A DNA stretch of 64,000 nucleotides from Escherichia coli (GTDB lineage: Bacteria > Pseudomonadota > Gammaproteobacteria > Enterobacterales > Enterobacteriaceae): the NCBI RefSeq assembly GCF_051903065.1, contig NZ_CP178438.1; one strand, given 5' to 3'. The position numbers and the translations under genes were made by a program. This document shows, piece by piece, positions 1 through 64,000 of this stretch. Positions within the stretch are counted from its first letter, which is position 1; each line of letters begins with the position of its first letter. The notes beneath the pieces are model-generated. The model searched no databases. It was given only the letters and a program-made list of their open reading frames with translations, and was not told where the DNA came from.

Positions 1-104
1 AAAAGGCGAAATACGGCGAATTAAATTTAAGCGGGTTCTTTTATCAGATTATCGTTGCTATTCTCAATTCATCGAAAACAGCCACAAAAACCAGGGGAAT
101 GTGA

Positions 105-710
105 ATGAGTATAAAAAATCTACCTGCCGACTATTTATTGGCTGCACAACAGGGTGATATCGATAAAGTAAAAACCTGCCTTGCGCTGGGTGTCGATATT
201 AATACCTGCGATCGTCAGGGGAAAACGGCAATTACGCTGGCAAGTTTATATCAGCAATATGCTTGCGTTCAGGCATTAATTGATGCCGGAGCGGATATTA
301 ATAAGCAAGATCATACCTGTTTAAATCCTTTTTTAATCAGTTGCCTGAACGGTGATTTAACGCTACTACGAATTATTTTACCGGCTAAACCCGATCTTAA
401 TTGTGTAACCCGTTTCGGCGGTGTCGGCCTGACGCCTGCCTGTGAAAAAGGTCACTTAAGTATTGTGAAAGAGCTTTTGGCGCATACGGATATTAACGTT
501 AACCAGACCAACCATGTAGGCTGGACGCCGCTACTGGAAGCGATTGTGCTTAATGATGGTGGTATTAAACAGCAGGCGATTGTGCAGTTATTGCTGGAAC
601 ACGGTGCCAGCCCGCATCTGACCGATAAATATGGCAAAACGCCACTGGAACTGGCGCGGGAACGGGGCTTTGAAGAGATTGCGCAGTTACTGATTGCCGC
701 AGGTGCATAA
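105..710 (+). CDS. yahD: ankyrin-repeat protein (201 aa)
   Basis: ORF with repeated ankyrin-like units (GKTAITLASL..ALIDAGADIN, GWTPLLEAIV..LLEHGASPHL); position upstream of yahEFG as in E. coli. Confidence 0.8.
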   Translation: MSIKNLPADYLLAAQQGDIDKVKTCLALGVDINTCDRQGKTAITLASLYQQYACVQALIDAGADINKQDHTCLNPFLISCLNGDLTLLRIILPAKPDLNCVTRFGGVGLTPACEKGHLSIVKELLAHTDINVNQTNHVGWTPLLEAIVLNDGGIKQQAIVQLLLEHGASPHLTDKYGKTPLELARERGFEEIAQLLIAAGA

Positions 711-749
711 ACCGGGAGGCTTGCTATCAACACACCAGAAAAACGGTGT

Positions 750-1613
750 GTGTGGGCGCTAACTGCGGATGCGGATTTTCTGGCGCAGCGGGGGCAAGGA
801 CAGGTTGAACAGGTCTTTGCCAGAGCGGTAAATATCGCACTCCCGGCTCGCCAGCAGTTGCTGACGCTGCTTTGTGAAGAGTACGACAATGCGCCAAACA
901 GTTGTCGGTTGGCACTCACTCACTTTGATGGTCTGTTCCGGCATGGTGATAAGGTTCAGTTTGACGATCAAGGCATTACGGTTGGTCAACATCTTCATAT
1001 AGAGATGAGTCGTTGTCGGCGTTGGCTGTCCCCAACCTTGCAAATGACCGCTGTGAATTTTCACCTTATCGCCTGGCAACAGTGGCACGACATTATTCAT
1101 CAGCACTTGGGGGAAAATGAAACCCTGTTTAATTATCGCGGCGATAATCCGTTTTATCAGGCGTTAAATAAAGAATTACATATTAAACGACGGGCAGTTA
1201 TTCAGACAGTAAACGATAAGCAAAATATCGCCTCAGCGGTCACCAGTATGATTGGGTTAGGGATTGGCCTTACGCCATCAGCCGACGATTATTTAACAGG
1301 TCTGGCGCTTATTTTATTTATTCCCGGGCATCCGGCGGAAAAATACAAAGAGGAATTTTATCTCGGTCTGCAACGCGGCAGAAATAATACCACATTATTA
1401 AGTGCTATAACGCTGGAAGCCGCATTACAACAACGTTGCCGGGAAAATATTCATCGTTTTATTCACAACATTATTTATGACATCCCTGGGAACGCAACTC
1501 AGGCAATAGAAAAAATTAAACATATTGGCTCCAGTTCCGGCTGCGACATGCTGTATGGCATGGCCGATGGTTGTGCGCTGAGCCAAACCTACGGAGGGAA
1601 TTATGTCAGTTAA
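750..1613 (+). CDS. yahE: uncharacterised protein (DUF2877-type), 287 aa; exact start uncertain
   Basis: 287-aa ORF; stop overlaps start of next gene (1603..1613), suggesting translational coupling; synteny. Confidence 0.7.
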   Translation: MWALTADADFLAQRGQGQVEQVFARAVNIALPARQQLLTLLCEEYDNAPNSCRLALTHFDGLFRHGDKVQFDDQGITVGQHLHIEMSRCRRWLSPTLQMTAVNFHLIAWQQWHDIIHQHLGENETLFNYRGDNPFYQALNKELHIKRRAVIQTVNDKQNIASAVTSMIGLGIGLTPSADDYLTGLALILFIPGHPAEKYKEEFYLGLQRGRNNTTLLSAITLEAALQQRCRENIHRFIHNIIYDIPGNATQAIEKIKHIGSSSGCDMLYGMADGCALSQTYGGNYVS

Positions 1614-3150
1614 AATAGTCATTAAACCGAATACCTATTTTGATTCTGTCTCGCTGATGTCTATCTCCACGCGTGCAAATAAACTCGACGGCGTCGAGCA
1701 GGCATTTGTGGCGATGGCGACCGAAATGAATAAAGGCGTGCTGAAGAATTTAGGACTGCTGACGCCGGAGCTGGAGCAGGCGAAAAACGGCGACCTGATG
1801 ATTGTCATCAATGGTAAATCGGGTGCGGACAATGAGCAGTTGCTGGCGGAGATTGAAGAACTGTTCAACACCAAAGCGCAAAGCGGCTCGCACGAGGCGC
1901 GTTACGCCACTATTGCCAGCGCCAAAAAGCATATCCCGGAAAGTAACCTGGCGGTGATTTCGGTCAACGGTCTGTTTGCCGCTCGCGAAGCGCGTCAGGC
2001 GCTGCAAAACGATCTCAACGTGATGCTGTTTTCCGATAACGTCTCAGTTGAAGATGAACTGGCGCTCAAGCAACTGGCCCACGAAAAAGGGCTGCTGATG
2101 ATGGGGCCAGACTGCGGCACGGCGATTATCAACGGTGCGGCGCTCTGCTTTGGTAACGCCGTGCGTCGCGGCAACATCGGTATTGTTGGCGCATCCGGCA
2201 CCGGCAGCCAGGAGCTGAGCGTCCGCATTCATGAATTTGGTGGCGGCGTTTCACAACTGATTGGCACCGGCGGGCGCGACCTGAGCGAGAAAATCGGCGG
2301 CCTGATGATGCTCGACGCCATCGGGATGCTGGAAAACGATCCGCAAACTGAAATTATAGCGCTGATTTCAAAACCTCCCGCGCCTGCGGTGGCCCGTAAA
2401 GTGCTGGAACGCGCCCGCGCCTGCCGCAAGCCGGTGGTGGTCTGCTTCCTCGGTCGTGGCGAAACGCCAGTGGATGAGCAGGGGCTACAGTTTGCCCGCG
2501 GCACCAAAGAAGCGGCGCTGAAAGCGGTGATGCTCTCCGGCGTGAAACAGGAAAATCTCGACCTGCATACCCTGAACCAGCCGTTGATTGCGGATGTGCG
2601 TGCGCGTCTGCAACCGCAGCAGAAATACATTCGTGGCCTGTTCTGCGGCGGCACGTTGTGCGACGAAACCATGTTCGCGGTGATGGAAAAACATGGCGAT
2701 GTCTACAGCAACATTCAGCCCGATCCGGAATTCCGCCTGAAAGATATCAACCGCAGCATTAAACACACCTTCCTCGACTTTGGCGATGACGACTTCACCA
2801 ACGGCAAGCCGCACCCGATGATTGACCCCACCAACCGTATCAGCCGCTTGATCGAAGAAGCGCGCGATCCAGAAGTGGCGGTGATCGTGATGGATTTTGT
2901 GCTCGGATTTGGATCGCATGAAGATCCGGTCGGCTCCACCATCGAGGCGATCAAAGAAGCGAAAGCGATCGCCGCTGCCGAAGGACGCGAGTTGATCATT
3001 CTCGCCTATGTGCTGGGTACCGATCTTGATACGCCATCGTTAGAACAACAAAGCCAGATGCTGCTTGATGCCGGAGTGATTCTGGCGAGCAGCAGCACCA
3101 ATACCGGATTGCTGGCGCGTGAATTTATCTGCAAAGGGGAGGAAGCCTGA
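1603..3150 (+). CDS. yahF: FdrA-like / succinyl-CoA-synthetase-alpha-like CoA-binding protein, 515 aa
   Basis: 515-aa ORF with Gly-rich CoA/NAD-binding-like segments (GIVGASGTGSQE); overlaps yahE end and abuts yahG start. Confidence 0.8.
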   Translation: MSVKIVIKPNTYFDSVSLMSISTRANKLDGVEQAFVAMATEMNKGVLKNLGLLTPELEQAKNGDLMIVINGKSGADNEQLLAEIEELFNTKAQSGSHEARYATIASAKKHIPESNLAVISVNGLFAAREARQALQNDLNVMLFSDNVSVEDELALKQLAHEKGLLMMGPDCGTAIINGAALCFGNAVRRGNIGIVGASGTGSQELSVRIHEFGGGVSQLIGTGGRDLSEKIGGLMMLDAIGMLENDPQTEIIALISKPPAPAVARKVLERARACRKPVVVCFLGRGETPVDEQGLQFARGTKEAALKAVMLSGVKQENLDLHTLNQPLIADVRARLQPQQKYIRGLFCGGTLCDETMFAVMEKHGDVYSNIQPDPEFRLKDINRSIKHTFLDFGDDDFTNGKPHPMIDPTNRISRLIEEARDPEVAVIVMDFVLGFGSHEDPVGSTIEAIKEAKAIAAAEGRELIILAYVLGTDLDTPSLEQQSQMLLDAGVILASSSTNTGLLAREFICKGEEA

Positions 3151-4568
3151 TGAGCCAGTCACTGTTTAGCCAACCATTGAACGTTATTAACGTCGGCATC
3201 GCCATGTTTAGCGATGACCTGAAAAAGCAGCATGTAGAAGTGACTCAACTCGACTGGACGCCGCCGGGGCAGGGCAATATGCAGGTGGTGCAGGCGCTGG
3301 ATAACATTGCCGATTCGCCGCTGGCAGACAAAATCGCCGCCGCTAACCAGCAGGCGCTGGAGCGCATTATCCAGTCGCATCCGGTGCTGATTGGTTTTGA
3401 TCAGGCGATTAACGTGGTGCCGGGCATGACGCCGAAAACCATTCTTCACGCCGGGCCGCCGATCACCTGGGAAAAAATGTGCGGCGCGATGAAAGGCGCG
3501 GTCACCGGAGCGCTGGTGTTCGAAGGACTGGCGAAAGATCTCGACGAGGCGGCTGAACTGGCGGCTTCCGGGGAGATCACCTTCTCGCCGTGTCACGAGC
3601 ACGACTGCGTGGGATCGATGGCGGGTGTTACCTCGGCCTCGATGTTTATGCACATCGTAAAAAACAAAACCTACGGCAACATCGCTTATACCAACATGAG
3701 CGAGCAGATGGCGAAGATTTTGCGTATGGGCGCTAACGACCAGAGCGTGATTGACCGCCTGAACTGGATGCGTGATGTGCAGGGACCAATACTGCGCGAC
3801 GCGATGAAAATTATCGGCGAAATCGATCTGCGCTTAATGCTGGCGCAGGCGCTGCATATGGGCGATGAGTGCCATAACCGCAATAACGCCGGGACGACGC
3901 TGCTGATTCAGGCGCTGACGCCGGGGATTATCCAGGCGGGCTATTCCGTCGCGCAACAGCGCGAAGTGTTTGAGTTTGTCGCCAGCAGCGACTACTTCTC
4001 CGGCCCGACGTGGATGGCGATGTGTAAAGCGGCGATGGATGCGGCGCACGGCATCGAATACAGCACCGTGGTCACCACCATGGCGCGTAACGGCGTCGAG
4101 TTCGGCCTGCGGGTCAGCGGATTACCGGGGCAATGGTTTACCGGTCCGGCGCAGCAGGTCATCGGCCCGATGTTTGCCGGTTATAAGCCGGAAGATTCGG
4201 GGCTGGATATCGGCGATAGCGCCATCACAGAAACCTACGGTATTGGCGGGTTTGCTATGGCGACCGCACCCGCTATCGTCGCGCTGGTGGGCGGCACGGT
4301 GGAAGAGGCTATCGATTTCTCCCGTCAGATGCGCGAAATCACCCTTGGCGAAAACCCCAACGTCACCATTCCGCTGCTCGGTTTTATGGGCGTGCCATCG
4401 GCAATCGACATCACCCGCGTGGGTAGCAGCGGCATTCTGCCAGTGATCAACACCGCCATCGCCCATAAAGATGCGGGCGTCGGCATGATTGGCGCGGGCA
4501 TTGTGCATCCACCTTTTGCCTGCTTCGAGAAAGCCATTCTTGGCTGGTGCGAACGTTACGGCGTCTGA
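3150..4568 (+). CDS. yahG: uncharacterised protein (DUF1116-type), 472 aa
   Basis: 472-aa ORF, start codon overlaps yahF stop (3150); synteny. Confidence 0.8.
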   Translation: MSQSLFSQPLNVINVGIAMFSDDLKKQHVEVTQLDWTPPGQGNMQVVQALDNIADSPLADKIAAANQQALERIIQSHPVLIGFDQAINVVPGMTPKTILHAGPPITWEKMCGAMKGAVTGALVFEGLAKDLDEAAELAASGEITFSPCHEHDCVGSMAGVTSASMFMHIVKNKTYGNIAYTNMSEQMAKILRMGANDQSVIDRLNWMRDVQGPILRDAMKIIGEIDLRLMLAQALHMGDECHNRNNAGTTLLIQALTPGIIQAGYSVAQQREVFEFVASSDYFSGPTWMAMCKAAMDAAHGIEYSTVVTTMARNGVEFGLRVSGLPGQWFTGPAQQVIGPMFAGYKPEDSGLDIGDSAITETYGIGGFAMATAPAIVALVGGTVEEAIDFSRQMREITLGENPNVTIPLLGFMGVPSAIDITRVGSSGILPVINTAIAHKDAGVGMIGAGIVHPPFACFEKAILGWCERYGV

Positions 4569-4581
4569 CCTACATGTTCAT

Positions 4582-5035
4582 GCCGGATGCGGCGTGAACG
4601 CCTTATCCGGCCTACGAATGGCGCAAGAATCTGTAGGCCTGATAAGCGTAGCGCATCAGGCATTTGTCACCATTGCCGGATGCGGCGTGAACGCCTTATC
4701 CGGCCCACGAATGGCACGAGAATCTGTAGGCCTGATAAGCGTAGCGCATCAGGCATTTGTCACCATTGCCGGATGCGGCGTGAACGCCTTATCCGGCCTA
4801 CGAATGGCGCAAGAATTGTAGGCCTGATAAGCGTAGCGCATCAGGCATTTGTCACCATTGCCGGATGCGGCGTGAACGCCTTATCCGGCCCACGAATGGC
4901 ACGAGAATTTGTAGGCCTGATAAGCGTAGCGCATCAGGCATTTGTCACCATTGCCGGATGCGGCGTGAACGCCTTATCCGGCTTACGAGTGGCACGAGAA
5001 TTTGTAGGCCTGATAAGCGTAGCGCATCAGGCAAT
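4582..5035. repeat. REP/BIME tandem array (about 5 units, roughly 94-bp period)
   Basis: Repeated units GCCGGATGCGGCGTGAACGCCTTATCCGGCCTAC ... GTAGGCCTGATAAGCGTAGCGCATCAGGCA read directly; palindromic REP consensus; ORF-track hits inside are artefacts. Confidence 0.9.
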
Positions 5036-5082
5036 TTGGCGTTGGTCACAACCCCATCACCCTCTGTAGCGGACATAACAAC

Positions 5083-6033
5083 ATGAAAGAGCTTGTGGTC
5101 GTTGCCATTGGTGGCAACAGCATTATCAAAGATAACGCCAGCCAGTCGATTGAGCATCAGGCGGAGGCGGTGAAAGCCGTCGCCGATACGGTGCTGGAAA
5201 TGCTGGCTTCCGATTACGACATTGTGCTGACCCACGGTAACGGGCCGCAGGTCGGGCTGGATTTACGCCGTGCGGAGATTGCCCACGAGCGCGAAGGGCT
5301 GCCCTTAACGCCGCTGGCGAACTGTGTGGCGGATACGCAAGGCGGCATTGGCTATCTGATCCAACAGGCGCTGAACAACCGACTGGCGCGTCACGGCGAG
5401 AAAAAAGCCGTCACCGTGGTGACTCAGGTGGAAGTGGATAAAAACGATCCGGGATTTGCCCATCCCACCAAGCCCATCGGCGCATTCTTTAGTGACAGCC
5501 AGCGTGACGAATTACAAAAGGCAAACCCTGACTGGTGTTTTGTTGAAGATGCCGGGCGGGGCTATCGCCGCGTAGTCGCTTCGCCGGAACCGAAACGTAT
5601 TGTCGAAGCACCGGCCATTAAGGCGCTGATCCAACAAGGCTTTGTCGTAATTGGCGCGGGCGGCGGTGGAATTCCTGTGGTGCGTACTGACGCGGGAGAT
5701 TACCAAAGCGTGGACGCGGTTATCGACAAAGATCTCTCTACCGCGCTGCTGGCCCGTGAAATTCACGCCGACATTCTGGTGATCACCACCGGGGTGGAAA
5801 AAGTGTGTATTCATTTTGGCAAACCCGAGCAGCAGGCGCTGGATCGCGTAGATATTGCCACCATGACTCGCTATATGCAGGAAGGGCATTTCCCGCCCGG
5901 CAGCATGTTGCCAAAAATCATCGCCAGCCTGACGTTCCTGGAACAGGGCGGCAAAGAAGTGATTATCACCACGCCGGAATGCCTGCCTGCGGCGCTGCGC
6001 GGTGAAACGGGCACCCATATTATTAAAACGTAA
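5083..6033 (+). CDS. yahI: carbamate kinase-like protein, 316 aa
   Basis: 316-aa ORF with amino-acid-kinase-family features (VVAIGGNSI N-terminus, C-terminal GG-rich segment); synteny. Confidence 0.85.
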   Translation: MKELVVVAIGGNSIIKDNASQSIEHQAEAVKAVADTVLEMLASDYDIVLTHGNGPQVGLDLRRAEIAHEREGLPLTPLANCVADTQGGIGYLIQQALNNRLARHGEKKAVTVVTQVEVDKNDPGFAHPTKPIGAFFSDSQRDELQKANPDWCFVEDAGRGYRRVVASPEPKRIVEAPAIKALIQQGFVVIGAGGGGIPVVRTDAGDYQSVDAVIDKDLSTALLAREIHADILVITTGVEKVCIHFGKPEQQALDRVDIATMTRYMQEGHFPPGSMLPKIIASLTFLEQGGKEVIITTPECLPAALRGETGTHIIKT

Positions 6034-6042
6034 GGACGTAAG

Positions 6043-7425
6043 ATGAAAGAAAATAATAGCCGCCGTGAATTTCTGAGCCAGAGCGGTAAGATGGTCACCG
6101 CCGCCGCGCTGTTTGGTACCTCTGTGCCGCTCGCCCATGCGGCAGTCTCTGGCACAACCCACTGCGACGCGAATAACGCCATGAAAATCACTGACCCGCA
6201 CTACTATCTCGACAACGTGCTGCTGGAAACTGGATTTGACTACGAAAATGGCGTGGCGGTTCAGACCCGCACGGCGCGCCAGACCGTGGAGATTCAGAAC
6301 GGCAAAATTGTCGCGCTGCGCGAGAATAAGCAGCACCCGGATGCCACGCTTCCGCACTATGATGCTGGCGGTAAGCTGATGTTGCCCACCACCCGCGACA
6401 TGCATATTCATCTCGATAAAACCTTTTACGGCGGGCCGTGGCGCTCGCTTAATCGCCCGGCAGGCACCACCATCCAGGATATGATTAAGCTCGAGCAAAA
6501 AATGCTGCCGGAGCTGCAACCCTACACCCAGGAACGGGCGGAAAAACTGATCGATCTATTGCAGTCGAAAGGCACCACCATTGCCCGCAGTCACTGCAAT
6601 ATCGAACCGGTTTCCGGCCTGAAAAATCTGCAAAATTTGCAGGCGGTGCTGGCGCGACGTCAGGCGGGCTTTGAGTGTGAAATCGTCGCCTTCCCGCAGC
6701 ACGGTTTGCTGCTGTCGAAATCGGAACCCTTAATGCGTGAAGCAATGCAGGCGGGTGCGCATTACGTCGGCGGGCTGGACCCGACCAGTGTCGATGGCGC
6801 GATGGAAAAATCCCTCGACACCATGTTCCAGATTGCGCTGGACTACGACAAAGGCGTCGATATTCACCTGCACGAAACCACTCCGTCGGGCGTGGCAGCC
6901 ATCAATTATATGGTTGAAACGGTAGAGAAAACGCCTCAACTGAAAGGTAAGCTGACCATCAGCCACGCCTTTGCGCTGGCTACGCTCAACGAGCAACAGG
7001 TAGATGAACTGGCGCATCGCATGGCGGCGCAGCAAATTTCTATCGCCTCGACGGTGCCGATTGGCACGCTGCATATGCCGCTCAAACAGTTGCACGACAA
7101 AGGCGTAAAAGTGATGACCGGCACCGACAGCGTTATCGACCACTGGTCGCCTTATGGTCTGGGCGACATGCTGGAAAAAGCCAATCTGTACGCGCAGCTC
7201 TATATTCGTCCTAACGAACAGAACCTCTCCCGTTCGCTGTTTCTAGCCACTGGCGATGTATTGCCGCTGAATGAAAAAGGCGAGCGTGTATGGCCAAAAG
7301 CGCAGGATGACGCCAGCTTTGTGCTGGTGGACGCCTCCTGTTCCGCCGAAGCGGTGGCGCGTATCTCGCCGAGAACCGCAACGTTCCATAAAGGGCAACT
7401 GGTGTGGGGGAGTGTGGCAGGTTGA
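6043..7425 (+). CDS. yahJ: amidohydrolase/deaminase-family protein with twin-arginine (Tat) signal peptide, 460 aa
   Basis: N-terminus MKENNSRREFLSQSGKMVTAAALFGTSVPLAHAA contains an S-R-R-x-F-L Tat motif followed by a hydrophobic stretch and AxA cleavage site; metal-dependent hydrolase-like HxH segment (DMHIHLD). Confidence 0.85.
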   Translation: MKENNSRREFLSQSGKMVTAAALFGTSVPLAHAAVSGTTHCDANNAMKITDPHYYLDNVLLETGFDYENGVAVQTRTARQTVEIQNGKIVALRENKQHPDATLPHYDAGGKLMLPTTRDMHIHLDKTFYGGPWRSLNRPAGTTIQDMIKLEQKMLPELQPYTQERAEKLIDLLQSKGTTIARSHCNIEPVSGLKNLQNLQAVLARRQAGFECEIVAFPQHGLLLSKSEPLMREAMQAGAHYVGGLDPTSVDGAMEKSLDTMFQIALDYDKGVDIHLHETTPSGVAAINYMVETVEKTPQLKGKLTISHAFALATLNEQQVDELAHRMAAQQISIASTVPIGTLHMPLKQLHDKGVKVMTGTDSVIDHWSPYGLGDMLEKANLYAQLYIRPNEQNLSRSLFLATGDVLPLNEKGERVWPKAQDDASFVLVDASCSAEAVARISPRTATFHKGQLVWGSVAG

Positions 7426-7801
7426 TGCGCATTTGAAACGCCTGCAACGGTGAATAGTAAGAGATTTAAGCCCCAGGGAGTGGGGCAATCTGAATATGAG
7501 TGTGTCGGCAGAAATGGACATTATCTTTGAGGAATATGCCCTTATTGACGTTGTGTAGATAACTATTTGTCTACGTGAAAAGATCATCAGTTTTGCCGAT
7601 TTTAGTCTTTTACGGATAGCAAATATCACACTTATAGGCGCTCGCCTTATGGGGAACGTTGCTGCTTTGTTTCATTCAGGCTCGCGGCATGTTGGGGCTG
7701 GATCGGGTGGTTTAAATATTGGCTATATTCAATGGACGCGTTTTGCCGCGATGACATATCAGGCGTCGCCAAATACACATAGCTAATCAGGAGTAAACAC
7801 A

Positions 7802-8851
7802 ATGAAGATCAAAGCTGTTGGTGCATATTCCGCTAAACAACCACTTGAACCGATGGATATCACCCGGCGTGAACCGGGACCGAATGATGTCAAAATCGAA
7901 ATCGCTTACTGTGGCGTCTGCCATTCCGATCTCCACCAGGTCCGTTCCGAGTGGGCGGGGACGGTTTACCCCTGCGTACCGGGTCATGAAATTGTGGGGC
8001 GTGTGGTAGCCGTTGGTGATCAGGTAGAAAAACATGCGCCGGGCGATCTGGTCGGTGTCGGCTGCATTGTCGACAGTTGTAAACATTGCGAAGAGTGTGA
8101 AGACGGGCTGGAAAACTACTGTGATCACATGACCGGCACCTATAACTCGCCGACGCCGGACGAACCGGGCCATACGCTGGGCGGCTACTCACAACAGATC
8201 GTCGTTCATGAGCGATATGTTCTGCGTATTCGTCACCCGCAAGAGCAGCTGGCAGCGGTGGCTCCTTTGTTGTGTGCAGGGATCACCACGTACTCGCCGC
8301 TACGTCACTGGCAGGCCGGGCCGGGTAAAAAAGTGGGCGTGGTCGGCATCGGCGGTCTGGGACATATGGGGATTAAGCTGGCCCACGCGATGGGGGCACA
8401 TGTGGTGGCATTTACCACTTCTGAGGCAAAACGCGAAGCGGCAAAAGCCCTGGGGGCCGATGAAGTTGTTAACTCACGCAATGCCGATGAGATGGCGGCT
8501 CATCTGAAGAGTTTCGATTTCATTTTGAATACAGTAGCTGCGCCACATAATCTCGACGATTTTACCACCTTGCTGAAGCGTGATGGCACCATGACGCTGG
8601 TTGGTGCGCCTGCGACACCGCATAAATCGCCGGAAGTTTTCAACCTGATCATGAAACGCCGTGCGATAGCCGGTTCTATGATTGGCGGCATTCCAGAAAC
8701 TCAGGAGATGCTCGATTTTTGCGCCGAACATGGCATCGTGGCTGATATAGAGATGATTCGGGCCGATCAAATTAATGAAGCCTATGAGCGAATGCTGCGT
8801 GGTGATGTGAAATATCGTTTTGTTATCGATAATCGCACACTAACAGACTGA
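7802..8851 (+). CDS. yahK: Zn-dependent NADPH aldehyde reductase (medium-chain dehydrogenase), 349 aa
   Basis: GVCHSDLH and GHEIVGRV zinc-ADH motifs, GxGxxG Rossmann segment (GVVGIGGLGHMG). Confidence 0.9.
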   Translation: MKIKAVGAYSAKQPLEPMDITRREPGPNDVKIEIAYCGVCHSDLHQVRSEWAGTVYPCVPGHEIVGRVVAVGDQVEKHAPGDLVGVGCIVDSCKHCEECEDGLENYCDHMTGTYNSPTPDEPGHTLGGYSQQIVVHERYVLRIRHPQEQLAAVAPLLCAGITTYSPLRHWQAGPGKKVGVVGIGGLGHMGIKLAHAMGAHVVAFTTSEAKREAAKALGADEVVNSRNADEMAAHLKSFDFILNTVAAPHNLDDFTTLLKRDGTMTLVGAPATPHKSPEVFNLIMKRRAIAGSMIGGIPETQEMLDFCAEHGIVADIEMIRADQINEAYERMLRGDVKYRFVIDNRTLTD

Positions 8852-8890
8852 AAAAATTAATAAATACCCTGTGATTTAACATATTAACTT

Positions 8891-8924
8891 CGCTCTCCAC
8901 TTAACTTTTTAGTTAAGGAGAGCG
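8891..8924 (+). terminator. stem-loop downstream of yahK (possible terminator)
   Basis: CGCTCTCC-ac-TTAACT-tttt-AGTTAA-GGAGAGCG inverted repeat 40 bp after the yahK stop; no clean T-tract, so intrinsic-terminator status is uncertain. Confidence 0.4.
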
Positions 8925-9093
8925 AAATAATATCAAAGTAGCAGTAAAACCTATAACGTAAATTCAAATTGTTAAATTAACTCCCTCCAGTACACAATAC
9001 TTCTCACGTTAGTTATGAGCGATTTCTGATAGTGCCTGGTTTAATTAGAGCTTTATTATCTGCGACGTTTATTTTTATTTAAGAGAGATCGCG

Positions 9094-9909
9094 ATGATAT
9101 CATTAAAAGCTCCGCGCAATAATTTGATGCCATATACGCAACAAAGCATACTTAATACGGTTAAAAACAATCAGTTACCAGAGGATATCAAAAGCTCCCT
9201 GGTTTCCTGTGTCGATATATTCAAGGTTTTGATTAAACAATATTATGATTATCCTTATGATTGTCGTGATGATTTAGTCGATGACGACAAACTCATTCAT
9301 CTCATGGCTGCCGTACGAGACTGTGAGTGGTCAGACGATAACGCACTCACCATAAATGTGCAGTTTAATGATTTCCCTGGATTTTATGACTGGATGGATT
9401 ACCCTGATCACCCGGTTAAGTTTGTTTTTCGCATACTTGAAAATCAAAAAGGGACAGTTTGGGTATATGACCAGGATGATGCGTTTCTTGATATTAAAGC
9501 AAATGTGCAGGCTGGACGCTTTACCGGGCTTAAGAAATTAGTGCAGTTTATCAATTCAGTGCGAACAGATTGCAAATGTATTCTTCTTGAACACCATATG
9601 CCTTTGCTGAGACTTTTCCCTAAAGGGAAAGAATGTATGCATGTGGAAAAATGGCTTCGCGAAATGTCGTCTATTCCAGAGACAGACGCGCCCATTAAGC
9701 AGGCGCTTGCGCATGGATTATTATTACACTTAAAAAATATCTACCCTGTTTTTCCTGAATCACTGGTGATGTTATTGCTCTCTGTTCTGGACGTAAAAAC
9801 ATACAGAGATGATGCGCGATTAAATGAATGGATATCTAATAGAGTGCAGGAATTAGGTGACAGATATTATCCTGTAAATAAGCACGTTAAAATCCGCTAC
9901 ACTCTTTAG
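9094..9909 (+). CDS. yahL: uncharacterised protein, 271 aa, AT-rich gene
   Basis: 271-aa ORF in a visibly AT-rich segment flanked by AT-rich intergenic DNA; no recognisable catalytic motif. Confidence 0.65.
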   Translation: MISLKAPRNNLMPYTQQSILNTVKNNQLPEDIKSSLVSCVDIFKVLIKQYYDYPYDCRDDLVDDDKLIHLMAAVRDCEWSDDNALTINVQFNDFPGFYDWMDYPDHPVKFVFRILENQKGTVWVYDQDDAFLDIKANVQAGRFTGLKKLVQFINSVRTDCKCILLEHHMPLLRLFPKGKECMHVEKWLREMSSIPETDAPIKQALAHGLLLHLKNIYPVFPESLVMLLLSVLDVKTYRDDARLNEWISNRVQELGDRYYPVNKHVKIRYTL

Positions 9910-10321
9910 TTCAGAAAGGGTTCCACCTGAAAGTTGTTATTCCACCAGAGAGTGAATGGCAATGCAGGTAATCATTTCATCTGTATATCTGTATGCCAAC
10001 TGGCATTCCATCTCTTTTTTCGCCGATATTTTGTTGTGATCGGCGACACTTCGCTTAAAAAAGCACCAGCAGTGGTTTCGCAGCTATGCGGTGTATAAAA
10101 AATGATCTCATGCAGATGTTTTGTGAATGTGTGGGTTGACATTCATATGAAAAAAATCATAATTCCATCATGTTTGTGTGGGGTCTTTTCTGTATCTTAC
10201 GCATCGCACTCAAGCCTGACAGAAAATATGCTGTAAGGCTCATATCAAAAACCGCCATTAGCTCATCAGGAAGAGCAGACGACAACCAGGATTGTTGTAT
10301 GGTACGGGGTTCGAGGCCTCG

Positions 10322-10567
10322 ATGGCGGTCCAACTTTTCAAAACTCTTCTGAATCAGATCCCCTTATTATCATCCCTGCAAAGTGGAACATTGCCATTGT
10401 TTGGCTATTCAGGACGGGTCAGACCAATGAAAAAAGCCCACACAGGGGAGAGTGGGCTGAAATGGGAAGCTAAAGACTCAAGTAAACTTATCGGAAATAA
10501 GGACCACGCATTACGGGGGCTATCATCGCCGATGGTCGGGATTCGGCAAATCAGGTTGATTACGTAG
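10322..10567 (+). CDS. yahM: small uncharacterised protein, 81 aa (start taken at MAVQLF)
   Basis: ORF 10292..10567; an internal ATG gives an 81-aa product matching the remembered size of yahM; weak support. Confidence 0.4.
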   Translation: MAVQLFKTLLNQIPLLSSLQSGTLPLFGYSGRVRPMKKAHTGESGLKWEAKDSSKLIGNKDHALRGLSSPMVGIRQIRLIT

Positions 10568-10583
10568 AGAGTAAATTATCTGC

Positions 10584-11255
10584 TCACCGCTGCGTCACCC
10601 CTTCGTAAATCAGGCGTAGCGCGAATACACCAATAATTGCACCAATAACCCGACTGGCAACGCGTTGCATACGCCCATAAGCACGACGCACAGCGGGCAA
10701 AGAAAACGCCTGACTAAGAAAAACTCGCCAGATAATTGATGCGAGCACAATCCCCGCCCAGGCCATTAAACGTGCCCATGTTGGTGTTTCGGCATTTAAT
10801 GTTACTGAGAAAATACTGATAAAAAATAAAACGGTTTGCGGGTTAGAGAGATCGGTAATTAATCCACGGCGAAAAAAGACATACCAGGGGGCGCTAATCG
10901 GTTGTTGTAGTGTGCTCATTTGCGGTGTTGACTGGCGGCGCATGCTGCACCACGCAAACCATAAGAGATAAGCGCCGCCGACGATTCTGATAAGCGAGAA
11001 AATCTCCTCACACTGCGTAATTAGCGTTGCAAGACCAAACAAACCCAATCCGGAATAAAATGCATCGCCCAGCGCCACGCCCAGCCCGGTCAGCACCCCT
11101 GCGCGTCGACCGGAAGCCAGGCTGGTTTGTACTACCACAAAGAGATTGGCTCCCGGATTAAAAAAAGTAATCACGAACAGTCCTACGGTCAGGTAAACGG
11201 CATGCAAAGGATCCATAGTGATTTCATCCATAAATAAGTGAACTAACTGCATCAT
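10584..11255 (-). CDS. yahN: LysE/RhtB-family amino-acid exporter, 223 aa
   Basis: Hydrophobic multi-helix protein of LysE-family length; synteny. Confidence 0.8.
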   Translation of the reverse strand: MMQLVHLFMDEITMDPLHAVYLTVGLFVITFFNPGANLFVVVQTSLASGRRAGVLTGLGVALGDAFYSGLGLFGLATLITQCEEIFSLIRIVGGAYLLWFAWCSMRRQSTPQMSTLQQPISAPWYVFFRRGLITDLSNPQTVLFFISIFSVTLNAETPTWARLMAWAGIVLASIIWRVFLSQAFSLPAVRRAYGRMQRVASRVIGAIIGVFALRLIYEGVTQR

Positions 11256-11401
11256 ATTTCTACCAAAAATAATCGGGTGCGAGAGAGATCACAAAGTGTC
11301 TTATTTCCGGTTACTGGCGTTTATGCCCTGACTGAACTAATTATTAATCAACCCAATAATGTGGGTGGGTGATAGTGTGATAACAACTCTGGAGCCGTAA
11401 T

Positions 11402-11677
11402 ATGAAAATAATCTCTAAAATGTTAGTCGGTGCGTTGGCGTTTGCCGTTACCAATGTCTATGCCGCTGAATTGATGACTAAAGCGGAATTTGAAAAAGTC
11501 GAATCGCAATATGAAAAAATAGGTGATATTTCAACCAGCAATGAAATGTCGACCGCAGACGCGAAAGAGGATTTGATCAAAAAAGCGGATGAAAAAGGGG
11601 CTGATGTGTTGGTACTGACCTCCGGTCAAACTGACAATAAGATCCACGGCACGGCGGATATTTATAAGAAGAAGTAA
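11402..11677 (+). CDS. yahO: small periplasmic protein (DUF1471/YhcN-like), 91 aa
   Basis: Signal peptide [22 protein letters not shown] followed by a short soluble domain. Confidence 0.8.
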
Positions 11678-11706
11678 TTCTGAACCCTATGTAAACATCC
11701 CCGATG

Positions 11707-12763
11707 GGCTTTGTTGAATAAATCGAACTTTTGCTGAGTTGAAGGATCAGATCACGTATCTTCCCGACAACGCAGACCGTTCCGTGGCAAAGCAAAAGTT
11801 CAAAATCACCAACTGGCCCACCTACAATAAAGCCCTCATCAACCGTGGCTCCATAACTTTCTGGCTGGATGATGAAGCTATTCAGGCCTGGTATGAGTCA
11901 GCAACACCTTCTTCACGAGGCAGACCTCAGCGCTATTCTGACCTTGCCATCACGACTGTGCTGGTCATTAAACGCGTATTCAGGCTGACCCTGCGCGCTG
12001 CGCAGGGCTTTATTGATTCCATTTTTTCTCTGATGAACGTTCCGCTACGCTGCCCGGATTACAGCTGTGTCAGCAGGCGGGCAAAGTCGGTTAATGTCAG
12101 TTTCAAAACGCCCACCCGGGGTGAAATCGCACACCTGGTAATTGATTCCACCGGGCTGAAGGTCTTCGGTGAAGGCGAGTGGAAAGTCAAAAAGCATGGC
12201 CAGGAACGCCGCCGTATCTGGCGTAAGCTGCATCTCGCCGTTGACAGTAAAACACATGAAATCATCTGCGCTGACCTGTCGCTGAACAACGTTACGGACT
12301 CAGAGGCCTTCCCCGGGTTAATCCGGCAAACCCACCGGAAAATCAGGTCAGCCGCCGCCGATGGCGCTTACGATACCCGGCTATGTCACGATGAACTGCG
12401 GCGTAAGAAAATCAGCGCGCTTATCCCTCCCCGAAAAGGTGCGGGTTACTGGCCCGGTGAATATGCAGACCGTAACCGTGCAGTGGCTAATCAGCGAATG
12501 ACCGGGAGTAATGCGCGGTGGAAATGGACAACAGATTACAACCGTCGCTCGATAGCGGAAACGGCGATGTACCGGGTAAAACAGCTGTTCGGGGGTTCAC
12601 TGACACTGCGTGACTACGATGGTCAGGTTGCAGAGGCTATGGCCCTGGTACGAGCGCTGAACAAAATGACGAAAGCAGGTATGCCTGAAAGCGTGCGTAT
12701 TGCCTGAAAACACAACCCGCTACGGGGGAGACTTACCCGAAATCTGATTTATTCAACAAAGCC
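11707..12763 (+). mobile_element. IS903-type insertion sequence (IS5 family), 1057 bp, intact
   Basis: 18-bp terminal inverted repeats GGCTTTGTTGAATAAATC (11707..11724) and its reverse complement (12746..12763); flanked by perfect 9-bp direct repeats TCCCCGATG (11698..11706 and 12764..12772); length 1057 bp matches IS903. Confidence 0.9.
11784..12707 (+). CDS. IS903 transposase (about 307 aa if GTG start at 11784; ORF open from 11739)
   Basis: Single long ORF filling the element; left-end DNA matches the remembered Tn903/IS903 end sequence; 307-aa size expected for IS903 transposase. Confidence 0.85.
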   Translation: MAKQKFKITNWPTYNKALINRGSITFWLDDEAIQAWYESATPSSRGRPQRYSDLAITTVLVIKRVFRLTLRAAQGFIDSIFSLMNVPLRCPDYSCVSRRAKSVNVSFKTPTRGEIAHLVIDSTGLKVFGEGEWKVKKHGQERRRIWRKLHLAVDSKTHEIICADLSLNNVTDSEAFPGLIRQTHRKIRSAAADGAYDTRLCHDELRRKKISALIPPRKGAGYWPGEYADRNRAVANQRMTGSNARWKWTTDYNRRSIAETAMYRVKQLFGGSLTLRDYDGQVAEAMALVRALNKMTKAGMPESVRIA

Positions 12764-12840
12764 TCCCCGATGCGTAAGTTTATCGGTGATCATCTATTGA
12801 AATTTATGCCGGATAAAGCGTTCGCGCTGCATTCGGCAGT

Positions 12841-14427
12841 TCAGCTTTTCAGCCGCCGCCAGAACGTCGTCCGGCTGATGCCTAAATAATTCGCCGCTGC
12901 TGTTTTATCGCCATTAAATTTCTCCAGTGCCTGTTGTGGTGTCAGTAAGCGTGGAGCGGGAGTTTTCGCCGACTCGCGCGCCAGTTCCGGCAGTAGCAGC
13001 TGCAAAAATTGCGGCGTTAAATCCGGCGTCGGTTCCACACTTAAAAATAGCGCCAGTCGCTCCATCATATTGCGCAGTTCACGAATATTGCCCGGCCAGT
13101 CGTAGTGCATCAGCACGGTTTCGCTTGCCTGTAATCCCTGGCGTAATGCGGCAGAAAACGGGGCGGAGAGCGCCGCCAGAGACACTTTCAAAAAGCTTTC
13201 CGCCAGCGGAAGAATATCCGCCACCCGCTCGCGGAGTGGTGGCAATTGCAGACGCAAAATACTCAGCCGATAAAACAGATCACGGCGAAAACGTCCTTGC
13301 TGCATATCTTCTTCCAGATTGCAGTGAGTGGCGCTAATGACCCGTACATCTACCGGAACAGGCTGATGCCCGCCGACGCGGGTGACCTCTTTTTCTTCCA
13401 GCACCCGTAACAGGCGAGTCTGCAAAGGTAGCGGCATTTCGCCAATCTCATCCAAAAACAGCGTGCCACCGTGGGCGATTTCAAACAGCCCGGCACGACC
13501 TCCGCGTCGCGAGCCGGTAAACGCCCCTTCCTCATAGCCAAACAGCTCCGCTTCCAGCAGCGATTCGGCAATCGCCCCGCAGTTGACGGCAACAAACGGA
13601 TGCGACTTTTTGCCCTGTCGCGCATCGTGGCGGGCAAAATATTCCCGATGAATTGCCTGGGCCGCCAGCTCTTTGCCCGTCCCCGTTTCCCCCTCAATCA
13701 ACACCGCTGCACTGGAGCGGGCATACAGCAAAATAGTCTGCCGTACTTGTTCCATCTGTGGTGATTGACCGAGCATATCGCCCAGCACGTAACGAGTTCT
13801 CAGGGCGTTGCGGGTGGCATCGTGAGTGTTATGGCGTAACGACATGCGCGTCATATCCAGCGCATCGCTGAACGCCTGGCGCACGGTGGCGGCGGAATAG
13901 ATAAAAATTCCGGTCATTCCGGCTTCTTCTGCCAGATCGGTAATCAGCCCCGCACCGACCACCGCTTCGGTGCCGTTAGCTTTTAGCTCGTTAATCTGCC
14001 CGCGTGCGTCTTCCTCGGTAATGTAGCTACGTTGATCGAGGCGCAAATTAAAGGTTTTTTGAAACGCCACCAGTGCCGGAATAGTTTCCTGATAAGTGAC
14101 AACGCCGATAGAAGAGGTGAGCTTTCCGGCTTTTGCCAGTGCCTGTAACACATCGTAGCCGCTCGGTTTAATCAAAATAACTGGCACTGACAGGCGGCTT
14201 TTCAGGTACGCGCCGTTAGAGCCAGCAGCGATGATGGCGTCACAGCGTTCGTTTGCCAGTTTCTTGCGGATGTAGGTCACTGCTTTTTCAAAGCCAAGCT
14301 GAATAGGGGTAATGTTCGCCAGGTGATCAAACTCGAGGCTGATATCGCGAAACAGCTCGAACAGGCGCGTTACAGATACCGTCCAGATAACCGGTTTGTC
14401 GTCATTCAGCCGTGGTGGATGTGCCAT
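12841..14427 (-). CDS. prpR: sigma-54-dependent propionate regulon activator, about 528 aa (start taken at MAHPPRL)
   Basis: AAA+ sigma54-activator motifs ([21 protein letters not shown]-like [12 protein letters not shown]) and C-terminal HTH; divergent from prpB. Confidence 0.85.
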
Positions 14428-14613
14428 AGCGCACCGCAAAGTTAAGAAACCGAATATTGGGTTTAGTCTTGTTTCATAATTGTTGCAATGAAACGCGGTG
14501 AAACATTGCCTGAAACGTTAACTGAAACGCATATTTGCGGATTAGTTCATGACTTTATCTCTAACAAATTGAAATTAAAGATTTAATTTTATTAAGGCAA
14601 TTGTGGCACACCC

Positions 14614-14629
14614 CTTGCTTTGTGTTTAT
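14614..14629 (+). promoter_or_regulatory. candidate sigma-54 (-24/-12) promoter of prpBCDE
   Basis: TGGCAC-accccTTGCt matches the TGGCAC-N5-TTGCW consensus, about 40 bp upstream of prpB and divergent from the sigma54 activator prpR. Confidence 0.65.
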
Positions 14630-14665
14630 CAACGCAAATAACAAGTTGATAACAAAGGATGGGCT

Positions 14666-15556
14666 ATGTCTCTACACTCCCCAGGTAAAGTGTTTCGCGC
14701 TGCACTGACTAAAGAAAATCCATTGCAGATTGTTGGCACCATTAACGCCAACCATGCGCTGTTGGCGCAGCGTGCCGGATATCAGGCAATTTATCTCTCC
14801 GGCGGTGGCGTGGCGGCAGGGTCGCTGGGGCTGCCCGATCTCGGTATTTCTACCCTTGATGATGTGCTGACCGACATTCGCCGTATCACCGACGTTTGTT
14901 CGCTGCCGCTGCTGGTGGATGCGGATATCGGTTTTGGTTCTTCGGCCTTTAACGTGGCGCGCACCGTGAAATCGATGATTAAAGCTGGTGCGGCAGGATT
15001 GCATATTGAAGATCAGGTTGGTGCGAAACGCTGCGGTCATCGTCCGAATAAAGCGATCGTCTCGAAAGAGGAGATGGTGGATCGGATCCGCGCGGCGGTG
15101 GATGCGAAAACCGATCCTGATTTTGTGATCATGGCGCGCACCGATGCGCTGGCGGTAGAGGGGCTGGATGCGGCGATCGAGCGTGCGCAGGCCTATGTTG
15201 AAGCGGGTGCCGAGATGTTGTTCCCGGAGGCGATTACCGAACTCGCCATGTACCGCCAGTTTGCCGATGCGGTGCAGGTGCCGATCCTCGCCAATATTAC
15301 CGAATTTGGTGCCACGCCGCTGTTTACCACCGACGAATTACGCAGCGCCCATGTCGCAATGGCGCTGTACCCGCTTTCAGCGTTCCGCGCCATGAACCGC
15401 GCCGCTGAACATGTCTACAACGTCCTGCGCCAGGAAGGCACGCAGAAAAGCGTCATCGACACCATGCAAACCCGCAACGAGCTGTACGAAAGCATCAACT
15501 ACTACCAGTACGAAGAGAAGCTCGACGACCTGTTTGCCCGTAACCAGGTGAAATAA
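14666..15556 (+). CDS. prpB: 2-methylisocitrate lyase, 296 aa
   Basis: PEP-mutase/isocitrate-lyase-family protein, correct size and position in the prp operon. Confidence 0.9.
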
Positions 15557-15571
15557 TAAACGCCCGTTGGT

Positions 15572-15868
15572 TGTATTCGACAACCGATGCCTGATGCGCC
15601 GCTGACGCGACTTATCAGGCCTACGGGGTGTACTGAACTGTAGGTCGGATAAGACGCATGGCGTCGCATCCGACAACCGATGCCTGATGCGTCGCTGACG
15701 CGACTTATCAGGCCTACGGGGTGAACTGAACTGTAGGTCGGATAAGACGCATGGCGTCGCATCCGACAACCGATGCCTGATGCGCCGCTGACGCGGCTTA
15801 TCAGGCCTACGGGGTGTACTGAACTGTAGGTCGGATAAGACGCATGGCGTCGCATCCGACAACAATCT
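15572..15868. repeat. REP/BIME tandem array (3 units, about 92-bp period)
   Basis: Three near-identical units ...GATGCCTGATGCGCCGCTGACGCGACTTATCAGGCCTACGGGGTG-ACTGAACTGTAGGTCGGATAAGACGCATGGCGTCGCATCCGACAAC. Confidence 0.9.
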
Positions 15869-15902
15869 CGACCCTACAAATGATAACAATGACGAGGACA
15901 AT

Positions 15903-17072
15903 ATGAGCGACACAACGATCCTGCAAAACAGTACCCATGTCATTAAACCGAAAAAATCTGTGGCGCTTTCTGGCGTTCCGGCGGGCAATACGGCGCTCTG
16001 CACCGTGGGTAAAAGTGGCAATGACTTGCATTACCGTGGCTACGATATTCTTGATCTGGCGGAACATTGCGAATTTGAAGAAGTGGCGCATCTGCTGATC
16101 CACGGCAAACTGCCGACCCGTGACGAACTCGCCGCCTACAAAACAAAACTGAAAGCCCTGCGCGGTTTACCGGCTAACGTACGTACCGTGCTGGAAGCCT
16201 TACCGGCGGCGTCACACCCGATGGATGTTATGCGCACCGGCGTTTCCGCGCTCGGCTGCACGCTGCCAGAAAAAGAGGGGCATACCGTCTCTGGCGCGCG
16301 GGATATTGCCGACAAACTGCTGGCATCACTTAGCTCGATTCTCCTTTATTGGTATCACTACAGCCATAACGGCGAACGTATCCAGCCGGAAACCGATGAC
16401 GACTCCATCGGCGGTCACTTCCTGCATCTGCTGCATGGCGAAAAGCCATCGCAAAGCTGGGAAAAGGCGATGCATATTTCGCTGGTGCTGTACGCCGAAC
16501 ATGAGTTTAACGCCTCCACCTTTACCAGCCGGGTGATTGCAGGCACCGGCTCTGATATGTATTCCGCGATTATTGGCGCGATTGGCGCACTACGCGGGCC
16601 AAAACACGGCGGGGCGAATGAAGTGTCGCTGGAGATCCAGCAACGCTACGAAACGCCGGACGAAGCCGAAGCAGATATCCGCAAGCGGGTGGAAAACAAA
16701 GAAGTGGTCATTGGTTTTGGTCATCCGGTTTATACCATCGCCGACCCGCGTCATCAGGTGATTAAACGTGTGGCCAAGCAGCTCTCGCAGGAAGGCGGCT
16801 CGCTGAAGATGTACAACATCGCCGATCGCCTGGAAACGGTGATGTGGGAGAGCAAAAAGATGTTCCCCAATCTCGACTGGTTCTCCGCTGTTTCCTACAA
16901 CATGATGGGCGTTCCCACCGAGATGTTCACACCACTGTTTGTTATCGCTCGCGTCACCGGCTGGGCGGCGCACATTATCGAACAACGTCAGGACAACAAA
17001 ATTATCCGTCCTTCCGCCAATTATGTTGGACCGGAAGACCGCCAGTTTGTCGCGCTGGATAAGCGCCAGTAA
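15903..17072 (+). CDS. prpC: 2-methylcitrate synthase, 389 aa
   Basis: Citrate-synthase-family protein; prp operon context. Confidence 0.9.
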
Positions 17073-17105
17073 ACCTCTACGAATAACAATAAGGAAATGT
17101 ACCCA

Positions 17106-18557
17106 ATGTCAGCTCAAATCAACAACATCCGCCCGGAATTTGATCGTGAAATCGTTGATATCGTCGATTACGTCATGAACTACGAAATCAGCTCTAAAGT
17201 GGCCTACGACACCGCACATTACTGCCTGCTCGACACGCTCGGCTGCGGTCTGGAAGCTCTCGAATACCCGGCCTGTAAAAAACTGCTGGGGCCAATTGTT
17301 CCGGGCACCGTCGTACCCAACGGCGTGCGCGTCCCCGGAACTCAGTTCCAGCTCGACCCCGTCCAGGCGGCATTTAACATCGGCGCGATGATCCGCTGGC
17401 TCGATTTCAACGATACCTGGCTTGCGGCAGAGTGGGGCCATCCTTCCGACAATCTCGGCGGCATTCTGGCAACGGCGGACTGGCTTTCGCGCAACGCGGT
17501 CGCCAGCGGCAAAGCGCCGTTGACCATGAAACAGGTGCTGACCGGAATGATTAAAGCCCATGAAATTCAGGGCTGCATCGCGCTGGAAAACTCCTTTAAC
17601 CGCGTCGGCCTCGACCACGTTCTGTTAGTGAAAGTGGCTTCCACCGCTGTGGTTGCTGAAATGCTCGGCCTGACTCGCGAGGAAATCCTCAATGCCGTTT
17701 CGCTGGCGTGGGTAGACGGTCAGTCGTTGCGCACCTATCGTCATGCGCCGAACACCGGCACGCGTAAATCCTGGGCGGCGGGCGATGCTACCTCCCGCGC
17801 GGTACGTCTGGCACTGATGGCGAAAACGGGCGAAATGGGTTACCCGTCAGCCCTGACCGCGCCGGTATGGGGCTTCTACGACGTCTCCTTTAAAGGTGAA
17901 TCGTTCCGCTTCCAGCGTCCGTACGGTTCTTACGTGATGGAAAATGTGCTGTTCAAAATCTCCTTCCCGGCGGAGTTCCACTCCCAGACGGCAGTTGAAG
18001 CAGCGATGACGCTCTATGAACAGATGCAGGCAGCAGGCAAAACGGCGGCGGATATCGAAAAAGTGACCATTCGCACCCACGAAGCCTGTATTCGCATCAT
18101 CGACAAAAAGGGGCCGCTCAATAACCCGGCAGACCGCGACCACTGCATTCAGTACATGGTGGCGATCCCACTGCTGTTCGGGCGCTTAACGGCGGCAGAT
18201 TACGAAGACAACGTTGCGCAAGATAAACGCATCGACACCCTGCGCGAGAAGATCAATTGCTTTGAAGATCCGTCATTTACCGCTGACTACCACGACCCGG
18301 AAAAACGCGCTATTGCCAATGCCATAACCCTTGAGTTCACCGACGGCACGCGCTTTGAAGAAGTGGTGGTGGAGTACCCAATTGGTCATGCTCGCCGCCG
18401 TCAGGATGGCATTCCGAAGCTGGTAGATAAATTCAAAATCAATCTCGCGCGCCAGTTCCCGACTCGCCAGCAGCAGCGCATTCTGGAGGTTTCTCTCGAC
18501 AGAGCTCGCCTGGAACAGATGCCGGTCAATGAGTATCTCGACCTGTACGTCATTTAA
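17106..18557 (+). CDS. prpD: 2-methylcitrate dehydratase, 483 aa (ORF open from 17097)
   Basis: MmgE/PrpD-family protein; second ATG has better spacing from the AAGGAA Shine-Dalgarno. Confidence 0.9.
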
Positions 18558-18596
18558 GTAAACGGCGGTAAGGCGTAAGTTCAACAGGAGAGCATT

Positions 18597-20483
18597 ATGT
18601 CTTTTAGCGAATTTTATCAGCGTTCGATTAACGAACCGGAGCAGTTCTGGGCCGAGCAGGCCCGGCGTATTGACTGGCAGACGCCCTTTACGCAAACGCT
18701 CGATCACAGCAATCCGCCGTTTGCCCGTTGGTTTTGTGAAGGCCGAACCAACTTGTGCCACAACGCTATCGACCGCTGGCTGGAGAAACAACCAGAGGCG
18801 CTGGCGCTGATTGCCGTCTCTTCGGAAACAGAAGAAGAGCGCACCTTTACCTTTCGCCAGCTGCATGACGAAGTGAACGCGGTGGCGTCAATGCTGCGCT
18901 CGCTGGGCGTGCAGCGTGGCGATCGGGTGCTGGTGTATATGCCGATGATTGCCGAAGCGCATATTACCCTGCTGGCCTGCGCGCGCATTGGCGCTATTCA
19001 CTCGGTGGTGTTTGGTGGATTTGCCTCGCACAGCGTGGCGGCGCGAATTGATGATGCTAAACCGGTGCTGATTGTCTCGGCTGATGCCGGAGCGCGCGGT
19101 GGCAAAATCATTCCCTATAAAAAATTGCTCGACGATGCGATAAGTCAGGCGCAGCACCAGCCACGCCATGTTTTGCTGGTGGATCGCGGGCTGGCGAAAA
19201 TGGCGCGCGTCAGCGGGCGGGATGTCGATTTCGCGTCGTTGCGCCATCAACACATCGGCGCGCGGGTACCGGTGGCGTGGCTGGAATCCAACGAAACCTC
19301 CTGCATTCTCTACACCTCCGGCACGACCGGCAAACCTAAAGGCGTGCAGCGTGACGTCGGCGGATATGCGGTGGCGCTGGCGACCTCGATGGACACCATT
19401 TTTGGCGGCAAAGCGGGCGGTGTGTTCTTTTGTGCTTCGGATATCGGCTGGGTGGTGGGGCATTCGTATATCGTCTACGCGCCGCTGCTGGCGGGGATGG
19501 CGACTATCGTTTACGAAGGATTACCGACCTGGCCGGACTGCGGCGTGTGGTGGAAAATCGTCGAGAAATATCAGGTTAGCCGGATGTTCTCAGCGCCGAC
19601 CGCCATTCGCGTGCTGAAAAAATTCCCTACCGCTGAAATTCGCAAACACGATCTTTCGTCGCTGGAAGTTCTCTATCTGGCGGGGGAGCCGCTGGACGAG
19701 CCGACCGCCAGTTGGGTGAGCAATACGCTGGATGTGCCGGTCATCGACAACTACTGGCAGACCGAATCCGGCTGGCCGATTATGGCGATTGCTCGCGGTC
19801 TGGACGACAGGCCGACGCGTCTGGGAAGCCCCGGCGTGCCGATGTATGGCTATAACGTGCAGTTGCTTAATGAAGTCACCGGCGAACCGTGTGGCGTTAA
19901 CGAGAAAGGGATGCTGGTGGTGGAAGGGCCGCTGCCGCCGGGGTGTATTCAGACCATCTGGGGCGACGACGACCGCTTTGTGAAGACGTACTGGTCGCTG
20001 TTTTCCCGCCCGGTGTACGCCACCTTTGACTGGGGCATCCGCGATGCTGACGGTTATTACTTTATTCTCGGGCGCACTGACGATGTAATTAACGTTGCCG
20101 GGCATCGGCTGGGGACGCGCGAGATTGAAGAGAGTATCTCCAGTCATCCGGGCGTTGCCGAAGTGGCGGTGGTTGGGGTGAAAGATGCGCTGAAAGGGCA
20201 GGTGGCGGTGGCGTTTGTCATTCCGAAAGAGAGCGACAGTCTGGAAGATCGTGATGTGGCGCATTCGCAAGAGAAGGCGATTATGGCGCTGGTGGACAGC
20301 CAGATTGGCAACTTTGGCCGCCCGGCGCACGTCTGGTTTGTCTCGCAATTGCCAAAAACGCGATCCGGAAAAATGCTGCGCCGCACGATCCAGGCGATTT
20401 GCGAAGGACGCGATCCTGGGGATCTGACGACCATTGATGATCCTGCGTCGTTGGATCAGATCCGCCAGGCGATGGAAGAGTAA
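18597..20483 (+). CDS. prpE: propionyl-CoA synthetase, 628 aa
   Basis: Acyl-CoA synthetase AMP-binding motif (YTSGTTGKPKG). Confidence 0.9.
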   Translation: MSFSEFYQRSINEPEQFWAEQARRIDWQTPFTQTLDHSNPPFARWFCEGRTNLCHNAIDRWLEKQPEALALIAVSSETEEERTFTFRQLHDEVNAVASMLRSLGVQRGDRVLVYMPMIAEAHITLLACARIGAIHSVVFGGFASHSVAARIDDAKPVLIVSADAGARGGKIIPYKKLLDDAISQAQHQPRHVLLVDRGLAKMARVSGRDVDFASLRHQHIGARVPVAWLESNETSCILYTSGTTGKPKGVQRDVGGYAVALATSMDTIFGGKAGGVFFCASDIGWVVGHSYIVYAPLLAGMATIVYEGLPTWPDCGVWWKIVEKYQVSRMFSAPTAIRVLKKFPTAEIRKHDLSSLEVLYLAGEPLDEPTASWVSNTLDVPVIDNYWQTESGWPIMAIARGLDDRPTRLGSPGVPMYGYNVQLLNEVTGEPCGVNEKGMLVVEGPLPPGCIQTIWGDDDRFVKTYWSLFSRPVYATFDWGIRDADGYYFILGRTDDVINVAGHRLGTREIEESISSHPGVAEVAVVGVKDALKGQVAVAFVIPKESDSLEDRDVAHSQEKAIMALVDSQIGNFGRPAHVWFVSQLPKTRSGKMLRRTIQAICEGRDPGDLTTIDDPASLDQIRQAMEE

Positions 20484-20486
20484 GGT

Positions 20487-21128
20487 ATTGTCGGATGCGT
20501 CGCGTGGCGCATCCGACACCATGCGCAGATGCCTGATGCGACGCTGACGCGTCTTATCATGCCTACAGGCCTGAACCGTAGGTCGGATAAGGCGCTCGCG
20601 CCGCATTCGACACCATGCGCCGATGCCTGATGCGACGCAGGCGCGTCTTATCATACCTACAGGCCTGAACCGTAGGTCGGATAAGGCGCTCGCGCCGCAT
20701 TCGACACCATGCGCCGATGCCTGATGCGACGCAGGCGCGTCTTATCATGCCTACAGGCCTGAACCGTAGGTCGGATAAGGCGCTCGCGCCGCATCCGACA
20801 CCGTGTGCCGATGCCTGATGCGACGCTGGCGCGTCTTATCATGCCTACAGGCCTGAACCGTAGGTCGGATAAGGCGCTCGCGCCGCATCCGACACCGTGC
20901 TCAGTGCCTGATGCGACGCTGATGCGTCTTATCATGCCTACAGGCCTGAACCGTAGGTCGGATAAGGCGCTCGCGCCGCATTCGACACCATGCGCCGATG
21001 CCTGATGCGACGCAGGCGCGTCTTATCATGCCTACAGGCCTGAACCGTAGGTCGGATAAGGCGCTCGCGCCGCATCCGACACCATGCTCAGTTGCCTGAT
21101 ACGACGCTGGCGCGTCTTATCATGCCTA
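20487..21128. repeat. large REP/BIME tandem array (about 6 units, about 640 bp)
   Basis: Repeated palindromic units GATGCCTGATGCGACGC-GGCGCGTCTTATCATGCCTACAGGCCTGAACCGTAGGTCGGATAAGGCGCTCGCGCCGCAT-CGACACC; ORF-track hits inside are artefacts. Confidence 0.9.
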
Positions 21129-21281
21129 CCCACTGTTTTTACACCGATAATTTTTCCCCCACCTTTTTGCACTCATTCATATAAAAAATATATTTCCCCA
21201 CGAAAACGATTGCTTTTTATCTTCAGATGAATAGAATGCGGCGGATTTTTTGGGTTTCAAACAGCAAAAAGGGGGAATTTC

Positions 21282-22541
21282 GTGTCGCAAGATAACAACT
21301 TTAGCCAGGGGCCAGTCCCGCAGTCGGCGCGGAAAGGGGTATTGGCATTGACGTTCGTCATGCTGGGATTAACCTTCTTTTCCGCCAGTATGTGGACTGG
21401 CGGCACTCTCGGAACCGGTCTTAGCTATCATGATTTCTTCCTCGCAGTTCTCATCGGCAATCTTCTCCTCGGTATTTACACTTCATTTCTCGGTTACATT
21501 GGCGCAAAAACCGGCCTGACCACTCATCTTCTTGCTCGCTTCTCGTTTGGTGTTAAAGGCTCATGGCTGCCTTCACTGCTGCTGGGCGGCACCCAGGTTG
21601 GCTGGTTTGGCGTTGGCGTGGCGATGTTTGCCATTCCGGTGGGTAAGGCAACCGGGCTGGATATTAATTTGCTGATTGCCGTTTCCGGTTTACTGATGAC
21701 CGTCACCGTCTTCTTTGGCATTTCGGCGCTGACAGTTCTTTCGGTGATTGCGGTTCCGGCGATCGCCTGTCTTGGCGGTTATTCCGTGTGGCTGGCCGTT
21801 AACGGCATGGGCGGCCTGGACGCCTTAAAAGCGGTCGTTCCCGCACAACCATTAGATTTCAATGTCGCGCTGGCGCTGGTTGTGGGGTCATTTATCAGCG
21901 CGGGTACGCTCACCGCTGACTTTGTCCGCTTTGGTCGCAATGCCAAACTGGCGGTGCTGGTGGCGATGGTGGCCTTTTTCCTCGGCAACTCGTTGATGTT
22001 TATTTTCGGTGCAGCGGGAGCGGCGGCACTGGGGTTGGCGGATATCTCTGATGTGATGATTGCTCAGGGCCTGCTGCTGCCTGCGATTGTGGTGCTGGGA
22101 CTGAATATCTGGACCACCAACGATAACGCGCTCTATGCGTCGGGTTTAGGTTTCGCCAACATTACCGGTATGTCGAGCAAAACCCTTTCGGTAATCAACG
22201 GTATTATCGGTACGGTCTGCGCATTATGGCTGTATAACAATTTTGTCGGCTGGTTGACCTTCCTTTCGGCAGCTATTCCTCCGGTGGGTGGCGTGATCAT
22301 TGCCGACTATCTGATGAACCGTCGCCGCTATGAGCACTTTGCGACCACGCGTATGATGAGTGTCAATTGGGTGGCGATTCTGGCGGTCGCCTTGGGGATT
22401 GCTGCAGGCCACTGGTTACCGGGAATTGTTCCGGTCAACGCGGTATTAGGTGGCGCGCTGAGCTATCTGATCCTTAACCCGATTTTGAATCGTAAAACGA
22501 CAGCAGCAATGACGCATGTGGAGGCTAACAGTGTCGAATAA
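21282..22541 (+). CDS. codB: cytosine permease, 419 aa (GTG start)
   Basis: NCS1-family multi-TM transporter; GTG start preceded by AAAAAGGGGGA Shine-Dalgarno; overlaps codA. Confidence 0.9.
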
Positions 22542-23814
22542 CGCTTTACAAACAATTATTAACGCCCGGTTACCCGGCAAAGAGGGGCTGTGGCAGATTC
22601 ATCTGCAGGACGGAAAAATCAGCGCCATTGATGCGCAATCCGGCGTGATGCCCATAACTGAAAACAGCCTGGATGCCGAACAAGGTTTAGTTATACCGCC
22701 GTTTGTGGAGCCACATATTCACCTGGACACCACGCAAACCGCCGGACAACCGAACTGGAATCAGTCCGGCACGCTGTTTGAAGGCATTGAACGCTGGGCC
22801 GAGCGCAAAGCGTTATTAACCCATGACGATGTGAAACAACGCGCATGGCAAACGCTGAAATGGCAGATTGCCAACGGCATTCAGCATGTGCGTACCCATG
22901 TCGATGTTTCGGATGCAACGCTAACTGCGCTGAAAGCAATGCTGGAAGTGAAGCAGGAAGTCGCGCCGTGGATTGATCTGCAAATCGTCGCCTTCCCGCA
23001 GGAAGGGATTTTGTCGTATCCCAACGGTGAAGCGTTGCTGGAAGAGGCGTTACGCTTAGGGGCAGATGTAGTGGGGGCGATTCCGCATTTTGAATTTACC
23101 CGTGAATACGGCGTGGAGTCGCTGCATAAAACCTTCGCCCTGGCGCAAAAATACGACCGTCTCATCGACGTTCACTGTGATGAGATCGATGACGAGCAGT
23201 CGCGCTTTGTCGAAACCGTTGCTGCCCTGGCGCACCGTGAAGGCATGGGCGCGCGAGTCACCGCCAGCCACACCACGGCAATGCACTCCTATAACGGGGC
23301 GTATACCTCACGCCTGTTCCGCTTGCTGAAAATGTCCGGTATTAACTTTGTCGCCAACCCGCTGGTCAATATTCATCTGCAAGGACGTTTCGATACGTAT
23401 CCAAAACGTCGCGGCATCACGCGCGTTAAAGAGATGCTGGAGTCCGGCATTAACGTCTGCTTTGGTCACGATGATGTCTTCGATCCGTGGTATCCGCTGG
23501 GAACGGCGAATATGCTGCAAGTGCTGCATATGGGGCTGCATGTTTGCCAGCTGATGGGCTATGGGCAGATTAACGATGGCCTGAATTTAATCACCCACCA
23601 CAGCGCCAGGACGTTGAATTTGCAGGATTACGGCATTGCCGCCGGAAACAGCGCCAACCTGATTATCCTGCCGGCTGAAAATGGGTTTGATGCGCTGCGC
23701 CGTCAGGTTCCGGTACGTTATTCGGTACGTGGCGGCAAGGTGATTGCCAGCACACAACCGGCACAAACCACCGTATATCTGGAGCAGCCAGAAGCCATCG
23801 ATTACAAACGGTGA
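22531..23814 (+). CDS. codA: cytosine deaminase, about 427 aa (GTG start at VSNNALQ; ORF open from 22516)
   Basis: Amidohydrolase fold with HxH metal motif (EPHIHLD); overlaps codB 3-prime end. Confidence 0.9.
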
Positions 23815-23852
23815 TCGGCTGGGCTGTGTGTTGACAAAGCGAGCGTAGTTTA

Positions 23853-23932
23853 TGCCGGATGCGGCGTGAACGCCTTATCCGGCCTACGTAGAGCACTGAA
23901 CTCGTAGGCCTGATAAGCGTAGCGCATCAGGC
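23853..23932. repeat. REP pair (BIME)
   Basis: GCCGGATGCGGCGTGAACGCCTTATCCGGCCTACG ... CGTAGGCCTGATAAGCGTAGCGCATCAGGCA between convergent codA and cynR. Confidence 0.85.
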
Positions 23933-23946
23933 AATTGTGTCAGTGG

Positions 23947-24846
23947 CTACCGTGATTCATTCTCGCCAACATCCGCACATTCCTCCAACGCCGTGTGCAA
24001 AAATGCCTTCGCGGCGGCTGTCTGCCAGCTATTTTTCCGCCGCAACAAAACCGCCGTTCTCTCCAGTAGTGGCGGGGCAAGAGAAATAGCTTTAAGCCCG
24101 TCATGTTGTGTGGCAATCGCTGCTGGTAACAATGTGGAAAGGGAAGTGCGGCGAATCAGCTCCAGAACCGCGCTAATTGAGTTCGCCTCAATGACCACCT
24201 GTGGATGCAGCCCCGCTTTCTCGCAGTAGTGGTCAATTTGCTCTCTGGTGGCAAATTCCGCGCTGAGCAGTACCAGTTTTTCATCATGCAAGCGACTCAA
24301 CGCCACCTGTTCACAGGCAGCCAGCGGATGATGTTGCGCCACGACTAACGCTAAACTTTCTGTCAGTAAAGGAATTGCCTCCAGCTCCGGCGAATGCACA
24401 GCCGCGAAGGCAATCCCAACGTCCAACTCGTCGCGGCAAAGCATATCTTCGATTTTCTCCTGCGACATTTCCTGTAGCTGGAGCGTGATGCCGGGGTAGC
24501 GCGCATAGAAATCCGCCATTAAGGGGCCGATAAAGTAGCTCGTAAAGGTGGGGGTGACGGCGATACGCAGCGATCCTCGCGTCAGATCGGCAACATCATG
24601 AATCGCCCGTTTACCCGCCCCCAGTTCCTGTAACGCCCGGCTGGCGTACTGTCGCCAGACTTCTCCTGCATCAGTGAGACGAATCGTTCGCCCGCTACGG
24701 TCAAACAGCGGCACGCCTAAACTCTCCTCTAACTGGCGAATCTGCTGGGAAAGCGCAGGCTGAGAGACGTGCAACGCACTGGCGGCACGGGTGAAGCTGC
24801 CATGTTCAGCCACGGCAAGAAAATAATTGATATGTCGAGAGAGCAT
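23947..24846 (-). CDS. cynR: LysR-type regulator of the cyn operon, about 299 aa (start at MLSRHINYF)
   Basis: LysR N-terminal HTH ([32 protein letters not shown]); divergent from cynT. Confidence 0.9.
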
Positions 24847-24955
24847 TCGCCAACCTATAAGTAAATCCAATAGAACTCATCATAAATGAGACTTTTACCT
24901 TATGACAATCGGCGAGTAGTCTGCCTCTCATTCCAGAGACAGACAGAGGTTAACG

Positions 24956-25615
24956 GTGAAAGAGATTATTGATGGATTCCTTAAATTCCAGCGCGAGGCA
25001 TTTCCGAAGCGGGAAGCCTTGTTTAAACAGCTGGCGACACAGCAAAGCCCGCGCACCCTTTTTATCTCCTGCTCCGACAGCCGTCTGGTCCCTGAGCTGG
25101 TGACGCAACGTGAGCCTGGCGATCTGTTCGTTATTCGCAACGCGGGCAATATCGTCCCTTCCTACGGGCCGGAACCCGGTGGCGTTTCTGCTTCGGTGGA
25201 GTATGCCGTCGCTGCGCTTCGGGTATCTGACATTGTGATTTGCGGTCATTCCAACTGTGGCGCGATGACCGCCATTGCCAGCTGTCAGTGCATGGACCAT
25301 ATGCCTGCCGTCTCCCACTGGCTGCGTTATGCCGATTCAGCCCGCGTCGTTAATGAGGCGCGCCCGCATTCCGATTTACCGTCAAAAGCTGCGGCGATGG
25401 TACGTGAAAACGTCATTGCTCAGTTGGCTAATTTGCAAACTCATCCATCGGTGCGCCTGGCGCTCGAAGAGGGGCGGATCGCCCTGCACGGCTGGGTCTA
25501 CGACATTGAAAGCGGCAGCATCGCAGCTTTTGACGGCGCAACCCGCCAGTTTGTGCCACTGGCCGCTAATCCTCGCGTTTGTGCCATACCGCTACGCCAA
25601 CCGACCGCAGCGTAA
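24956..25615 (+). CDS. cynT: beta-class carbonic anhydrase, 219 aa
   Basis: Beta-CA motifs (CSDSR, HSNCGA). Confidence 0.9.
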
Positions 25616-25627
25616 CCTTATTTTTAA

Positions 25628-26116
<489 letters not shown>

Positions 26117-26148
26117 CAGCCATGCGCAACCATCAAAAGACGTTCACG

Positions 26149-27303
26149 ATGCTGCTGGTTCTGGTGCTGATTGGTCTTAATATGCGACCACTGCTCACCT
26201 CCGTCGGGCCACTGCTACCGCAATTGCGCCAGGCAAGCGGAATGAGCTTTAGCGTGGCTGCCCTGTTGACCGCTCTGCCGGTGGTCACCATGGGCGGGCT
26301 GGCGCTGGCCGGAAGCTGGCTTCATCAGCATGTCAGCGAACGTCGCAGCGTCGCCATCAGTTTGTTACTGATTGCCGTCGGTGCATTGATGCGTGAGCTT
26401 TACCCCCAAAGTGCGCTGCTGCTTAGCAGCGCACTGCTTGGTGGGGTGGGGATCGGCATCATTCAGGCGGTGATGCCTTCGGTGATTAAACGGCGGTTTC
26501 AGCAGCGCACGCCACTGGTGATGGGGCTGTGGTCCGCGGCTCTGATGGGCGGCGGTGGACTTGGTGCCGCCCTGACGCCCTGGTTAGTTCAACATAGCGA
26601 AACCTGGTATCAAACACTCGCCTGGTGGGCGCTGCCTGCCGTTGTTGCGCTCTTTGCCTGGTGGTGGCAAAGCACCCGCGAGGTCGCCTCTTCCCACAAG
26701 ACAACAACCACTCCGGTTCGCGTGGTTTTCACTCCTCGCGCGTGGACGCTGGGTGTTTACTTCGGTCTGATTAACGGTGGTTACGCCAGCCTGATTGCCT
26801 GGTTACCCGCTTTCTATATTGAGATTGGTGCCAGCGCGCAGTACAGCGGTTCCTTGCTGGCATTGATGACGCTTGGGCAAGCCGCAGGAGCTTTGCTAAT
26901 GCCTGCTATGGCTCGCCATCAGGATCGGCGCAAACTTTTGCTGTTGGCACTGGCGTTACAACTGGTGGGTTTCTGCGGCTTTATCTGGCTGCCGCTGCAA
27001 TTGCCGGTATTGTGGGCGATGGTGTGTGGGTTAGGTCTGGGCGGCGCGTTTCCGCTCTGTTTGCTGCTGGCGCTCGATCACTCTGCGCAACCGGCTATTG
27101 CTGGCAAGCTGGTGGCGTTTATGCAGGGGATCGGTTTTATCATCGCCGGGCTTGCCCCGTGGTTTTCTGGTGTGCTGCGTAGTATCAGCGGCAATTACCT
27201 GATGGACTGGGCATTTCATGCGCTGTGCGTCGTTGGGCTGATGATCATAACCCTGCGTTTTGCACCAGCACGTTTTCCGCAGCTGTGGGTCAAAGAGGCA
27301 TGA
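26149..27303 (+). CDS. cynX: MFS cyanate transporter, about 384 aa (ORF open from 26122)
   Basis: 12-TM MFS-like hydrophobic protein, last gene of cynTSX. Confidence 0.85.
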   Translation: MLLVLVLIGLNMRPLLTSVGPLLPQLRQASGMSFSVAALLTALPVVTMGGLALAGSWLHQHVSERRSVAISLLLIAVGALMRELYPQSALLLSSALLGGVGIGIIQAVMPSVIKRRFQQRTPLVMGLWSAALMGGGGLGAALTPWLVQHSETWYQTLAWWALPAVVALFAWWWQSTREVASSHKTTTTPVRVVFTPRAWTLGVYFGLINGGYASLIAWLPAFYIEIGASAQYSGSLLALMTLGQAAGALLMPAMARHQDRRKLLLLALALQLVGFCGFIWLPLQLPVLWAMVCGLGLGGAFPLCLLLALDHSAQPAIAGKLVAFMQGIGFIIAGLAPWFSGVLRSISGNYLMDWAFHALCVVGLMIITLRFAPARFPQLWVKEA

Positions 27304-27331
27304 TGCGACGCTTGTTCCTGCGCTTTGTTCA

Positions 27332-27395
27332 TGCCGGATGCGGCTAACGTAGAACACTGAATTTGTAGGCCTGATAAGCGAAGCGCATCAGGCAA
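27332..27395. repeat. REP element
   Basis: GCCGGATGCGGC ... GTAGGCCTGATAAGCGAAGCGCATCAGGCA between cynX and lacA. Confidence 0.8.
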
Positions 27396-27405
27396 TTTTG
27401 CTAAT

Positions 27406-28017
27406 TTAAACTGACGATTCAACTTTGTAATCTCTGAAATAATATTGCTTATCCCGGTCGTTTATTTCGCGAATAACCCGGCAAGGAACGCCAGCAGCCA
27501 CGACGTTTGGTGGAATGTCTTTTATGACGACACTACCCGCGCCAATAACAGAATTATCCCCGATGGTGACGCCTGGATTAATGACCACATGACTTCCGAT
27601 CCAGACGTTATTGCCAATCGTTATCGGAAAAGAGTACATCTCGCCGTTTTTTCTCAATTCATGGTGTACAGGGTGTCCCGTAACGGAAAGAGTAACGTTG
27701 GGTGCAATCAGTACGTTATCACCGATCGTTACCGTGTAGTCATCGACAATGGTTAAATTGAAATTTGCATAAAAATTGCGGCCTATATGGATGTTGGAAC
27801 CGTAAGAGAAATAGACGGGGGGCTCTACCCAGGCGTTTTCCCCTACCGTGGCAAACATTTCTTTAATCAGGCTTTCTCTTTTTTCAACGTCGGATGGATG
27901 CGAGTGATTAAACTCATACATTAATGTTTTCCCACGAAGTCTTTTTTCAGGTAAGCCTTCGCACATATCGGTAAATAGCTTGCCTGCTTTTATTCTTTCT
28001 GTCATCGACATGTTCAT
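27406..28017 (-). CDS. lacA: galactoside O-acetyltransferase, 203 aa (start at MNMSMTERI; ORF track extends into the REP)
   Basis: Hexapeptide-repeat acetyltransferase; N-terminus matches the remembered LacA with a few substitutions. Confidence 0.95.
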   Translation of the reverse strand: MNMSMTERIKAGKLFTDMCEGLPEKRLRGKTLMYEFNHSHPSDVEKRESLIKEMFATVGENAWVEPPVYFSYGSNIHIGRNFYANFNLTIVDDYTVTIGDNVLIAPNVTLSVTGHPVHHELRKNGEMYSFPITIGNNVWIGSHVVINPGVTIGDNSVIGAGSVVIKDIPPNVVAAGVPCRVIREINDRDKQYYFRDYKVESSV

Positions 28018-28041
28018 TTCGCTCATTCCGTCCTGATATGT

Positions 28042-28075
28042 TGGTCGGATAAGGCGCTCGCGCCGCATCCGACAT
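28042..28075. repeat. REP element in lacY-lacA intergenic region
   Basis: GGTCGGATAAGGCGCTCGCGCCGCATCCGAC palindromic unit. Confidence 0.8.
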
Positions 28076-28082
28076 TGATTGC

Positions 28083-29381
<1,299 letters not shown>

Positions 29382-29387
29382 TTATTA

Positions 29388-32584
<3,197 letters not shown>

Positions 32585-33667
32585 TCACTGCCCGCTTTCC
32601 AGTCGGGAAACTTGTCGTGCCAGCTGCATTAATGAATCGGCCAACGCGCGGGGAGAGGCGGTTTGCGTCTTGGGCGCCAGGGTGGTTTTTCTTTTCACCA
32701 GAGAGACGGGCAAAAGCTGATTGCCCTTCACCGCCTGGCCCTGAGAGAGTTGCAGCAAGCGGTCCACGCTGGTTTGCCCCAGCAGGCGAAAATCCTGTTT
32801 GATGGTGGTTAACGGCGGGATATAACACGAGCTGTCTTCGGTATCGTCGTATCCCACTACCGAGATATCCGCACCAACGCGCAACCCGGACTCGGTAATG
32901 GCGCGCATTGCGCCCAGCGCCATCTGATCGTTGGCAACCAGCATCGCAGTGGGAACGATGCCCTCATTTAGCATTTGCATGGTTTGTTGAAAACCGGACA
33001 TGGCACTCCAGTCGCCCTCCCGTTCCGCTATCGGCTGAATTTGATTGCGAGTGAGATATTTATGCCAGCCCGCCAGACGCAGACGCGCCGAGACAGAACT
33101 TAATGGGCCCGCTAACAGCGCGATTTGCTGGTGACCCAATGCGACCAGATGCTCCACGCCCAGTCGCGTACCGTCTTCATGGGAGAAAATAATACTGTTG
33201 ATGGGAGTCTGGTCAGAGACATCAAGAAATAACGCCGGAACATTAGCGCAGGCAGCTTCCACAGTAATGGCATCCTGGTCATCCAGCGGATAGTTAATGA
33301 TCAGCCCACTGACGCGTTGCGCGAGAAGATTGTGCACCGCCGCTTTACAGGCTTCGACGCCGCTTCGTTCTACCATCGACACCACCACGCTGGCACCCAG
33401 TTGATCGGCGCGAGATTTAATCGCCGCGACAATTTGCGACGGCGCGTGCAGGGCCAGACTGGAGGTGGCAACGCCAATCAGCAACGACTGTTTGCCCGCC
33501 AGTTGTTGTGCCACGCGGTTGGGTATGTAATTCAGCTCCGCCATCGCCGCTTCCACTTTTTCCCGCGTTTTCGCAGAAACGTGGCTGGCCTGATTCACCA
33601 CGCGGGAAACGGTCTGATAAGAGACACCGGCATACTCTGCGACATCGTATAGCGTTACTGGTTTCAC
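32585..33667 (-). CDS. lacI: lactose repressor, 360 aa (GTG start)
   Basis: VKPVTLYDVAEYAGVSYQTVSRVVNQ HTH N-terminus; ends ...SRLESGQ. Confidence 0.97.
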   Translation of the reverse strand: MKPVTLYDVAEYAGVSYQTVSRVVNQASHVSAKTREKVEAAMAELNYIPNRVAQQLAGKQSLLIGVATSSLALHAPSQIVAAIKSRADQLGASVVVSMVERSGVEACKAAVHNLLAQRVSGLIINYPLDDQDAITVEAACANVPALFLDVSDQTPINSIIFSHEDGTRLGVEHLVALGHQQIALLAGPLSSVSARLRLAGWHKYLTRNQIQPIAEREGDWSAMSGFQQTMQMLNEGIVPTAMLVANDQMALGAMRAITESGLRVGADISVVGYDDTEDSSCYIPPLTTIKQDFRLLGQTSVDRLLQLSQGQAVKGNQLLPVSLVKRKTTLAPKTQTASPRALADSLMQLARQVSRLESGQ

Positions 33668-33702
33668 ATTCACCACCCTGAATTGACTCTCTTCCGGGCG
33701 CT

Positions 33703-33731
33703 ATCATGCCATACCGCGAAAGGTTTTGCGC
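33703..33731 (-). promoter_or_regulatory. lacI promoter (-35 GCGCAA, -10 CATGAT)
   Basis: Reverse complement reads GAATGGCGCAAAACCTTTCGCGGTATGGCATGATAGCGCCCGGAAGAGAGTCAATTCAGGGTGGTGAATGTG, the classical lacI promoter/leader; the -10 hexamer overlaps the stop codon of the upstream gene. Confidence 0.85.
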
Positions 33732-34657
33732 CATTCGGCGGGGCTGACGCCGAAGTGAGATTTAAAATGCTGACGCCAGGTCACAGGTGAGAGAAAACCC
33801 ACCTCAGCCGCTATCCGCTCAACGGGCAACTGACTGGATCCCAACAGTTCCTGGCTACGGCGTAAGCGTTCAGTAATGAGCCATTCGGCGATACTCGAAC
33901 CGGTCGCTTTCATAAAATGGCGAGTTAATGTGCGGCGACTCATCATTACTCGCTGCGCCAGCGAGTCGAGATCATGCTGTTGCGCAATGTTTTGCCGCAG
34001 GTAATCCAGCAGGAGGTTTATGCGTTCATCATGGGTATTTTTCGGCACCGGTTGCTCAATAAACTGCGCCTGACCGCCGGTGCGATATGGCGGTACGACC
34101 ATCCGTCGGGCAATATGGTTAGCATAGTCGCTGCCAAAATGTTGCCGAACAATATACAAACAGCAATCCAGCGCCGCGGCAGTACCGGCAGAGGTAATAA
34201 TGCCGTCATCGTCTACGTACAACGCGTTAATATCCAGATGTGTTTGTGAAAAACGTGCCTGAAATTCACGCTCGAACTCCCAGTGCGTGGCGGCACGCTT
34301 ATTTTTCAGTAAACCTGCATAGCCGAGCACAAACGTGCCCAGGCAAAGCCCGACAATCTGTGCGCCGTTATCCCGTGCGGTCGTTAAGGCTTCCAGCAGT
34401 TTTTGTGGCGGTTTTTGTGTAATTGTTCCCCAGTAAGGAATTATCACAATATCCGCCTGGATGACTGCGGTATAGTCATGGGTGGCGGTTACGGAAAACC
34501 CATCGGCAGAGTCCACGTTTCCCGGCTTTTCAGCGCAGATAATTACGTGAAAGTGTTTTTTCTCCGCCATTTTTTCGCTAAATACGATAAACGGTACGGA
34601 AAGGTGAAAAGGACTAAAACCGGCAACGGCGATAATGGCAACAGTTAGCGGGCGCAT
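33704..34657 (-). CDS. GlxA-family transcriptional regulator (DJ-1/PfpI-like domain plus AraC-type HTH), 317 aa
   Basis: N-terminal class-I glutamine-amidotransferase-like domain with conserved Cys context (IVGLCLGTFVL) and C-terminal AraC HTH (SLAQRVMMSRRTLTRHF ... VGFLSPVTWRQHFKSHFGVSPAEWRK). Confidence 0.8.
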   Translation of the reverse strand: MRPLTVAIIAVAGFSPFHLSVPFIVFSEKMAEKKHFHVIICAEKPGNVDSADGFSVTATHDYTAVIQADIVIIPYWGTITQKPPQKLLEALTTARDNGAQIVGLCLGTFVLGYAGLLKNKRAATHWEFEREFQARFSQTHLDINALYVDDDGIITSAGTAAALDCCLYIVRQHFGSDYANHIARRMVVPPYRTGGQAQFIEQPVPKNTHDERINLLLDYLRQNIAQQHDLDSLAQRVMMSRRTLTRHFMKATGSSIAEWLITERLRRSQELLGSSQLPVERIAAEVGFLSPVTWRQHFKSHFGVSPAEWRKTFRGMA

Positions 34658-34676
34658 AACACTCTTTATCTCCGAA

Positions 34677-35465
34677 TTAGAATGTCAACGTTTCACCATC
34701 TTCTGGTACGTTCACAAATTCGATAATTTGATTATCTCTGGCGTATTCCTTGAGCGCATCACGCGTCAGCAAACAGTGGTTTACGGCCTCCATATGTGTC
34801 GCGACAATTTGCGCTTCTGGCAGGGTAAAATGTGTTTTGAGAATATCTTCTGCTCCCATAATTATCGCGCCATGCCCCAGAACATGCGCAAATCCGGCAT
34901 TCAACACAACCACTTCTGGTTGGAAAGTTAGCATTGTAACCTCGACGTCGTCACGCCAGAGGGTATCGCCAGCGAGATAGAGCGTTTTCTCTGTCGGGTG
35001 CTGGAAAACAACGCCGCAGGCTGCGCCTAAACGCTTCGCCATAGCCGGGTCGGCATAGGTGCGATCGGAGCCGTGCTGCCCTGTCGTTTTATGCAGAGTA
35101 ATATCGCCAAATTTAGTCTCGTCGGTAAGTACGGTAAGATGCGTAAATCCTTGTTTATTCAGTGATTCAGCATCTTGCTCATTTTGCACATAAATCGGTT
35201 TATCTTTAGGGACGACGCGGGAGGCTGTTTCGTCCCAGTGATCTTCATGCAAATGGGTCACGATTAGGGCGTCAACGTTGAGTAACGTTGTTAAATCGCA
35301 CGGTAATTCTACCGTTGGATTGCGGATTTCTGCGCGTGCCGTTCCGGCAAAACCCGGATAACTTCCTTTAGGCGCAAGTAACGGGTCGATAAGAAATGTT
35401 TTGCCAGCGTATTGGATAATTTGGGTGGCATTACGAATTTGCGTAATTTTCATGATTTGCTCCAC
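34677..35465 (-). CDS. metallo-beta-lactamase-fold hydrolase, about 258-262 aa
   Basis: MBL zinc motif THLHEDH and downstream His/Asp ligand residues; tightly linked (19-bp gap) to the GlxA-like regulator. Confidence 0.8.
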   Translation of the reverse strand: MEQIMKITQIRNATQIIQYAGKTFLIDPLLAPKGSYPGFAGTARAEIRNPTVELPCDLTTLLNVDALIVTHLHEDHWDETASRVVPKDKPIYVQNEQDAESLNKQGFTHLTVLTDETKFGDITLHKTTGQHGSDRTYADPAMAKRLGAACGVVFQHPTEKTLYLAGDTLWRDDVEVTMLTFQPEVVVLNAGFAHVLGHGAIIMGAEDILKTHFTLPEAQIVATHMEAVNHCLLTRDALKEYARDNQIIEFVNVPEDGETLTF

Positions 35466-35567
35466 ATCACAGTATTGATGTCATTAGCGTAGCGTGCAGC
35501 CCGTACTGTGCATGTGGGCAAATGGGCGAATAACGATGAGAATGGGCCAAATTACACATTGGCGTAA

Positions 35568-36401
35568 CTAGCGTAAATGCACGCCGCTTCGCCGTCCGGC
35601 CACCAGAATAGCCTGCGATTCAACCCCTTCTTCGATCTGTTTTGCTACCCGTTGTAGTGCCGGAAGATGCTTTTCCGCTGCCTGTTCGATGGTCATTGCG
35701 CTCGCCATATACACCAGGTTCAAACAGCCAATCACCCGTTGTTCACTGCGCAGCGGTACGGCGATAGAGGCGATCTTCTCCTCCTGATCCCAGCCGCGGT
35801 AGTTCTGTCCGTAACCCTCTTTGCGCGCGCGCGCCAGAATGGCTTGCAGCTTTAACGGTTCTCGTGCCAGTTGATAGTCATCACCGGGGCGGGAGGCTAA
35901 CATTTCGATTAATTCCTTGCGTTCTTGTTCCGGGCAAAAGGCCAGCCAGGTCAGGCCCGAGGCGGTTTTCAGAAGCGGCAAACGTCGCCCGACCATTGCC
36001 CGGTGAAAGGATAAGCGGCTGAAACGGTGGGTGGTTTCGCGTACCACCATTGCATCAACATCCAGCGTGGACACATCTGTCGGCCATACCACTTCGCGCA
36101 ACAGATCGCCCAGCAGTGGGGCCGCCAGTGCAGAAATCCACTGTTCGTCACGAAATCCTTCGCTTAATTGCCGCACTTTGATGGTCAGACGAAAACTATC
36201 ATCGGAGGGACTACGCCGGACATATCCCTCTTCCTGCAGCGTCTCCAGCAGTCGCCGCACAGTGGTGCGATGCAGGCCGCTGAGTTCCGCCAGCAGCCCG
36301 ACGCTGGCACCGCCGTCAAGTTTATTTAACATATTTAATAACATTAGACCGCGGGTTAAGCCGCGCACGGTTTTGTATTCCGTCTGCTCATTGTTCTGCA
36401 T
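35568..36401 (-). CDS. mhpR: IclR-family activator of mhp genes, 277 aa (start at MQNNEQTEY; ORF open to 36482)
   Basis: IclR-type HTH and effector domain; divergent from mhpA. Confidence 0.9.
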   Translation of the reverse strand: MQNNEQTEYKTVRGLTRGLMLLNMLNKLDGGASVGLLAELSGLHRTTVRRLLETLQEEGYVRRSPSDDSFRLTIKVRQLSEGFRDEQWISALAAPLLGDLLREVVWPTDVSTLDVDAMVVRETTHRFSRLSFHRAMVGRRLPLLKTASGLTWLAFCPEQERKELIEMLASRPGDDYQLAREPLKLQAILARARKEGYGQNYRGWDQEEKIASIAVPLRSEQRVIGCLNLVYMASAMTIEQAAEKHLPALQRVAKQIEEGVESQAILVAGRRSGVHLR

Positions 36402-36591
36402 ATTAATTGACATTTCTATAGTTAAAACAACGTTGTGCACCTGGTGCACATTCGGGCATGTTTTGATTGTAGCCGAAAACACCCTTTCTATACTGAGCGC
36501 ACAATAAAAAATAATTTACATGTTTTTAACAAAATAAGTTGCGCTGTACTGTGCGCGCAACGGCATTTTGTCCGAGTCGTGAGGTACTGAA

Positions 36592-38256
36592 ATGGCAATA
36601 CAACACCCTGACATCCAGCCTGCTGTTAACCATAGCGTTCAGGTGGCGATCGCTGGTGCCGGTCCGGTCGGGCTGATGATGGCGAACTATCTCGGCCAGA
36701 TGGGCATTGACGTGCTGGTGGTGGAGAAACTCGATAAGTTGATCGACTACCCGCGTGCGATTGGTATTGATGACGAGGCGCTGCGCACCATGCAGTCGGT
36801 CGGCCTGGTCGATAATGTTCTGCCGCATACTACGCCGTGGCACGCGATGCGTTTTCTCACCCCGAAGGGCCGCTGTTTTGCTGATATTCAGCCAATGACC
36901 GATGAATTTGGCTGGCCGCGCCGTAACGCCTTTATTCAGCCGCAGGTCGATGCGGTGATGCTGGAAGGGGTGTCGCGTTTTCCGAATGTGCGCTGCTTGT
37001 TTTCCCGCGAGCTGGAGGCCTTCAGTCAGCAAGATGACGAAGTGACCTTGCACCTGAAAACGGCAGAAGGGCAGCGGGAAATAGTCAAAGCCCAGTGGCT
37101 GGTGGCCTGTGATGGTGGGGCAAGTTTTGTCCGTCGCACCCTGAATGTGCCGTTTGAAGGTAAAACTGCGCCAAATCAGTGGATTGTGGTAGATATCGCC
37201 AACGATCCGTTAAGTACGCCGCATATCTATTTGTGTTGCGATCCGGTGCGCCCGTATGTTTCTGCCGCGCTACCTCATGCGGTACGTCGCTTTGAATTTA
37301 TGGTGATGCCAGGAGAAACCGAAGAACAGCTGCGTGAGCCGCAAAATATGCGCAAGCTGTTAAGCAAAGTGCTGCCTAATCCGGACAATGTTGAATTGAT
37401 TCGCCAGCGTGTCTACACCCACAACGCGCGACTGGCGCAACGTTTCCGTATTGATCGCGTACTGCTGGCGGGCGATGCCGCGCACATCATGCCGGTATGG
37501 CAGGGGCAGGGCTATAACAGTGGTATGCGCGACGCCTTTAACCTCGCATGGAAACTGGCGTTGGTTATCCAGGGGAAAGCCCGCGATGCGCTGCTCGATA
37601 CCTATCAACAAGAACGTCGCGATCACGCCAAAGCGATGATTGACCTGTCCGTGACGGCGGGCAACGTGCTGGCTCCGCCGAAACGCTGGCAGGGTACGTT
37701 ACGTGACGGCGTTTCCTGGCTGCTGAATTATCTGCCGCCAGTAAAACGCTACTTCCTCGAAATGCGCTTCAAGCCGATGCCGCAATATTACGGCGGTGCG
37801 CTGGTGCGTGAGGGCGAGGCGAAGCACTCTCCGGTCGGCAAGATGTTTATTCAGCCGAAAGTCACGCTGGAAAACGGCGACGTGACGCTACTCGATAACG
37901 CGATTGGCGCGAACTTCGCAGTAATTGGCTGGGGATGCAATCCACTATGGGGGATGAGCGACGAGCAAATCCAGCAGTGGCGCGCGTTGGGCACACGCTT
38001 CATTCAGGTGGTGCCGGAAGTGCAAATTCATACCGCACAGGATAACCACGACGGCGTACTACGCGTGGGGGATACGCAAGGTCGCCTGCGTAGCTGGTTC
38101 GCGCAACACAATGCTTCGCTGGTGGTGATGCGCCCGGATCGCTTTGTTGCCGCCACCGCCATTCCGCAAACTCTGGGCAAGACCCTGAATAAACTGGCGT
38201 CGGTGATGACGCTGACCCGCCCTGATGCCGACGTTTCTGTCGAAAAGGTAGCCTGA
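36592..38256 (+). CDS. mhpA: 3-(3-hydroxyphenyl)propionate hydroxylase (FAD monooxygenase), 554 aa
   Basis: FAD-binding GxGxxG ([12 protein letters not shown]); mhp operon context. Confidence 0.9.
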
Positions 38257-38257
38257 T

Positions 38258-39202
38258 ATGCACGCTTATCTTCATTGTCTTTCCCACTCGCCGCTGGTGG
38301 GGTATGTCGACCCGGCACAAGAGGTACTCGATGAGGTCAATGGCGTGATTGCCAGCGCCCGCGAGCGTATTGCGGCTTTCTCCCCTGAACTGGTGGTGCT
38401 GTTTGCGCCAGATCACTACAACGGCTTTTTCTATGACGTGATGCCACCGTTCTGTTTAGGCGTTGGAGCGACGGCAATTGGTGATTTCGGCAGTGCGGCA
38501 GGAGAGCTGCCCGTGCCTGTGGAGCTGGCGGAGGCCTGTGCGCATGCCGTCATGAAGAGCGGGATCGATCTTGCCGTTTCTTACTGTATGCAGGTGGACC
38601 ACGGGTTCGCACAGCCGCTGGAGTTCCTGCTCGGTGGGCTGGATAAGGTGCCAGTTCTGCCTGTGTTCATCAACGGTGTCGCCACGCCGCTGCCCGGTTT
38701 CCAGCGTACCCGCATGTTGGGTGAAGCCATTGGACGTTTCACCAGCACTCTCAATAAACGCGTGCTGTTCCTGGGTTCCGGTGGGCTTTCCCATCAGCCG
38801 CCGGTGCCCGAACTGGCGAAAGCCGATGCCCATATGCGCGACCGTCTGTTGGGGAGCGGGAAAGATTTACCCGCCAGTGAGCGCGAATTGCGTCAGCAAA
38901 GGGTGATTAGCGCCGCTGAGAAGTTTGTTGAGGATCAGAGAACTCTGCATCCGCTCAACCCGATTTGGGATAACCAGTTCATGACTTTGCTGGAGCAGGG
39001 ACGCATACAGGAACTGGATGCCGTCAGTAACGAAGAGCTTTCCGCCATTGCCGGAAAGTCGACACATGAAATCAAAACCTGGGTCGCCGCTTTTGCCGCT
39101 ATTTCTGCATTTGGCAACTGGCGTAGCGAAGGGCGTTATTACCGCCCAATCCCGGAGTGGATTGCCGGATTTGGCTCGTTAAGCGCCAGAACAGAGAACT
39201 GA
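38258..39202 (+). CDS. mhpB: 2,3-dihydroxyphenylpropionate 1,2-dioxygenase (extradiol), 314 aa
   Basis: LigB-type extradiol dioxygenase size and context. Confidence 0.9.
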
Positions 39203-39219
39203 ATATGCAGGAGAAGATG

Positions 39220-40086
39220 ATGAGTTATCAGCCACAAACCGAAGCCGCCACCAGCCGTTTTCTGAATGTAGAAGAAGCGGGTAAAACGCTGCGCATCCAT
39301 TTTAATGACTGCGGACAAGGCGACGAAACCGTTGTCCTGCTGCATGGTTCCGGCCCGGGTGCTACTGGCTGGGCGAACTTCAGCCGCAATATCGATCCGC
39401 TGGTAGAGGCGGGCTATCGGGTGATCCTGCTGGATTGTCCGGGTTGGGGCAAGAGCGATTCGATCGTTAATAGTGGTTCGCGATCGGATCTTAATGCACG
39501 AATCCTGAAAAGCGTGGTGGATCAACTGGATATCGCCAAAATCCACCTGCTGGGCAACTCGATGGGTGGCCATAGTTCTGTGGCGTTCACCCTTAACTGG
39601 CCGGAGCGCGTCGGCAAACTGGTGCTGATGGGCGGCGGTACGGGCGGCATGAGTTTGTTTACGCCGATGCCAACCGAAGGTATTAAGCGACTGAATCAGC
39701 TTTATCGTCAGCCGACTATCGAAAACCTGAAGCTGATGATGGATATCTTCGTTTTTGATACCAGCGATTTGACCGACGCCCTGTTTGAAGCGCGCCTGAA
39801 TAATATGCTGTCGCGCCGCGATCACCTGGAAAATTTCGTTAAGAGCCTGGAAACTAATCCGAAACAGTTCCCGGATTTTGGCCCACGTCTGGCGGAAATC
39901 AAAGCGCAAACCCTGATTGTCTGGGGGCGCAACGACCGCTTTGTGCCGATGGATGCGGGTCTGCGTCTGCTGTCCGGCATTGCCGGTTCTGAACTGCATA
40001 TCTTCCGCGACTGTGGTCACTGGGCGCAGTGGGAACATGCCGACGCTTTCAATCAACTGGTGCTGAATTTCCTCGCACGTGCTTAA
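39220..40086 (+). CDS. mhpC: meta-cleavage product hydrolase (alpha/beta hydrolase), 288 aa (ORF open from 39157)
   Basis: GNSMGG nucleophile elbow (GxSxG). Confidence 0.9.
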
Positions 40087-41848
<1,762 letters not shown>

Positions 41849-41852
<4 letters not shown>

Positions 41853-42862
41853 ACGGTAAAAAACTTTATATCTCGGACGTCACGTTGCGTGACGGTATGC
41901 ACGCCATTCGTCATCAGTATTCGCTGGAAAACGTTCGCCAGATTGCCAAAGCACTGGACGATGCCCGCGTGGATTCGATTGAAGTGGCCCATGGCGACGG
42001 TTTGCAGGGGTCCAGCTTTAACTATGGTTTCGGCGCACATAGCGACCTTGAATGGATTGAAGCAGCGGCGGATGTGGTGAAGCACGCCAAAATCGCGACG
42101 TTGTTGCTGCCAGGAATCGGCACTATTCACGATCTGAAAAATGCCTGGCAGGCTGGCGCGCGGGTGGTTCGTGTGGCAACGCACTGTACCGAAGCTGATG
42201 TTTCCGCCCAGCATATTCAGTATGCCCGCGAGCTCGGAATGGACACCGTTGGTTTTCTGATGATGAGCCATATGACCACGCCGGAGAATCTCGCCAAGCA
42301 GGCAAAGCTGATGGAAGGCTACGGTGCGACCTGCATTTATGTGGTGGATTCTGGCGGTGCGATGAACATGAGCGATATCCGTGACCGTTTCCGCGCCCTG
42401 AAAGCAGTGCTGAAACCAGAAACGCAAACCGGCATGCACGCTCACCATAACCTGAGTCTTGGCGTGGCGAACTCTATCGCGGCGGTGGAAGAGGGCTGCG
42501 ACCGAATCGACGCCAGCCTCGCGGGAATGGGCGCGGGCGCAGGTAACGCGCCGCTGGAAGTATTTATTGCCGCCGTGGATAAACTGGGTTGGCAGCATGG
42601 GGCCGATCTCTATGCGTTAATGGATGCCGCTGACGACCTGGTGCGTCCGTTGCAGGATCGACCGGTACGAGTCGATCGCGAAACGCTGGCGCTGGGATAC
42701 GCTGGTGTTTACTCCAGCTTCCTGCGTCACTGTGAAACGGCGGCGGCGCGTTATGGCTTAAGCGCGGTGGATATTCTCGTTGAGCTGGGCAAACGCCGGA
42801 TGGTTGGCGGCCAGGAGGATATGATCGTCGACGTGGCGCTGGATCTGCGCAACAACAAATAA
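41849..42862 (+). CDS. mhpE: 4-hydroxy-2-oxovalerate aldolase, 337 aa
   Basis: DRE-TIM aldolase N-terminus ([13 protein letters not shown]). Confidence 0.9.
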
Positions 42863-42904
42863 TGATGACTGCCGAGAACGTGCATTTTGTATACCCATCC
42901 CAGC

Positions 42905-43060
42905 ACGACTGCCGGATGCGGCGTGAACGCCTTATCCGGCCTACGGGTGGCGTGAGAATTTGTAGGCCTGATAAGACGCGCAAGCGTCGCATCAGGCATC
43001 TGCACACGACTGCCGGATGCGGTAAACGTCTTGTCCGGCCTACATTTCGCCCGTAGGCAG
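42905..43060. repeat. REP/BIME cluster
   Basis: GCCGGATGCGGCGTGAACGCCTTATCCGGCCTAC ... GTAGGCCTGATAAGACGCGCAAGCGTCGCATCAGGCA ... GCCGGATGCGG. Confidence 0.85.
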
Positions 43061-43136
43061 TCATTAAATAGTTCTGATTACGCGGCTGGCAATGTATCAG
43101 TCGCGATTCACCTGCACTCGCAACGAGGTTCATCTT

Positions 43137-44348
43137 ATGTCGACTCGTACCCCTTCATCATCTTCATCCCGCCTGATGCTGACTATCGGGCTTTGTTTTT
43201 TGGTCGCTCTGATGGAAGGGCTGGATCTTCAGGCGGCTGGCATTGCGGCGGGTGGCATCGCCCAGGCTTTCGCACTCGATAAAATGCAAATGGGCTGGAT
43301 ATTCAGCGCCGGAATACTCGGTTTGCTACCCGGCGCGTTGGTTGGCGGAATGCTGGCGGACCGTTATGGTCGCAAGCGCATTTTGATTGACTCAGTTGCG
43401 CTGTTTGGTTTGTTCTCGCTGGCAACGGCGATTGCCTGGGATTTCCCCTCACTGGTCTTTGCGCGGCTGATGACCGGTGTCGGGCTGGGGGCGGCGTTGC
43501 CGAATCTTATCGCCCTGACGTCTGAAGCCGCGGGTCCACGTTTTCGTGGGACGGCAGTGAGCCTGATGTATTGCGGTGTTCCCATTGGCGCGGCGCTGGC
43601 GGCGACACTGGGTTTCGCGGGGGCAAACTTAGCATGGCAAACGGTGTTTTGGGTAGGTGGTGTGGTGCCGTTGATTCTGGTGCCGCTATTAATGCGCTGG
43701 CTGCCGGAGTCGGCGGTTTTCGCTGGCGAAAAACAGGCTGCGCCACCACTGCGTGCGTTATTTGCGCCAGAAACGGCAACCGCGACGCTGCTGCTGTGGT
43801 TGTGTTATTTCTTCACTCTGCTGGTGGTTTACATGTTGATCAACTGGCTACCGCTGCTTTTGGTGGAGCAAGGATTCCAGCCATCGCAGGCGGCAGGGGT
43901 GATGTTTGCACTGCAAATGGGGGCGGCAAGCGGGACGTTAATGTTGGGCGCATTGATGGATAAGCTGCGTCCAGTAACCATGTCGCTACTGATTTATAGC
44001 GGCATGTTAGCTTCGCTGCTGGCGCTTGGAACGGTGTCGTCATTTAACGGTATGTTGCTGGCGGGATTTGTCGCGGGGTTGTTTGCGACAGGTGGGCAAA
44101 GCGTTTTGTATGCCCTGGCACCGTTGTTTTACAGTTCGCAGATCCGCGCAACAGGTGTGGGAACAGCCGTGGCGGTAGGGCGTCTGGGGGCTATGAGCGG
44201 TCCGTTACTGGCCGGGAAAATGCTGGCATTAGGCACTGGCACGGTCGGCGTAATGGCCGCTTCTGCACCGGGTATTCTTGTTGCTGGGTTGGCGGTGTTT
44301 ATTTTGATGAGTCGGAGATCAAGAATGCAGCCGTGTGCCGATGCCTGA
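43137..44348 (+). CDS. mhpT: MFS 3-hydroxyphenylpropionate transporter, 403 aa (ORF open from 43092)
   Basis: 12-TM MFS; start at MSTRTPSSSSSRLM. Confidence 0.85.
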   Translation: MSTRTPSSSSSRLMLTIGLCFLVALMEGLDLQAAGIAAGGIAQAFALDKMQMGWIFSAGILGLLPGALVGGMLADRYGRKRILIDSVALFGLFSLATAIAWDFPSLVFARLMTGVGLGAALPNLIALTSEAAGPRFRGTAVSLMYCGVPIGAALAATLGFAGANLAWQTVFWVGGVVPLILVPLLMRWLPESAVFAGEKQAAPPLRALFAPETATATLLLWLCYFFTLLVVYMLINWLPLLLVEQGFQPSQAAGVMFALQMGAASGTLMLGALMDKLRPVTMSLLIYSGMLASLLALGTVSSFNGMLLAGFVAGLFATGGQSVLYALAPLFYSSQIRATGVGTAVAVGRLGAMSGPLLAGKMLALGTGTVGVMAASAPGILVAGLAVFILMSRRSRMQPCADA

Positions 44349-44449
44349 CGCGCCTTATTAAGCAGGGGCGAAAGGGACTTGCCCCCAATACACCCACGGC
44401 GTTTACAGGTATACTCGCTAAAAATTATTCAGCGGGTTTGGAAACAAAG

Positions 44450-44989
44450 ATGGCAAAACTTACCTTACAAGAGCAGTTGCTCAAAGCAGGATTAGTCACC
44501 AGCAAAAAAGCGGCGAAGGTCGAGAGAACGGCGAAAAAATCGCGCGTTCAGGCGCGTGAAGCTCGGGCTGCGGTAGAAGAAAATAAAAAGGCACAGCTTG
44601 AGCGTGATAAACAGCTTAGCGAACAGCAAAAACAAGCGGTGTTGGCAAAAGAATATAAAGCTCAGGTGAAGCAGCTTATTGAAATGAACCGGATCACCAT
44701 TGCCAATGGCGATATTGGTTTTAACTTCACTGATGGCAATCTGATTAAGAAGATTTTTGTCGATAAGCTCACACAAGCGCAGTTGATTAATGGTCGTCTG
44801 GCGATTGCCCGCTTGTTGGTCGATAACAATAGCGAAGGTGAATACGCCATTATTCCCGCCAGCGTTGCCGATAAAATTGCTCAGCGTGATGCCAGCAGTA
44901 TTGTGTTGCACAGCGCGCTCAGTGCCGAAGAGCAGGATGAAGACGATCCGTATGCCGACTTCAAAGTGCCTGATGATTTGATGTGGTAA
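44450..44989 (+). CDS. yaiL: DUF2058-type Lys/Glu-rich protein, 179 aa (ATG at 44450)
   Basis: MAKLTLQEQLLKAGLV N-terminus; charged coiled-coil-like region. Confidence 0.8.
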   Translation: MAKLTLQEQLLKAGLVTSKKAAKVERTAKKSRVQAREARAAVEENKKAQLERDKQLSEQQKQAVLAKEYKAQVKQLIEMNRITIANGDIGFNFTDGNLIKKIFVDKLTQAQLINGRLAIARLLVDNNSEGEYAIIPASVADKIAQRDASSIVLHSALSAEEQDEDDPYADFKVPDDLMW

Positions 44990-45007
44990 ACATAGATAAG
45001 TCGTGCG

Positions 45008-45112
45008 CAGATGCCTGATGCGACGCTATGCGCGTCTTATCATGCCTACGGCCTGCTACGGTTTATGGGCGAAGTGTAGGCCGGATAAGGCGTTCACGCC
45101 GCATCCGGCAGT
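45008..45112. repeat. REP pair
   Basis: GATGCCTGATGCGACGC ... GTCTTATCATGCCTAC ... GTAGGCCGGATAAGGCGTTCACGCCGCATCCGGCA. Confidence 0.85.
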
Positions 45113-45124
45113 CGTGCACTATTA

Positions 45125-45958
45125 TCAACGCATATTCAGTTTATTGGCGTGGTAGGCAATATGCTCGCCAATAAAACTGGAGACAAAATAATAGCTGTGG
45201 TCGTAACCCTCGTGATAACGGATTAACGTCTTGATATTCATCTCCTGGCAGATCTTTTCAAGATTTTGAGTCCGCAGCTGTTCTGCGTAAAAATCATCAC
45301 TCAACCCCTGATCAACCATGATTTCCGCAACGCGTTGACCTTGTGAAATAAGACTCACCGGATCGTAATCCAACCAGGCCTCTTTATTTTCACCAAGATA
45401 TGCGGCAAAGGCTTGCTGTCCCCACGGTACTTGCGATGGGGAGACAATGGGCGAAAACGCCGAGACGCTGACATATTCATCTGGGTTACGTAACGCCAGC
45501 ACCAGCGCGCCCAGCCCGCCCATAGAATGACCTGAGATAGACTTTCTGGTCGTTGCCGGAAAATGTTGCATCACTAAATCCGGCAGCTCGTTGCGGATAT
45601 AGTCATACATTTTGTAATGTTCATTCCACGGCGCTTGCGTCGCGTTCAGGTAAAACCCGGCACCTTGCCCGAGATCGTAACGGTCGGCATCTGCGACATG
45701 ACTGCCTCGCGGACTGGTGTCCGGCGCAACAATAATAATGTTGTGCTCAGCCGCGTAACGCTGCATCCCCGATTTAGTAATGAAATTCTGCTCATTGCAG
45801 GTCAGGCCCGAAAGCCAGTACAGCACCGGTAATTTTTCACCTGCAGCTTTTGGTGGGAGATAGACGGCGACATTCATTTCACATTTCAGTGATGCGGAAT
45901 AATGCCGATACACATTTTGCCAGCCGCCAAAGCTGGCATGTTTTTCAATGAGTTCCAT
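45125..45958 (-). CDS. frmB: S-formylglutathione hydrolase, 277 aa
   Basis: Esterase D-family, GHSMGG nucleophile motif. Confidence 0.9.
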   Translation of the reverse strand: MELIEKHASFGGWQNVYRHYSASLKCEMNVAVYLPPKAAGEKLPVLYWLSGLTCNEQNFITKSGMQRYAAEHNIIIVAPDTSPRGSHVADADRYDLGQGAGFYLNATQAPWNEHYKMYDYIRNELPDLVMQHFPATTRKSISGHSMGGLGALVLALRNPDEYVSVSAFSPIVSPSQVPWGQQAFAAYLGENKEAWLDYDPVSLISQGQRVAEIMVDQGLSDDFYAEQLRTQNLEKICQEMNIKTLIRYHEGYDHSYYFVSSFIGEHIAYHANKLNMR

Positions 45959-46050
45959 CAGTCATTATCTCACGGTTAATCCCCCGGACGGCTGCCCGGG
46001 GAGAGTATTAAGAACCCCGTCTGAAGTGGACGGGGTAAACCAGCGGGAAA

Positions 46051-47190
<1,140 letters not shown>

Positions 47191-47194
47191 TCAG

Positions 47195-47470
47195 CTATTT
47201 AAGATAGGCACGAACCAGTTCAATAGTGTCGTCAACGGATTGGCTGACTTCGCGGCTGTAGCAGTCATTTCGGTCAAACGTTTCCCGGATATGGCTTTCA
47301 AGCACTTCAGCCATCAGCCCGTTAGCCGCGCCCCGAACGGCAGCAATCTGTTGGAGTATGGCACGGCATTCGGCATCACCCTCCAGCGACCGTTCCAGAG
47401 CATCAATCTGCCCCCGAATACGACGAACTCGAGTAAGGACCTTTTTCTTCTCTTCCGGAGTACTGGGCAT
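47195..47470 (-). CDS. frmR: formaldehyde-responsive CsoR/RcnR-family repressor, 91 aa (ORF open to 47491)
   Basis: Small all-helical repressor preceding frmAB; start at [10 protein letters not shown]. Confidence 0.9.
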
Positions 47471-47496
47471 TTCGCACCTCATCATCTGCACGCAAT

Positions 47497-47545
47497 ATAC
47501 TATAGGGGGGTATGCTATATGTCAATGCATACCCCCCTATAGTAT
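47497..47545. promoter_or_regulatory. frmRAB operator: long palindrome with G6/C6 tracts
   Basis: ATACTATAGGGGGGTATGC-tatatgtcaat-GCATACCCCCCTATAGTAT immediately upstream of frmR; G/C-tract flanked by AT-rich inverted repeats is typical of RcnR/CsoR-family operators. Confidence 0.75.
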
Positions 47546-47629
47546 ATAACACTGGAGAATAATTGTTGTCCGAAGCCTAACCAGGTGAACGGTCCCTCAA
47601 GACAGATGGGGACCGTTTATGTGCTATTT

Positions 47630-48676
47630 TTATGCCGCATCCGCTAAAACAAACATCCCGTAAGGATGGATTTCGAGGTAATAGTGCTCACCAATATCGG
47701 GCTGTAAACGGGTGGCGTTTACTTGTAATAAAATCTCCTGTCCATGCCACTCTACGGTCACTTCGTACTGCGGCCCCATGTAGGCGACATGGCGAATAAC
47801 ACAACGCTGACTCTCTTCGCCGTGATTGCTTAAGGTGATGGCTTCCGGGCGAACGCCGACGGTGCCGCTACCTTGCGCCGGGAAATGCGCCGCGCGCGGC
47901 AGGCGATAACCGTAGATATCGACATACTCTTCGCTAAAGTTCGCCGGGAACAGGTTGGCGTCGCCCATAAAACTTGCCATAAATCGGGAGGCTGGCTGAC
48001 GATAGAGATCCTGCGGTGAGCCAATCTGCATGATGTGACCTTTATTCATCACCAACACAGTGTCGGACACCGCGAAAGCTTCACTTTGATCGTGAGTGAC
48101 GTAGAGCGACGTGATATTAAACTGCTTTTGCAGCTCGCGGATCTTATCGCGCATACTGCGGCGCAGGTTGGCATCGAGGTTACTTAACGGCTCATCAAAC
48201 AGCAGCACCTTTGGCTTGAGGATCAACGCGCGGGCCAGTGCCACACGCTGTTGCTGACCACCGGAAATCTGATCGACATAGCGGTCCTCGAAGCCTTCCA
48301 GATCCACCATTGCCAGCGCCTCCTTCACCCGCTGTTTCACTTCGCTACGCGAGACGCCAAGCATCTTCAGCCCGTAGCCAACGTTTTCACCCAGCGACAT
48401 ATGCGGGAACAGAGCGTATGACTGAAACACCATGCAGATATCGCGCTGTTGAATGGAACGATGCGTGACATCTTCGCCATCAATAAAAATTTGCCCTTCG
48501 CTCGGTTTTTCCAGCCCGGCAACCAGACGCAAAATGGTGGTTTTGCCACAGCCGGAAGGACCGAGCAGCGTCACCATTTGCCCTTGTGGAATGGTGAGAT
48601 TGATATTGTCGATAACCGTATTACTGCCGAATCGTTTAGTGACGTTGCGCAGTTCAACAAAATTTTTCTGACTCAT
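47630..48676 (-). CDS. afuC: ABC transporter ATP-binding subunit (AfuC-type), about 348 aa (ORF open to 48688)
   Basis: Walker [10 protein letters not shown], signature [15 protein letters not shown], Walker [12 protein letters not shown]; GGAG Shine-Dalgarno before the ATG at 48676. Confidence 0.8.
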
Positions 48677-48687
48677 AGTGCGCTCCA

Positions 48688-50766
48688 TTACGCCTGGTTT
48701 TTGGCTTTAGAACGGGAGATACGAGCTTCTCCGATCAGCCAGTCAAAGAGGAAAATAATCGCCAGCATCACCACGATCAGAATCGAACCATAGGCGATGG
48801 CTACGCCATATTCGCCGTCTTCAACGCGGTTAAGAATGTAGGCGGTTGCCACGCGGGTGTCCGGCGTGACGAGAAAGACGATGGCGCTGACCGTCGTGAT
48901 GGCCCGCACAAAGCTGTAGATCAGGGCCGAGAGAATGGCCGGACGCAGCAGTGGCAGTAAAATGTGGGTTATGGTTCGCAAGGAACCTGCGCGCAGGCTG
49001 AGTGAGGCTTCATCCAGCGATTTGTCGATCTGCCCCAGGCCTGCAATCCCGGCGCGAATACCCACCGGAACGTTACGCATCACCATCGAGATAATCACAA
49101 TTGCCGCCGTTCCGGTGAGATAAACCGGAGCGCTGTTAAAGGCAAGAATATACGAAACGCCCGCCACCGTACCCGGTACGGCAAAGCACAGCATGGTGGT
49201 GAACTCGATGGTCTTTTTGCCTTTGAATTGTTGACGCACCACCACCCAGGCGATGAGCAGGCCAAAGATAGCGGTAATGGGAGCGGCAATCCCGGCGTAG
49301 AGCAGGGTATCCAGCAGTGAAGGCCACGCGCCGTCGCTCATTCCCTGACCAAATAGCTTGATAAAGTTATCCAGCGTCAGGGTGTAGTCCACGCCCCAGT
49401 TCACCGTGAAGCTGCCGTAGAAAATGCTGCCGTAGAGCAGGGCGTTAAAGGCAATCCATATCGCAAGTATGGCGACCACGCTCCACACCAGGGTGACCGG
49501 TAGCGGCTGGACGTCGCCACGGTAGGATTTGCCGGAAACCGTGACGTAAGAGCGTTTACCAATCCACATATACTGGATGCAGAACACCAGCAGCGAGAAC
49601 AGCAGCAGGAAAGCGCCAAGGGTGCTGGCGGCCTGATAATCCAGCTGCGAGCCGGTAATATAGAAGTAAATTTGCGTCGCCAGTACGTCGAAGTTACCGC
49701 CAAGTACCAGCGGGTTACTGAAATCAGCCAGTGACTGTACCACGACGATTAAAAAGGCATTGGCGAGTGCGGGCTTCAACAACGGCACAAACACGCCGTT
49801 AAAGGTTTGCCAGCGGCTGGCGCGCAGGGTGTAGGAGGCCTCTTCCAGCGAGGGATGAATGGTTTTAATGGCCCCGTCGAGGATCATAAATGCCATTGGC
49901 GTGAATGCCAGAACCTGTGCCAGCCAGATCCCGGTAAAACCGTACAGCCAGTTGGTGTTGGTCAGCCCAAACCACTCCACCATAAATTCCGTAACATAGC
50001 CGGAGCGCCCCATCATGAGCGTCACGCCTAAGCCGACCACAAACGGTGGCGTAACGATGGGCAAAATGGAAAAGATGCGACCAATAATGGCGCTGCGTTT
50101 AGCGATGCGCGTGGTATAAATCGCCAGCACCAGGCCGAAGAAAGTACAGCCTATCCCCACCGCTATCGACAAGACGATAGAGTTGACGATCACCTGAACA
50201 ATATGTGCCTGCGAGAGCACGGTCATAAACGCCAGCGGGGCGAACTCTCCCGCGTCGTTGGTGAACATCGGGATAAAAATGGCGATGCTCGGCCAGACGA
50301 TAAAAATGCCAATCAGCGCCACAATCGCAATCAGTGAGCCGATCACGAAGCGGTCGCCACCCAGCCATTCGAGGCGGGTTAAGGCCAGCGTCATAATCGC
50401 GCCTAGTTCGACAAACAGCACGATGGCGGCGTAGCCTAAACCGCGTCCAACCACGGTGGCGCTGATGACGATAAACGCCATACAGAGCAATGCCCAGCCG
50501 GCATCGAAATAATGACGGCTACGTTGTTCGCGCGTGGCCTCACTAAACGGGCGGACCAGCAACAGGCTCGGGAGTAAATACCACAGCCAGCTGATATTAA
50601 AATGCGACCAGCCATAAGCCTCGAGGATCTCATCACTCGTGGACTCCAGCAGGCCATAATCGAGGCTCCAGCTCGGCAACAGTATAAATGCCAGCCAGCC
50701 CAGCAAAACCCAAAGGAAAATCGCATCCCGCTTTTTCACGGGATGGAGTGCAAGTGTCTGTGACAT
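48688..50766 (-). CDS. afuB: ABC transporter permease with duplicated membrane domain (AfuB-type), about 692 aa (ORF track starts at a TTG at 50817)
   Basis: Very hydrophobic roughly 700-aa protein with two permease halves; stop overlaps afuC start. Confidence 0.75.
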
Positions 50767-50834
50767 AGTAGTTCCGGTATGGTTGGCCGGGGCAGGCGTT
50801 TGTGCTGCACCCGGCAAATACGCCTAATGCGGGT

Positions 50835-51866
50835 TTATTTACCCATCTTCACTTCGCTGACCCATTTATTAATCAATGCCTTACGAACATCCGTGGAACC
50901 ATATTTATCCATGTCGTAGTTGATTAATTTCAGGTCGTCGAGCTTCAGCGAATTTGGCGACGTTTCGGCGGTGGTATTGGTCAGGATCTGATAAGACTTC
51001 CCTTTCTTCCACGCCAGTTCCTGAGCTTCTTTTGATAATACCCAGTCCACAAACAGTTTGGCGTTGTCGAGGTTGCGCGCGCCTTTCAGAATGCTGACGC
51101 CGCCAATTTCGTAGCCCGTACCTTCACACGGGGAAATCAACTCCAGCGGCGCGCCCTGTTCTTTTTCCAGCGAGTAGTCATGCAGGAAGCCAATACCAAT
51201 CGCCGTTTCGCCACGGGCGGCGTTACGTGCCGGGGCTATGCCTGATTTGGTGTACTGAGAGACGTTGGCGTTCAGTTGTTTTAGATAATCAAAGGCCTGA
51301 TCTTCCCCCCACAGCTGCGCAAAAGTAGCCAGGGCGGTGTAGGCAGTACCGGAACTTTGCGGATCGGCAATTTGAATTTCGCCTTTATATTCCGGTTTGG
51401 TGAGATCTTTCCAGCACTTCGGCACCGGCAGGTTTTTCTCTTTCAGACGATCGGTGTTTACGCCAAAACCGAGGATCCCCACATAAACGGCAGAGGACAG
51501 ATTCCCTTTCACTTTTGCCGGATCGCGGAATTTCTCCATGATCTGCTCAAGGGTAGGGGATTTATACGCCTGTAGCAGGCCCATCTCGCCAGCCTGCGAT
51601 TGCGGGTCTAAAGTGCCGCCGTACCAGACGTCAGCCTGGGGGTTTTTCTTTTCAGCATCGACTTTTGCCAGGGTGCTTCCGGAACCGTTGCGGATAAACG
51701 AGGTTTTTACATCATATTTCTCGCCAAACGCTTTGGTTTCGGCCTCACACATTTCATTGGTGGCGCTGCAATAGACCACCAGCCGGCCTTTTGCCTGCGC
51801 GGCACCCGTTAAAGTCGCCAGCGCAACGGCAGAAGCAATCAGAGTAGAGGTAAAGGTCATTTTCAT
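50835..51866 (-). CDS. afuA: periplasmic substrate-binding protein (AfuA/FbpA-type), 343 aa (start at MKMTFTST; ORF track extends upstream into the next gene)
   Basis: Signal peptide MKMTFTSTLIASAVALATLTGAAQA; start ATG overlaps the stop of the upstream MFS gene (ATGA). Confidence 0.75.
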   Translation of the reverse strand: MKMTFTSTLIASAVALATLTGAAQAKGRLVVYCSATNEMCEAETKAFGEKYDVKTSFIRNGSGSTLAKVDAEKKNPQADVWYGGTLDPQSQAGEMGLLQAYKSPTLEQIMEKFRDPAKVKGNLSSAVYVGILGFGVNTDRLKEKNLPVPKCWKDLTKPEYKGEIQIADPQSSGTAYTALATFAQLWGEDQAFDYLKQLNANVSQYTKSGIAPARNAARGETAIGIGFLHDYSLEKEQGAPLELISPCEGTGYEIGGVSILKGARNLDNAKLFVDWVLSKEAQELAWKKGKSYQILTNTTAETSPNSLKLDDLKLINYDMDKYGSTDVRKALINKWVSEVKMGK

Positions 51867-53179
51867 TGTTTTATCCTTCGAGCGTGAGTGGTGGTGATGC
51901 CCGCCATCAGTAACGGCATCAGCAGTAAACCCATAAGTACTGCGGCGACCGAGAGTAAACTGAACATTCCCGGCCAGCCGTAGCGTTCGATGACCAGCGA
52001 CAGCGGCCAGCCTGCCAGCGCCGCGCCAAGGTAAGCGAACAGGCCGAGAAATCCGGTGATTGAACCCGCCGCAGCTTTGTGCCCACACTCCACCGCCGCA
52101 AGTCCAATCAGCATTTGTGGGCCAAAGACGAAAAAGCCCACGGTAAAAAAGCACACTGCCAGCAGAGCGTAGTGATGAACCGGTGCCAGCCACAGTGCGG
52201 CGACTGACACCATCAACCCCAACGTGAACAGCAAAATCATTGGCGCTCGTTGCCCGCTAAACAGCAAATCCGATCCCCATCCGGCAAATAACGCGCCGAG
52301 TAAGCCGCCCACTTCAAACAGCATTACCGTGGCGTTGGCGCTGAGCAGGTTGACACCGTGGCTTTCCGTCAGCCAGATATTGCCCCAGTCGTTAAGCGCA
52401 ATCCGGATCACATAAACCAGTACATAAGAGACGCCCAGTAGCCAGATCAGCGGATTTTGCAGCATGGTGGTGCGCAACATTTGCCACAGCCCCATCGGCG
52501 GACTTTGTTGTTCCTGACGTAACTCCAGCGGATCGTGACGCCAGTGACCAACTGTCGGTAATCCCTCTTCCTGGGGCGTGCCTTTGAGTTGTAGCGTTAA
52601 CCAGATCCCTAATGCCATGCTGATTATCCCCGGTGTCAGCATCGCGGCCTGCCAGCCCCACCAGTGGGCGGCAAAGGCGCTAATCAGCGGAATAATCGCT
52701 CCGCCAATGTTGATCGACATATTCCAGCAGCCCCACCAGAAACCGCGCTCATTGCGTGAGTACCAGTGGGTCAGCAAGCGGGCACACGGTGGCCATCCCC
52801 AGCCCTGAAAAAAACCGTTCAGTGTCCAGACCACAAGCAGAAGCGTAAGTGATTCGCCAAAGGCAAACACCACGTTCAATAACCCGGTGGCGAACAAGCC
52901 GACGCCCATAAAACCGCGTTGTCCGTGGCTGTCATGCCACAGTCCGGCGGTAAATTTCGACAATCCGTAGCTGAGATAAAACAGCGAACCCAGCAGGCCA
53001 ATGTCGCCTTTATCCAGTCCGAGGTCGGTTTGTAGCGCCGGAAGGACGTAATTCACGCTTTTTCGCGTCAGATAAAATGCGGCGTAGCCAATAATCATGC
53101 ACATCAGCAATCGCGGACGTAATGCCCGGTAGCATTGATTAATTTCTCTCGCTGAACGCGCGTGCATGGTTGTCTCCAT
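51863..53179 (-). CDS. UhpC-like MFS sugar-phosphate sensor/transporter, 438 aa
   Basis: 12-TM organophosphate:Pi-antiporter-family protein of UhpC size, downstream of UhpB/UhpA-like genes. Confidence 0.75.
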   Translation of the reverse strand: METTMHARSAREINQCYRALRPRLLMCMIIGYAAFYLTRKSVNYVLPALQTDLGLDKGDIGLLGSLFYLSYGLSKFTAGLWHDSHGQRGFMGVGLFATGLLNVVFAFGESLTLLLVVWTLNGFFQGWGWPPCARLLTHWYSRNERGFWWGCWNMSINIGGAIIPLISAFAAHWWGWQAAMLTPGIISMALGIWLTLQLKGTPQEEGLPTVGHWRHDPLELRQEQQSPPMGLWQMLRTTMLQNPLIWLLGVSYVLVYVIRIALNDWGNIWLTESHGVNLLSANATVMLFEVGGLLGALFAGWGSDLLFSGQRAPMILLFTLGLMVSVAALWLAPVHHYALLAVCFFTVGFFVFGPQMLIGLAAVECGHKAAAGSITGFLGLFAYLGAALAGWPLSLVIERYGWPGMFSLLSVAAVLMGLLLMPLLMAGITTTHARRIKQ

Positions 53180-53251
53180 GTTGCTGACTATATGAAAATG
53201 AAAGTGAAAGGGGATGAGAGAAAATCCGGGATACCTAAGACTTTTTCCTGG

Positions 53252-54793
53252 TTATCCGGCGATTTGTTGCAAAAATGTGGGCAAGTTAACAATTACCCGC
53301 GTGCCGTGCTGTTTTTCGAGCGTTAAGTCGCCGCCCAGGGCGCTGACGCGCTCACGCATCCCCTGAATGCCAAATCCGGCCATTTTCCCGCTGGCGATCC
53401 CCACACCGTTGTCGCTGACCTCCAGATGCAATACCTCTCCCTGCTGGCGCAGGATAATCGTCACTTCGCTGGCTTCGGCGTGTTTACAGACGTTATTGAG
53501 CAACTCCTGCAATAACCGATACAAGGTAAAGCGCACCGTTTCGTTTTCTGGTGTGGAGTTCAGTTGATAGGCAAACTGGCAATGAATGCCGCGTTCACCA
53601 AAGGCAAATTCATTAATCAGATGCAACAACGCTTCGCGAAATGTCAGTTCATCAAGCGCGGGAGGCCGCAACTGGCGCAGCAATTGGCGGGTGGAGAGAT
53701 GAATGCGGCGGGCGAGCTCATTGATTTGGCTGGCTGCGGATTGAATTTGCGCCGGATCACGCGCCCGCTTCACCAGTTGCGACTGGATCTGAATGGCGGT
53801 GATGTTCTGACCGATTTCGTCGTGCAGCTCTCGCGCCAGGTTTTTTCGCGTGTCCTCCTCGGTGTGGATCAACTTTTCCGCCAATGCCCGCCGCGCTGCC
53901 AGCTCGGCCTCCAGCCGTTGTCGGTAATGGTGCAGGTTTAGCGCCAGATGTTGCTGGCGACTGATGGCAATGCCCAGGCCAATTCCCAGCAAGGCCTGGG
54001 TCGCGAGGAAAATCTCCAGCTCCACCAGGTTACTAAAGCCCACGCCAATCTGGCGGGCGATGGTGATCATCATGCTGCCCAAAAGCCCGGAGAGTACGCC
54101 ACCTTGCCAGCCAAATTTCCACGCCATCACCACATTGGGCAAAAAGACCACGATCAACAGCAGACGCTCAATTTCAGGTGACAGCACCATCTGAGTGCCG
54201 ATACCAATGATAAAAAACAGGCTACACCAGATGATTAAAGAGGTACGCAAGGGGGGATTATGCGTATCGAGTCCCAGGAGCTGGTAGCGATGCTGCTGGC
54301 GCAGAAACTCAAAGATAAGATAGACAAACGGCGTCAGTAATACGCCGCCGGTAAATGAGGTCAAACCCGGCAGCATTATTGGGCCTGACATAAAAGGGGA
54401 GAGCAGGGCGGTATTCAACAATGAAGCTGCCGTGACAGTGGCTAACAGCAACGTCAGACGCTGCCAGTAAAGTGGAAAACGGTGCCAGAAGTTTTGCGCA
54501 AGGAGGACAGGAAACAGGCTAATAACCGGCGTTGCCAGCATGAGATAACCGTTCAATAGCTGCTCACTATGGAGCCAGAACATCATCAGCAAAGGGGGGA
54601 GTACCAACGCAGGCCAGTAGCGGCGAGAGAGCAAAATAACAAGGGCGAGATAAACTCCCTGCGGGAGAAACAACACCGCCTGTTGACCGTTATTGGTCAG
54701 ATAAAAGCTGAGCGTCCACAGCATCAGCCAGCCGGTTCCCCAGGCCAACACAATAAACAGCGAAATCACCCAATGACGAAGATTGCGCGACAT
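53252..54793 (-). CDS. UhpB-like sensor histidine kinase, 513 aa
   Basis: N-terminal multi-TM sensor region, HisKA_3 H-box ELHDEIGQNITAI, ATPase region (VSDNGVGI). Confidence 0.8.
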   Translation of the reverse strand: MSRNLRHWVISLFIVLAWGTGWLMLWTLSFYLTNNGQQAVLFLPQGVYLALVILLSRRYWPALVLPPLLMMFWLHSEQLLNGYLMLATPVISLFPVLLAQNFWHRFPLYWQRLTLLLATVTAASLLNTALLSPFMSGPIMLPGLTSFTGGVLLTPFVYLIFEFLRQQHRYQLLGLDTHNPPLRTSLIIWCSLFFIIGIGTQMVLSPEIERLLLIVVFLPNVVMAWKFGWQGGVLSGLLGSMMITIARQIGVGFSNLVELEIFLATQALLGIGLGIAISRQQHLALNLHHYRQRLEAELAARRALAEKLIHTEEDTRKNLARELHDEIGQNITAIQIQSQLVKRARDPAQIQSAASQINELARRIHLSTRQLLRQLRPPALDELTFREALLHLINEFAFGERGIHCQFAYQLNSTPENETVRFTLYRLLQELLNNVCKHAEASEVTIILRQQGEVLHLEVSDNGVGIASGKMAGFGIQGMRERVSALGGDLTLEKQHGTRVIVNLPTFLQQIAG

Positions 54794-55422
54794 TAATGCC
54801 CCGCCAGCAGATGGTGGTCGAGCGCAAAATGTACCAGTTCAATGGTGCTATGGCAGTTCAGTTTTCCCAGCACATTGGCGCGATGCACATGTACCGTTTT
54901 ATGACTGAGTTCGAGTTTAAAGGCGATCTCTTTAACGCTGTCTCCTTTGACCAGTAAATCAAACACTTCACGTTCTCGTGGGGTGAGAATTTCCAGCGCC
55001 TGGGCGGGTTGCCCGCCGCCGCGTAAAGCCCGAATCGCATCGGCACAGAGATAATGCCCGCCCAGCCCGACCGAGCGCACCGCCTGTACTAACTCTTCCG
55101 GCCCACAGCGTTTGGTTAAATACCCGCTGGCACCGGCATCCAGCGCGCTTTGCACAAAGGTTGGCGCGTCATAAATGCTAAGAATAATGGCGCGAAATTG
55201 CGGTTTTTGTGCACGCAGGCGCTTAAGCAAACTGAGGCCGTTTTCGTCCGGCATGGCAATATCAATGACGGCAACATTGACGTCATCACGGATTAATGCC
55301 GACCATGCCTGCGCGGCACTACTGTACTGACCAATGACCTCCAGATCGTCTTCCAGAGAGAGTAATTGTGCGAAGCCAGAGCGCACCACCACATGGTCAT
55401 CCACCAGCACTACCCGAATCAT
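54793..55422 (-). CDS. UhpA-like NarL/FixJ-family response regulator, 209 aa
   Basis: Receiver domain (VVLVDDH ... VIDIAMPD) plus C-terminal LuxR-type HTH; stop overlaps kinase start. Confidence 0.8.
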   Translation of the reverse strand: MIRVVLVDDHVVVRSGFAQLLSLEDDLEVIGQYSSAAQAWSALIRDDVNVAVIDIAMPDENGLSLLKRLRAQKPQFRAIILSIYDAPTFVQSALDAGASGYLTKRCGPEELVQAVRSVGLGGHYLCADAIRALRGGGQPAQALEILTPREREVFDLLVKGDSVKEIAFKLELSHKTVHVHRANVLGKLNCHSTIELVHFALDHHLLAGH

Positions 55423-55724
55423 ACTTTTCTTCTCTTATTATCTAATTCTCCTATCATGCATCACGGCGCGGCGCTGGCAATCAACCAGCGACAGATATGG
55501 AATGGATGTAACAAAATGGCAATAATTTGCCGGAGCGCGCACATCTTATCTGGCTTGTGAACCGGCGGGATACGTTCGCCAAAACCGCAAAATGCGCAAA
55601 CTCGCTAACCATTGCCGATTTTTTTCTAAAAACGCTTTGTTCTTAACAAGACCTTTTAATTCCTTTATCAAACTGACCCGCAACGAAATACTGCTCCCAT
55701 AACAAGACAGGGGAGCAGACAATC

Positions 55725-56687
55725 ATGGCAATTTCATCGCGTAACACACTTCTTGCCGCGCTGGCATTCATCGCTTTTCAGGCACAGGCGGTGAACGTCA
55801 CCGTGGCGTATCAAACCTCAGCCGAACCGGCGAAAGTGGCTCAGGCCGACAACACCTTTACTAAAGAAAGCGGAGCAACCGTGGACTGGCGTAAGTTTGA
55901 CAGCGGAGCCAGCATCGTGCGGGCGCTGGCTTCAGGCGACGTGCAAATCGGCAACCTCGGTTCCAGCCCGTTAGCGGTTGCAGCCAGCCAACAGGTGCCG
56001 ATTGAAGTCTTCTTGCTGGCGTCAAAACTGGGTAACTCCGAAGCGCTGGTGGTAAAGAAAACTATCAGCAAACCGGAAGATCTGATTGGCAAACGCATCG
56101 CCGTACCGTTTATCTCCACCACCCACTACAGCCTGCTGGCGGCGCTGAAACACTGGGGCATTAAACCCGGGCAAGTGGAGATTGTGAACCTGCAGCCGCC
56201 CGCGATTATCGCTGCCTGGCAGCGGGGAGATATTGATGGTGCTTATGTCTGGGCACCGGCGGTTAACGCCCTGGAAAAAGACGGCAAGGTGTTGACCGAT
56301 TCTGAACAGGTCGGGCAGTGGGGCGCGCCAACGCTGGACGTTTGGGTGGTGCGCAAAGATTTTGCCGAGAAACATCCTGAGGTCGTGAAAGCGTTCGCTA
56401 AAAGCGCCATCGATGCTCAGCAACCGTACATTGCTAACCCAGACGCGTGGCTGAAACAGCCGGAAAACATCAGCAAACTGGCGCGTTTAAGCGGCGTGCC
56501 TGAAGGTGACGTTCCGGGGCTGGTGAAGGGGAATACCTATCTGACGCCGCAGCAACAAACGGCAGAACTGACCGGACCGGTGAACAAAGCGATCATCGAC
56601 ACCGCGCAGTTTTTGAAAGAGCAGGGCAAGGTCCCGGCTGTAGCGAATGATTACAGCCAGTACGTTACCTCGCGCTTCGTGCAATAA
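55725..56687 (+). CDS. tauA: taurine ABC transporter periplasmic binding protein, 320 aa
   Basis: Signal peptide, SsuA/TauA-family; first gene of tauABCD. Confidence 0.9.
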   Translation: MAISSRNTLLAALAFIAFQAQAVNVTVAYQTSAEPAKVAQADNTFTKESGATVDWRKFDSGASIVRALASGDVQIGNLGSSPLAVAASQQVPIEVFLLASKLGNSEALVVKKTISKPEDLIGKRIAVPFISTTHYSLLAALKHWGIKPGQVEIVNLQPPAIIAAWQRGDIDGAYVWAPAVNALEKDGKVLTDSEQVGQWGAPTLDVWVVRKDFAEKHPEVVKAFAKSAIDAQQPYIANPDAWLKQPENISKLARLSGVPEGDVPGLVKGNTYLTPQQQTAELTGPVNKAIIDTAQFLKEQGKVPAVANDYSQYVTSRFVQ

Positions 56688-56699
56688 AAGGAGGCGCAG

Positions 56700-57467
56700 A
56701 TGCTGCAAATCTCTCATCTTTACGCCGATTATGGCGGCAAACCGGCACTGGAAGATATCAACCTGACGCTGGAAAGCGGCGAGCTACTGGTGGTGCTGGG
56801 GCCGTCCGGCTGCGGTAAAACCACCCTGCTGAATCTGATTGCCGGTTTTGTGCCTTATCAGCATGGCAGCATTCAACTGGCGGGTAAGCGTATTGAGGGA
56901 CCGGGAGCAGAGCGTGGCGTAGTTTTTCAGAATGAAGGGCTACTACCGTGGCGCAATGTGCAGGACAACGTGGCGTTCGGCCTGCAATTGGCAGGTATAG
57001 AGAAAATGCAGCGACTGGAAATCGCGCACCAGATGCTGAAAAAAGTGGGGCTGGAAGGCGCAGAAAAACGCTACATCTGGCAGCTTTCCGGTGGTCAACG
57101 TCAGCGGGTGGGCATTGCCCGCGCGCTGGCGGCGAATCCCCAGCTGTTATTACTCGACGAACCGTTTGGTGCGCTGGACGCCTTCACCCGCGACCAGATG
57201 CAAACCCTGCTGCTGAAACTCTGGCAGGAGACGGGCAAGCAGGTGCTGTTGATTACCCACGATATAGAAGAAGCGGTGTTTATGGCGACTGAACTGGTTC
57301 TGCTTTCATCCGGCCCTGGACGTGTGCTGGAGCGGCTGCCGCTCAACTTTGCTCGCCGCTTTGTTGCGGGAGAGTCGAGCCGCAGCATCAAGTCCGATCC
57401 ACAATTCATCGCCATGCGCGAATATGTTTTAAGCCGCGTATTTGAGCAACGGGAGGCGTTCTCATGA
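56700..57467 (+). CDS. tauB: taurine ABC transporter ATPase, 255 aa
   Basis: Walker [10 protein letters not shown], signature [15 protein letters not shown]. Confidence 0.9.
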
Positions 57468-58291
57468 GTGTGCTCATTAATGAAAAACTGCATTCGCGGC
57501 GGCTGAAATGGCGCTGGCCGCTCTCGCGTCAGGTGACCTTAAGCATTGGCACGTTAGCGGTTTTACTCACTGTATGGTGGACGGTGGCGGCGCTGCAACT
57601 GATTAGCCCGCTGTTTTTGCCGCCGCCGCAACAAGTACTGGCAAAACTGCTCACCATTGCCGGACCGCAGGGATTTATGGACGCCACGCTGTGGCAGCAT
57701 CTGGCAGCCAGCCTGACGCGCATTTTGCTGGCGCTACTCGCGGCGGTGTTGATCGGCATTCCGGTCGGGATCGCCATGGGGCTAAGCCCGACGGTGCGCG
57801 GCATTCTGGATCCGATAATCGAGCTTTATCGTCCGGTGCCGCCGCTGGCTTATTTGCCGCTGATGGTGATCTGGTTTGGTATTGGCGAAACCTCGAAGAT
57901 CTTACTGATCTATTTAGCGATTTTTGCGCCGGTGGCGATGTCGGCGCTGGCAGGGGTGAAAAGCGCGCAGCAGGTTCGCATTCGTGCCGCCCAGTCGCTG
58001 GGTGCCAGCCGTGCGCAGGTGCTGTGGTTTGTCATTTTGCCCGGCGCGCTGCCGGAAATCCTCACCGGATTACGTATTGGTCTGGGTGTGGGCTGGTCTA
58101 CGCTGGTGGCGGCGGAGCTGATTGCCGCGACGCGCGGTTTAGGATTTATGGTTCAGTCAGCGGGTGAATTTCTCGCGACTGACGTGGTGCTGGCGGGGAT
58201 CGCGGTGATTGCGATTATCGCCTTTCTTTTAGAACTGGGTTTGCGCGCGTTACAGCGCCGCCTGACGCCCTGGCATGGAGAAGTACAATGA
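57464..58291 (+). CDS. tauC: taurine ABC transporter permease, 275 aa
   Basis: Hydrophobic permease overlapping tauB and tauD ends. Confidence 0.9.
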
Positions 58292-59139
58292 GTGAACGTC
58301 TGAGCATTACCCCGCTGGGGCCGTATATCGGAGCACAAATTTCGGGTGCCGACCTGACGCGCCCGTTAAGCGATAATCAGTTTGAACAACTTTACCATGC
58401 GGTACTGCGCCATCAGGTGGTGTTTCTGCGCGATCAAGCCATTACGCCGCAGCAGCAACGCGCGCTGGCCCAGCGTTTTGGCGAACTGCATATTCACCCT
58501 GTTTACCCTCATGCCGAAGGGGTTGACGAGATCATCGTGCTGGATACCCATAACGATAATCCGCCAGATAACGACAACTGGCATACCGATGTGACATTTA
58601 TTGAAACGCCACCCGCAGGGGCGATTCTGGCAGCGAAAGAGTTACCTTCGACCGGCGGCGATACGCTCTGGACCAGCGGTATTGCGGCCTATGAGGCGCT
58701 CTCTGTTCCCTTCCGCCAGCTGCTGAGCGGGCTGCGTGCGGAGCATGATTTTCGTAAATCGTTCCCGGAATACAAATACCGCAAAACCGAGGAGGAACAT
58801 CAACGCTGGCGCGAGGCGGTCGCGAAAAATCCGCCGTTGCTACATCCGGTGGTGCGAACGCATCCGGTGAGCGGTAAACAGGCGCTGTTTGTGAATGAAG
58901 GCTTTACTACGCGAATTGTTGATGTGAGCGAGAAAGAGAGCGAAGCCTTGTTAAGTTTTTTGTTTGCCCATATCACCAAACCGGAGTTTCAGGTGCGCTG
59001 GCGCTGGCAACCAAATGATATTGCGATTTGGGATAACCGCGTGACCCAGCACTATGCCAATGCCGATTACCTGCCACAGCGACGGATAATGCATCGGGCG
59101 ACGATTCTTGGGGATAAACCGTTTTATCGGGCGGGGTAA
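58288..59139 (+). CDS. tauD: taurine dioxygenase (Fe/2-oxoglutarate dependent), 283 aa
   Basis: TauD/TfdA-family size and HxD-containing segment (WHTDVTF). Confidence 0.9.
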
Positions 59140-59152
59140 TACGAGAGTGGAC

Positions 59153-59240
59153 GGTCCCCTCGCCCCCTTGGGGAGAGGGTTAGGGTGAGGGGGCGTTCAC
59201 CGTGCTTTCAACAGGTTAACTCCCCCTTTCTGAGAGGAAA
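59153..59240. repeat. GC-rich G-tract/C-tract imperfect palindrome between convergent tauD and hemB
   Basis: CCCCTCGCCCCCTTGGGGAGAGGGTTAGGGTGAGGGGGCG ... CTCCCCCTTTCTGAGAGG; resembles a dispersed intergenic palindromic element and may act as a bidirectional terminator. Confidence 0.4.
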
Positions 59241-59245
59241 CAAAA

Positions 59246-60220
59246 TTAACGCAGAATCTTCTTCTCAGCCAAATCCAGCGCAAAGTAGCTGAAAATCAGA
59301 TCCGCACCCGCACGCTTAATCGAACCTAAGCTTTCGAGCACCACTTTCTCTTCATCTATAGCACCCGCCAGCGCGGCGAACTTAATCATCGCATACTCAC
59401 CGCTCACCTGATACGCGCCAATCGGCAATTCAGTACGTTCACGCAGCTCACGCACGATGTCGAGGTACGCTCCAGCAGGTTTAACCATCAGGCAGTCTGC
59501 GCCCTGGGCTTCATCCAGCAGTGATTCACGAATCGCCTCGCGACGGTTCATTGGGTTCATCTGATAGCTTTTGCGGTCGCCTTTTAATGCGCTTCCGGCA
59601 GCTTCACGGAACGGACCATAAAAGGAAGAGGCGAACTTGGTCGAATACGACATAATCGCCGTATCTTTAAAGCCCGCAGCGTCCAGCGCCTGACGAATCG
59701 CCTGTACCTGGCCATCCATCGCGGCGGAAGGGGCGATGAAGTCTGCACCTGCAGCAGCTGCAACCACGGCTTGCTTGCCTAAATTTTCCAGAGTCGCGTC
59801 GTTGTCGACGCCATGCTCGCACAGCACACCGCAGTGACCGTGAGAAGTGTATTCACAGAAGCAGGTGTCTGACATGACAATCATTTCTGGCACGGTCTGC
59901 TTGCAGATGCGCGACATACGCGCCACCAGTCCATCTTCCCGCCAGGCATCGCTGCCGGTTTCATCGGTATGGTGAGAGATGCCGAAAGTCATCACGGAAC
60001 GAATACCGGCGTTGGCGATGCGTTCAATTTCGCGTGCCAGATGTTTCTCTGGAATGCGCATCACGCCAGGCATGGCTTCAACGGCTTTGTAGTCGTCAAT
60101 TTCTTCTTCAACAAAGATCGGCAACACCAGGTCGTTAAGGCTAAGTGTTGTCTCTTCAAACATAGCGCGCAGCGCAGGAGATTTGCGCAGGCGACGAGGG
60201 CGTTGGATTAAGTCTGTCAT
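59246..60220 (-). CDS. hemB: porphobilinogen synthase, 324 aa (ORF open to 60253)
   Basis: [27 protein letters not shown]-terminus; active-site Lys and Cys-rich zinc site ([12 protein letters not shown]). Confidence 0.95.
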
Positions 60221-60745
60221 GGTCTGCCTGATGTTTGTGGAATTAAGGTGCACAGTATACCTGAAGCGGGGCAGGAGTGTTTTACGAAAGTTGTCACGAT
60301 GTTGACAAGAAGAGAATGAAAGAGAGACCAGGGCATCTTTGTAATAGAAATAGCAATAACTTCATATTCACTGAAAATATTTTTTAATTTTTATTTATAG
60401 GTGCTGGTTATTATTTTTGCCAATTTGGTTGAACTGTCAAAAATTGAATTACTTAAAGTTCATTGCTTATTGATACATTATTTGTCTGATTTGTTGTTTT
60501 GGTATTTTTAGGATCTATAATTCAAAATTAATGATTTCATTAACGTGTTGAAATGCAGTGTTTTTGTCAACTTATTCTTTGTGCGTATAGATATTTTTAT
60601 ATATGTCCGCAATCGGACTTAGGGGAAAGAATAATTGAACCATTCCTCTATAACGCCGCATAATCGTCAACGCGAAACATAAGATGTTTTCTATGCATTG
60701 ATAATTGATGGATCAACTTATTACGTCCCTGAGGAGGGATGACAA

Positions 60746-63688
<2,943 letters not shown>

Positions 63689-63710
63689 TATTCTTCACTC
63701 CGAAGAAATA

Positions 63711-64000
<290 letters not shown>

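Follow-up and report, generated by a model that had tools for sequence, protein, structure and literature searches.

Related carbamoyl-phosphate-generating systems

The closest described relatives of the E. coli yah genes are the allFGHK genes of the allantoin region (formerly fdrA-ylbE-ylbF-ybcF). In the preliminary description of the yah locus, this set figured as a proposed oxamate carbamoyltransferase plus carbamate kinase. The activities stand but the status does not, as the enzymes have since been demonstrated, YbcF (AllK) as a carbamate kinase in 2022 (PMC9843812) and purified AllFGH as oxamate carbamoyltransferase in 2024 (PMC11326118). The reaction of AllFGH, assayed in the synthetic direction, is freely reversible, and a K-12 allFGH deletion has zero oxamate output under anaerobic allantoin conditions (PMC11326118). 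The domains involved now have the Pfam names AllH, AllG and HMA_AllF_N.

In the arginine and agmatine deiminase pathways a precursor is deaminated or deiminated to a ureido compound, from which carbamoyl phosphate and then, via carbamate kinase, ATP are formed, and a transporter is encoded within the cluster. The scheme considered here for yah is alike in these respects, but its transferase is not of the ATCase/OTCase fold, its deaminase is of the amidohydrolase superfamily and predicted to be periplasmic, and the expected leaving group is an amide, from an acylurea, rather than an amine. The uncharacterized E. coli cluster ygeW-ygeX-ygeY-hyuA-yqeA likewise encodes a carbamate kinase homologue, the third paralogue, beside an orphan transcarbamylase, which putatively serves carbamoyl transfer in the breakdown of a compound derived from purines. 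In contrast to yah, it has a hydantoinase and the classical transcarbamylase fold of YgeW, and shows no homology to YahE, YahF or YahG.

The yah locus and its conservation

The window, a 64,000-nucleotide stretch of E. coli DNA (NZ_CP178438.1), carries the locus at 105-7425, where the open reading frames match the previously described layout exactly:

yahD, 105..710, plus strand: 201-aa ankyrin-repeat protein, the module's conserved first gene (open reading frame and ankyrin matches)
yahE, 750..1613, plus strand, GTG start: 287-aa AllH-like (DUF2877) accessory subunit (BLASTP, Pfam PF11392 AllH)
yahF, 1603..3150, plus strand: 515-aa AllF/FdrA-like protein with a CoA-binding Rossmann domain and a CoA-ligase domain
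yahG, 3150..4568, plus strand: 472-aa AllG-like (DUF1116) subunit
REP/BIME array, 4581..5038, no strand: five 93-bp units filling the yahG-yahI gap (Tandem Repeats Finder)
yahI, 5083..6033, plus strand: 316-aa protein of the carbamate kinase family (NCBIfam, BLASTP)
yahJ, 6043..7425, plus strand: 460-aa AtzC/CodA-type metal-dependent deaminase, predicted Tat signal peptide at 6043-6141

The overlaps reported earlier were both found, that of yahE and yahF being 11 nt (1603..1613, with GGAGGG 5′ of the yahF ATG) and that of yahF and yahG a single shared nucleotide at 3150 in the junction TGATG. The gap between yahI and yahJ is 9 nt, not 10 bp. The REP array, earlier put at about 450 bp, is 458 bp of typical REP units (period 93 bp, 4.9 copies, 95% matches), and an E. 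coli genome has, in the median, 22 places that match them. Divergent yahB and yahC adjoin the left edge of the window.

The region is 100% identical in three E. coli chromosomes. Values of dN/dS against the Klebsiella, Kluyvera, Raoultella and Citrobacter orthologues are 0.02-0.29, and so these are not chance open reading frames; as judged from the alignments, all yah genes are under purifying selection in the clade that lacks the permease discussed below. Literature searches gave no paper on the yah genes, and the only reported phenotype is a mild competition defect of a yahJ mutant in mice (competitive index 0.70).

Paralogy with AllFGH and AllK

The likeness to the allantoin-region set noted earlier is borne out by family models and by BLASTP against the K-12 All proteins, for the two DUF proteins as for the others: identities are 25% for YahE and AllH (E 3e-10), 39% for YahF and AllF (E 4e-103), 45% for YahG and AllG (E 2e-119) and 38% for YahI and AllK (E 7e-57). 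In both systems a single operon whose reading frames overlap encodes the same three protein families and a carbamate kinase, and by analogy the expected chemistry is the same, N-acylurea phosphorolysis to carbamoyl phosphate and then ATP. They differ in gene order (H-F-G in yah, F-G-H in all), in the dispensability of the AllH-like subunit in some yah lineages, and in the location on YahG of the tail of about 45 residues that belongs to AllF in the all set. Extra components of the yah set are a conserved ankyrin subunit, a dedicated permease that E. coli has lost, a predicted Tat-exported deaminase and a LysR regulator.

With four proteins paralogous to the All set, yah might be merely a redundant back-up isozyme of AllFGH-AllK for internal, allantoin-derived oxalurate, with neither a substrate nor a role of its own. 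Consistent with this, an allFGH deletion supplied with plasmid-borne allGH or allFG makes 16% or 7%, respectively, of wild-type oxamate (Kim and Kim 2024, PMC11326118), the missing subunit being suppliable only by the paralogues YahF and YahE. Yet the deletion alone makes none, and therefore the yah genes do not replace AllFGH there in vivo. Also at odds with a back-up are linkage to allantoin genes in 0 of about 90 loci, the cluster's own permease, regulator, ankyrin subunit and exported deaminase, and the retention of both sets together under purifying selection. A further point against it is that YahG keeps 75-88% identity across phyla, between Aeromonas and Brevibacillus, but has only 45% identity to AllG of the same cell. 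The back-up reading is thus unlikely. By sequence comparison the yah type is a separate, cross-phylum lineage, sister to AllFGH plus AllK, and not a local duplicate.

The YahD, YahE, YahF and YahG subunits

YahD is a conserved core member of the module. Its orthologue lies directly 5′ of the E/F/G genes in Enterobacterales, Aeromonas, Janthinobacterium and Brevibacillus (54-80% identity; dN/dS 0.10-0.13), and a longer Ank-TPR form occupies the same position in Azospirillum, Trichococcus, Neobacillus and Jeotgalibaca.

YahE shares the motifs GLGxGLTPSxDD and IGSSSGxD with AllH and carries the RefSeq product name ‘oxamate carbamoyltransferase subunit AllH family protein’; a sequence search of the PDB gave no relative. 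Some 20 loci of Enterobacter, Leclercia and Lelliottia have no such gene, nor has Jeotgalibaca, and because of the Enterobacter-group loci it seems dispensable. On alignment it is fast-evolving, with dN/dS 0.23-0.29 against the permease-less genera and 0.10 against C. freundii, compared with 0.02-0.13 for its neighbours.

YahF scores 494 bits on the NCBIfam FdrA subfamily model (cut-off 433) and has FdrA, PDB 3dmy, as its nearest structure (E 3e-83). Its CoA_binding and Ligase_CoA domains, its weak similarity to succinyl-CoA synthetase alpha (E 5e-19, and among its PDB hits), and its RefSeq product name, ‘acyl-CoA synthetase FdrA’, could be taken to mean that the cluster serves to activate an organic acid by CoA and involves no carbamoyl transfer. 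An acyl-CoA synthetase role is considered very improbable. YahF has no phosphohistidine motif of succinyl-CoA synthetase alpha. It also has no counterpart of the AllF C-terminal tail; the segment is borne instead by the YahG N-terminus, and this shift of the F/G boundary speaks for physical association of the two proteins. No structural neighbours were found for the YahG fold and so, given the missing phosphohistidine of YahF, the chemistry is not derivable from structure.

Carbamate kinase, REP array and lost permease

YahI scores 650 bits on the NCBIfam carbamate kinase subfamily model PRK12352 (cut-off 266) and 345.8 on the arcC equivalog, just under its cut-off of 358.25. In all 77 enterobacterial loci yahI is 3′ of a permease gene or, where that is missing, of yahG, and the placement is the same in Aeromonas, Janthinobacterium, Brevibacillus and Oceanobacillus. 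The carbamate kinase gene is elsewhere in the cluster in Neobacillus and Azospirillum, and an adjacent one is missing from the E. faecalis and Trichococcus clusters. The association of F/G with carbamate kinase is repeated in several phyla. Together with the domain names and the YahI family score, this recurrence supports the earlier suggestion of a route from a carbamoyl or ureido compound to carbamoyl phosphate and ATP, and conversion of an acylureido compound in this way is the best-supported reading of the sequences.

The permease, of 517 aa, is encoded at the position of the REP array in 59 of the 77 complete enterobacterial loci, and the array marks the site of the gene's loss in E. coli; tblastn found no remnant anywhere in the window. 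By sequence the protein matches nothing in Pfam, NCBIfam or the PDB. Its AF2 model (pLDDT 93) matches SVCT1, UraA, AZG2 and SLC26 and shows a predicted UraA/AzgA-like fold, with the 7+7 transmembrane arrangement of UraA (Foldseek E 2e-7 to 1e-5); hhalign aligns it with the adenine permease AdeP at 95% probability, TM10 region included. It differs from the NCS2/AzgA-like nucleobase permeases (UraA, AdeP, AZG1/2) and the SulP/SLC26 superfamily in being only 11-18% identical, in having GH for the ES motif of AzgA and in its absence from E. coli. The Brevibacillus carrier is instead an allantoin-permease-like NCS1 protein (434 bits), so that nucleobase- or ureide-type permeases occur across the clusters. 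As the cognate permease is missing from E. coli, the pathway may run poorly or differently there.

With the permease gone, a REP array in its place, only the mild yahJ phenotype reported, and no sigma-70-like promoter found on the coding strand in a simple scan, the E. coli cluster could be a cryptic remnant serving no pathway. However, at least 80% of the region is covered in 4854 of 5426 complete E. coli genomes, and dN/dS stays at 0.02-0.13 (yahE 0.23-0.29) throughout the clade without the permease, which comprises Escherichia, Klebsiella, Kluyvera, Raoultella and C. amalonaticus. This clade has also uniformly gained yahC beside yahB; the complementarity of yahC and the permease gene is perfect (17 versus 59 loci), which suggests that one carrier took the place of another and that the cluster did not decay. 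A remnant is accordingly improbable. YahC is a small membrane protein.

The YahJ deaminase

The N-terminus of YahJ is MKENNSRREFLSQSGKMVTAAALFGTSVPLAHA, and an RR motif is present in 77 of the 80 loci with an orthologue; a study of an ExPEC strain also lists YahJ as a predicted Tat substrate, with no function assigned (PMC7549933). Its nearest structures are 6nbo (E 4e-44) and AtzC, the N-isopropylammelide isopropylaminohydrolase (E 6e-30). It shares the fold of AtzC and of the cytosine deaminase CodA (E about 1e-16), and the HxH, His, His and Asp metal-ligand motifs are intact. In contrast to these enzymes it has a Tat signal peptide and its own NCBIfam subfamily, PRK06846 (717 bits; cut-off 447), and it is only about 26% identical to the CodA that the window also encodes and far under the cytosine deaminase equivalog cut-offs. 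YahJ is, then, a predicted Tat-exported periplasmic AtzC/CodA-like deaminase, and for that reason is expected to act before uptake and not after the kinase. Deaminases of PRK06846 occur in clusters of Enterobacterales, Trichococcus and Oceanobacillus; those of Brevibacillus and Neobacillus have an unrelated CDA-fold deaminase.

Distribution and regulation

Relatives of YahG are found in 475 species genomes. The conserved module, ankyrin protein (YahD)-(E)-F-G-permease-carbamate kinase, occurs in Gamma-, Beta- and Alphaproteobacteria and in Bacilli. The E. faecalis cluster is of the yah type, its YahF-like protein being 53% identical to YahF and 38% to AllF. Upstream of yahD, at about -125, the palindrome TTGTTGAA-N5-TTCAACAA is conserved while its spacer is free, a putative site through which YahB, a LysR protein, probably regulates the operon.

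Since the AllFGH reaction is freely reversible and carbamate kinases can work in reverse, YahI might act as a synthetase, supplying carbamoyl phosphate for conversion of an amide to an acylurea metabolite. A permease for uptake, a deaminase that is exported and regulators of the LysR or PucR type are a typically catabolic context, though, and no recurrent biosynthetic or export genes accompany the module; a synthetic direction is very unlikely.

Proposed pathway and substrate

On balance it seems likely that yahDEFG-yahIJ, with yahB and yahC, represents in E. coli a catabolic module of wide distribution, one that splits an imported acylurea for ATP. YahJ would first deaminate an amino- or imino-substituted small N-heterocycle outside the cytoplasm. 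The oxo product, or an acylurea derived from it, would then be imported, in most relatives via the 517-aa permease and in E. coli, after its loss, perhaps by YahC or another carrier. In line with import, no enzyme that would make an acylurea inside the cell was found in any cluster examined. A difficulty is that the yah cluster encodes no ring-opening enzyme, and hence a heterocyclic substrate would have to open spontaneously or by the F/G enzyme itself. A YahF-YahG complex, with YahD and the accessory YahE, may split the N-acyl-urea bond with phosphate, yielding carbamoyl phosphate and an amide as AllFGH does with oxalurate. YahI, as its family assignment suggests, would pass the phosphate to ADP, giving ATP, NH3 and CO2.

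Older strains of E. faecalis have an inducible oxamate transcarbamylase and, according to the title of a 1965 report, parabanic acid induces this enzyme in a Streptococcus. The yah-type cluster of E. faecalis and the reported induction both favor oxalurate or parabanate, and a tentative first choice for the acylurea is oxalurate from outside, arriving as such, as parabanate or as imino precursors. The failure of the yah genes to replace AllFGH argues against oxalurate, unless the operon was simply uninduced. A different ring-derived acylureide is also a real, if tentative, possibility; that the substrate is something else again is somewhat doubtful. Whichever compound it is, the module probably serves to gain ATP and ammonia from a ring-shaped nitrogen compound taken up from outside, and yah would then be a second carbamoyl-phosphate-generating catabolic gene cluster.

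The yahD-yahJ locus in Escherichia coli

The six genes lie exactly where the preliminary description had placed them in the window, all on the same strand:

yahD, 105-710, plus strand, ORF for an ankyrin protein
yahE, 750-1613, plus strand, ORF for an AllH-like protein
yahF, 1603-3150, plus strand, ORF for an AllF-like protein
yahG, 3150-4568, plus strand, ORF for an AllG-like protein
yahI, 5083-6033, plus strand, ORF for a carbamate kinase family protein
yahJ, 6043-7425, plus strand, ORF for an amidohydrolase

Within the operon the reported overlaps are both present: yahE and yahF share 11 nt (1603-1613), with the Shine-Dalgarno sequence GGAGGG 5′ of the yahF ATG, and yahF and yahG have a common TGATG junction (at 3150). 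The spacing of yahI and yahJ is 9 nt and not the 10 bp first given. The gap between yahG and yahI, for which a REP array of about 450 bp had been claimed, does contain typical REP units; they form a tandem array of 4.9 copies at 4581-5038, with a period of 93 bp and 95% matches. Two RefSeq ‘hypothetical protein’ CDSs within the array (window 4618-4821 and 4896-5069; 10618-10821 and 10896-11069 in L001, the RefSeq record identical to the window), and further ORFs there of 110, 160 and 73 aa, are almost certainly spurious, being the REP repeats themselves.

Three E. coli chromosomes match the window's first 9 kb at 100% identity, and at least 80% of this stretch is covered in 4854 of 5426 complete genomes; the median of 22 partial matches per genome is due to the REP units. 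The identical RefSeq record names the genes yahD to yahK and has a LysR gene, yahB, and a DUF1097 gene, yahC, divergently oriented on the left side. Between yahJ and yahK it also annotates a partial pseudogene of 75 bp (window 7641-7715; L001 13641-13715), and between yahO and prpR an IS5-family transposase with a frameshift (window 11784-12706; L001 17784-18706). Over yahL and yahM (window 8500-10000) the G+C content is 0.34-0.42 versus 0.55-0.60 over yahF to yahJ, which suggests a separately acquired segment, and in other genera the synteny of the yah cluster does not extend to yahK and the genes on its right.

A lineage parallel to AllFGH-AllK

The proposal of a carbamoyl-transfer pathway was built on a resemblance to the fdrA-ylbE-ylbF-ybcF set of the allantoin region, now allFGHK, and BLASTP against the K-12 proteins of that region bears the resemblance out at 25-45% identity.

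BLASTP comparison of the yah proteins with K-12 allantoin region proteins
YahE versus AllH (YlbF): 25% identity, E 3e-10
YahF versus AllF (FdrA): 39% identity, E 4e-103
YahG versus AllG (YlbE): 45% identity, E 2e-119
YahI versus AllK (YbcF): 38% identity, E 7e-57

The paralogy is real, since similarity to the DUF proteins of the allantoin cluster was found, and it is already reflected in database names. The family models agree. Pfam gives HMA_AllF_N, CoA_binding and Ligase_CoA, AllG and AllH domains for the three yah subunits, and among NCBIfam models YahF is above the FdrA subfamily model (494 bits, cut-off 433) and YahI above the carbamate kinase subfamily PRK12352 (650 bits, cut-off 266). 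Against the arcC equivalog TIGR00746, YahI is marginally under the cut-off (345.8 bits versus 358.25).

The allantoin set had been referred to as a proposed oxamate carbamoyltransferase plus carbamate kinase; the identity stands and the word ‘proposed’ no longer applies, as both activities have since been demonstrated. Purified AllF-AllG-AllH is an oxamate carbamoyltransferase, catalyzing oxalurate + Pi <-> oxamate + carbamoyl phosphate (Kim and Kim; PMC11326118), full oxamate production in vivo required allF, allG and allH together (PMC11326118), and catabolic carbamate kinase activity is known for YbcF/AllK (PMC9843812). The yah genes are unmentioned in PMC11326118, PMC9843812 and a 2025 follow-up on regulation. 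Full-text literature searches on yahD-J, on DUF1116 and DUF2877, and on yahI together with carbamate kinase brought up only gene lists and no functional work. One metagenomic paper, in which allFGHK-like genes are found adjoining triuret and biuret genes in Nitrospira, conflates yahF with allF.

The yah type forms a separate lineage that is strongly conserved. Neighborhoods were compared in the Enterobacterales (Serratia, Klebsiella aerogenes and Citrobacter freundii) and in Brevibacillus, Janthinobacterium, Azospirillum, Aeromonas, E. faecalis, Trichococcus, Neobacillus, Jeotgalibaca and Oceanobacillus. The recurring order is ankyrin, AllH-like, AllF-like, AllG-like, permease and carbamate kinase; the regulator, of LysR or PucR type, is divergent. 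As in E. coli, where yahI is downstream of the F and G genes in the same orientation, linkage of F/G to carbamate kinase is kept at each of the 77 complete enterobacterial loci, and it extends to several other phyla. The oxalurate supply genes allD, allC and allE are absent within 10 kb at every yah-type locus examined. The yah cluster is like AllFGH-AllK in homology and in its carbamate kinase linkage but differs from it in subunit architecture and in having no allantoin linkage, while its logic is that of the arginine and agmatine deiminase pathways.

Loss of a permease

C. freundii, Serratia and most other relatives encode a polytopic membrane protein of 516-517 aa between yahG and yahI, at the site that the REP array occupies in E. 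coli. Its distribution was surveyed by BLASTP of loci against reference proteins, over the 77 enterobacterial loci with D, F, G and I. The permease is present and yahC absent in 59; in 17, from Escherichia, Pseudocitrobacter, Kluyvera, C. amalonaticus, Klebsiella and Raoultella, the permease is absent and yahC sits between yahB and yahD; none has both. The one other locus, also without the permease, is cut off upstream and has no sequence where yahC would sit. Because the same permease is found at 56-85% identity in Aeromonas, Janthinobacterium, Azospirillum, Neobacillus and Jeotgalibaca, its absence elsewhere is a derived loss, and the loss was clean, since tblastn of the permease against the whole window detected no remnant.

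The strict complementarity of yahC and the permease suggests that YahC, or a carrier encoded elsewhere, took the permease's place. If it was YahC, the replacement is unrelated to what it replaced, as YahC has no BLASTP match at E <= 1 to the 517-aa permease or to the 394-aa permease of Lactobacillales. In Neobacillus niacini (locus L094) a 120-aa permease fragment at 11975-12337 is directly 3′ of yahG, with a full copy further downstream, and looks like the trace of a rearrangement within the cluster.

The cluster that is without the permease is not decaying, judging by dN/dS (NG86; E. coli versus K. aerogenes, Kluyvera, Raoultella and C. amalonaticus). The values, approximate because dS is near saturation, are 0.02-0.03 for yahB, 0.04-0.12 for yahC, 0.10-0.13 for yahD, 0.23-0.29 for yahE, 0.07-0.09 for yahF, 0.02-0.04 for yahG, 0.05-0.09 for yahI and 0.06-0.09 for yahJ.

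The 517-aa permease matched no Pfam family (Xan_ur_permease included), NCBIfam model or PDB sequence, and its family amounts to 2180 representative clusters at E <= 1e-3. An AlphaFold2 model from a 49-sequence alignment (pLDDT 93.2, pTM 0.91) has short strands at residues 85-87 and 303-305, in TM3 and TM10. Its Foldseek matches are SVCT1, UraA, a NAT transporter, AZG1/AZG2, BicA, prestin/SLC26 and Bor1, that is, the UraA fold with its 7+7 transmembrane inverted repeat, at 11-18% identity. A few family members weakly match Xan_ur_permease and MFS_MOT1, with 1 of the 49 reaching E 5e-7, and hhalign of the permease profile against the E. coli adenine permease AdeP gave 95% probability (E 2.6e-8) over 241 columns that include the TM10 region. 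The fold matches together with the alignment to AdeP therefore place the permease in the nucleobase/anion permease superfamily, as a distant branch that is new. Carriers of other kinds occur in other clusters: that of Brevibacillus is an NCS1 permease nearest the allantoin permease model (434 bits versus 42 bits for the cytosine permease model), and that of Lactobacillales and Oceanobacillus is a membrane protein of about 390 aa without a family.

A candidate operator

yahB is divergent from yahD at every enterobacterial locus with sequence there and in Aeromonas, and is downstream in Janthinobacterium. A palindrome, TTGTTGAA-N5-TTCAACAA, is present 121-135 bp 5′ of the yahD ATG in Escherichia, Citrobacter, Klebsiella, Serratia and Aeromonas; in Providencia and relatives it is more distant, at about 145-200 bp upstream. 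Across the Enterobacterales and Aeromonas its arms are conserved and its spacer is variable, and it is a plausible candidate for the operator of YahB, the LysR-type regulator. The E. coli copy, TTGTTGAA-CATCA-TTCAACAA, is perfect and lies at L001 5981-6001, 124 bp 5′ of the yahD ATG; it was outside the coordinates of the preliminary description since it ends at window position 1. A simple scan for sigma-70 promoters and terminators over window 1-7900 returned no coding-strand site, and the total count was less than the shuffled expectation.

Subunits and the boundary between F and G

The ankyrin protein, YahD, is more constant than the AllH-like YahE. YahD orthologs from Brevibacillus to Kluyvera are 54-80% identical, and a longer Ank-TPR form, matching YahD over its N-terminal half, occurs in Azospirillum, Trichococcus, Neobacillus and Jeotgalibaca; the E. 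faecalis and Oceanobacillus clusters have no ankyrin gene. Ankyrin repeats prompted consideration of anti-phage defense, a reading that was rejected as PADLOC gave only generic ankyrin matches for YahD and none for the other seven proteins.

Identity of YahE between genera is only 25-65%. In about 20 loci of Enterobacter, Leclercia, Lelliottia, Huaxiibacter and Silvania (L041-L044, L047, L048, L050-L053, L055-L065, L067 and L073) yahE is absent while yahD, F and G, the permease, I and J are kept; yahD is followed by about 100 bp and then yahF, and tblastn for yahE is blank. Jeotgalibaca (L095) likewise is without yahE and keeps the other cluster genes, and Serratia sp. DD3 has only a 25-aa yahE remnant. 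Neither a single-sequence search nor one with a 14-sequence profile turned up a relative of YahE/AllH among solved structures; the only matches were to ribosomal proteins, at chance level.

YahF has 515 aa and no C-terminal tail, versus the 555 aa of AllF, which has one, and YahG has 472 aa versus 419 for AllG. Residues 5-55 of YahG are homologous to AllF 513-555, the part missing from YahF, so that one segment has moved across the F/G gene boundary between the yah and all lineages. A single F-G complex with the segment at its interface would lead one to expect such a shift. In an E. faecalis locus (L091, a contig from a public sequencing run) a frameshift close to an A-run breaks the YahG-like gene at 9751-11155 into ORFs of 77 aa and 384 aa, and the AllH-like gene is a truncated form of 230 aa; strain decay or assembly error could be responsible. 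The construct of PDB 3clq likewise begins after the N-terminal segment.

By analogy with AllFGH, YahF-YahG, with YahD and YahE, would phosphorolyze an N-acylurea to yield carbamoyl phosphate, from which YahI would form ATP. A phosphohistidine mechanism inherited from succinyl-CoA synthetase alpha was considered and rejected: the GHAGA loop is not conserved, the position in E. coli SucD corresponding to IRGLFCGGTL in YahF and ICGLYTGGTL in AllF. A beta or ATP-grasp partner subunit of the succinyl-CoA synthetase/NDP-forming acyl-CoA synthetase type was not found.

YahJ and the other deaminases

The N-terminus of YahJ, MKENNSRREFLSQSGKMVTAAALFGTSVPLAHA, is a textbook twin-arginine signal. It reads SRREFL...AAALFGTSVPLAHA, fitting S/T-R-R-x-F-L, a hydrophobic stretch and an AxA cleavage site. 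The motif is in 77 of the 80 loci with a YahJ ortholog; cytoplasmic YahJ homologs of Gram-positive Trichococcus are without it. For an extra-intestinal pathogenic strain (ExPEC), YahJ is in a table of predicted Tat substrates with function unknown, and the competitive index of the yahJ mutant in mice was 0.70 (PMC7549933).

YahJ is above the amidohydrolase subfamily model PRK06846 (717 bits, cut-off 447) and far under the cytosine deaminase cut-offs of PRK07583 and PRK09230 (70 and 82.5 bits versus 403 and 483). The closest structures are 6nbo (E 4e-44) and AtzC, 2qt3 (E 6e-30), both named N-isopropylammelide isopropylaminohydrolase, followed by cytosine deaminases. The metal site is intact: DMHIHLDK, HLHE, ISHAF and GTDSVIDHW of YahJ align with DAHTHMDK, HIHD, TSHAW and ASDNIRDFW of 2qt3, and all AtzC metal-ligand motifs of this mononuclear site are kept (HxH, two more His and an Asp). 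A paralog with 26% identity and no signal peptide, CodA, is encoded in the window at 22597-23520.

Trichococcus and Oceanobacillus clusters have two or three PRK06846 paralogs each, Brevibacillus and Neobacillus have in place of YahJ a 150-aa deaminase of the unrelated cytidine-deaminase fold, and Aeromonas, Janthinobacterium and Azospirillum clusters have no deaminase. The occurrence of two unrelated deaminase folds in the same clusters suggests an optional first step, removal of an amino or imino group from a heterocycle, that in enteric bacteria would precede uptake. The order would then be deamination, uptake and cleavage. RidA/RutC-family enamine-imine deaminases adjoin yah-type clusters in Trichococcus (L092 12971-14239 and 1533-1910, the set including a 422-aa triple-RidA fusion) and Brevibacillus (L007 2297-2677), which hints at a reactive enamine or imine product.

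What the substrate may be

The clusters never encode an internal maker of an acylurea and always encode a carrier, so the compound, or its immediate precursor, comes from outside. A small planar N-heterocycle, akin to a nucleobase or a ureide, is suggested by three features: carriers of the UraA/AzgA fold or of the allantoin-permease-like NCS1 type, regulators of the PucR type in Bacilli, and deaminases of the nucleobase type.

The chance that the substrate is oxalurate, arriving as such or as parabanate, is put at somewhat less than even. Older E. faecalis strains reportedly have an inducible oxamate transcarbamylase, and parabanic acid is said, in a report of 1965, to induce oxamate transcarbamylase in a Streptococcus. 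The E. faecalis cluster is of the yah type, its YahF-like protein being 53% identical to YahF and 38% to AllF. Oxidized guanine and urate yield parabanic and oxaluric acids, according to a recent review. Three facts weigh against oxalurate and parabanate: a K-12 allFGH deletion produces no oxamate (PMC11326118), many genomes keep both sets and the two lineages are strongly diverged. The allFGH deletion with only allGH or only allFG gave 16% or 7% of wild-type oxamate (PMC11326118, Table 3), and the residue could be weak cross-complementation by YahF and YahE, the only paralogs able to supply the missing AllF or AllH, a point undiscussed by the authors of that work.

More tentatively still, the yah module, with YahD, YahF, YahG, sometimes YahE, a UraA-fold permease of a new family, carbamate kinase and interchangeable deaminases, may be an undescribed pathway, spread across phyla, that makes ATP by substrate-level phosphorylation from a nucleobase-like N-heterocycle. 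F/G would be its phosphorolytic acylurea-cleaving catalyst, with an ankyrin subunit, and its first step would be periplasmic in enterics. Candidate substrates for such a pathway are parabanate, oxalurate, imino precursors from urate or guanine oxidation, or a triazine- or pyrimidine-trione-type ring.

Implications

The yah cluster is best seen as a lineage of the AllFGH class that is linked to a permease and has an ankyrin subunit, with a predicted exported deaminase in front. As far as was found, the literature has no account of the conserved module, of the permease family or its loss, of the complementary occurrence of yahC and the permease, of YahE being dispensable, of the F/G boundary shift or of the candidate operator.

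Though the finding is unsurprising in kind, it makes the function of eight uncharacterized E. coli genes directly testable, and the candidate operator, species that keep an intact permease and a short list of acylureas provide handles for experiment. A coherent role would follow for yahB, C, D, E, F, G, I and J, one of the three E. coli carbamate kinase paralogs would be accounted for, and a permease family that had no classification before would be placed in a functional setting. The newly discovered AllFGH carbamoyltransferase class would become one branch of a larger family, present in at least 475 species, in which the accessory subunit of the dominant branch is a different one and its substrate probably is too. 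Should that substrate be a product of urate or guanine oxidation, the pathway would be relevant to the use of damaged purines by gut and soil bacteria as a source of nitrogen and energy, and could explain the mild in-host fitness defect of the yahJ mutant.

Follow-up and report, generated by a model that had tools for sequence, protein, structure and literature searches.

The five tandem repeats that lie between yahG and yahI in Escherichia coli make up a real but ordinary REP/BIME array. This is the REP23/yahH element, and it is likely to fill the scar of a deleted permease gene and, by analogy with REP325, to act as a barrier to mRNA decay and an attenuator of transcription. The locus is already known as REP23, or the old "yahH", in K-12, and five repeats have been described in EHEC EDL933 (PMC4765031, PMC11551758). 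The stretch of DNA that was analysed, referred to here as the window, is 64,000 nt long and holds two more tandem BIME arrays. What is added here is the class of the array (atypical, with z1 units), a census of its unit number from 0 to 6, an orientation opposite to that of REP325, and its position at the site of a lost permease gene. The initial annotation of this DNA contained neither the earlier descriptions of the locus, nor the identity of the Z unit as z1 and not z2, nor the lost permease gene.

Two sets of co-directional genes flank the array. They are encoded as follows:

750..3150, plus strand: yahE (AllH family) and yahF (FdrA/AllF family), matching PF11392 and NF004760
3150..4568, plus strand: yahG, AllG-family subunit, upstream of the array (PF06545, 297 bits; RefSeq annotation)
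5083..6033, plus strand: yahI, carbamate kinase family, downstream of the array (NF009007, 650 bits)
6043..7425, plus strand: yahJ, amidohydrolase (NF005312, 717 bits)

The LysR gene yahB is adjacent to the operon. AllFGH, an oxamate carbamoyltransferase of three subunits, releases carbamoyl phosphate (PMC11326118), and YbcF/AllK is a catabolic carbamate kinase that uses carbamoyl phosphate (PMC9843812). Because of the family memberships of YahE/F/G, YahI, and YahJ, the yah cluster is, as judged from sequence, a paralogous set of carbamoyltransferase, kinase, and amidohydrolase. The allFGH and ybcF papers make no mention of the yah paralogues. The initial annotation had proposed that the two co-directional gene sets are functionally linked, and this is borne out by the combination of AllH, AllF, and AllG families with a carbamate kinase and by the compact operon that these genes form in other genera.

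The array occupies 458 nt of the plus strand (window 4581-5038), between the yahG stop codon (4566-4568) and the yahI start (5083). Tandem Repeats Finder reported a period of 93 with 4.9 copies, 95% matches, and a score of 830; a super-period of 185 nt gave a better fit (97%). The five REP-pair units first recognized at 4582-5035 are therefore confirmed, with coordinates that differ by at most 3 nt from the limits set by the repeat finder. The array is composed of five head-to-tail units of 92-93 nt, and a direct-repeat finder gave start-to-start spacings of 93, 93, 92, and 93 nt. Each unit pairs a y palindromic unit with a z1 palindromic unit in inverted orientation. On the plus strand, a unit begins with y in the head-to-tail direction (GCCGGATGCGGCGTGAACGCCTTATCCGGCCTAC), followed by a tail-to-tail linker of 16-17 nt (GAATGGCRCRAGAAT..), z1 in the tail-to-head direction (GTAGGCCTGATAAGCGTAGCGCATCAGGC), and a head-to-head linker of 12-13 nt (ATTTGTCACCATT). 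Pattern searches located the 31-nt y core at 4582, 4675, 4768, 4860, and 4953, in strict alternation with the 29-nt z1 unit at 4633, 4726, 4818, 4911, and 5004. In 100 shuffles of the window, neither y nor z1 was matched. The parts of the array are:

4582..4615, plus strand: y unit 1, from head to CTAC; exact match to the y core, with a stem that begins 13 nt past the yahG stop
4633..4661, plus strand: z1 unit 1, from GTAG to head, 29 nt; exact match
4675..4708, plus strand: y unit 2, with the tail variant CCCAC
4726..4754, plus strand: z1 unit 2, pattern match
4768..4801, plus strand: y unit 3, pattern match
4818..4846, plus strand: z1 unit 3, preceded by a linker of 16 and not 17 nt, which gives a 92-nt unit and a shift of reading frame
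4860..4893, plus strand: y unit 4, with the tail variant CCCAC, as in unit 2
4911..4939, plus strand: z1 unit 4, pattern match
4953..4986, plus strand: y unit 5, with one mismatch to the core and the tail CTTAC
5004..5032, plus strand: z1 unit 5, pattern match
5039..5082, plus strand: unique leader 5' of yahI, conserved and common to all E. coli alleles, the 0-unit allele included

Consensus scans found no sigma-70-like promoter and no intrinsic terminator (a hairpin followed by a U-tract) in or beside the array. The IHF core motif WATCAANNNNTTR was not found on either strand of the array.

All ten units are imperfect palindromes of 29-37 nt with the GTAG/CTAC foot that characterizes REPs, and in some y units CCTAC is replaced by the tail variants CCCAC or CTTAC. 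The predicted y and z1 folds have a 2-nt internal loop at GATAAG/CGCATC, which corresponds to the conserved AA-GC mismatch bulge of the REP stem (PMC8266576). Across the five repeats, the units alternate in orientation and are joined by short conserved linkers. They are also extragenic and present in high copy, with 36 palindromic units in the 64-kb window and a median of at least 23 matched places per genome. The published unit lengths are 35 nt for y, 29 nt for z1, and 37 nt for z2 (PMC8266576), and the Z unit is assigned to z1 because it is 29 nt long. A z2 (BIME-2) label for this unit was ruled out, as the z2 of REP325 is 7 nt longer and the published z2 measures 37 nt.

By definition, BIME-1 has one y-z1 pair and a long L linker that binds IHF, BIME-2 is composed of tandem y-z2 pairs, and all other forms are atypical (PMC3333891, PMC1187871). 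The array has the y and z1 composition of BIME-1 (the RIB/RIP elements), but BIME-1 is single copy and its long L linker carries an IHF site. A BIME-1 identity was ruled out by the five pairs, the 17-nt linkers, and the missing IHF core motif. The array and BIME-2 of the Bachellier/Gilson classification are both tandem, with alternating orientation, short linkers, and length polymorphism among strains (0-6 units for the array), but BIME-2 uses z2 where the array uses z1. Because BIME-1 and BIME-2 are both excluded by definition, the array is an atypical BIME that has the geometry of BIME-2, z1 in place of z2, and no IHF linker.

Over the locus, the window is a 100% match to E. coli ECNB21-M121. 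The stretch from yahI to prpB (window about 6000-14666) is 1,066 nt longer than in this otherwise identical record, and the window is thus not strictly collinear with ECNB21-M121. In K-12, 'yahH' (b0322) is annotated within the array, and Moore et al. 2024 wrote of 'yahH (filled with REP23 sites)' (PMC11551758). Neuhaus et al. 2016 described the locus in EHEC EDL933 as ORF X002, which they equated with yahH. They reported five repeat blocks, of which the fourth is missing one base and so changes the frame, and a sense transcription of X002 in EHEC at an RNA-seq RPKM of 88. The same work suggested an operon yahDEFGIJ (PMC4765031). REP23/yahH of K-12 and EDL933 (EcoCyc REP23) is the same locus and the same y-z1 unit as the array of the window. 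EDL933 and O157:H7 TT12B have five units, one of them of 92 nt, as does the window, whereas K-12 has four. The window allele differs from REP23/yahH in the order of its linker variants, which stems from a duplication of a two-unit block. Units 1-2 of the window resemble units 3-4, which accounts for the 185-nt period, and the latest expansion of the window allele was therefore such a duplication.

Tandem BIMEs are documented to vary in length among isolates (PMC1187871, PMC3333891), and the number of units at this locus ranges from 0 to 6 across E. coli. Alleles of 0-5 units were fetched, and the 6-unit allele is in NZ_OZ282453. Examples are:

0 units: S1-JOR-02-A
1 unit: 03_3469; ST131
2 units: GPEC464
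3 units: OW1E2
4 units: K-12
5 units: the window; O157:H7
6 units: NZ_OZ282453

A census was made on 60 evenly spaced rows of the 5,586 matching records. The commonest allele has one unit (23 rows), followed by four units (14 rows) and no unit (6 rows). Five units occurred in 4 rows, two units in 3, and three units in 2, and one row was interrupted by IS621. In the rest of the rows, the locus was absent or partial; the 6-unit allele of NZ_OZ282453, which was partly matched, is among them. The exact allele of the window was found in only 3 records among those searched. The initial annotation had proposed a comparison of unit number among strains, and this comparison shows that the number is not identical in all of them.

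The z1 unit is invariant in every unit of all strains examined, and the y unit is nearly so. Variation between units is found mostly in the tail-to-tail linker of 16-17 nt, where it occurs in mosaic combinations. Several 3-unit records labelled K-12 (CP010441-5, AG100, GM4792, KLY; NZ_CP010445.1) lack exactly unit 3 of NC_000913.3, which has four units. This difference may be a real change on a laboratory time scale or an assembly collapse of the repeat. Units are presumably gained and lost through unequal recombination or replication slippage between units, and TnpA-REP, the REP-associated transposase, is a possible helper.

Other rearrangements were found at the same spacer. In strain 13C1079T (NZ_CP019267.1, at about 835-2120 of the extracted locus L091), the IS110-like element IS621 is inserted at the GTAG|GCC foot of z1 in a 1-unit allele. 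This insertion site is consistent with the known REP targeting of this IS. In E. albertii NBRC 107761 (locus L012, about 5010-5110), the spacer carries a tandem duplication whose repeat consists of the last ~50 nt of yahG, the stop codon, the left flank, and y-z1. The duplication reaches into yahG, and unequal exchange is therefore not confined to the REP sequence. The suggestion that the array is a recombination hotspot holds in the sense of an unstable array, as seen in its 0-6 units, the IS621 insertion, and the duplication in E. albertii.

The 0-unit allele of S1-JOR-02-A (locus L008, 1070-1164) has an unrelated spacer of 95 nt with a CCCTTCTCCC/GGGGAGAGGG hairpin. This hairpin, of the CCCTCTCCC/GGGAGAGGG type, resembles the CCCTCTCCC..GGGAGAGGG..GGGTGAGGG elements that lie beside yahI in Enterobacter, Yokenella, Kluyvera, and Klebsiella. 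It is possibly an older occupant of the spacer.

In other species, the position of the array is often taken by a gene. A YahG scan with one genome per species gave 80 loci at 86-99% amino-acid identity, and in 59 of these a gene for a multi-pass membrane protein of ~516 aa (516-520 aa) is located between yahG and yahI. This permease-like gene begins 11 nt past yahG and ends about 26 nt before yahI in Enterobacter, Buttiauxella, Trabulsiella, and others, where the operon is thus compact. Neither Pfam nor NCBIfam gave a match for the protein, and 'xanthine permease' or 'AGZA family' are only the names given by the source records. Examples of the gene, and of a second cluster that includes it, are:

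Citrobacter youngae, locus L030, 5037-6587: permease-like gene
Providencia rettgeri, locus L081, 5175-6737: permease-like gene
E. coli TUM1886 plasmid pMTY1886_IncF, NZ_CP128971.1, 41769-57319 (locus L090): second yah-like cluster

The second yah-like cluster, permease included, was found in 142 of 5,426 E. coli genomes (about 2.6%), mostly on IncF plasmids. It is composed of a LysR regulator, ankyrin, DUF2877, fdrA, DUF1116, permease, and carbamate kinase, with IS remnants at its flanks.

The permease-less loci are those of Escherichia, Pseudocitrobacter, Kluyvera, Citrobacter amalonaticus, Klebsiella spallanzanii, Raoultella, and one strain labelled Enterobacter sp. They group as one clade, nested among the permease-bearing loci, in a YahG+YahI neighbour-joining tree built without bootstrap. 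Their spacers are 79-315 nt long and hold differing, lineage-specific palindromes, and the y-z1 element is already present in E. albertii and E. whittamii. Most other Enterobacterales have the permease at this site, and the loci without it fall in one clade. The array is therefore best seen as a secondary coloniser of a spacer left by one ancient loss of a transporter gene, and not as a device that evolved to split the pathway.

The RNA of the array is predicted to be highly structured. Its sense strand has a minimum free energy of -239 kcal/mol (z = -7.2 against shuffles), with predicted hairpins of -21.3 kcal/mol for y and -11.5 kcal/mol for z1. In an alternative predicted fold, y and z1 pair in one long hairpin of -36 to -40 kcal/mol per unit. 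The intercistronic REPs at malE-malF and hisJ-hisQ shield the upstream message from 3' exonucleases, and expression of the distal gene is relatively lower. Those REPs lie within operons, as the array does, but they comprise one or two hairpins and the array comprises ten, in a number that varies among strains.

REP325, in the yjdM-yjdN operon (naRNA1-6; PMC4550694), is nearer in form. REP325 and the array both consist of tandem y and Z pairs between co-directional genes of one operon, here ten hairpins between yahG and yahI, and their linkers are alike, at about 12 nt head-to-head and about 17 nt tail-to-tail. They differ in that REP325 has 12 hairpins, z2, and a 100-nt period, while the array has 10 hairpins, z1, and a 93-nt period, and the two are in opposite orientation relative to transcription. 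REP325 is the only such array that has been tested in depth, and it is a partial Rho-dependent terminator and a stabiliser of the upstream mRNA. Its deletion changed the yjdM/yjdN ratio from 35 to 1. REP325 gave a ladder of truncated transcripts and was partly Rho-dependent only in full, with no such dependence for 2-4 hairpins. Genome-wide, tandem gene pairs separated by REPs show a bias toward the upstream gene, with wide scatter and strong context dependence (bioRxiv 10.64898/2026.03.23.713779). The supplements of this 2026 preprint and of the 2015 mBio paper contain no usable expression or Rho values for yahG, yahI, or REP23.

By analogy with REP325, the array probably acts on the yah operon as an mRNA-decay barrier and a weak transcription attenuator, favouring yahDEFG over yahIJ. 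Once transcribed, the ten hairpins would form a barrier to 3'-to-5' exonucleases and would also serve as a leaky attenuator. The yahDEFG message would then outlast or outnumber the yahIJ message, and the effect would grow with unit number. The partial terminator raised in the initial annotation is plausible on the same analogy. Translation of an upstream gene can be lowered by REPs at less than 16 nt from its stop codon (PMC12306157). The first hairpin of the window begins within this range, 13 nt past the yahG stop (23 nt in B2-type alleles), and it may also hinder the termination of YahG translation. Caution is called for by the orientation of the array, inverted with respect to REP325, and by its G-rich sense strand, whose C/G of 0.88, compared with 1.23 for REP325, would be unfavourable for Rho loading. 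A large array is dispensable, since the commonest alleles have one or zero units.

The strongest alternative is that the array is a neutral passenger, a selfish or slippage-prone repeat whose unit number drifts in a tolerant spacer. This is possible, though clearly less probable than an effect on expression. It would account for the existence of all alleles from 0 to 6 units with one unit as the commonest, for the unrelated, lineage-specific palindromes that occupy the spacer in other genera, and for the two further tandem arrays within 64 kb, and it fits with REP effects that depend on context and vary widely. However, some influence on decay would be expected of ten stable hairpins that are transcribed between two cistrons, and REP325, the closest studied array, shifts the ratio of its neighbouring genes about 35-fold.

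A role mainly in the DNA itself, whether in gyrase binding or in the topological insulation of one transcription unit from another, is unlikely. According to the summaries in PMC2817692 and PMC3333891, gyrase binding and cleavage have been reported for BIME-2 and atypical BIMEs, and the insulation of transcription-induced supercoiling has been attributed to REPs. The array, however, is located within one operon and has no divergent or convergent units around it, and the strains with 0 units do not need it.

The remaining alternatives concern transcripts and reading frames of the repeat itself. Three ORFs (4489..4821, 4587..5069, and 4865..5086) are present inside or overlapping the array, and one of them spans it:

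4587..5069, plus strand: array-spanning ORF of 160 aa, counterpart of EHEC X002/yahH

The 93-nt unit has five stop triplets, all of them in the same plus-strand frame. Two plus-strand frames are open because 93 nt equals 31 codons and the stops share one frame, and no minus-strand frame is free of stops. The chance that the stop triplets share a frame, for four independent positions, is about 4%, which is not compelling. ORF length follows the allele, from 30 aa with 1 unit to 123-141 aa in K-12, 160 aa in the window, and 175 aa as annotated with 6 units, and the ORF is not conserved in length, frame, or sequence over this range of 30-175 aa. The X002 protein given in the supplement of PMC4765031 is identical to a 154-aa ORF from an O157:H7 genome. 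The initial annotation had regarded the three ORFs as artefacts of the repeat. Their length tracks the number of units, two frames are open, and conservation is absent, all of which largely bears out that view, but it is contested by ribosome footprints from EHEC (PMC4765031).

These frames allow for a more elaborate proposal, which is very unlikely: that the number of units and their 92- or 93-nt lengths form a heritable, reversible setting on the operon. Unit lengths would decide whether a single ORF bridges the spacer, beginning just past the yahG stop and ending 14 nt short of the yahI start. Ribosomes that translate this ORF would open the hairpins and obstruct Rho, so that yahIJ would be expressed where the bridge is intact and uncoupled where it is broken. 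If this were true, strains would differ in the stoichiometry of the carbamoyltransferase-like complex and the carbamate kinase.

That YahH is a real protein made from the array-spanning ORF 4587..5069 is highly doubtful. The ribosome footprints on X002 (465 nt, EDL933) amount to an RPKM of 56, a coverage of 0.61, and a ribosomal coverage value of 0.64 (PMC4765031), and RefSeq still annotates 'protein YahH' in many genomes. Against this, the ORF shrinks from 160 aa at 5 units to 30 aa at 1 unit and switches frame at each 92-nt unit. No such ORF is present in the 0-unit allele, and the commonest 1-unit alleles have only ORFs of 30-66 aa. PGAP divides the region differently in nearly every strain, and neither YahH nor the other internal ORFs match a Pfam or NCBIfam family at cutoff. 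The footprints might also be mimicked, as repeat-derived reads cannot be mapped to one place and stable hairpins may withstand nuclease. Table 1 of PMC4765031 lists no mass-spectrometry peptide for X002. The footprint data of PMC4765031 may still leave room for ribosomes to enter the array. Such entry would matter, since Rho attenuation by BIMEs is said to be lost under translation (Espeli et al. 2001, as cited in PMC4765031). Attenuation would accordingly be suppressed here if PMC4765031 is right that the array-spanning ORF is translated.

It is extremely improbable that the array gives rise to nucleoid-associated RNAs like naRNA4, which would condense the chromosome with HU, the role behind the original model (PMC4550694). 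The four Rfam RF02564 matches (76-78 bits, minus strand, window 4636-4983; gathering score 59.5) reflect only y-linker-Z REP homology, and the z2 of naRNA4 exceeds the z1 here by 7 nt. The strand that scores best runs antisense to the operon, with no promoter-like site found there. In the 2026 study (bioRxiv 10.64898/2026.03.23.713779), REP325/naRNA4 showed no measurable nucleoid compaction and no stable HU-DNA-RNA complex. Matches on the plus strand scored 52-54 bits, below the gathering score. An identity as naRNA4 genes was ruled out by the REP homology, the antisense strand, and the shorter Z hairpin. RF02564 is an annotation trap at this locus, where automated pipelines would call four sRNA genes antisense to the operon.

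The window holds other REP elements, among them two further tandem arrays:

15578-15863: second tandem BIME array, 3.1 x 93 nt, of z2 type with a divergent partner unit
20508-21129: largest tandem BIME array of the window, 6.6 x 94 nt, with 13 palindromic units (z2 and a y variant)

The former is inside the prpBCDE operon, between prpB (14666..15556) and prpC (15903..17072), and the latter lies between prpE (18597..20483) and codB (21282..22541). A single-copy y-z1 pair is found just past codA (window 23848-23938), with a tail-to-tail spacing of 16 nt, as in the array unit. It is possibly the un-amplified form of the element type that makes up the array. At 27330-27393, a truncated y (catgccggatgcggc...) is followed by a z1 with one mismatch, and together they resemble a decayed y-z1 pair.

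These results bear on annotation, on the yah pathway, and on the study of REP arrays. Depending on the pipeline and the strain, the same 458 nt are called 'protein YahH', one or two 'hypothetical proteins', or four naRNA4 genes, and none of these names is well founded. Caution is needed in assigning a substrate to yahEFG-yahIJ, as the transporter that most relatives, and some E. coli IncF plasmids, carry with these genes is absent from the chromosomal cluster of E. coli. The array is one more tandem BIME within an operon, and such arrays are now thought to tune the expression of neighbouring genes while the coding sequence stays unchanged. The natural series of 0-6 units at one locus would be a handy test of whether this tuning scales with the number of hairpins.

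Follow-up and report, generated by a model that had tools for sequence, protein, structure and literature searches.

Escherichia coli carries an AT-rich segment between yahK and yahN, and we asked whether this segment is one horizontally acquired, silenced islet of two orphan genes, yahL and yahM, as a first-pass annotation had proposed, or whether its parts have separate histories. The segment covers positions 8852-10583 of the 64,000-nucleotide stretch of DNA that we analysed (the window). Both genes are already known in E. coli as an uncharacterised pair, and to read them as foreign, AT-rich and orphan is an ordinary inference. We found that the gap between yahK and yahN is made of three units of differing age and is not one islet of two orphan genes. 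Our preferred account is that it is probably a patchwork, composed of a conserved tRNA-like RNA unit, the orphan gene yahL and an accidental ORF named yahM.

The composition that had drawn attention to the segment is real. Its GC content is 39.7%, compared with 53.0% for the window and ~55% for the genes on either side; in steps of 500 nt the GC fraction falls to 0.34-0.43, and yahL with its flanks lies at 31-42% against a background of ~53%. The codon usage of yahL (38.8% GC) deviates as well: among the window's 48 ORFs that reach 150 aa, none has a GC3 below its 37.9% (mean 0.59, s.d. 0.068), and its codon-usage distance is 0.51 vs 0.30 ± 0.09. Both proposed ORFs are present on the plus strand, one of 271 aa (9094-9909) and one of 81 aa (10322-10567), and their description as lacking recognisable motifs was upheld, as Pfam gave no match at the curated cut-off and NCBIfam, PADLOC and PHROGs no significant match for YahL or YahM. 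The composition thus lies outside the norm, and YahL has no homologue of known function in our searches. The AT-richness is not uniform, and an 81-nt tRNA-like element at 10252-10332 reaches 56.8% GC. A third annotated gene in the gap, xtpA, had been overlooked. The features of the gap and its border are as follows:

8889..8926, plus strand: hairpin TTCGCTCTCC...GGAGAGCGAA, an inverted repeat directly after the yahK stop codon, likely the yahK terminator or a stabiliser
9088..9922, no strand: 835-bp segment missing in B2-type E. coli (the yahL ORF plus the 6 nt before it and the 13 nt after it)
9094..9909, plus strand: yahL coding sequence from the ORF list, 271 aa, a lineage-restricted orphan protein gene
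10136..10163, plus strand: sigma-70 promoter of xtpA ("yahMp" in the literature), TTGACA-16 nt-CATAAT, 11/12 consensus matches
10170..10352, plus strand: xtpA ORF, 60 aa, identical to K-12 b4845
10252..10332, plus strand: 81-nt tRNA-like cloverleaf, from an ARAGORN call and the minimum free energy (MFE) fold
10322..10567, plus strand: yahM ORF from the ORF list, 81 aa, probably not a conserved protein-coding gene
10430..10457, minus strand: yahN intrinsic terminator, GCCCAC-loop-GTGGGC followed by T6, within the yahM ORF (fold of -14.1 kcal/mol)
10584..11255, minus strand: yahN, encoding a LysE-family exporter (Pfam LysE, E = 7.7e-60)

The overlooked gene is the best characterised part of the segment. 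Its 60-aa translation equals K-12 b4845, annotated as "putative transcriptional regulator XtpA", and carries the name XtpA in UniRef; a Pfam search with it returned nothing above the cut-off, and over all family searches with YahL, YahM and XtpA the best sub-threshold match was SDH_protease, with 17.7 bits vs a cut-off of 31.3. The -10 hexamer of its promoter ends 6 nt before the ATG at 10170, a spacing that fits a leaderless mRNA. This is consistent with the published xtpA, an mRNA described as leaderless and as including a tRNA-like sequence (Muto et al. 2022, J Biochem 171:459, via PMC10767902): so far as that work is accessible through its title, annotation and citing literature, the locus is the same, the ORF is identical, and the ATG lies where the promoter would predict the transcription start site (TSS). 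Judging by the same title and annotation, Muto, Goto, Kurita, Ushida, Soma and Himeno (2022; PMC10767902) attribute an effect on GcvB to the XtpA peptide. A reporter study confirmed a TSS at yahMp and found that IHF represses it; the start given there, without coordinates, lies ~15 nt off an earlier high-throughput call. Small-RNA sequencing likewise listed yahM as a small transcript. The segment is thus in part clearly not silent, since the xtpA/"yahM" promoter is active in the reporter study and its transcript appears in RNA-seq. Our literature search found no paper linking yahL with H-NS data. The earlier statement that no function could be inferred is not supported, because a role in regulating GcvB has been published for xtpA with its tRNA-like sequence. 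Both are therefore already in the literature, and what we add is the comparative pattern: an invariant tRNA-like part, a reading frame closed in 5 of 7 lineages, an origin in the phage argN slot, and an ORF that is possibly a novelty of E. coli.

The tRNA-like part of this transcript folds into a cloverleaf with the following elements, all on the plus strand:

10252-58 and 10322-28: acceptor stem, 7 bp, CCGCCAT/ATGGCGG
10261-76: D arm, with D loop ATCAGGAA
10279-98: 7-bp stem with 6-nt loop CCAGGA in the MFE fold, replacing the anticodon arm
10305-21: T arm, with T loop TTCGAGG
10329 and 10330-32: 3' end, with U as discriminator base and an encoded CCA

All of the nucleotides expected at the elbow of a tRNA (U8, A14, G18G19, G53, T54, T55, C56, A58 and C61) are present. 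The 5-bp anticodon stem, the 7-nt loop with U33 and the readable anticodon of a decoding tRNA are not found, and an alternative ARAGORN reading with anticodon GGA requires A33 and a 5-nt linker between the D and anticodon arms. As a 7-bp stem with a 6-nt loop takes the place of the anticodon arm, the predicted fold indicates that the cloverleaf cannot decode. The Rfam tRNA model gave no match to it at E ≤ 1 (4.5 kb searched) or at E ≤ 10 (201 nt searched), and Rfam as a whole returned chance-level matches only over the segment, one of which was the yahN terminator hairpin. One transcript that joins a CCA-ended, tRNA-shaped fold to a small reading frame recalls tmRNA (SsrA). In tmRNA, however, the cloverleaf is formed by the 5' and 3' ends, whereas that of xtpA is contiguous and lies inside the ORF; moreover, its 3:70 pair is G-C and not the G.U identity pair for alanine, it has neither a resume codon nor the tag architecture, and the ARAGORN tmRNA search made no call on it.

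We compared seven Escherichia lineages, namely E. coli, E. albertii and five further non-coli lineages (E1V33, L005, L267, L269 and L273). The promoter and tRNA-like unit are present in 7/7 whatever their neighbours, and yahL in 2/7; among the five lineages compared first, the promoter is identical in four. The body of the cloverleaf is identical in all seven, including eight genomes of E. albertii. In the alignment, 0 of its 81 columns vary vs 29 of the 88 columns of the leader that precedes it (Fisher p = 4e-10). Among E. coli records, the exact cloverleaf occurs in 4,821 of 5,170, and flanks of equal length in 2,963 and 3,591. The common E. coli variant, T68C, turns a G.U pair of the T stem into G-C. 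The genome contig scan relied on one exact 30-mer and is blind to diverged copies.

The XtpA frame behaves differently. It is intact in only two of the seven lineages, E. coli sensu stricto, where all genomes examined have it (including K-12, B2 and EHEC), and E1V33, where it stays open despite 17 substitutions in the leader. Four lineages carry a TAG at codon 4, the start codon is gone from two lineages as well as from one strain of E. albertii, and leader indels also occur in non-coli sequences; codon 4 aside, the frame is open through leader and cloverleaf in E. albertii, L005 and L267, which have no leader indel. Variable leader sites are spread over the codon positions as 11/9/7, and comparison with three non-coli lineages gives a pN/pS of 0.5-1.06. 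Because the tRNA-like body is invariant in seven lineages and the XtpA frame intact in two, we infer that selection acts on the RNA and that the peptide looks young. A TAG shared by four lineages is more simply explained as ancestral, and we suggest this state for codon 4 by parsimony alone, across seven lineages whose phylogeny is unresolved.

This pattern bears on the reading in which the XtpA peptide is the sole functional product, the tRNA-like shape is accidental, and the stops elsewhere are independent gene losses. Muto et al. 2022, as far as title and annotation reach, speak for it; so do the intact ORF in K-12, B2, EHEC and E1V33 and the fair similarity of residues 5-27 in E. albertii, which lie downstream of the stop there. 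If the gene were dead in five lineages, however, its 81 nt should have decayed like the leader, and instead they are identical in all of these, which have also retained the promoter. Substitutions in the leader are not enriched at third codon positions, and the one TAG at codon 4 in four lineages is more simply explained as ancestral than as repeated loss. We therefore regard a peptide-only locus as unlikely, and take the conserved and selected product to be, by inference from this comparison, a tRNA-shaped RNA. It might act as a tRNA mimic, as a processing or stability module, or as part of a convergent overlap with yahN. The invariant cloverleaf and the repeatedly closed frame would also allow the RNA and peptide functions of xtpA to be told apart by experiment.

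The third unit, yahM, begins within the cloverleaf, at A71 of its acceptor strand. The promoter and tRNA-like unit is convergent with yahN in 7/7 Escherichia lineages; beside yahN in Citrobacter and Salmonella bongori it was not found. The yahN terminator is conserved downstream of yahN in E. albertii, and yahM-yahN has been listed as a convergent transcriptional overlap (PMC12288877). Could yahM be a genuine, young small-protein gene of K-12-like E. coli only? Its 81-aa ORF is intact in many genomes and named by PGAP, a GAGG stands 5 nt upstream of the ATG, and transcripts cover the ORF. Against this, both EHEC strain 148 and the L005 lineage carry a stop at codon 12, B2 has a frameshift, and the ORF is missing in E. 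albertii, E1V33, L267, L269 and L273; the T arm and acceptor stem bury its start codon and putative ribosome-binding site, and half of its length is antisense to the region of the yahN terminator. A young yahM gene is thus decidedly improbable, and from its sequence yahM is probably no gene. It would be an accidental ORF running from inside the cloverleaf, antisense over the yahN 3' UTR and terminator, and its "expression" would be a 3' extension of the xtpA/tRNA-like transcript; as a probable false gene, yahM would report the xtpA transcript in many data sets.

Of the two genes described as orphans, yahL is the one that stands. Its dN/dS of 0.17 against the L005 lineage points to a genuine AT-rich gene under purifying selection. 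With yahK it shares a nearly equal dS against this sister lineage (0.66 for yahL and 0.64 for yahK), which argues that it is no recent arrival. It is found in E. coli and the L005 lineage, and in none of E. albertii, E1V33, L267, L269 and L273. In databases of 5.8 and 1.8 billion proteins its homologues are limited to Escherichia, plus one paralogue, P0027, the sole distant relative (24% identity). The P0027 gene lies within another AT-rich island beside invasin-like, TPR_3 chaperone and SseC-family genes, and is missing from all 5,426 complete E. coli genomes. Considered as a possible type III secretion (T3SS) effector or accessory protein, YahL has polar residues 1-25 that are predicted to be disordered, and yahL itself is unlinked to any T3SS gene. 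Remote-homology and structure-prediction searches yielded neither a homologue whose function is known nor a convincing match to a fold, the search with the AF2 model (pLDDT 64.6) giving no significant hit, and tblastn against phages gave no match. Because of the neighbourhood of one paralogue and a medium-confidence model, we offer as a low-confidence guess that YahL is a protein of accessory or virulence-island type, possibly secreted. An apparent homologue with 49% identity (P0010) proved to be an error-ridden metagenome assembly of E. coli itself, and kinship with YjfZ/DUF2686 was rejected, there being no similarity.

yahL is also absent from part of E. coli. Whereas 4,021 of 5,426 complete E. 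coli genomes contain the full-length yahL region, ~1,150 match only ~52% of the query, and an 835-bp deletion has removed the gene in about a fifth of complete genomes; the junction in clone D i14 is clean (...TTTATTTAAGAGAG|CCACCTG...). YahL, YdjO and YjfZ have been described as "conserved signature proteins" of E. coli/Shigella (PMC11057252). Our data agree in that the YahL family is confined to Escherichia, but the gene is not universal in E. coli and is shared with one Escherichia lineage outside that species. A universal qPCR marker for E. coli has been proposed on the basis of YahL, yet a marker deleted in about one fifth of complete genomes would leave a gap, as with clone D i14, a B2 uropathogenic strain that lacks yahL.

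These results speak against a single islet, acquired horizontally and silenced by H-NS, with two orphan proteins of unknowable function. Low GC content, deviant codon usage, the lack of family matches for YahL and YahM, and the restricted distribution of YahL (PMC11057252) are all consistent with one; in addition, genomic SELEX places binding of RNA polymerase with minor sigma factors within yahL, which is typical of AT-rich foreign DNA. However, distribution, and with it the inferred age, varies among the parts of the gap, yahL and yahK have diverged together, the segment contains the annotated xtpA and a promoter that is strong and active, and the yahM ORF is unconserved. No integrase was found at the gap, and its flanking repeats are without significance. 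yahL and its flanks resemble H-NS-silenced AT-rich xenogeneic islets in their low GC content and restricted distribution, but differ in having no mobility genes or att repeats and in the old date of acquisition; the element adjoining yahL is tRNA-like and not a host tRNA. A single islet is thus distinctly unlikely, and the proposal of horizontal acquisition is supported for yahL, with its atypical composition and limited distribution, and not for the segment as one unit.

In the patchwork that we prefer, yahL would have been inserted between the yahK hairpin and the tRNA-like unit before the split of E. coli from its sister lineage, and B2-type E. coli would then have lost it by the 835-bp deletion. 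A homologue of the hairpin is retained in E. albertii and in the E1V33 and L005 lineages, so that it is part of the ancestral yahK 3' end and not of the yahL insert. We considered whether a duplicated copy of this hairpin might be a target-site duplication around a yahL cassette, and rejected it, as 43 of 300 shuffles score equally.

The origin of the tRNA-like unit is indicated by its relatives. It is 76-86% identical to phage and plasmid copies, with the arms invariant in the alignment, and 85% identical to an 81-nt variant in phiP27 and plasmid pHX138. The argN slot of the phages lies between tRNA-Ile and tRNA-Arg, downstream of Q or a methylase gene and upstream of stx or lysis genes; the phiP27 record is annotated ileZ/argO, and phage 933W bears the ileZ-argN-argO tRNA cluster. 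In the acceptor stem, the D and T arms, the discriminator U and the CCA, the phage gene and the xtpA element are nearly identical, and the cloverleaf is a homologue of the "argN" tRNA found in lambdoid/Stx phages. It is no ordinary member of that family. Canonical argN is a 77-nt tRNA-Arg(UCG) of the late region, located downstream of Q and flanked by tRNA-Ile(CAU) and tRNA-Arg(UCU), whereas the xtpA element has 81 nt, an altered arm in place of the UCG anticodon, a chromosomal position and its own sigma-70 promoter. In the window, this cloverleaf is the only tRNA-like gene; its neighbours are yahL and yahN, and there are no phage genes in its vicinity. Most of the 81-nt phage copies are without an intact T loop, which the xtpA cloverleaf has retained. 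A literature search on argN, ileZ and argO returned unrelated matches only.

Such decaying relatives with destroyed T loops, together with the variation between species of the sequence directly 3' of the CCA, as at integration hot spots, could suggest that the element is an inert prophage pseudo-tRNA fossil or a DNA attachment site without RNA function, but this is very improbable given the zero body substitutions over seven lineages, the structure-preserving polymorphism within E. coli, the conserved consensus promoter that drives the element, the lack of an attached integrase or island, and the fact that replacement by integrating elements would homogenise the 3' part alone.

Our account of the tRNA-like unit is instead as follows. 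Its cloverleaf would derive from an 81-nt pseudo-tRNA variant of argN (tRNA-Arg UCG), the middle gene of ileZ-argN-argO, and would have kept a perfect acceptor stem, the encoded CCA and the D-loop/T-loop elbow nucleotides. The near-consensus sigma-70 promoter at 10136-10163 would start transcription at or near the A of the ATG at 10170, and the transcript would contain two leader hairpins followed by the 81-nt cloverleaf. In K-12 this transcript would be the leaderless mRNA published for the 60-aa XtpA, affecting GcvB sRNA levels as reported in that work's title and annotation. The XtpA frame may have opened later, in the E. coli lineage, through a change of TAG to TGG at codon 4. As a history for the locus, we tentatively put forward that a decaying pseudo-tRNA from the argN slot of a lambdoid prophage was captured in the Escherichia ancestor, gained a strong promoter of its own and was kept invariant as a non-decoding tRNA mimic convergent to yahN. 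A later change of the codon-4 TAG to sense, confined to E. coli and, as a separate event, one further lineage, would have opened the leaderless 60-codon frame across the cloverleaf and created XtpA de novo while the RNA remained the primary effector. The locus may thus illustrate cleanly how an ORF is born de novo on a phage tRNA relic that has been domesticated.

Two features of the leader were set aside: a conserved hairpin structure, for which one compensatory pair among five sequences was too weak, and an 88% complementarity of its 5' end (10175-10190) to 10429-10444, which is not conserved in E. albertii and was treated as chance. In the RefSeq annotations of other E. coli genomes that we inspected, xtpA is unnamed and appears at most as a hypothetical protein.

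The window region follows the yahJ-yahK-yahL-yahM-yahN-yahO-prpR gene order of E. coli, with a best match of 100% identity to strain 23CRST027 and 98.7% identity to K-12. The first-pass annotation had described the segment between yahK and yahN (8852-10583) as an AT-rich islet, and its atypical composition was borne out: GC content is 39.7% vs 53.0% window-wide, with a minimum of 0.34 in 500-nt windows, and yahL (9094-9909; 38.8% GC) has the lowest GC3 (37.9%) of all 48 ORFs that reach 150 aa (their mean is 0.59, sd 0.068), as well as a codon-usage distance to pooled genes of 0.51 vs 0.30 ± 0.09. The reported lack of recognisable motifs in YahL and YahM (81 aa) also held, with nothing at the curated cut-off in Pfam and no significant match in NCBIfam, PADLOC, or PHROGs. 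This picture of AT-rich sequence with orphan ORFs was nonetheless incomplete, because the segment also holds a tRNA-like element of 56.8% GC and a third annotated gene, xtpA (10170-10352, +). The feature is real, and all its parts had been annotated or published before; the new points are that the cloverleaf has phage argN ancestry, that it is invariant as RNA across the genus while the XtpA frame is repeatedly found closed, that yahM is demoted, and how often yahL is deleted.

The tRNA-like element was the sole tRNA-like gene called by ARAGORN in the 64-kb window; it folds as a cloverleaf, whose arms were assigned from sequence and fold.

Features of the yahL-yahN region
10136-10163 (+): sigma-70 promoter of xtpA, TTGACA-16 nt-CATAAT, 11/12 consensus matches
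10252-10332 (+), acceptor: perfect 7-bp stem, discriminator U, encoded CCA
10252-10332 (+), D arm: A14, G18, and G19 present
10252-10332 (+), T arm: canonical, TTCGAGG loop
10252-10332 (+), anticodon-arm slot: 7-bp stem with a 6-nt loop instead
10430-10457 (-): yahN terminator, -14.1 kcal/mol

No Rfam model, tRNA included, matched the element even at E <= 10. It is tRNA-derived but unable to decode. The ATG at 10170 lies 6 nt past the end of the -10 hexamer, and the 60-codon frame that it opens passes through the cloverleaf and ends at 10352. This ORF is already known: its translation is exactly K-12 XtpA (the UniRef name is also XtpA), annotated in K-12 RefSeq between yahL and yahM as b4845, "putative transcriptional regulator XtpA", and the RegulonDB v12 paper (PMC10767902) credits it to Muto et al. 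Other published work describes a "yahM" transcription start site confirmed in a reporter study, with IHF as repressor, the listing of yahM with small transcripts in small-RNA sequencing, and yahM-yahN as a convergent transcriptional overlap (PMC12288877). These reports fit an active small transcript at the xtpA/yahM position, and part of the segment is actively transcribed. For the putative H-NS silencing, the only indirect hint is that RNA polymerase carrying minor sigma factors binds strongly in vitro inside yahL.

In megablast and blastn searches, only the 81 nt of the cloverleaf matched phage and phage-like plasmid sequences, at 76-86% identity. The phage homologue sits in the middle of three clustered tRNA genes, after tRNA-Ile(CAU, "ileZ") and before tRNA-Arg(UCU, "argO"); the cluster follows a Q antiterminator or DNA methylase gene and precedes stx or lysis genes. 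The middle gene is named argN in phage 933W. Its canonical form in IMG/VR is a 77-nt tRNA-Arg(UCG); a second form of ~81 nt has lost the T loop in most copies, which are therefore decaying pseudogenes. As the chromosomal element shares with this second form both the derived segment GGAAGAGCAGACGACA and the long-stem "anticodon" arm, it is a relative of a phage pseudo-argN, but one that has kept intact acceptor, D, and T arms and has its own promoter. Well-preserved 81-nt copies, annotated "tRNA-OTHER" between tRNA-Ile and tRNA-Arg, occur in plasmid pHX138.261ft_1 (L001:5926-6179) and phage phiP27 (L007:2919-3172), the latter cluster directly upstream of stx2e. In most IMG/VR copies of the 81-nt variant the T loop has collapsed and a poly-G run differs in length from copy to copy, pointing to decay or slippage that is still under way.

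The promoter and tRNA-like element were recovered as a unit by scanning one genome per species for an exact pattern and by following YahN orthologues. Seven Escherichia lineages carry it: E. coli sensu stricto, L005/L014 (labelled E. coli, dS ~0.65), E. albertii (8 genomes), Escherichia sp. E1V33, and the lineages L267/268, L269, and L273. The unit is convergent with yahN in all seven, while its other neighbour varies among yahL, yahK, yahJ, and a SNF2-family helicase gene; no such unit accompanies yahN in Citrobacter or Salmonella bongori. Five lineages could be aligned gap-free; among them 0/81 cloverleaf columns are variable vs 29/88 leader columns (Fisher p = 4e-10), and the cloverleaf body is identical in the remaining two, with one extra C in the CCA of L273. 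Of 5,170 E. coli records, 4,821 carry the 81 nt exactly, compared to 2,963 and 3,591 for flanks of equal length; in the one-mismatch allele that was sampled, from strain 148, T68C converts a T-stem G.U pair into G-C. E. albertii has lost yahK apart from a remnant of its last ~20 bases and the following hairpin (seen in NBRC 107761, L013 ~1300-1480), and the unit therefore sits between yahJ and yahN in this species. E. coli DETEC-S792 (L018:3001-3130), from which yahL is likewise missing, has an IS1 inserted in the T loop after position 62 and represents a natural knock-out of the element that could be used for phenotyping.

The XtpA frame is open only in E. coli (codon 4 TGG) and E1V33 (AAG) among the seven lineages. 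Codon 4 is TAG in L005/L014, L267/268, L269, and all 8 E. albertii genomes; the start codon is AGG in L269, AAG in L273, and ATA in one E. albertii strain, and the leader carries indels in L269 and L273 as well. Variable sites in codons 1-27 fall on the three codon positions as 11/9/7, and comparison with three non-coli lineages gives a pN/pS of 0.5-1.06. From these comparisons we infer that the targets of genus-wide selection are the promoter and the tRNA-shaped RNA, which predicts an RNA function independent of the XtpA peptide. By parsimony TAG would be the ancestral state of codon 4, and the peptide was therefore probably added late, in the E. coli lineage; this reading does not conflict with the peptide having a function in K-12. 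The invariant non-canonical stem-loop argues for more than a simple RNase P processing signal, and the constant convergent arrangement suggests a putative link of the RNA with yahN.

The yahM ORF starts at A71, in the acceptor 3' strand of the cloverleaf, spans ~100 nt present only in E. coli and the L005 lineage, and then runs antisense to the yahN 3' UTR and terminator, a stretch conserved in E. albertii as sequence downstream of yahN. Codon 12 is a stop in both EHEC strain 148 and the L005 lineage, B2 carries a frameshift, and the remaining lineages compared have no such ORF. Most likely yahM is not a protein gene, which would leave one of the two proposed orphan proteins. Separately, within the first 20 nt of the xtpA transcript, 10175-10190 is 88% complementary to 10429-10444 in the yahN terminator region 238 nt downstream (equivalently, the xtpA 5' end resembles the terminator's descending arm and U tract); this is not kept in E. 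albertii and is probably due to chance.

Searches of 5.8 and 1.84 billion proteins recovered YahL homologues only in Escherichia (98, 87, and 80% identity), syntenic wherever checked, with the single exception of P0027, a full-length paralogue at 24% identity (pairwise E = 6e-19). Against the L005 lineage, yahL has a dN/dS of 0.17 and a dS of 0.66, the same as yahK (0.64), which marks it as a real, selected gene with vertical inheritance since the L005 split. A foreign origin is supported for yahL and also, though in another sense, for the cloverleaf of phage descent, but the segment is not a single islet and yahL is an old acquisition. The gene is not present in E. albertii, E1V33, L267, L269, or L273. 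B2-type E. coli, such as clone D i14 with its clean deletion, lack precisely 9088-9922 and keep both flanks, so this absence is a secondary deletion. Among 5,426 complete genomes the yahL region is full in 4,021, deleted in about 1,150 (~21%), and without a match in 250 (4.6%), a frequency that qualifies the universality of YahL as an E. coli/Shigella signature protein and proposed qPCR target, as put forward in a published study (PMC11057252).

The AF2 model of YahL (pLDDT 64.6, pTM 0.56) predicts a disordered N-terminus, a five-stranded sheet, and a C-terminal helical bundle, and a structural search with it returned no significant neighbour. P0027 comes from a true E. coli strain, where it sits beside invasin-like, TPR_3 chaperone, and SseC-family genes on an island of 31.5% GC, and the island was found in 0/5,426 complete E. 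coli genomes; any connection of YahL with secretion or virulence islands is no more than a lead. The paralogue (275 aa) is at L012:8001-8828 of GCA_009799345.1, downstream of uxuR, and this rare, AT-rich island also encodes a DUF2686 protein, a gp25-like protein, and a 1,350-aa invasin/intimin-like protein, its SseC-family gene being a translocon gene. It presumably resembles the ETT2-associated eip/air island.

Elsewhere, of all ORFs in the window the 160-aa one at 4587-5069 deviates most in codon usage (0.68) and is probably no real gene. An IS903-like (IS5-family) element of 1,066 bp (11707-12772; transposase ORF 11739-12707; one end GGCTTTGTTGAATAAATCG) lies between yahO and prpR, directly downstream of yahO and of the prpR stop; strain 148 lacks it at this position, and the annotation of the B2 locus in clone D i14 lists no transposase between the two genes. 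Multiple BLAST hits between the E. albertii locus and the window marked clusters of ~90-bp REP/BIME-like repeats at 4523-5040, 20530-21081, 23835-23936, and 42910-43005, and a y-ome paper describes yahH as "filled with REP23 sites".

Follow-up and report, generated by a model that had tools for sequence, protein, structure and literature searches.

The window analysed here, a 64-kb stretch of Escherichia coli DNA, contains an intact IS903B that very probably transposed into the spacer between the genes yahO and prpR, in the recent ancestry of a single E. coli clone that has about 20 copies of the element. Judged by sequence comparison, the element is an IS903B isoform, a variant 31 nt off the type sequence, and belongs to the IS903 group of the IS5 family. 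The insertion is an ordinary copy of IS903B, already annotated and already known. It can serve as a clone-specific marker (found in the strain of the window and in two of 5,426 complete genomes), and it adds one more data point on the expansion of IS903B in E. coli chromosomes.

The element is 1057 bp long and contains an uninterrupted transposase ORF (Table 1). Its 18-bp terminal inverted repeats are perfect, the left repeat GGCTTTGTTGAATAAATC being matched by its exact reverse complement at the right end, and the match between the two ends breaks off past base 18. Identical 9-bp direct repeats of TCCCCGATG abut both inverted repeats; for two fixed positions, a chance identity over 9 bp has a probability of 4^-9, or about 4e-6. 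The two flanking genes are convergent and are separated in the empty allele by a spacer of 97 bp. The end of yahO (+ strand), at 11677, leaves 20 bp to the left copy of TCCCCGATG and 29 bp to the IS, and the stop codon of prpR (− strand, 12841–12843) lies 68 bp past the right copy and 77 bp past the IS. The first-pass annotation had described a 1057-bp element with 18-bp inverted repeats, 9-bp direct repeats and an open transposase ORF, located about 20 bp and about 70 bp from two convergent genes, and all of these coordinates, sequences and distances are borne out. Both the length with perfect ends (about 1057 bp, 18 bp) and the 9-bp duplication, of which the empty site holds a single TCCCCGATG, are those of the IS903 group. 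The G+C content of the element is 52.7%, compared with 53.0% for the window.

Table 1 Features of the IS903B insertion and its immediate surroundings (window coordinates)
Feature	Coordinates	Strand	Remark
Left copy of the target-site duplication, TCCCCGATG	11698–11706		Identical to 12764–12772
Left inverted repeat (IRL), GGCTTTGTTGAATAAATC	11707–11724	+	18/18 reverse complement of 12746–12763
Complete IS903B-type insertion sequence, 1057 bp	11707–12763	+	100% match to labelled E. coli copies
Fold-back of 11 bp, GAACTTTTGCT/AGCAAAAGTTC	11725–11801	+	Arms (11725–11735, 11791–11801) 100% complementary
Transposase gene, 307 aa	11784–12707	+	GTG at 11784, or 322 aa from in-frame TTG at 11739; stop 12705–12707
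Putative mosaic patch, element positions 506–677	12212–12383	+	Differs from all three reference isoforms
Right inverted repeat (IRR)	12746–12763	−	Perfect inverted repeat of IRL
Right copy of the target-site duplication, TCCCCGATG, also left arm of hairpin H1	12764–12772		
Hairpin H1: TCCCCGATG, loop, TATCGGTGAT	12764–12793		Same stem in the empty-site and occupied-site folds
REP-like hairpin H2, GCCGGATAAAGCGTTCGCGCTGCATTCGGC	12806–12838		Predicted stem in both alleles

A single copy could also belong, as one of its ends, to a larger composite transposon, or be an artefact of assembly. We regard the chance of either as practically negligible, and nothing was found in favour of them. The 18-mer GGCTTTGTTGAATAAATC occurs in the 64-kb window only at the two ends of the element (11707 and 12746), a second IS copy bracketing passenger DNA in the manner of Tn903 is absent within the window, and on both sides lie core genes of E. 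coli, ordinary and in collinear order. An artefact is further contradicted by two independent complete assemblies with the same junctions.

The transposase frame is open from either candidate start to the stop, giving the single long ORF for an IS5-type DDE transposase of about 307 aa that is typical of the IS903 group. Its product scores 357.6 bits against the NCBIfam model NF033579 (transpos_IS5_2; cut-off 140) and matches both Pfam DDE_Tnp_1_5 (PF13737) and DDE_Tnp_1 (PF01609). Residues D121, D193 and E259, which we take to be the catalytic residues reported for IS903, are all present. The identical 307-aa protein is found on at least 1000 contigs, where it is named 'IS5-like element IS903B family transposase'. 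By these matches the transposase is a full-length IS5-family DDE enzyme. The copy may reasonably be taken as still mobile, to which its intact ends and ORF, its identity to the commonest copy and the roughly 20 places in the sister genomes lend indirect support.

Three reference copies were used to name the element. IS102 was taken from pSC101, and IS903B from Tn2680 of Rts1, where this variant (IS903.B) was originally found, located via the coordinates in PMC12670165; the first 50 kb of Rts1 contain no IS903B copy. IS903 was taken from plasmid pJEO5619_Col (NZ_OQ401023.1), which carries a complete Tn903 of 3094 bp with a 980-bp passenger, the figures given for this transposon in PMC12670165. 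Bases 1–79 of that record repeat its last 79 bp, a circularisation overlap, and the apparent length of Tn903 is 3173 bp instead of 3094. The opening 356 bp of its IS903 equal the Tn903-derived fragment in pIS2. pIS2 itself and pRAx were rejected as IS903 references, being engineered constructs with IS903 fragments only, as were pEMT3 and a Vibrio IncP plasmid, engineered constructs without an annotated IS transposase gene.

Compared with the Rts1 copy of IS903B, the element of the window shows differences of 31 nt and 2 aa; against IS903 of Tn903 the figures are 44 nt and 8 aa, and against IS102 they are 78 nt and 14 aa. IS903 and IS102 differ from each other at 60 positions, presumably the number given in the early literature. 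Under the ISfinder rule, isoforms share at least about 95% nucleotide and about 98% amino acid identity with the type copy. IS903B lies within both limits (97.1% and 99.3%). IS903 in the strict sense passes the first limit (95.8%) but falls below the second (97.4%, with 8 of 307 residues different), and IS102 stays below the nucleotide limit (92.6%).

The same 18 terminal bases open IS903, IS903B, IS102 and the element of the window, and 9-bp duplications also flank the reference copies in Rts1 and Tn903. With the Rts1 copy the element shares, in addition to its length, ends and duplication, 305 of 307 transposase residues and the RefSeq label; the two replacements are K156N and S189A (window residue, position, Rts1 residue). 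With the Tn903 copy it has in common the length, ends, size of the duplication, gene layout and positions of the DDE residues, whereas IS903 is much rarer, its left end being matched at 99% or more by 33 of the best 5000 plasmid records. The likeness to IS102 lies in the architecture and the identical terminal repeats.

The element is therefore very unlikely to be IS903 in the strict sense, found at the two ends of Tn903, because IS903B is the nearer of the two. Particularly over the first 505 bp, a single difference separates the element from IS903B and 22 separate it from IS903. Moreover, RefSeq keeps a separate 'IS903 family' label, given to Tn903-type copies, and the many E. coli copies that are 100% identical to the element in DNA are labelled 'IS5-like element IS903B family transposase'. 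The case for IS903 consists of the shared length, ends and duplication, the high DNA identity to the Tn903 copy, and the introduction of IS903B as 'an IS903 variant', the wording of a title cited in PMC12670165. The name IS903 given in the first-pass annotation thus holds at the level of the IS903 group, and is corrected here to IS903B. That annotation had named assignment to a different IS as evidence against its reading; technically IS903B is such an assignment, though it is a close sibling of IS903. As a side observation from the reference copies, aphA1 starts 103 bp downstream of IS903B in Tn2680 of Rts1 and 104 bp downstream of the left IS903 in Tn903, in the same orientation, a hint that the IS–aphA1 junction is the same, or nearly so, in both kanamycin-resistance transposons.

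The differences from IS903B are unevenly distributed. Within a 172-bp patch (element positions 506–677) lie 27 of the 31, and the remaining 885 bp contain only 4. Across the 172 positions of the patch, the element shows 27 differences from IS903B, 20 from IS903 and 29 from IS102, and nearly all of these changes are silent. The patch looks like a recombinant import, and its distance from all three references suggests a fourth IS903-group isoform, other than IS903, IS903B and IS102, as the source. This mosaic is the form common in E. coli. Copies identical to it span E. coli and other Enterobacteriaceae, and the family reaches 47 places per genome.

The distribution of the insertion was surveyed in a set of 5,426 complete genomes of E. 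coli. A query of 400 bp spanning the left junction found an end-to-end match in only two of them, 23CRST027 and 23CRST031. These two come from human faeces in Ecuador, and their chromosomes hold 20 IS903B places each. The window differs from 23CRST027 by one indel and three substitutions over 50 kb; this near-identity indicates that it comes from the same clone, in a different assembly. The empty site was searched for with both flanks rejoined through one TCCCCGATG, a query of 409 bp, and was present in 5,187 of the 5,426 genomes. In ECNB21-M121 and GDSC2227PM it is 100% identical over the whole 409 bp, and in ECNB21-M121 both flanks of the window meet at one 9-mer (positions 3201–3209 of the segment compared). 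The earlier proposal of a recent insertion agrees with these counts, and the single-TCCCCGATG allele that it predicted in relatives exists. From this distribution, the insertion is a recent, clone-specific transposition, neither old nor imported.

In the simplest sequence of events, IS903B would have transposed into the 97-bp spacer after a target cut staggered by 9 bp, as for other members of the IS903 group, followed by gap repair. The staggered cuts and the repair would account for the flanking repeats of TCCCCGATG. The target lies in the left arm of a small hairpin in the spacer, and no gene is disrupted. Transcription from yahO would then enter the IS in the direction of the transposase gene, and the 3' sequence of prpR is the original one.

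The target is compatible with the known preference of IS903, though not a strong match. The published motif is WTTYA-N9-TRAAW (Table 1 of PMC2577343), and the site used, AAACA-N9-CGTAA, agrees with it at 6 of 10 positions, a score reached by 7.8% of the positions in the window.

We also considered a recent jump of the copy into the chromosome from a resistance plasmid, which we judge to be unlikely, though still conceivable. Identical or near-identical copies are plentiful on plasmids: they occur in at least 5000 plasmid records, and 3032 of those listed are from Klebsiella. In addition, a 372-kb plasmid of ECNB21-M121, a close relative with the empty site, bears an identical copy. The family is thus abundant on plasmids, mostly those of Klebsiella, and an association with plasmids had been stated in the first-pass annotation. 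Its further proposal, that the insertion may mark plasmid-to-chromosome traffic, finds no specific support, since E. coli chromosomes commonly carry the element. Of the 5,426 complete genomes, 1,993 (37%) have a match, at up to 47 places per genome, and the chromosomal places outnumber those on plasmids (4,732 versus 2,460). Moreover, about 20 places are already occupied on the sister chromosomes, another chromosomal copy there is 100% identical to that of the window, and as all copies are identical the donor cannot be traced. Given these chromosomal places in the clone, the donor is no less likely to have been chromosomal. The presence of IS903B in an E. coli chromosome is, alone, no evidence of recent plasmid traffic.

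The same copy in 23CRST027 and 23CRST031 is annotated as frameshifted, with CCC in place of the CCCC found at 12310–12313 of the window. Another chromosomal copy in 23CRST031, 100% identical to that of the window, keeps CCCC, which shows that CCC does not reflect a uniform sequencing bias. The shorter run may be either a real inactivating mutation in the sister isolates or a local error in one assembly, and the intact CCCC run of the window could itself be the error.

In 23CRST031, a full IS903B copy identical to that of the window has cydA on one side and a truncated LysR-family gene on the other. Directly before it stands a 47-bp tandem duplicate of the left end, composed of the terminal repeat and the following 29 bp. 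This extra left end could act as an alternative substrate for the transposase.

The empty spacer is predicted to fold into two hairpins, H1 and H2 (z = −2.1). H1 consists of ATCCCCGAT, a loop and ATCGGTGAT, and the duplicated 9 bp form its left arm. H2 is a REP-like palindrome adjoining the prpR stop, left untouched by the insertion; we take it to resemble the REP consensus, and Rfam reports nothing at the locus, H2 scoring below the gathering threshold. A terminator scan of the empty 97-bp spacer predicted no canonical intrinsic terminator with a stem and T-tract, and its hits in the occupied region were not above the shuffled expectation. Between the prpR stop and 12764 the sequence has stayed the same, and the structure predicted on the prpR side does not differ between the two alleles. 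Here prpR keeps both hairpins because the right copy of TCCCCGATG rebuilds the arm of H1. On the opposite side, the sequence following yahO in the occupied allele, where the IS begins 29 bp past the stop, is without significant structure (z = 0.22), and H1 and H2 are moved 1066 bp further downstream. The first-pass annotation had suggested that the terminators of both genes may be displaced. For yahO, now cut off from H1 and H2, such displacement is plausible on the predicted folds, with the hairpins as candidate terminators; for prpR, which retains both, the suggestion falls away.

Within the element, the 11-bp arms GAACTTTTGCT and AGCAAAAGTTC enclose both candidate transposase starts and form the main stem predicted for the first 125 nt. 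The arms are invariant across the four isoforms compared (the window copy, IS903, IS903B and IS102), and since they never vary they give no covariation signal. By analogy with IS10 and IS50, the fold-back might limit the translation of read-in transcripts.

These structures bear on a regulatory role of the insertion, in which loss of the yahO terminator would let yahO transcription drive the transposase, or antisense transcription from the IS into prpR would alter propionate catabolism. The two genes yahO and the transposase gene are co-oriented and only 29 bp apart, and the contrast between the unstructured yahO 3' side of the occupied allele and the two hairpins of the empty spacer agrees with such a role. 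We nevertheless consider it quite improbable: no canonical T-tract terminator is predicted in the empty spacer, the 3' region of prpR is unaltered, the conserved fold-back around the transposase start could blunt the translation of read-in transcripts, and the insertion is limited to one clone. A search of the literature for yahO together with prpR returned nothing relevant to the spacer. It would be a long shot indeed to suppose that the success of the recombinant isoform reflects a functional change and that stationary-phase transcription of yahO feeds the transposase, coupling stress to transposition. A recent, clone-specific transposition of an ordinary IS903B copy is our preferred reading of the locus.

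A second, independent IS903B insertion was observed about 300 bp away, inside prpR of E. coli strain 167 (NZ_CM132952.1). It lies 228 nt upstream of the prpR stop, at a target corresponding to 13069–13077 of the window, and is flanked by a 9-bp duplication of ATTGCGCAG. This copy has the same orientation as that of the window and differs from it by 14 nt. PrpR thereby loses its C-terminal helix-turn-helix, and strain 167 is hence probably unable to induce the prp operon.

Two further features of the window were noted. ARAGORN calls a tRNA-Ser(GGA) at 10252–10332 (+), upstream of yahM and overlapping its start. At the same position Rfam gives no tRNA at its gathering score and the RefSeq annotation contains none, and the call is probably a false positive. 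Intergenic naRNA4 (REP325-type) arrays are located at 4636–4983, 15643–15807, 20675–21126 and 42965–43040, one set of them between prpB and prpC, and these are ordinary E. coli repeats.

Follow-up and report, generated by a model that had tools for sequence, protein, structure and literature searches.

Tandem Y/Z2 REP doublets of the BIME-2 type between prpE and codB form an array of strain-variable length in Escherichia coli

Studies on REP elements in E. coli describe distinct architectures for their assembly into BIMEs. In the classification summarized by Ton-Hoang et al. (2012), a BIME-1 consists of one Y/Z1 pair whose long L linker binds IHF. A BIME-2 repeats Y and Z2 several times in tandem, with only short linkers in between, and its copies are well conserved at each locus while their number varies from strain to strain. 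In K-12, 355 REP elements with 1-12 palindromic units are annotated, and REP325, with 12, is described as 'among the longest'. REP325 occupies the yjdM-yjdN spacer, is the source of naRNA1-6, and is defined in the literature as alternating Y and Z2. In a 2026 preprint, deletion of REP325 raised the downstream yjdN about 8-10-fold and lowered the upstream yjdM. Its transcripts formed a ladder with ends at the hairpins, and bicyclomycin-sensitive, partly Rho-dependent attenuation was seen only with the full 12-hairpin REP325, not with fragments of 2-4 hairpins. The same preprint finds REP effects to be context-dependent and terminal REPs not to raise mRNA half-life in general. Genome-wide, tandem gene pairs split by REPs show upstream-biased expression. 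In addition, Liang, Rudd and Deutscher (2015) are cited for the rule that REPs located <16 nt past a stop codon can reduce translation via stalled ribosomes, with roughly half of the REPs in that study falling within this distance, and Espeli and Boccard (1997) are cited for the binding and cleavage of BIME-2 by DNA gyrase.

Here, we analyzed a stretch of 64,000 nucleotides of E. coli DNA (the window) together with the RefSeq annotation of E. coli 23CRST027 (NZ_AP045789.1), a strain from human faeces in Ecuador whose chromosome matches the window at 100%. In the prpE-codB spacer, Tandem Repeats Finder (TRF) detects a 94-bp unit at 20508-21129 in 6.6 copies, with 94% matches, 0 indels and a score of 1097, which sets the repeat apart from chance. 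Once the terminal hairpin at 20489-20518 is counted in, the full array spans 641 bp (Table 1). A tandem REP/BIME array of about six units had been proposed from the sequence at 20487-21128, and both TRF and the hairpins bear this out. The same prediction had the array take up the entire spacer, which is not the case. It covers 641 of the 798 bp (80%) and leaves 152 bp (21130-21281) of AT-rich, non-repetitive and conserved sequence upstream of codB, where a sigma-70-like match at 21166-21194 (TTTGCA-17-TATATT) marks a putative promoter. The array is extragenic, extending between the prpE stop codon (TAA, 20481-20483) and the codB start codon (GTG, 21282), and RefSeq annotates no CDS within it; we attribute the open reading frames of 61-92 aa that it contains to the repeat structure. 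The stem of the first hairpin begins at 20489, 5 nt downstream of the prpE stop codon. The stop codon itself is TAA here and in most long-array strains and TAG in K-12 (7591-7593 of the K-12 locus sequence) and E. coli B, and the 5-nt stretch that follows also differs (GGTAT versus GTTAT).

Table 1. Features of the prpE-codB array, its building blocks, its flanking genes and the sister arrays in the window.
Feature	Position	Strand	Sequence or size	Basis or remark
Sister array yahG-yahI, Y plus short 29-nt Z REP (GCCTGATGCGCTACGCTTATCAGGCCTAC)	4581..5038	-	93 bp x 4.9	TRF, annotation
Sister array prpB-prpC, Y/Z2-type doublets	15578..15863	+	93 bp x 3.1	TRF, naRNA4
prpE (propionate--CoA ligase), last gene of prpBCDE	18597..20483	+		TIGR02316 1303.7 bits; RefSeq annotation NZ_AP045789.1
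Whole BIME-2-type array, 7 Y(-)-l-Z2(+) REP doublets, 14 hairpins	20489..21129	+	641 bp	TRF, unit decomposition, hairpin list
Doublet 1: variant Y-type hairpin 20489-20518, Z2 REP 20530-20566	20489..20566	+		naRNA4 46.2 bits
Doublet 2: Y REP 20578-20612 (GTAG on + strand), Z2 REP 20624-20660	20578..20660	+		naRNA4 59.5 bits (20581-20657)
Doublet 3: Y REP 20672-20706, Z2 REP 20718-20754	20672..20754	+		naRNA4 65.2 bits
Doublet 4: Y REP 20766-20800, Z2 REP 20812-20848	20766..20848	+		naRNA4 74.1 bits
Doublet 5: Y REP 20860-20894, Z2 REP 20905-20941	20860..20941	+	93-bp unit	naRNA4 71.4 bits
Doublet 6: Y REP 20953-20987, Z2 REP 20999-21035	20953..21035	+		naRNA4 65.2 bits
Doublet 7: Y REP 21047-21081, Z2 REP 21093-21129	21047..21129	+		naRNA4 70.5 bits
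Y-type REP, + strand reading			GTAGGTCGGATAAGGCGCTCGCGCCGCATCCGACA, 35 nt	
Head-to-head linker			e.g. CCATGCGCCGA, 10-11 nt	
Z2 REP			TGCCTGATGCGACGCTGGCGCGTCTTATCATGCCTAC, 37 nt	
Tail-to-tail linker, invariant			AGGCCTGAACC, 11 nt	6/6 identical
codB upstream region, non-repeat, outside the array	21130..21281	+		36% GC; near-identical in 11 strains
codB (cytosine permease), first downstream gene	21282..22541	+		NF008241 694 bits; RefSeq annotation

Each unit is composed of two REP hairpins in opposite orientation. Seven Z2 REPs on the + strand alternate with seven Y-type hairpins on the - strand, six of them canonical Y REPs and one a variant, making 14 hairpins in total. The GTAG/CTAC foot and the stem mismatch are present in 13 of the 14. 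The exception is the first hairpin (20489-20518), which has a perfect 13-bp stem of -23.9 kcal/mol without foot or mismatch and is found in all strains examined. At the other end, the CTAC foot of doublet 7 forms the right boundary of the array, again conserved across strains. Predicted RNA folding energies of the single hairpins range from -12 to -19 kcal/mol, or from -12 to -24 kcal/mol with the first hairpin included, and the fold of the array RNA is far more stable than that of shuffled sequence (z = -9.5). In the global minimum-energy fold, neighboring REPs pair with each other. We infer that the local hairpins, rather than this global fold, are the relevant co-transcriptional structures. 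An inverted-repeat search recovered the REP stems with a seed of 6 and returned nothing with a seed of 9 because the stems are interrupted.

By its composition and architecture, the prpE-codB array is a BIME-2-type tandem REP array. Like the BIME-2 family (Gilson, Bachellier and Hofnung, as cited in Ton-Hoang et al., 2012), it combines Y and Z2 in tandem copies with short linkers, its units are conserved within the locus, and its copy number varies among strains; it differs in the degenerate REP nearest the stop codon. The typing of the Z element as Z2 was settled against the Z2 of K-12 REP325 (GCCTGATGCGACGCTTGCGCGTCTTATCAGGCCTAC), which is the long Z. The assignment was made independently of the BIME-2 linker motifs (S, s, l, r) and implies no subtype, 'atypical BIME' included.

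REP325 resembles the array closely. Both consist of head-to-tail Y-l-Z2 doublets between co-oriented genes, both start just past the upstream stop codon, and both match the same Rfam model, naRNA4 (RF02564), which was built on REP325 doublets and has a gathering threshold of 59.5 bits. All seven doublets of the array match this model on the + strand, six at 59.5-74.1 bits and doublet 1 at 46.2 bits. Since the + strand scores are ~20 bits above those on the - strand, the doublets are oriented to prpE transcription as those of REP325 are to yjdM. The two arrays differ in locus and flanking genes and in their dimensions: REP325 has 6 doublets with a 100-bp period and a 17-nt tail-to-tail linker, and the prpE-codB array has 7 with a 94-bp period and the 11-nt linker AGGCCTGAACC. 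Array units are ~78% identical to those of REP325. According to the naRNA4 alignment, every Y stem carries a compensated pair change from C-G to U-A (GGCCGG/CCGGC to GGUCGG/CCGAC), and in every Z2 a change of CAGGC to CATGC (CAUGC in the RNA) unpairs one stem position; these changes are specific to the array. Elsewhere in the window, a single Y-l-Z2 doublet at 42965-43040 on the - strand scores 68.6 bits with naRNA4, has a tail-to-tail linker resembling that of REP325 (AAATTCTCACGCCACCC), and is followed just beyond by a further Y REP.

We compared the prpE-codB locus in 11 alleles, those of the window strain and ten other complete genomes. The spacer measures 235 bp in E. coli B, 329 bp in K-12, 424 bp in E. 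coli C, 516 bp in EC2641, 611 bp in ES5, 705 bp in O55:H7, 798 bp in the window strain 23CRST027, 799 bp in O157:H7 MD2019EC2705C4, 893 bp in O157:H7 2571, 900 bp in KE47 and 985 bp in DG343-1. The alleles form a ladder with steps of ~94 bp, the shortest having 0.6 units (2 hairpins) and the longest 8.6 units (about 18 hairpins). The copy-number variation anticipated in the original prediction is thus present at this locus, and cross-strain unit counts exclude identical arrays in all strains. The array was also said to be unusually long, which is true against K-12 (14 hairpins, where the K-12 maximum is 12) but not against the species, as 16-18 hairpins occur at the same locus in O157:H7, KE47 and DG343-1. 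That array length varies is itself already known; it is a published hallmark of BIME-2 and decades-old knowledge. Boundaries are shared across the ladder, and the right junction, CCTAC followed directly by CCACTGTTTTTACACC, is constant in the 11 alleles except for two small local rearrangements. DG343-1 (3066-3273 of its locus sequence) has lost the usual right junction (CCCACTGTTTTTACACC), and a partial Y REP is fused to GATAATTTTT, apparently by deletion at a shared GATAA. KE47 (3066-3282 of its locus sequence) carries a 7-bp duplication (CCCACTA CCCACTG) at the junction. The K-12 allele has the same boundaries, first hairpin, unit family and 152-bp codB upstream region as the window strain but holds 1.6 units (4 hairpins) instead of 6.6 (14 hairpins) and ends prpE with TAG rather than TAA.

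The frequency of these alleles was estimated from 60 of the 5,443 matching records, picked at even intervals along their ranking; in 54 of the 60 the locus could be resolved. Unit counts were taken from the span in the record, and three of the four longest were confirmed on full sequence. The sample holds 17 loci with 0.6 units, 28 with 1.6, three with 2.6, one with 4.6, one with 6.6 and four with 7.6 or more. With 28 of 54 loci at 1.6 units, the K-12-like 4-hairpin allele is the norm, and the allele of the window strain belongs to the upper tail, beyond which longer alleles exist. BLAST query coverage is unfit as a proxy for copy number, as even short alleles reach 99% coverage through overlapping alignments. 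Records aligning only at query positions 409-1501 had been candidates for an insertion or a missing prpE; three of them showed an intact prpE and 7.6-8.6 units. When one genome per species was scanned with a conserved 25-mer from the codB upstream region, the sole match was a human gut metagenome-assembled genome labelled 'Citrobacter sp.' (DXKH01000124.1, 5091-5326), in which prpE-codB is nearly identical to that of E. coli and carries a 2-hairpin allele. This genome may be mislabelled, or the repeat may have been collapsed by short-read assembly.

The units of the array are on average 0.95 identical to each other and 70-81% identical to those of other arrays (81% to prpB-prpC, 78% to REP325, 74% to yahG-yahI). 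A locus-specific unit, repeated in register and joined by identical linkers, argues for amplification in place and against repeated insertion. As judged from the sequence, the array grew by in-register duplication of one founder doublet. Changes in copy number would most likely arise when the homologous 94-bp units slip or align unequally. Length is constant within clones, with 1.6 units in all K-12 derivatives and 5.6 in all six O55:H7 strains, and differs between related lineages, O55:H7 having 5.6 units and O157:H7 6.6 or 7.6. The one-unit steps between close relatives (O157:H7 2571 and MD2019EC2705C4; KE47 and DG343-1) keep the repeat register exactly, which is the outcome expected of such misalignment.

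By analogy with REP325, the array would form the 3' end of the prpBCDE mRNA that is transcribed from the PrpR/sigma-54-driven promoter upon induction. Its hairpins may block 3'-to-5' exonucleases and so stabilize the upstream prp message. They may also attenuate read-through into codBA, partly via Rho and more strongly with more hairpins. In addition, the first hairpin could be near enough to the stop codon to disturb termination of prpE translation. Its distance of 5 nt from the prpE TAA lies within the 16-nt range for stop-proximal REPs, which carries little weight because about half of all REPs do the same; moreover, this hairpin is atypical, while the rule rests on canonical REPs. The array transcript has a C/G ratio of 1.12, a C>G bias so mild that strong Rho loading is not evident. 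Together with the lack of an intrinsic terminator (see below), this suggests that termination, if any, would be partial. Alleles with 2 and 4 hairpins are common, so a long array is not required. The roles as stabilizer and attenuator put forward in the original prediction are plausible on the model of REP325. Taken jointly, a Y/Z2 array of the BIME-2 type in the prpE 3' UTR, in-place growth, and REP325-like protection and attenuation are the best explanation of the locus, to which we assign a probability of roughly 85%.

Alternatively, the array might be a neutral minisatellite drifting in a non-essential spacer, its length having no phenotypic effect. Short alleles predominate in our sample, which makes this a serious alternative for the length differences. 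Alleles with 2 to about 18 hairpins are all found in successful lineages, and the effects of REPs are reported to be variable. Against drift stand the compensatory pairs retained in the Y stem (GTCGGAT...ATCCGAC), stems that are intact across strains, the fixed boundaries, and the stability of length within clones described above. REP325, which has the same architecture, also exerts measurable local effects. We therefore regard neutrality as possible, though the less probable account. The allelic series (2, 4, 6, 8, 10, 12, 14, 16 and about 18 hairpins) might be read as a heritable stepwise dial. Long alleles would act as Rho-dependent insulators that uncouple codBA from sigma-54-driven prp transcription and raise prpBCDE mRNA stability, and lineage lengths (5.6 units in O55:H7, 6.6-7.6 in O157:H7) would have been selected on propionate or pyrimidine-salvage expression in the gut rather than set by drift. 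This extension is speculative, and we doubt it more than we doubt neutrality.

A different driver of growth, amplification by RAYT (TnpA-REP), is unlikely, if somewhat less so than such a dial. In the literature, cleavage and recombination of BIMEs by TnpA-REP is documented in vitro, and the enzyme has been proposed to drive tandem amplification. All hairpins but the first retain the GTAG foot and the stem mismatch on which it depends. At the syntenic site after yafL, to which this observation applies, rayT of the source genome (NZ_AP045789.1, 585017-586291) is interrupted by IS1A and annotated as two pseudogene fragments. The intact rayT of a RAYT-maintained REPIN population is thus not found at that site, and the strain is probably devoid of RAYT activity, although the insertion could postdate the expansion. 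Ton-Hoang et al. (2012) saw no clear link between the presence of tnpA-REP and REP numbers, and simple misalignment of 95%-identical 94-bp repeats explains all the differences observed.

It is very improbable that the array serves as a cluster of genes for nucleoid-associated RNAs of the naRNA4 type that would act together with HU and cruciform DNA to condense the chromosome. For REP325, this role was reported by Qian et al. (2015), and in our array six doublets reach the gathering score while the remaining one stays under it, with every match on the strand that would be transcribed. The Rfam model, however, fits in effect any Y-l-Z2 doublet and matches three other places in the window. The 2026 preprint, which includes the original senior author, finds that deletion or overexpression of REP325 leaves nucleoid volume unchanged and detects no stable HU-cruciform-naRNA4 complex and no REP-REP contacts. 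Furthermore, prp is induced only on propionate, so a constitutive supply of RNA from this locus would be unlikely.

Least credible of all is that the array is an IHF-binding BIME-1/RIP element, as the IHF binding suggested in the original prediction would imply, or an intrinsic (Rho-independent) terminator of prpBCDE, with which some REPs coincide: it shares with BIME-1/RIP the pairing of a Y REP with an inverse Z-type REP, but has Z2 instead of Z1, linkers of 10-11 nt instead of a long L linker with an IHF site, and seven doublets instead of a single copy; the IHF consensus WATCAANNNNTTR has 0 matches anywhere in the array; and no + strand site in 20300-21400 has a stem directly preceding a T-run, the nearest T-run (TGTTTTT) beginning 6 nt past the CTAC foot of the last REP. 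The whole window holds only four matches to the IHF consensus, a total not above chance. One of them, at 14639-14651 on the - strand, lies in the prpR-prpB divergent promoter region and would fit a sigma-54 promoter architecture.

Two sister arrays lie in the same window (Table 1). Arrays of 3 units at prpB-prpC and 5 units at yahG-yahI had been noted from the sequence, and both are real, with 3.1 and 4.9 units. In K-12 MG1655 (2595-2973 of the locus sequence), the prpB-prpC array has 4.1 units, and the spacer is 439 bp there versus 346 bp here. The two prp arrays thus shift in opposite directions relative to K-12 (3.1 versus 4.1 units and 6.6 versus 1.6 units), which indicates that their copy numbers vary independently. 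The yahG-yahI array pairs Y with a short Z of the Z1 type in tandem, an 'atypical' arrangement, and its BIME type therefore differs from that of the prp arrays. Two 'hypothetical proteins' that RefSeq/PGAP places wholly inside this repeat (about 4619-4822 and 4897-5070) are probably phantom ORFs. A mobilome-sequencing preprint reports stress-induced exonuclease protection at eight K-12 REP regions, REP31a-g and REP32a-d included; judged by how these two are numbered and how many REPs they contain, they could be the K-12 arrays of the prp region, where the prpE-codB allele has 4 hairpins. A frameshifted IS5-family transposase pseudogene is located at 11785-12707, between yahO and prpR.

In this study, we characterized an array that is a known type of element acting in a known way, with a shorter K-12 copy at the same locus, and as a discovery it amounts to little. 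Its use lies elsewhere. Repeat arrays seed phantom ORF calls, as in the yahG-yahI array, and short-read assembly readily collapses arrays that extend over 600-900 bp with 95% identity between units. The length of the prpE-codB spacer is a simple lineage marker. In addition, the prpE-codB locus is a natural allelic series, from 2 to about 18 hairpins, that would lend itself to testing the recent claim of length-dependent terminator and stabilizer activity in REP arrays.

Follow-up and report, generated by a model that had tools for sequence, protein, structure and literature searches.

Between mhpR and lacI, the 64,000-nucleotide stretch of Escherichia coli DNA analyzed here (the window) carries a two-gene module, and the lacI core promoter lies wholly within the last codons and the stop of its second gene, ovrA. 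The explanation that we hold with good confidence is that this module is an ancestral O-island 19 (OI-19), that K-12 lost it by deletion, and that it would constitute an isothiocyanate-detoxification operon with its own regulator. The pair itself is already known and has been described as OI-19; new here are the homology of the hydrolase to SaxA, the adjacency of saxA-like and ovrA-like genes, and a conserved upstream box.

All genes concerned lie on the minus strand, in the order mhpR (35568-36401), which encodes the IclR-type regulator of the mhp operon and is the upstream neighbor of the module, the hydrolase gene (34677-35453, the z0443 ortholog), a 19-nt gap, ovrA (33704-34657), a 36-nt gap and lacI (32585-33667), with lacZ at 29388-32462. 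These coordinates, taken from open reading frames and direct reading, agree with an initial annotation of the sequence that had placed two co-directional genes, 19 bp apart, between lacI and mhpR. The lacI reading frame corresponds to matching RefSeq records annotated as lacI, and its product shares 99.4% amino acid identity with O157 LacI. Its canonical start is the GTG at 33667-33665; in the program-made listing the frame is longer and runs to an in-frame GTG at 33676, upstream of the canonical start. The two module products had been described as a 317-aa regulator with a DJ-1/PfpI-like domain and an AraC helix-turn-helix, and as a protein of about 260 aa with a metallo-beta-lactamase motif. 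Pfam finds both DJ-1_PfpI (PF01965, residues 6-171, 1e-12) and HTH_18 (PF12833, residues 233-311, 3e-19) in the 317-aa OvrA. The hydrolase has 258 aa from an ATG with GGAG 7 nt upstream (an alternative GTG start at 35465 gives 262 aa), a Lactamase_B_2 domain (PF12706, residues 20-221, 2e-11) and the sequence HLHEDH at residues 67-72. Both are real genes, intact and annotated in 435 complete genomes; the frames are unbroken in relatives too, except for a minority allele that has lost 36 aa in frame, HLHEDH among them, so they are not frameshifted pseudogenes.

This pair is, beyond reasonable doubt, OI-19 (z0443 plus z0442/ovrA) of EHEC O157:H7, found here in a non-O157 E. coli. The regulator and the hydrolase are 99.4% and 98.8% identical in amino acid sequence, over their full lengths, to the O157:H7 proteins, and RefSeq gives the gene name ovrA at the same lacI-mhpR position in O157:H7. 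Serotype names among the 435 module-bearing genomes are O157:H7, O55:H7, O145:H28 and O157:H16, with other genomes carrying none. OI-19 has been defined as z0442 (ovrA) and z0443, and OvrA binds LEE1 (Liu et al. 2020 J Infect Dis 221:820, summarized in PMC8565820 and PMC10877973). For LEE-positive strains, OvrA has been published as activating the LEE1 promoter and ler (PMC8565820, PMC10877973), and deletion of z0443 left virulence without visible change (PMC8565820). There is no LEE in the window. The earlier statement that the function of the module is unknown thus fails for the regulator, since OvrA is published and the module is a named island, and for the hydrolase it is tempered by a close characterized relative, SaxA.

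The 3' end of ovrA reads ...GCC GAA TGG CGC AAA ACC TTT CGC GGT ATG GCA TGA. Read directly, the lacI core promoter (33703-33731, minus strand) consists of a -35 element GCGCAA (33731-33726), a 17-nt spacer and a -10 element CATGAT (33708-33703). We take GCGCAA and CATGAT to be the -35 and -10 hexamers of lacI (Pi), which were reportedly described by Calos in 1978; in lacIq, an up-mutation in the -35 hexamer changes GCGCAA to GTGCAA. A paper stating the two hexamers was not found in the openly accessible literature. GCGCAA sits in ovrA codons W309-R310-K311, and the ovrA stop TGA (33706-33704) falls within CATGAT, a base-for-base match to the proposal that the lacI promoter is the 3' end of the regulator gene with its stop inside the -10 hexamer. 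A consensus promoter scan of the window did not flag the lacI promoter, because it is a weak one. The same promoter text adjoins lacI in Citrobacter sedlakii, with the same overlap of the ovrA end. A CRP site has been reported on the lacI promoter at -6 to +22, a position downstream of the K-12 breakpoint that does not discriminate between junction states.

Alignment of MG1655 with the window places lacI and mhpR 76 nt apart, confirming that the two are adjacent in K-12. Identity is unbroken from lacI up to 33737 and then breaks, precisely where the usual K-12 promoter fragment had been said to diverge, just upstream of GAATGG. The segment 33737-35567 (1831 nt) is missing in K-12-type genomes, with 7 nt after the mhpR stop in its place (net 1824 nt), and the piece of ovrA that survives in K-12, judged by identity and read as a relic, is the 33 nt at 33704-33736 (minus strand), comprising codons E308-A317 and TGA. 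Short direct repeats stand at the ends of the deleted segment, CATTCGGCG at 33732-33740 and CATT-GGCG at 35557-35564. Between the mhpR stop region and GAATGG lies a 10-nt junction filler, TGACACCATC in K-12 and TAATGCCGCC in the E. coli W-type allele; neither side accounts cleanly for the 7-10 nt of the K-12 junction, which differ between the two junction alleles. We rejected an origin of the filler from TAATG[A/C]CATC upstream of the hydrolase start, which scored 11/16 only, a value reached by 226 and 190 of 500 shuffles. A clean deletion between CGCC(G)AATG repeats, also rejected, predicts TAGTTACGCC, which matches the W-type filler at 7/10 and the K-12 filler at only 3/10. We propose that most E. 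coli would have lost the pair by a deletion of ~1.82 kb ending 5 nt upstream of the lacI -35 element, and that the K-12 lacI promoter would be what remained of ovrA, its last 10 codons and stop.

We surveyed 5426 complete genomes, of which 4394 have the K-12-type junction, with exactly the last 10 ovrA codons and the stop kept, and only 435 have the intact module. K-12 and most E. coli therefore lack both genes, which answers the objection that intact orthologs might be general at this position. Another 487 genomes (CFT073, AR_0017 and 485 others) combine yaiL with a 99-nt ovrA relic (33704-33802, minus strand) that lies ~66 nt upstream of it, is 100% identical to the window over the 99 nt, and appears in PGAP annotation as 'GlxA family transcriptional regulator, incomplete'. 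Here a second, independent and larger deletion (CFT073-type, phylogroup B2) would have taken mhp, the hydrolase gene and most of ovrA and spared the promoter. The order mhpR-MBL-ovrA-lacI-lacZ is common to the window, C. sedlakii, and E. marmotae-like and 'unclassified Escherichia' assemblies. This shared order and the two different deletion products within E. coli bear out the earlier suggestion that K-12 carries a deletion. Its companion, that Pi derives from a gene terminus, is upheld by the 33 nt of K-12, which encode E308-A317 and the stop with the family-conserved residues W309, R310 and F313. Across 81 family members these three are kept in at least 90-98%, including Aeromonas and Erwinia genes without a nearby lacI, and P306, R310 and F313 reach at least 98% conservation; the C-termini read SP.EWR[KR]TF in Citrobacter, Kluyvera, Erwinia, Aeromonas and a plasmid paralog. 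Judged by these comparisons, the polarity of the deletion and the origin of the promoter as a relic of ovrA are very probably as described, and the pair would be an old resident of the mhp-lac junction rather than an insertion.

The conventional O-island view holds the reverse, namely that a foreign pair was inserted between lacI and mhpR in O157/phylogroup E and that the K-12 arrangement is ancestral. It fits the way the literature defines the module, as an island that K-12 lacks, its presence in just 435 of the 5426 genomes, its modest dip in G+C (47-51% versus 54-57% in the flanks) and its patchiness within the genus, there being no match in the species-representative genomes of other Escherichia species. 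What it cannot account for are the 10 conserved family codons and stop of a reading frame in DNA common to K-12, and the different 99-nt piece of ovrA in CFT073-type genomes. The gene order shared with C. sedlakii and divergent Escherichia also speaks against it, as does the makeup of the module, which consists of two genes only, with no mobility genes (integrase, IS), no att sites or terminal repeats at its borders, and no flanking repeat longer than ~9 nt. We consider such an insertion highly improbable. A less distant alternative accepts that the module is ancestral and takes the present Escherichia copies to be one allele recently spread by homologous recombination via the lacI/mhpR flanks, so that phylogroup E and E. 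marmotae-like genomes would have re-acquired it and not kept it through unbroken vertical descent. Within Escherichia the module diverges by 2-3% versus 5-11% for the flanks: in E. marmotae-like contigs, identity to the window is 97-98% for the hydrolase gene and ovrA, 88.7% for lacI/lacZ and 94-95% for mhpA/mhpR, and RMDEC465, 2020CK-00188 and 'unclassified Escherichia' show a weaker form of the same pattern. Slow evolution does not explain the low divergence in Escherichia, since in comparisons between genera the identity of the module (71-73%) falls below that of mhp (82%). The low divergence and the lower G+C point to a module that has moved to some extent, by recombination or horizontally. 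However, the comparison covers a handful of loci, the lac flanks may be unusually divergent for reasons of their own, and the relics in K-12 and in CFT073-type (B2) genomes still need module-bearing ancestors inside E. coli, and we regard a recent spread of this kind as rather doubtful.

Under the preferred reading, an ancestral module deleted in K-12, the first gene would encode a SaxA-type enzyme. The hydrolase aligns end to end with SaxA (PDB ID: 6BRM) over 259 aa with 54% identity, 71% positives and E = 5e-87, and its conserved motifs (H67xH69xD71H72, H127, D163 and H220) have identical residues aligned in 6BRM and 3RPC. Downstream of the closest relatives of the crystallized SaxA (93% and 85% identity) there is also a DJ-1+HTH_18 regulator, which is 57% identical to OvrA. 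Five clusters of SaxA (CL1-CL5) are described. Characterized SaxA clusters are ~45% identical to one another yet have kept activity (PMC7036374). At 54% identity to an enzyme with demonstrated activity, the E. coli protein lies within the internal divergence of the family. An earlier report of z0443 as a SaxA homolog was not found in the openly accessible literature, which is weak evidence of novelty. A SaxA-type metallo-hydrolase, as the first product of the operon, would convert isothiocyanates to an amine and carbonyl sulfide, and this homology tilts the balance slightly toward an isothiocyanate as the substrate.

The partner gene encodes a regulator whose best NCBIfam match is FtrA (E = 1e-95). 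Because its 320 bits against the FtrA equivalog model NF006902 lie below the cut-off of 425, we regard OvrA as a relative of FtrA and not FtrA itself. Its PDB matches are AdpA/AraC DNA-binding domains and DJ-1-class enzymes, and C105, C165 and C166 are near-invariant, being conserved in 99% of the family (81 sequences). Of 80 OvrA-homolog loci across Proteobacteria, 66 have a SaxA-like gene next to the regulator gene, co-directional in 39 and divergent in 27, and the hydrolase-regulator pair is also present on E. coli plasmids, with a plasmid cassette that carries an extra 'ester cyclase' gene. Phylogenetic footprinting identified a conserved operator/promoter-like box, TTTGGCCCATTCTCATCGTTATTCGCCCATTTGCCCACATG (35511-35551, minus strand), which precedes the start of the hydrolase gene by ~60-100 nt. 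A direct repeat within the box, GCCCATT-N13-GCCCATT at 35521-35547, is unique in the window (0.16 expected by chance). The footprint is kept from E. coli through Citrobacter, Kluyvera and an Enterobacter plasmid to Aeromonas, and also in Geomonas, and 33 of the 38 co-directional loci have the box at a constant distance. The published OvrA site at LEE1, GACATTTAATGATAATG, bears no resemblance to the conserved box and is absent near the hydrolase promoter; the window holds only two matches to the LEE1 motif, each with 3 mismatches, at 10791 and inside lacZ. We propose that the hydrolase gene and ovrA would form one operon, with OvrA as the cognate GlxA/AraC-type regulator that would act at the TGGCCC...GCCCA box upstream of the hydrolase gene and whose DJ-1-like domain would probably sense the electrophile or a ligand related to it. 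The hydrolase gene next to ovrA is probably under the control of OvrA. An operon for isothiocyanate detoxification that includes its own regulator would later have been co-opted for LEE control.

Several points leave room for a different function, in which isothiocyanates are not what the hydrolase cleaves, the pair serves some other small molecule (a lactone, an ester or an electrophile), and the likeness to SaxA reflects family membership only. The source annotation is generic ('MBL fold metallo-hydrolase' or 'UlaG'), the NCBIfam match of the hydrolase is weak, members of the family come from gut, aquatic and marine bacteria (Aeromonas, Marinobacter and Geomonas) for which contact with Brassicales is not obvious, the plasmid cassette adds its 'ester cyclase', and z0443 is RpoS-dependent, a general stress pattern. 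We nevertheless think another substrate unlikely, given the full-length identity of 54% to an enzyme with demonstrated activity, the activity reported to be kept across SaxA clusters only ~45% identical, and the same regulator partner beside bona fide SaxA relatives. The transcription of lacI raises a further question. A crude consensus scan found no terminator-like site between the hydrolase gene, ovrA and lacI; because there is none between ovrA and lacI, operon transcripts may run into lacI, although we doubt that such read-through matters. In its strongest form, module-bearing strains would express lacI mainly through read-through from the hydrolase gene and ovrA, with the internal promoter minor, and the deletion would then have altered lacI expression. 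Gaps of just 19 and 36 nt, the lack of terminator-like sites in that scan, and the expression and RpoS dependence of z0443 in EDL933 are compatible with this. However, the scan was a crude consensus search, and the -35, the spacer and the -10 are identical in all states and were spared by two independent deletions, which argues that the internal promoter is needed; we regard dominant read-through as unlikely. We also speculated that OvrA could be an isothiocyanate or electrophile sensor that controls the hydrolase operon and, in EHEC, also raises LEE expression and LacI dosage via read-through. Covalent or reversible modification of the near-invariant DJ-1-type cysteine(s) would switch OvrA on, and active OvrA would induce the saxA-like hydrolase operon from the TGGCCC...GCCCA box. 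This combined scheme is a long shot.

If the deletion is read correctly, the constitutive lacI promoter of countless vectors would be a fossil of the last ten codons of a neighboring gene that K-12 has lost, and what precedes GAATGG in the promoter fragment in common use would be a deletion scar. A report of the lacI promoter as a gene remnant was not found in the openly accessible literature, again weak evidence of novelty. The locus would provide a clean example of a promoter embedded in a coding sequence that outlived its host gene, twice independently. 'O-island 19' as an EHEC acquisition would be a mislabel, the module being ancestral and K-12 derived, and OvrA in LEE control would be an old housekeeping regulator that was co-opted, not an imported virulence regulator. 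For z0443, which is 'unknown' in the searchable EHEC literature, the homology predicts a specific activity that is cheap to test, the hydrolysis of isothiocyanates. This prediction is relevant because allyl isothiocyanate has been studied as an anti-O157 food preservative, and crucifers are eaten by cattle and people. If the sensor scheme were true, crucifer compounds that reach the cattle or human gut with the diet would directly tune EHEC colonization.

Among known systems, OI-19 of EDL933 has the same lacI-mhpR position, the same two genes and a similar length (1834 bp reported in PMC8565820 versus 1824-1831 nt here). The window differs from O157, being 100% identical to ECNB21-M121 and 99.2% identical to O157. 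The literature treats OI-19 as an island unique to EHEC relative to K-12, with z0443 'unknown', whereas here it appears ancestral, lost twice, with its 3' end forming the lacI promoter. SaxA (6BRM; the sax genes of Pseudomonas syringae and Pectobacterium) shares the MBL fold, full-length homology and the metal motifs, and its nearest relatives share a downstream DJ-1+AraC regulator with the E. coli pair. In open papers saxC of P. syringae is called merely 'a transcriptional regulator'. In E. coli, a gut commensal or pathogen, the gene lies on the chromosome and encodes a predicted enzyme of this type, whereas SaxA comes from a plant pathogen or an insect-gut plasmid. GlxA/FtrA-type AraC regulators such as FtrA and GbdR have the same two-domain architecture and conserved elbow cysteine as OvrA, but the conserved partner of OvrA is the MBL hydrolase, whereas GbdR controls genes of choline/betaine metabolism. 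Every state examined has the sequence of the K-12 lacI promoter Pi unchanged between the lacI start and a point 5 nt upstream of the -35; in the window this promoter lies inside a live coding sequence, whereas in K-12 it is a non-coding relic with different DNA upstream of the -35.

As the initial annotation had described, two co-directional genes 19 nt apart lie on the minus strand between lacI and mhpR, and their coordinates come from ORFs and from reading of the sequence. The hydrolase gene (34677-35453, 258 aa, with an ATG start and GGAG in front) is separated from mhpR (35568-36401) by a spacer of 114 nt and is followed by the regulator gene, ovrA (33704-34657, 317 aa), by lacI (32585-33667, canonical GTG start at 33667-33665) and by lacZ (29388-32462, from the ORF listing and direct sequence reading), all on the minus strand. 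A GTG at 35465 is an alternative start for the hydrolase, giving a protein of 262 aa (length from the ORF listing). Pfam assigns the regulator a DJ-1_PfpI domain (residues 6-171) and an HTH_18 domain (residues 233-311), matching the DJ-1/PfpI-like and AraC-type HTH regions proposed for it, and assigns the protein of roughly 260 aa with a metallo-β-lactamase motif a Lactamase_B_2 domain (residues 20-221), with HLHEDH at residues 67-72. At base level, every element of the annotation proved correct.

The pair is O-island 19 (OI-19) of EHEC O157:H7 EDL933, comprising z0443 and z0442/ovrA, and is thus a system of known kind. RefSeq names the regulator in O157:H7 records 'ovrA: OI-19-encoded virulence regulator OvrA', and the amino acid identity to the O157:H7 proteins is 99.4% for the regulator and 98.8% for the hydrolase. 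Across 33500-35700 the window and the meat isolate ECNB21-M121 agree at every position (100% identity), compared with 99.2% identity to O157; the window therefore does not come from O157. According to two reviews (PMC8565820, PMC10877973; primary report Liu et al. 2020), OvrA activates ler, binding GACATTTAATGATAATG in the LEE1 promoter, and promotes both adherence and colonisation; in the same sources, deletion of z0443 left virulence without visible change and the gene is called unknown. RpoS-dependence of z0443 in EDL933 was 10-fold (PMC2907692).

The regulator gene ends in GAA TGG CGC AAA ACC TTT CGC GGT ATG GCA TGA. This text holds GCGCAA (33731-33726, minus strand) and, 17 nt from it, the start of CATGAT (33708-33703, minus strand), the established -35 and -10 hexamers of lacI (Calos 1978). 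Direct reading bore out the claim that CATGAT encloses the TGA stop of the regulator. No paper quoting the hexamers GCGCAA and CATGAT was found in the literature searched. No terminator-like site was found between the hydrolase gene, ovrA and lacI, so transcripts could possibly read through into lacI. The lacIq mutation reportedly changes GCGCAA to GTGCAA.

In K-12, lacI and mhpR are adjacent, as the initial annotation stated, with 76 nt between them in MG1655. Alignment shows that K-12 equals the window from lacI through 33737, that is through GAATGG, the point upstream of which divergence had been expected; on the mhpR side identity runs up to the mhpR stop codon, and between the breakpoints K-12 has 7 nt (CACCATC) versus 1831 nt in the window. 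The suspected deletion in K-12, and the derivation of the lacI promoter from a gene terminus, are upheld by a coding relic, outgroup synteny, a second deletion type and the absence of mobile-element signs. The 33 nt kept in K-12 are the stop and the conserved codons E308-A317 of ovrA. When 81 regulator family members are aligned, P306, R310 and F313 are conserved in at least 98% and W309 in at least 90%, and the C-terminus SP.EWR[KR]TF recurs in Citrobacter, Kluyvera, Erwinia, Aeromonas, a plasmid paralogue and a Serratia homologue, the last four without lacI alongside. Because the terminus is conserved in relatives, including those away from lacI, the ovrA coding sequence is primary and the K-12 promoter text its relic. 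Citrobacter has the order mhpA, mhpR, hydrolase, regulator, lacI, lacZ, and in C. sedlakii the genes adjoin one another just as in the window, the regulator ending in GAATGGCGAAAAACCTTTCGCGGTATGGCATGATAGCGCG followed by the lacI GTG; the order from mhpR to lacZ also occurs in E. marmotae-like and 'unclassified Escherichia' assemblies. No integrase, IS or att-like repeat was found at the module.

Among 5426 complete E. coli genomes, a collection skewed to sequenced pathogens in which counts of states are not population frequencies, the full module stretch is present in 435 (megablast, query 33500-35700), the K-12-type junction in 4394, and a different arrangement in 487, including CFT073 (phylogroup B2) and AR_0017, with about 110 unresolved. 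In the 487 genomes the DNA next to lacI is a 99-nt ovrA 3' end, which PGAP annotates as an incomplete gene of the GlxA family, and the region upstream of yaiL comes next; a second, independent deletion has removed the hydrolase gene, all of the mhp operon and most of ovrA. Loss of the mhp pathway is independently reported as a hallmark of phylogroup B2, ST131 and ST452 excepted (PMC13001218). Both deletions end upstream of the lacI promoter, 5 nt (K-12 type) and 71 nt (99-nt type) from the -35 hexamer, as expected if loss of lacI expression was selected against.

The segment deleted in K-12 is flanked by a short imperfect direct repeat, CATTCGGCG at 33732-33740 and CATT-GGCG at 35557-35564 (plus strand), and a clean deletion between the two repeat copies predicts TAGTTACGCC ahead of GAATGG. 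The K-12-type allele reads TGACACCATC. An exact match to a W-type allele, TAATGCCGCC, occurs in 165 genomes, E. coli W and O91:H21 strains among them (for example strain 2013C-3492, locus L088 of the relatives compared, 301-388), and this allele adds 5 nt of identity with ovrA. Of 10 positions, the predicted product agrees with the W-type filler at 7 and with the K-12 filler at 3; the two alleles differ at 5/10 positions within surrounding DNA that is 95-99% identical. They reflect either one event with later, unusual local divergence or two events. Candidate sources for the filler elsewhere in the module gave nothing above chance.

Within Escherichia the module has diverged less than its flanks: in E. 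marmotae-like contigs, nucleotide identity to the window is 97.9% for the hydrolase gene, 97.2% for ovrA, 94.2% for mhpA, 94.8% for mhpR, 88.8% for lacI and 88.6% for lacZ, and divergent Escherichia (L099, L100, L102-L104; window 30700-38256) give 97-98% for the module genes, 94-95% for mhpR and 88.7-96% for lacI/lacZ. Between E. coli and C. sedlakii the module has diverged more than mhp (hydrolase gene 70.8%, ovrA 72.6%, mhpA 82.0%, mhpR 81.7%, lacI 77.1%, lacZ 78.6%). The G+C content of the module (47-51%) is below that of the flanks (54-57%), and no match to the module was found in other Escherichia species among species-representative genomes. Taken together, the low divergence within Escherichia as against the higher one from C. 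sedlakii, the dip in G+C and the absence from species representatives suggest that one module allele may have spread recently among Escherichia lineages by recombination via conserved flanks. Such spread is compatible with the polarity of the deletion, but 'ancestral' should then not be taken to mean 'strictly vertical'. In most Citrobacter species other than C. sedlakii, the regulator gene and lacI are separated by a 207-aa ORF encoded on the other strand (L004 8951-9744, L007, L016 and others), and the 60 nt beside lacI keep a second, degenerate copy of the end of the regulator gene (AATGACGAAAAACCTTTCATGGTGTGGCATGATAGCGCG in Citrobacter sp. MGH106, for example), a further case of promoter text travelling with lacI.

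The hydrolase aligns over its whole length with PDB 6BRM, deposited as 'metal-dependent isothiocyanate hydrolase SaxA' (E = 5e-87, 54% identity, 71% positives), and H67, H69, D71, H72, H127, D163 and H220 are conserved without exception. SaxA catalyses the reaction of R-N=C=S with water to an amine and carbonyl sulfide. PMC7036374 describes the saxA family as widespread in Enterobacterales, with five clusters of about 45% mutual identity and activity kept in all five; judged by its sequence, the E. coli hydrolase falls inside this range of divergence. An allele with an in-frame 36-aa deletion (residues 50-85; window 35199-35306) occurs at L095 5001-5669 (GCA_019913935.1) and in at least 10 other contigs, beside an intact regulator gene; with HLHEDH, the metal-binding motif, removed, a minority of strains probably have an inactive hydrolase. 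The lac operon has on its other side cynR and cynTSX (carbonic anhydrase, cyanase, transporter; 23947-27303). Carbonyl sulfide is a carbonic anhydrase substrate, and the nearness of these genes may be coincidence.

A SaxA-like gene adjoins the OvrA relative (48-80% identity) in 66 of 80 loci from a species-representative genome collection, spanning Enterobacterales, Aeromonas, Vibrio, Marinobacter, Halomonas, Burkholderiales and Geomonas. The hydrolase gene is co-directional and directly upstream in 39 (gaps of 18-180 nt in all but one) and divergent in 27 (intergenic 225-372 nt). The closest relatives of the crystallised SaxA, from Serratia fonticola (93%) and Acinetobacter soli (85%), are both followed by a DJ-1+HTH_18 regulator, and the Serratia regulator shares 57% identity with OvrA along its entire length. 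On 128 E. coli plasmids, for example the IncY plasmid pTET-GZEC065 (L084 5001-7192), there is a paralogous cassette in which an 'ester cyclase' accompanies a hydrolase of 63% and a regulator of 58% identity. Plasmid CP083586 of ECNB21-M121 also bears it, and as the chromosome of that strain is 100% identical to the window over the 2.2 kb compared (33500-35700), the strain may hold the system in two copies.

Upstream of the hydrolase gene, a box of about 38 nt, TGGCCCAATCnCATCGnTAnTCGCCCATTTGCCCAC (35511-35551), stands in an otherwise unconserved spacer and is kept in E. coli, Citrobacter, Kluyvera, an Enterobacter plasmid and Aeromonas. Its repeat, GCCCATT-N13-GCCCATT, occurs once in the 64-kb window (0.16 expected by chance). 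The box lies about 97-101 nt 5' of the start codon in 33/38 co-directional loci, and a related form, TGGCCCGATTnTTTCGAT, is found in Marinobacter-type divergent loci. The linkage in two architectures and the co-conserved cis-element argue that the regulator would control the hydrolase operon. Three cysteines of the regulator, C105 (the DJ-1 'elbow' residue, within GLCLG), C165 and C166, are conserved in 99% of its family; because isothiocyanates react with thiols, cysteine-based sensing of isothiocyanates by OvrA is conceivable. The published LEE1 site of OvrA does not resemble the box, and no such site was found near it; either the specificity of OvrA is relaxed or native and LEE1 sites are bound differently. 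The only LEE1 motif matches in the window are at 32069-32085 (inside lacZ) and 10791-10807, with 3 mismatches each; 0.25 were expected, 2/100 shuffles reach two, and no function is suggested.

Elsewhere in the window, a six-gene block between frmR and tauA (47630-55422) encodes a response regulator, a MASE1 sensor kinase, a UhpC-like sensor/transporter and a three-gene ABC transporter including fbpC; CFT073 has yaiO and yaiP instead at the matching frmR flank. This block probably corresponds to O-island 20 of EDL933, because PMC2907692 assigns Z0463, a 'putative response regulator', to OI-20.

In the literature searched, which covers few subscription papers and neither the primary OvrA paper nor the SaxA structure paper, no statement was found that the lacI promoter is an ovrA relic, and none that z0443 is homologous to SaxA. 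What is added to the known system is a new reading of its evolution and a specific prediction of what the hydrolase does. By position between lacI and mhpR and by orthology, the window pair is OI-19 and its regulator OvrA. OvrA belongs to the GlxA/FtrA-like class by architecture, but at 320 bits does not reach the FtrA equivalog cut-off of 425 bits. The hydrolase has the sequence features of the SaxA family and is a predicted member of it, and the label 'acquired island' does not suit OI-19 by that label's own criteria.
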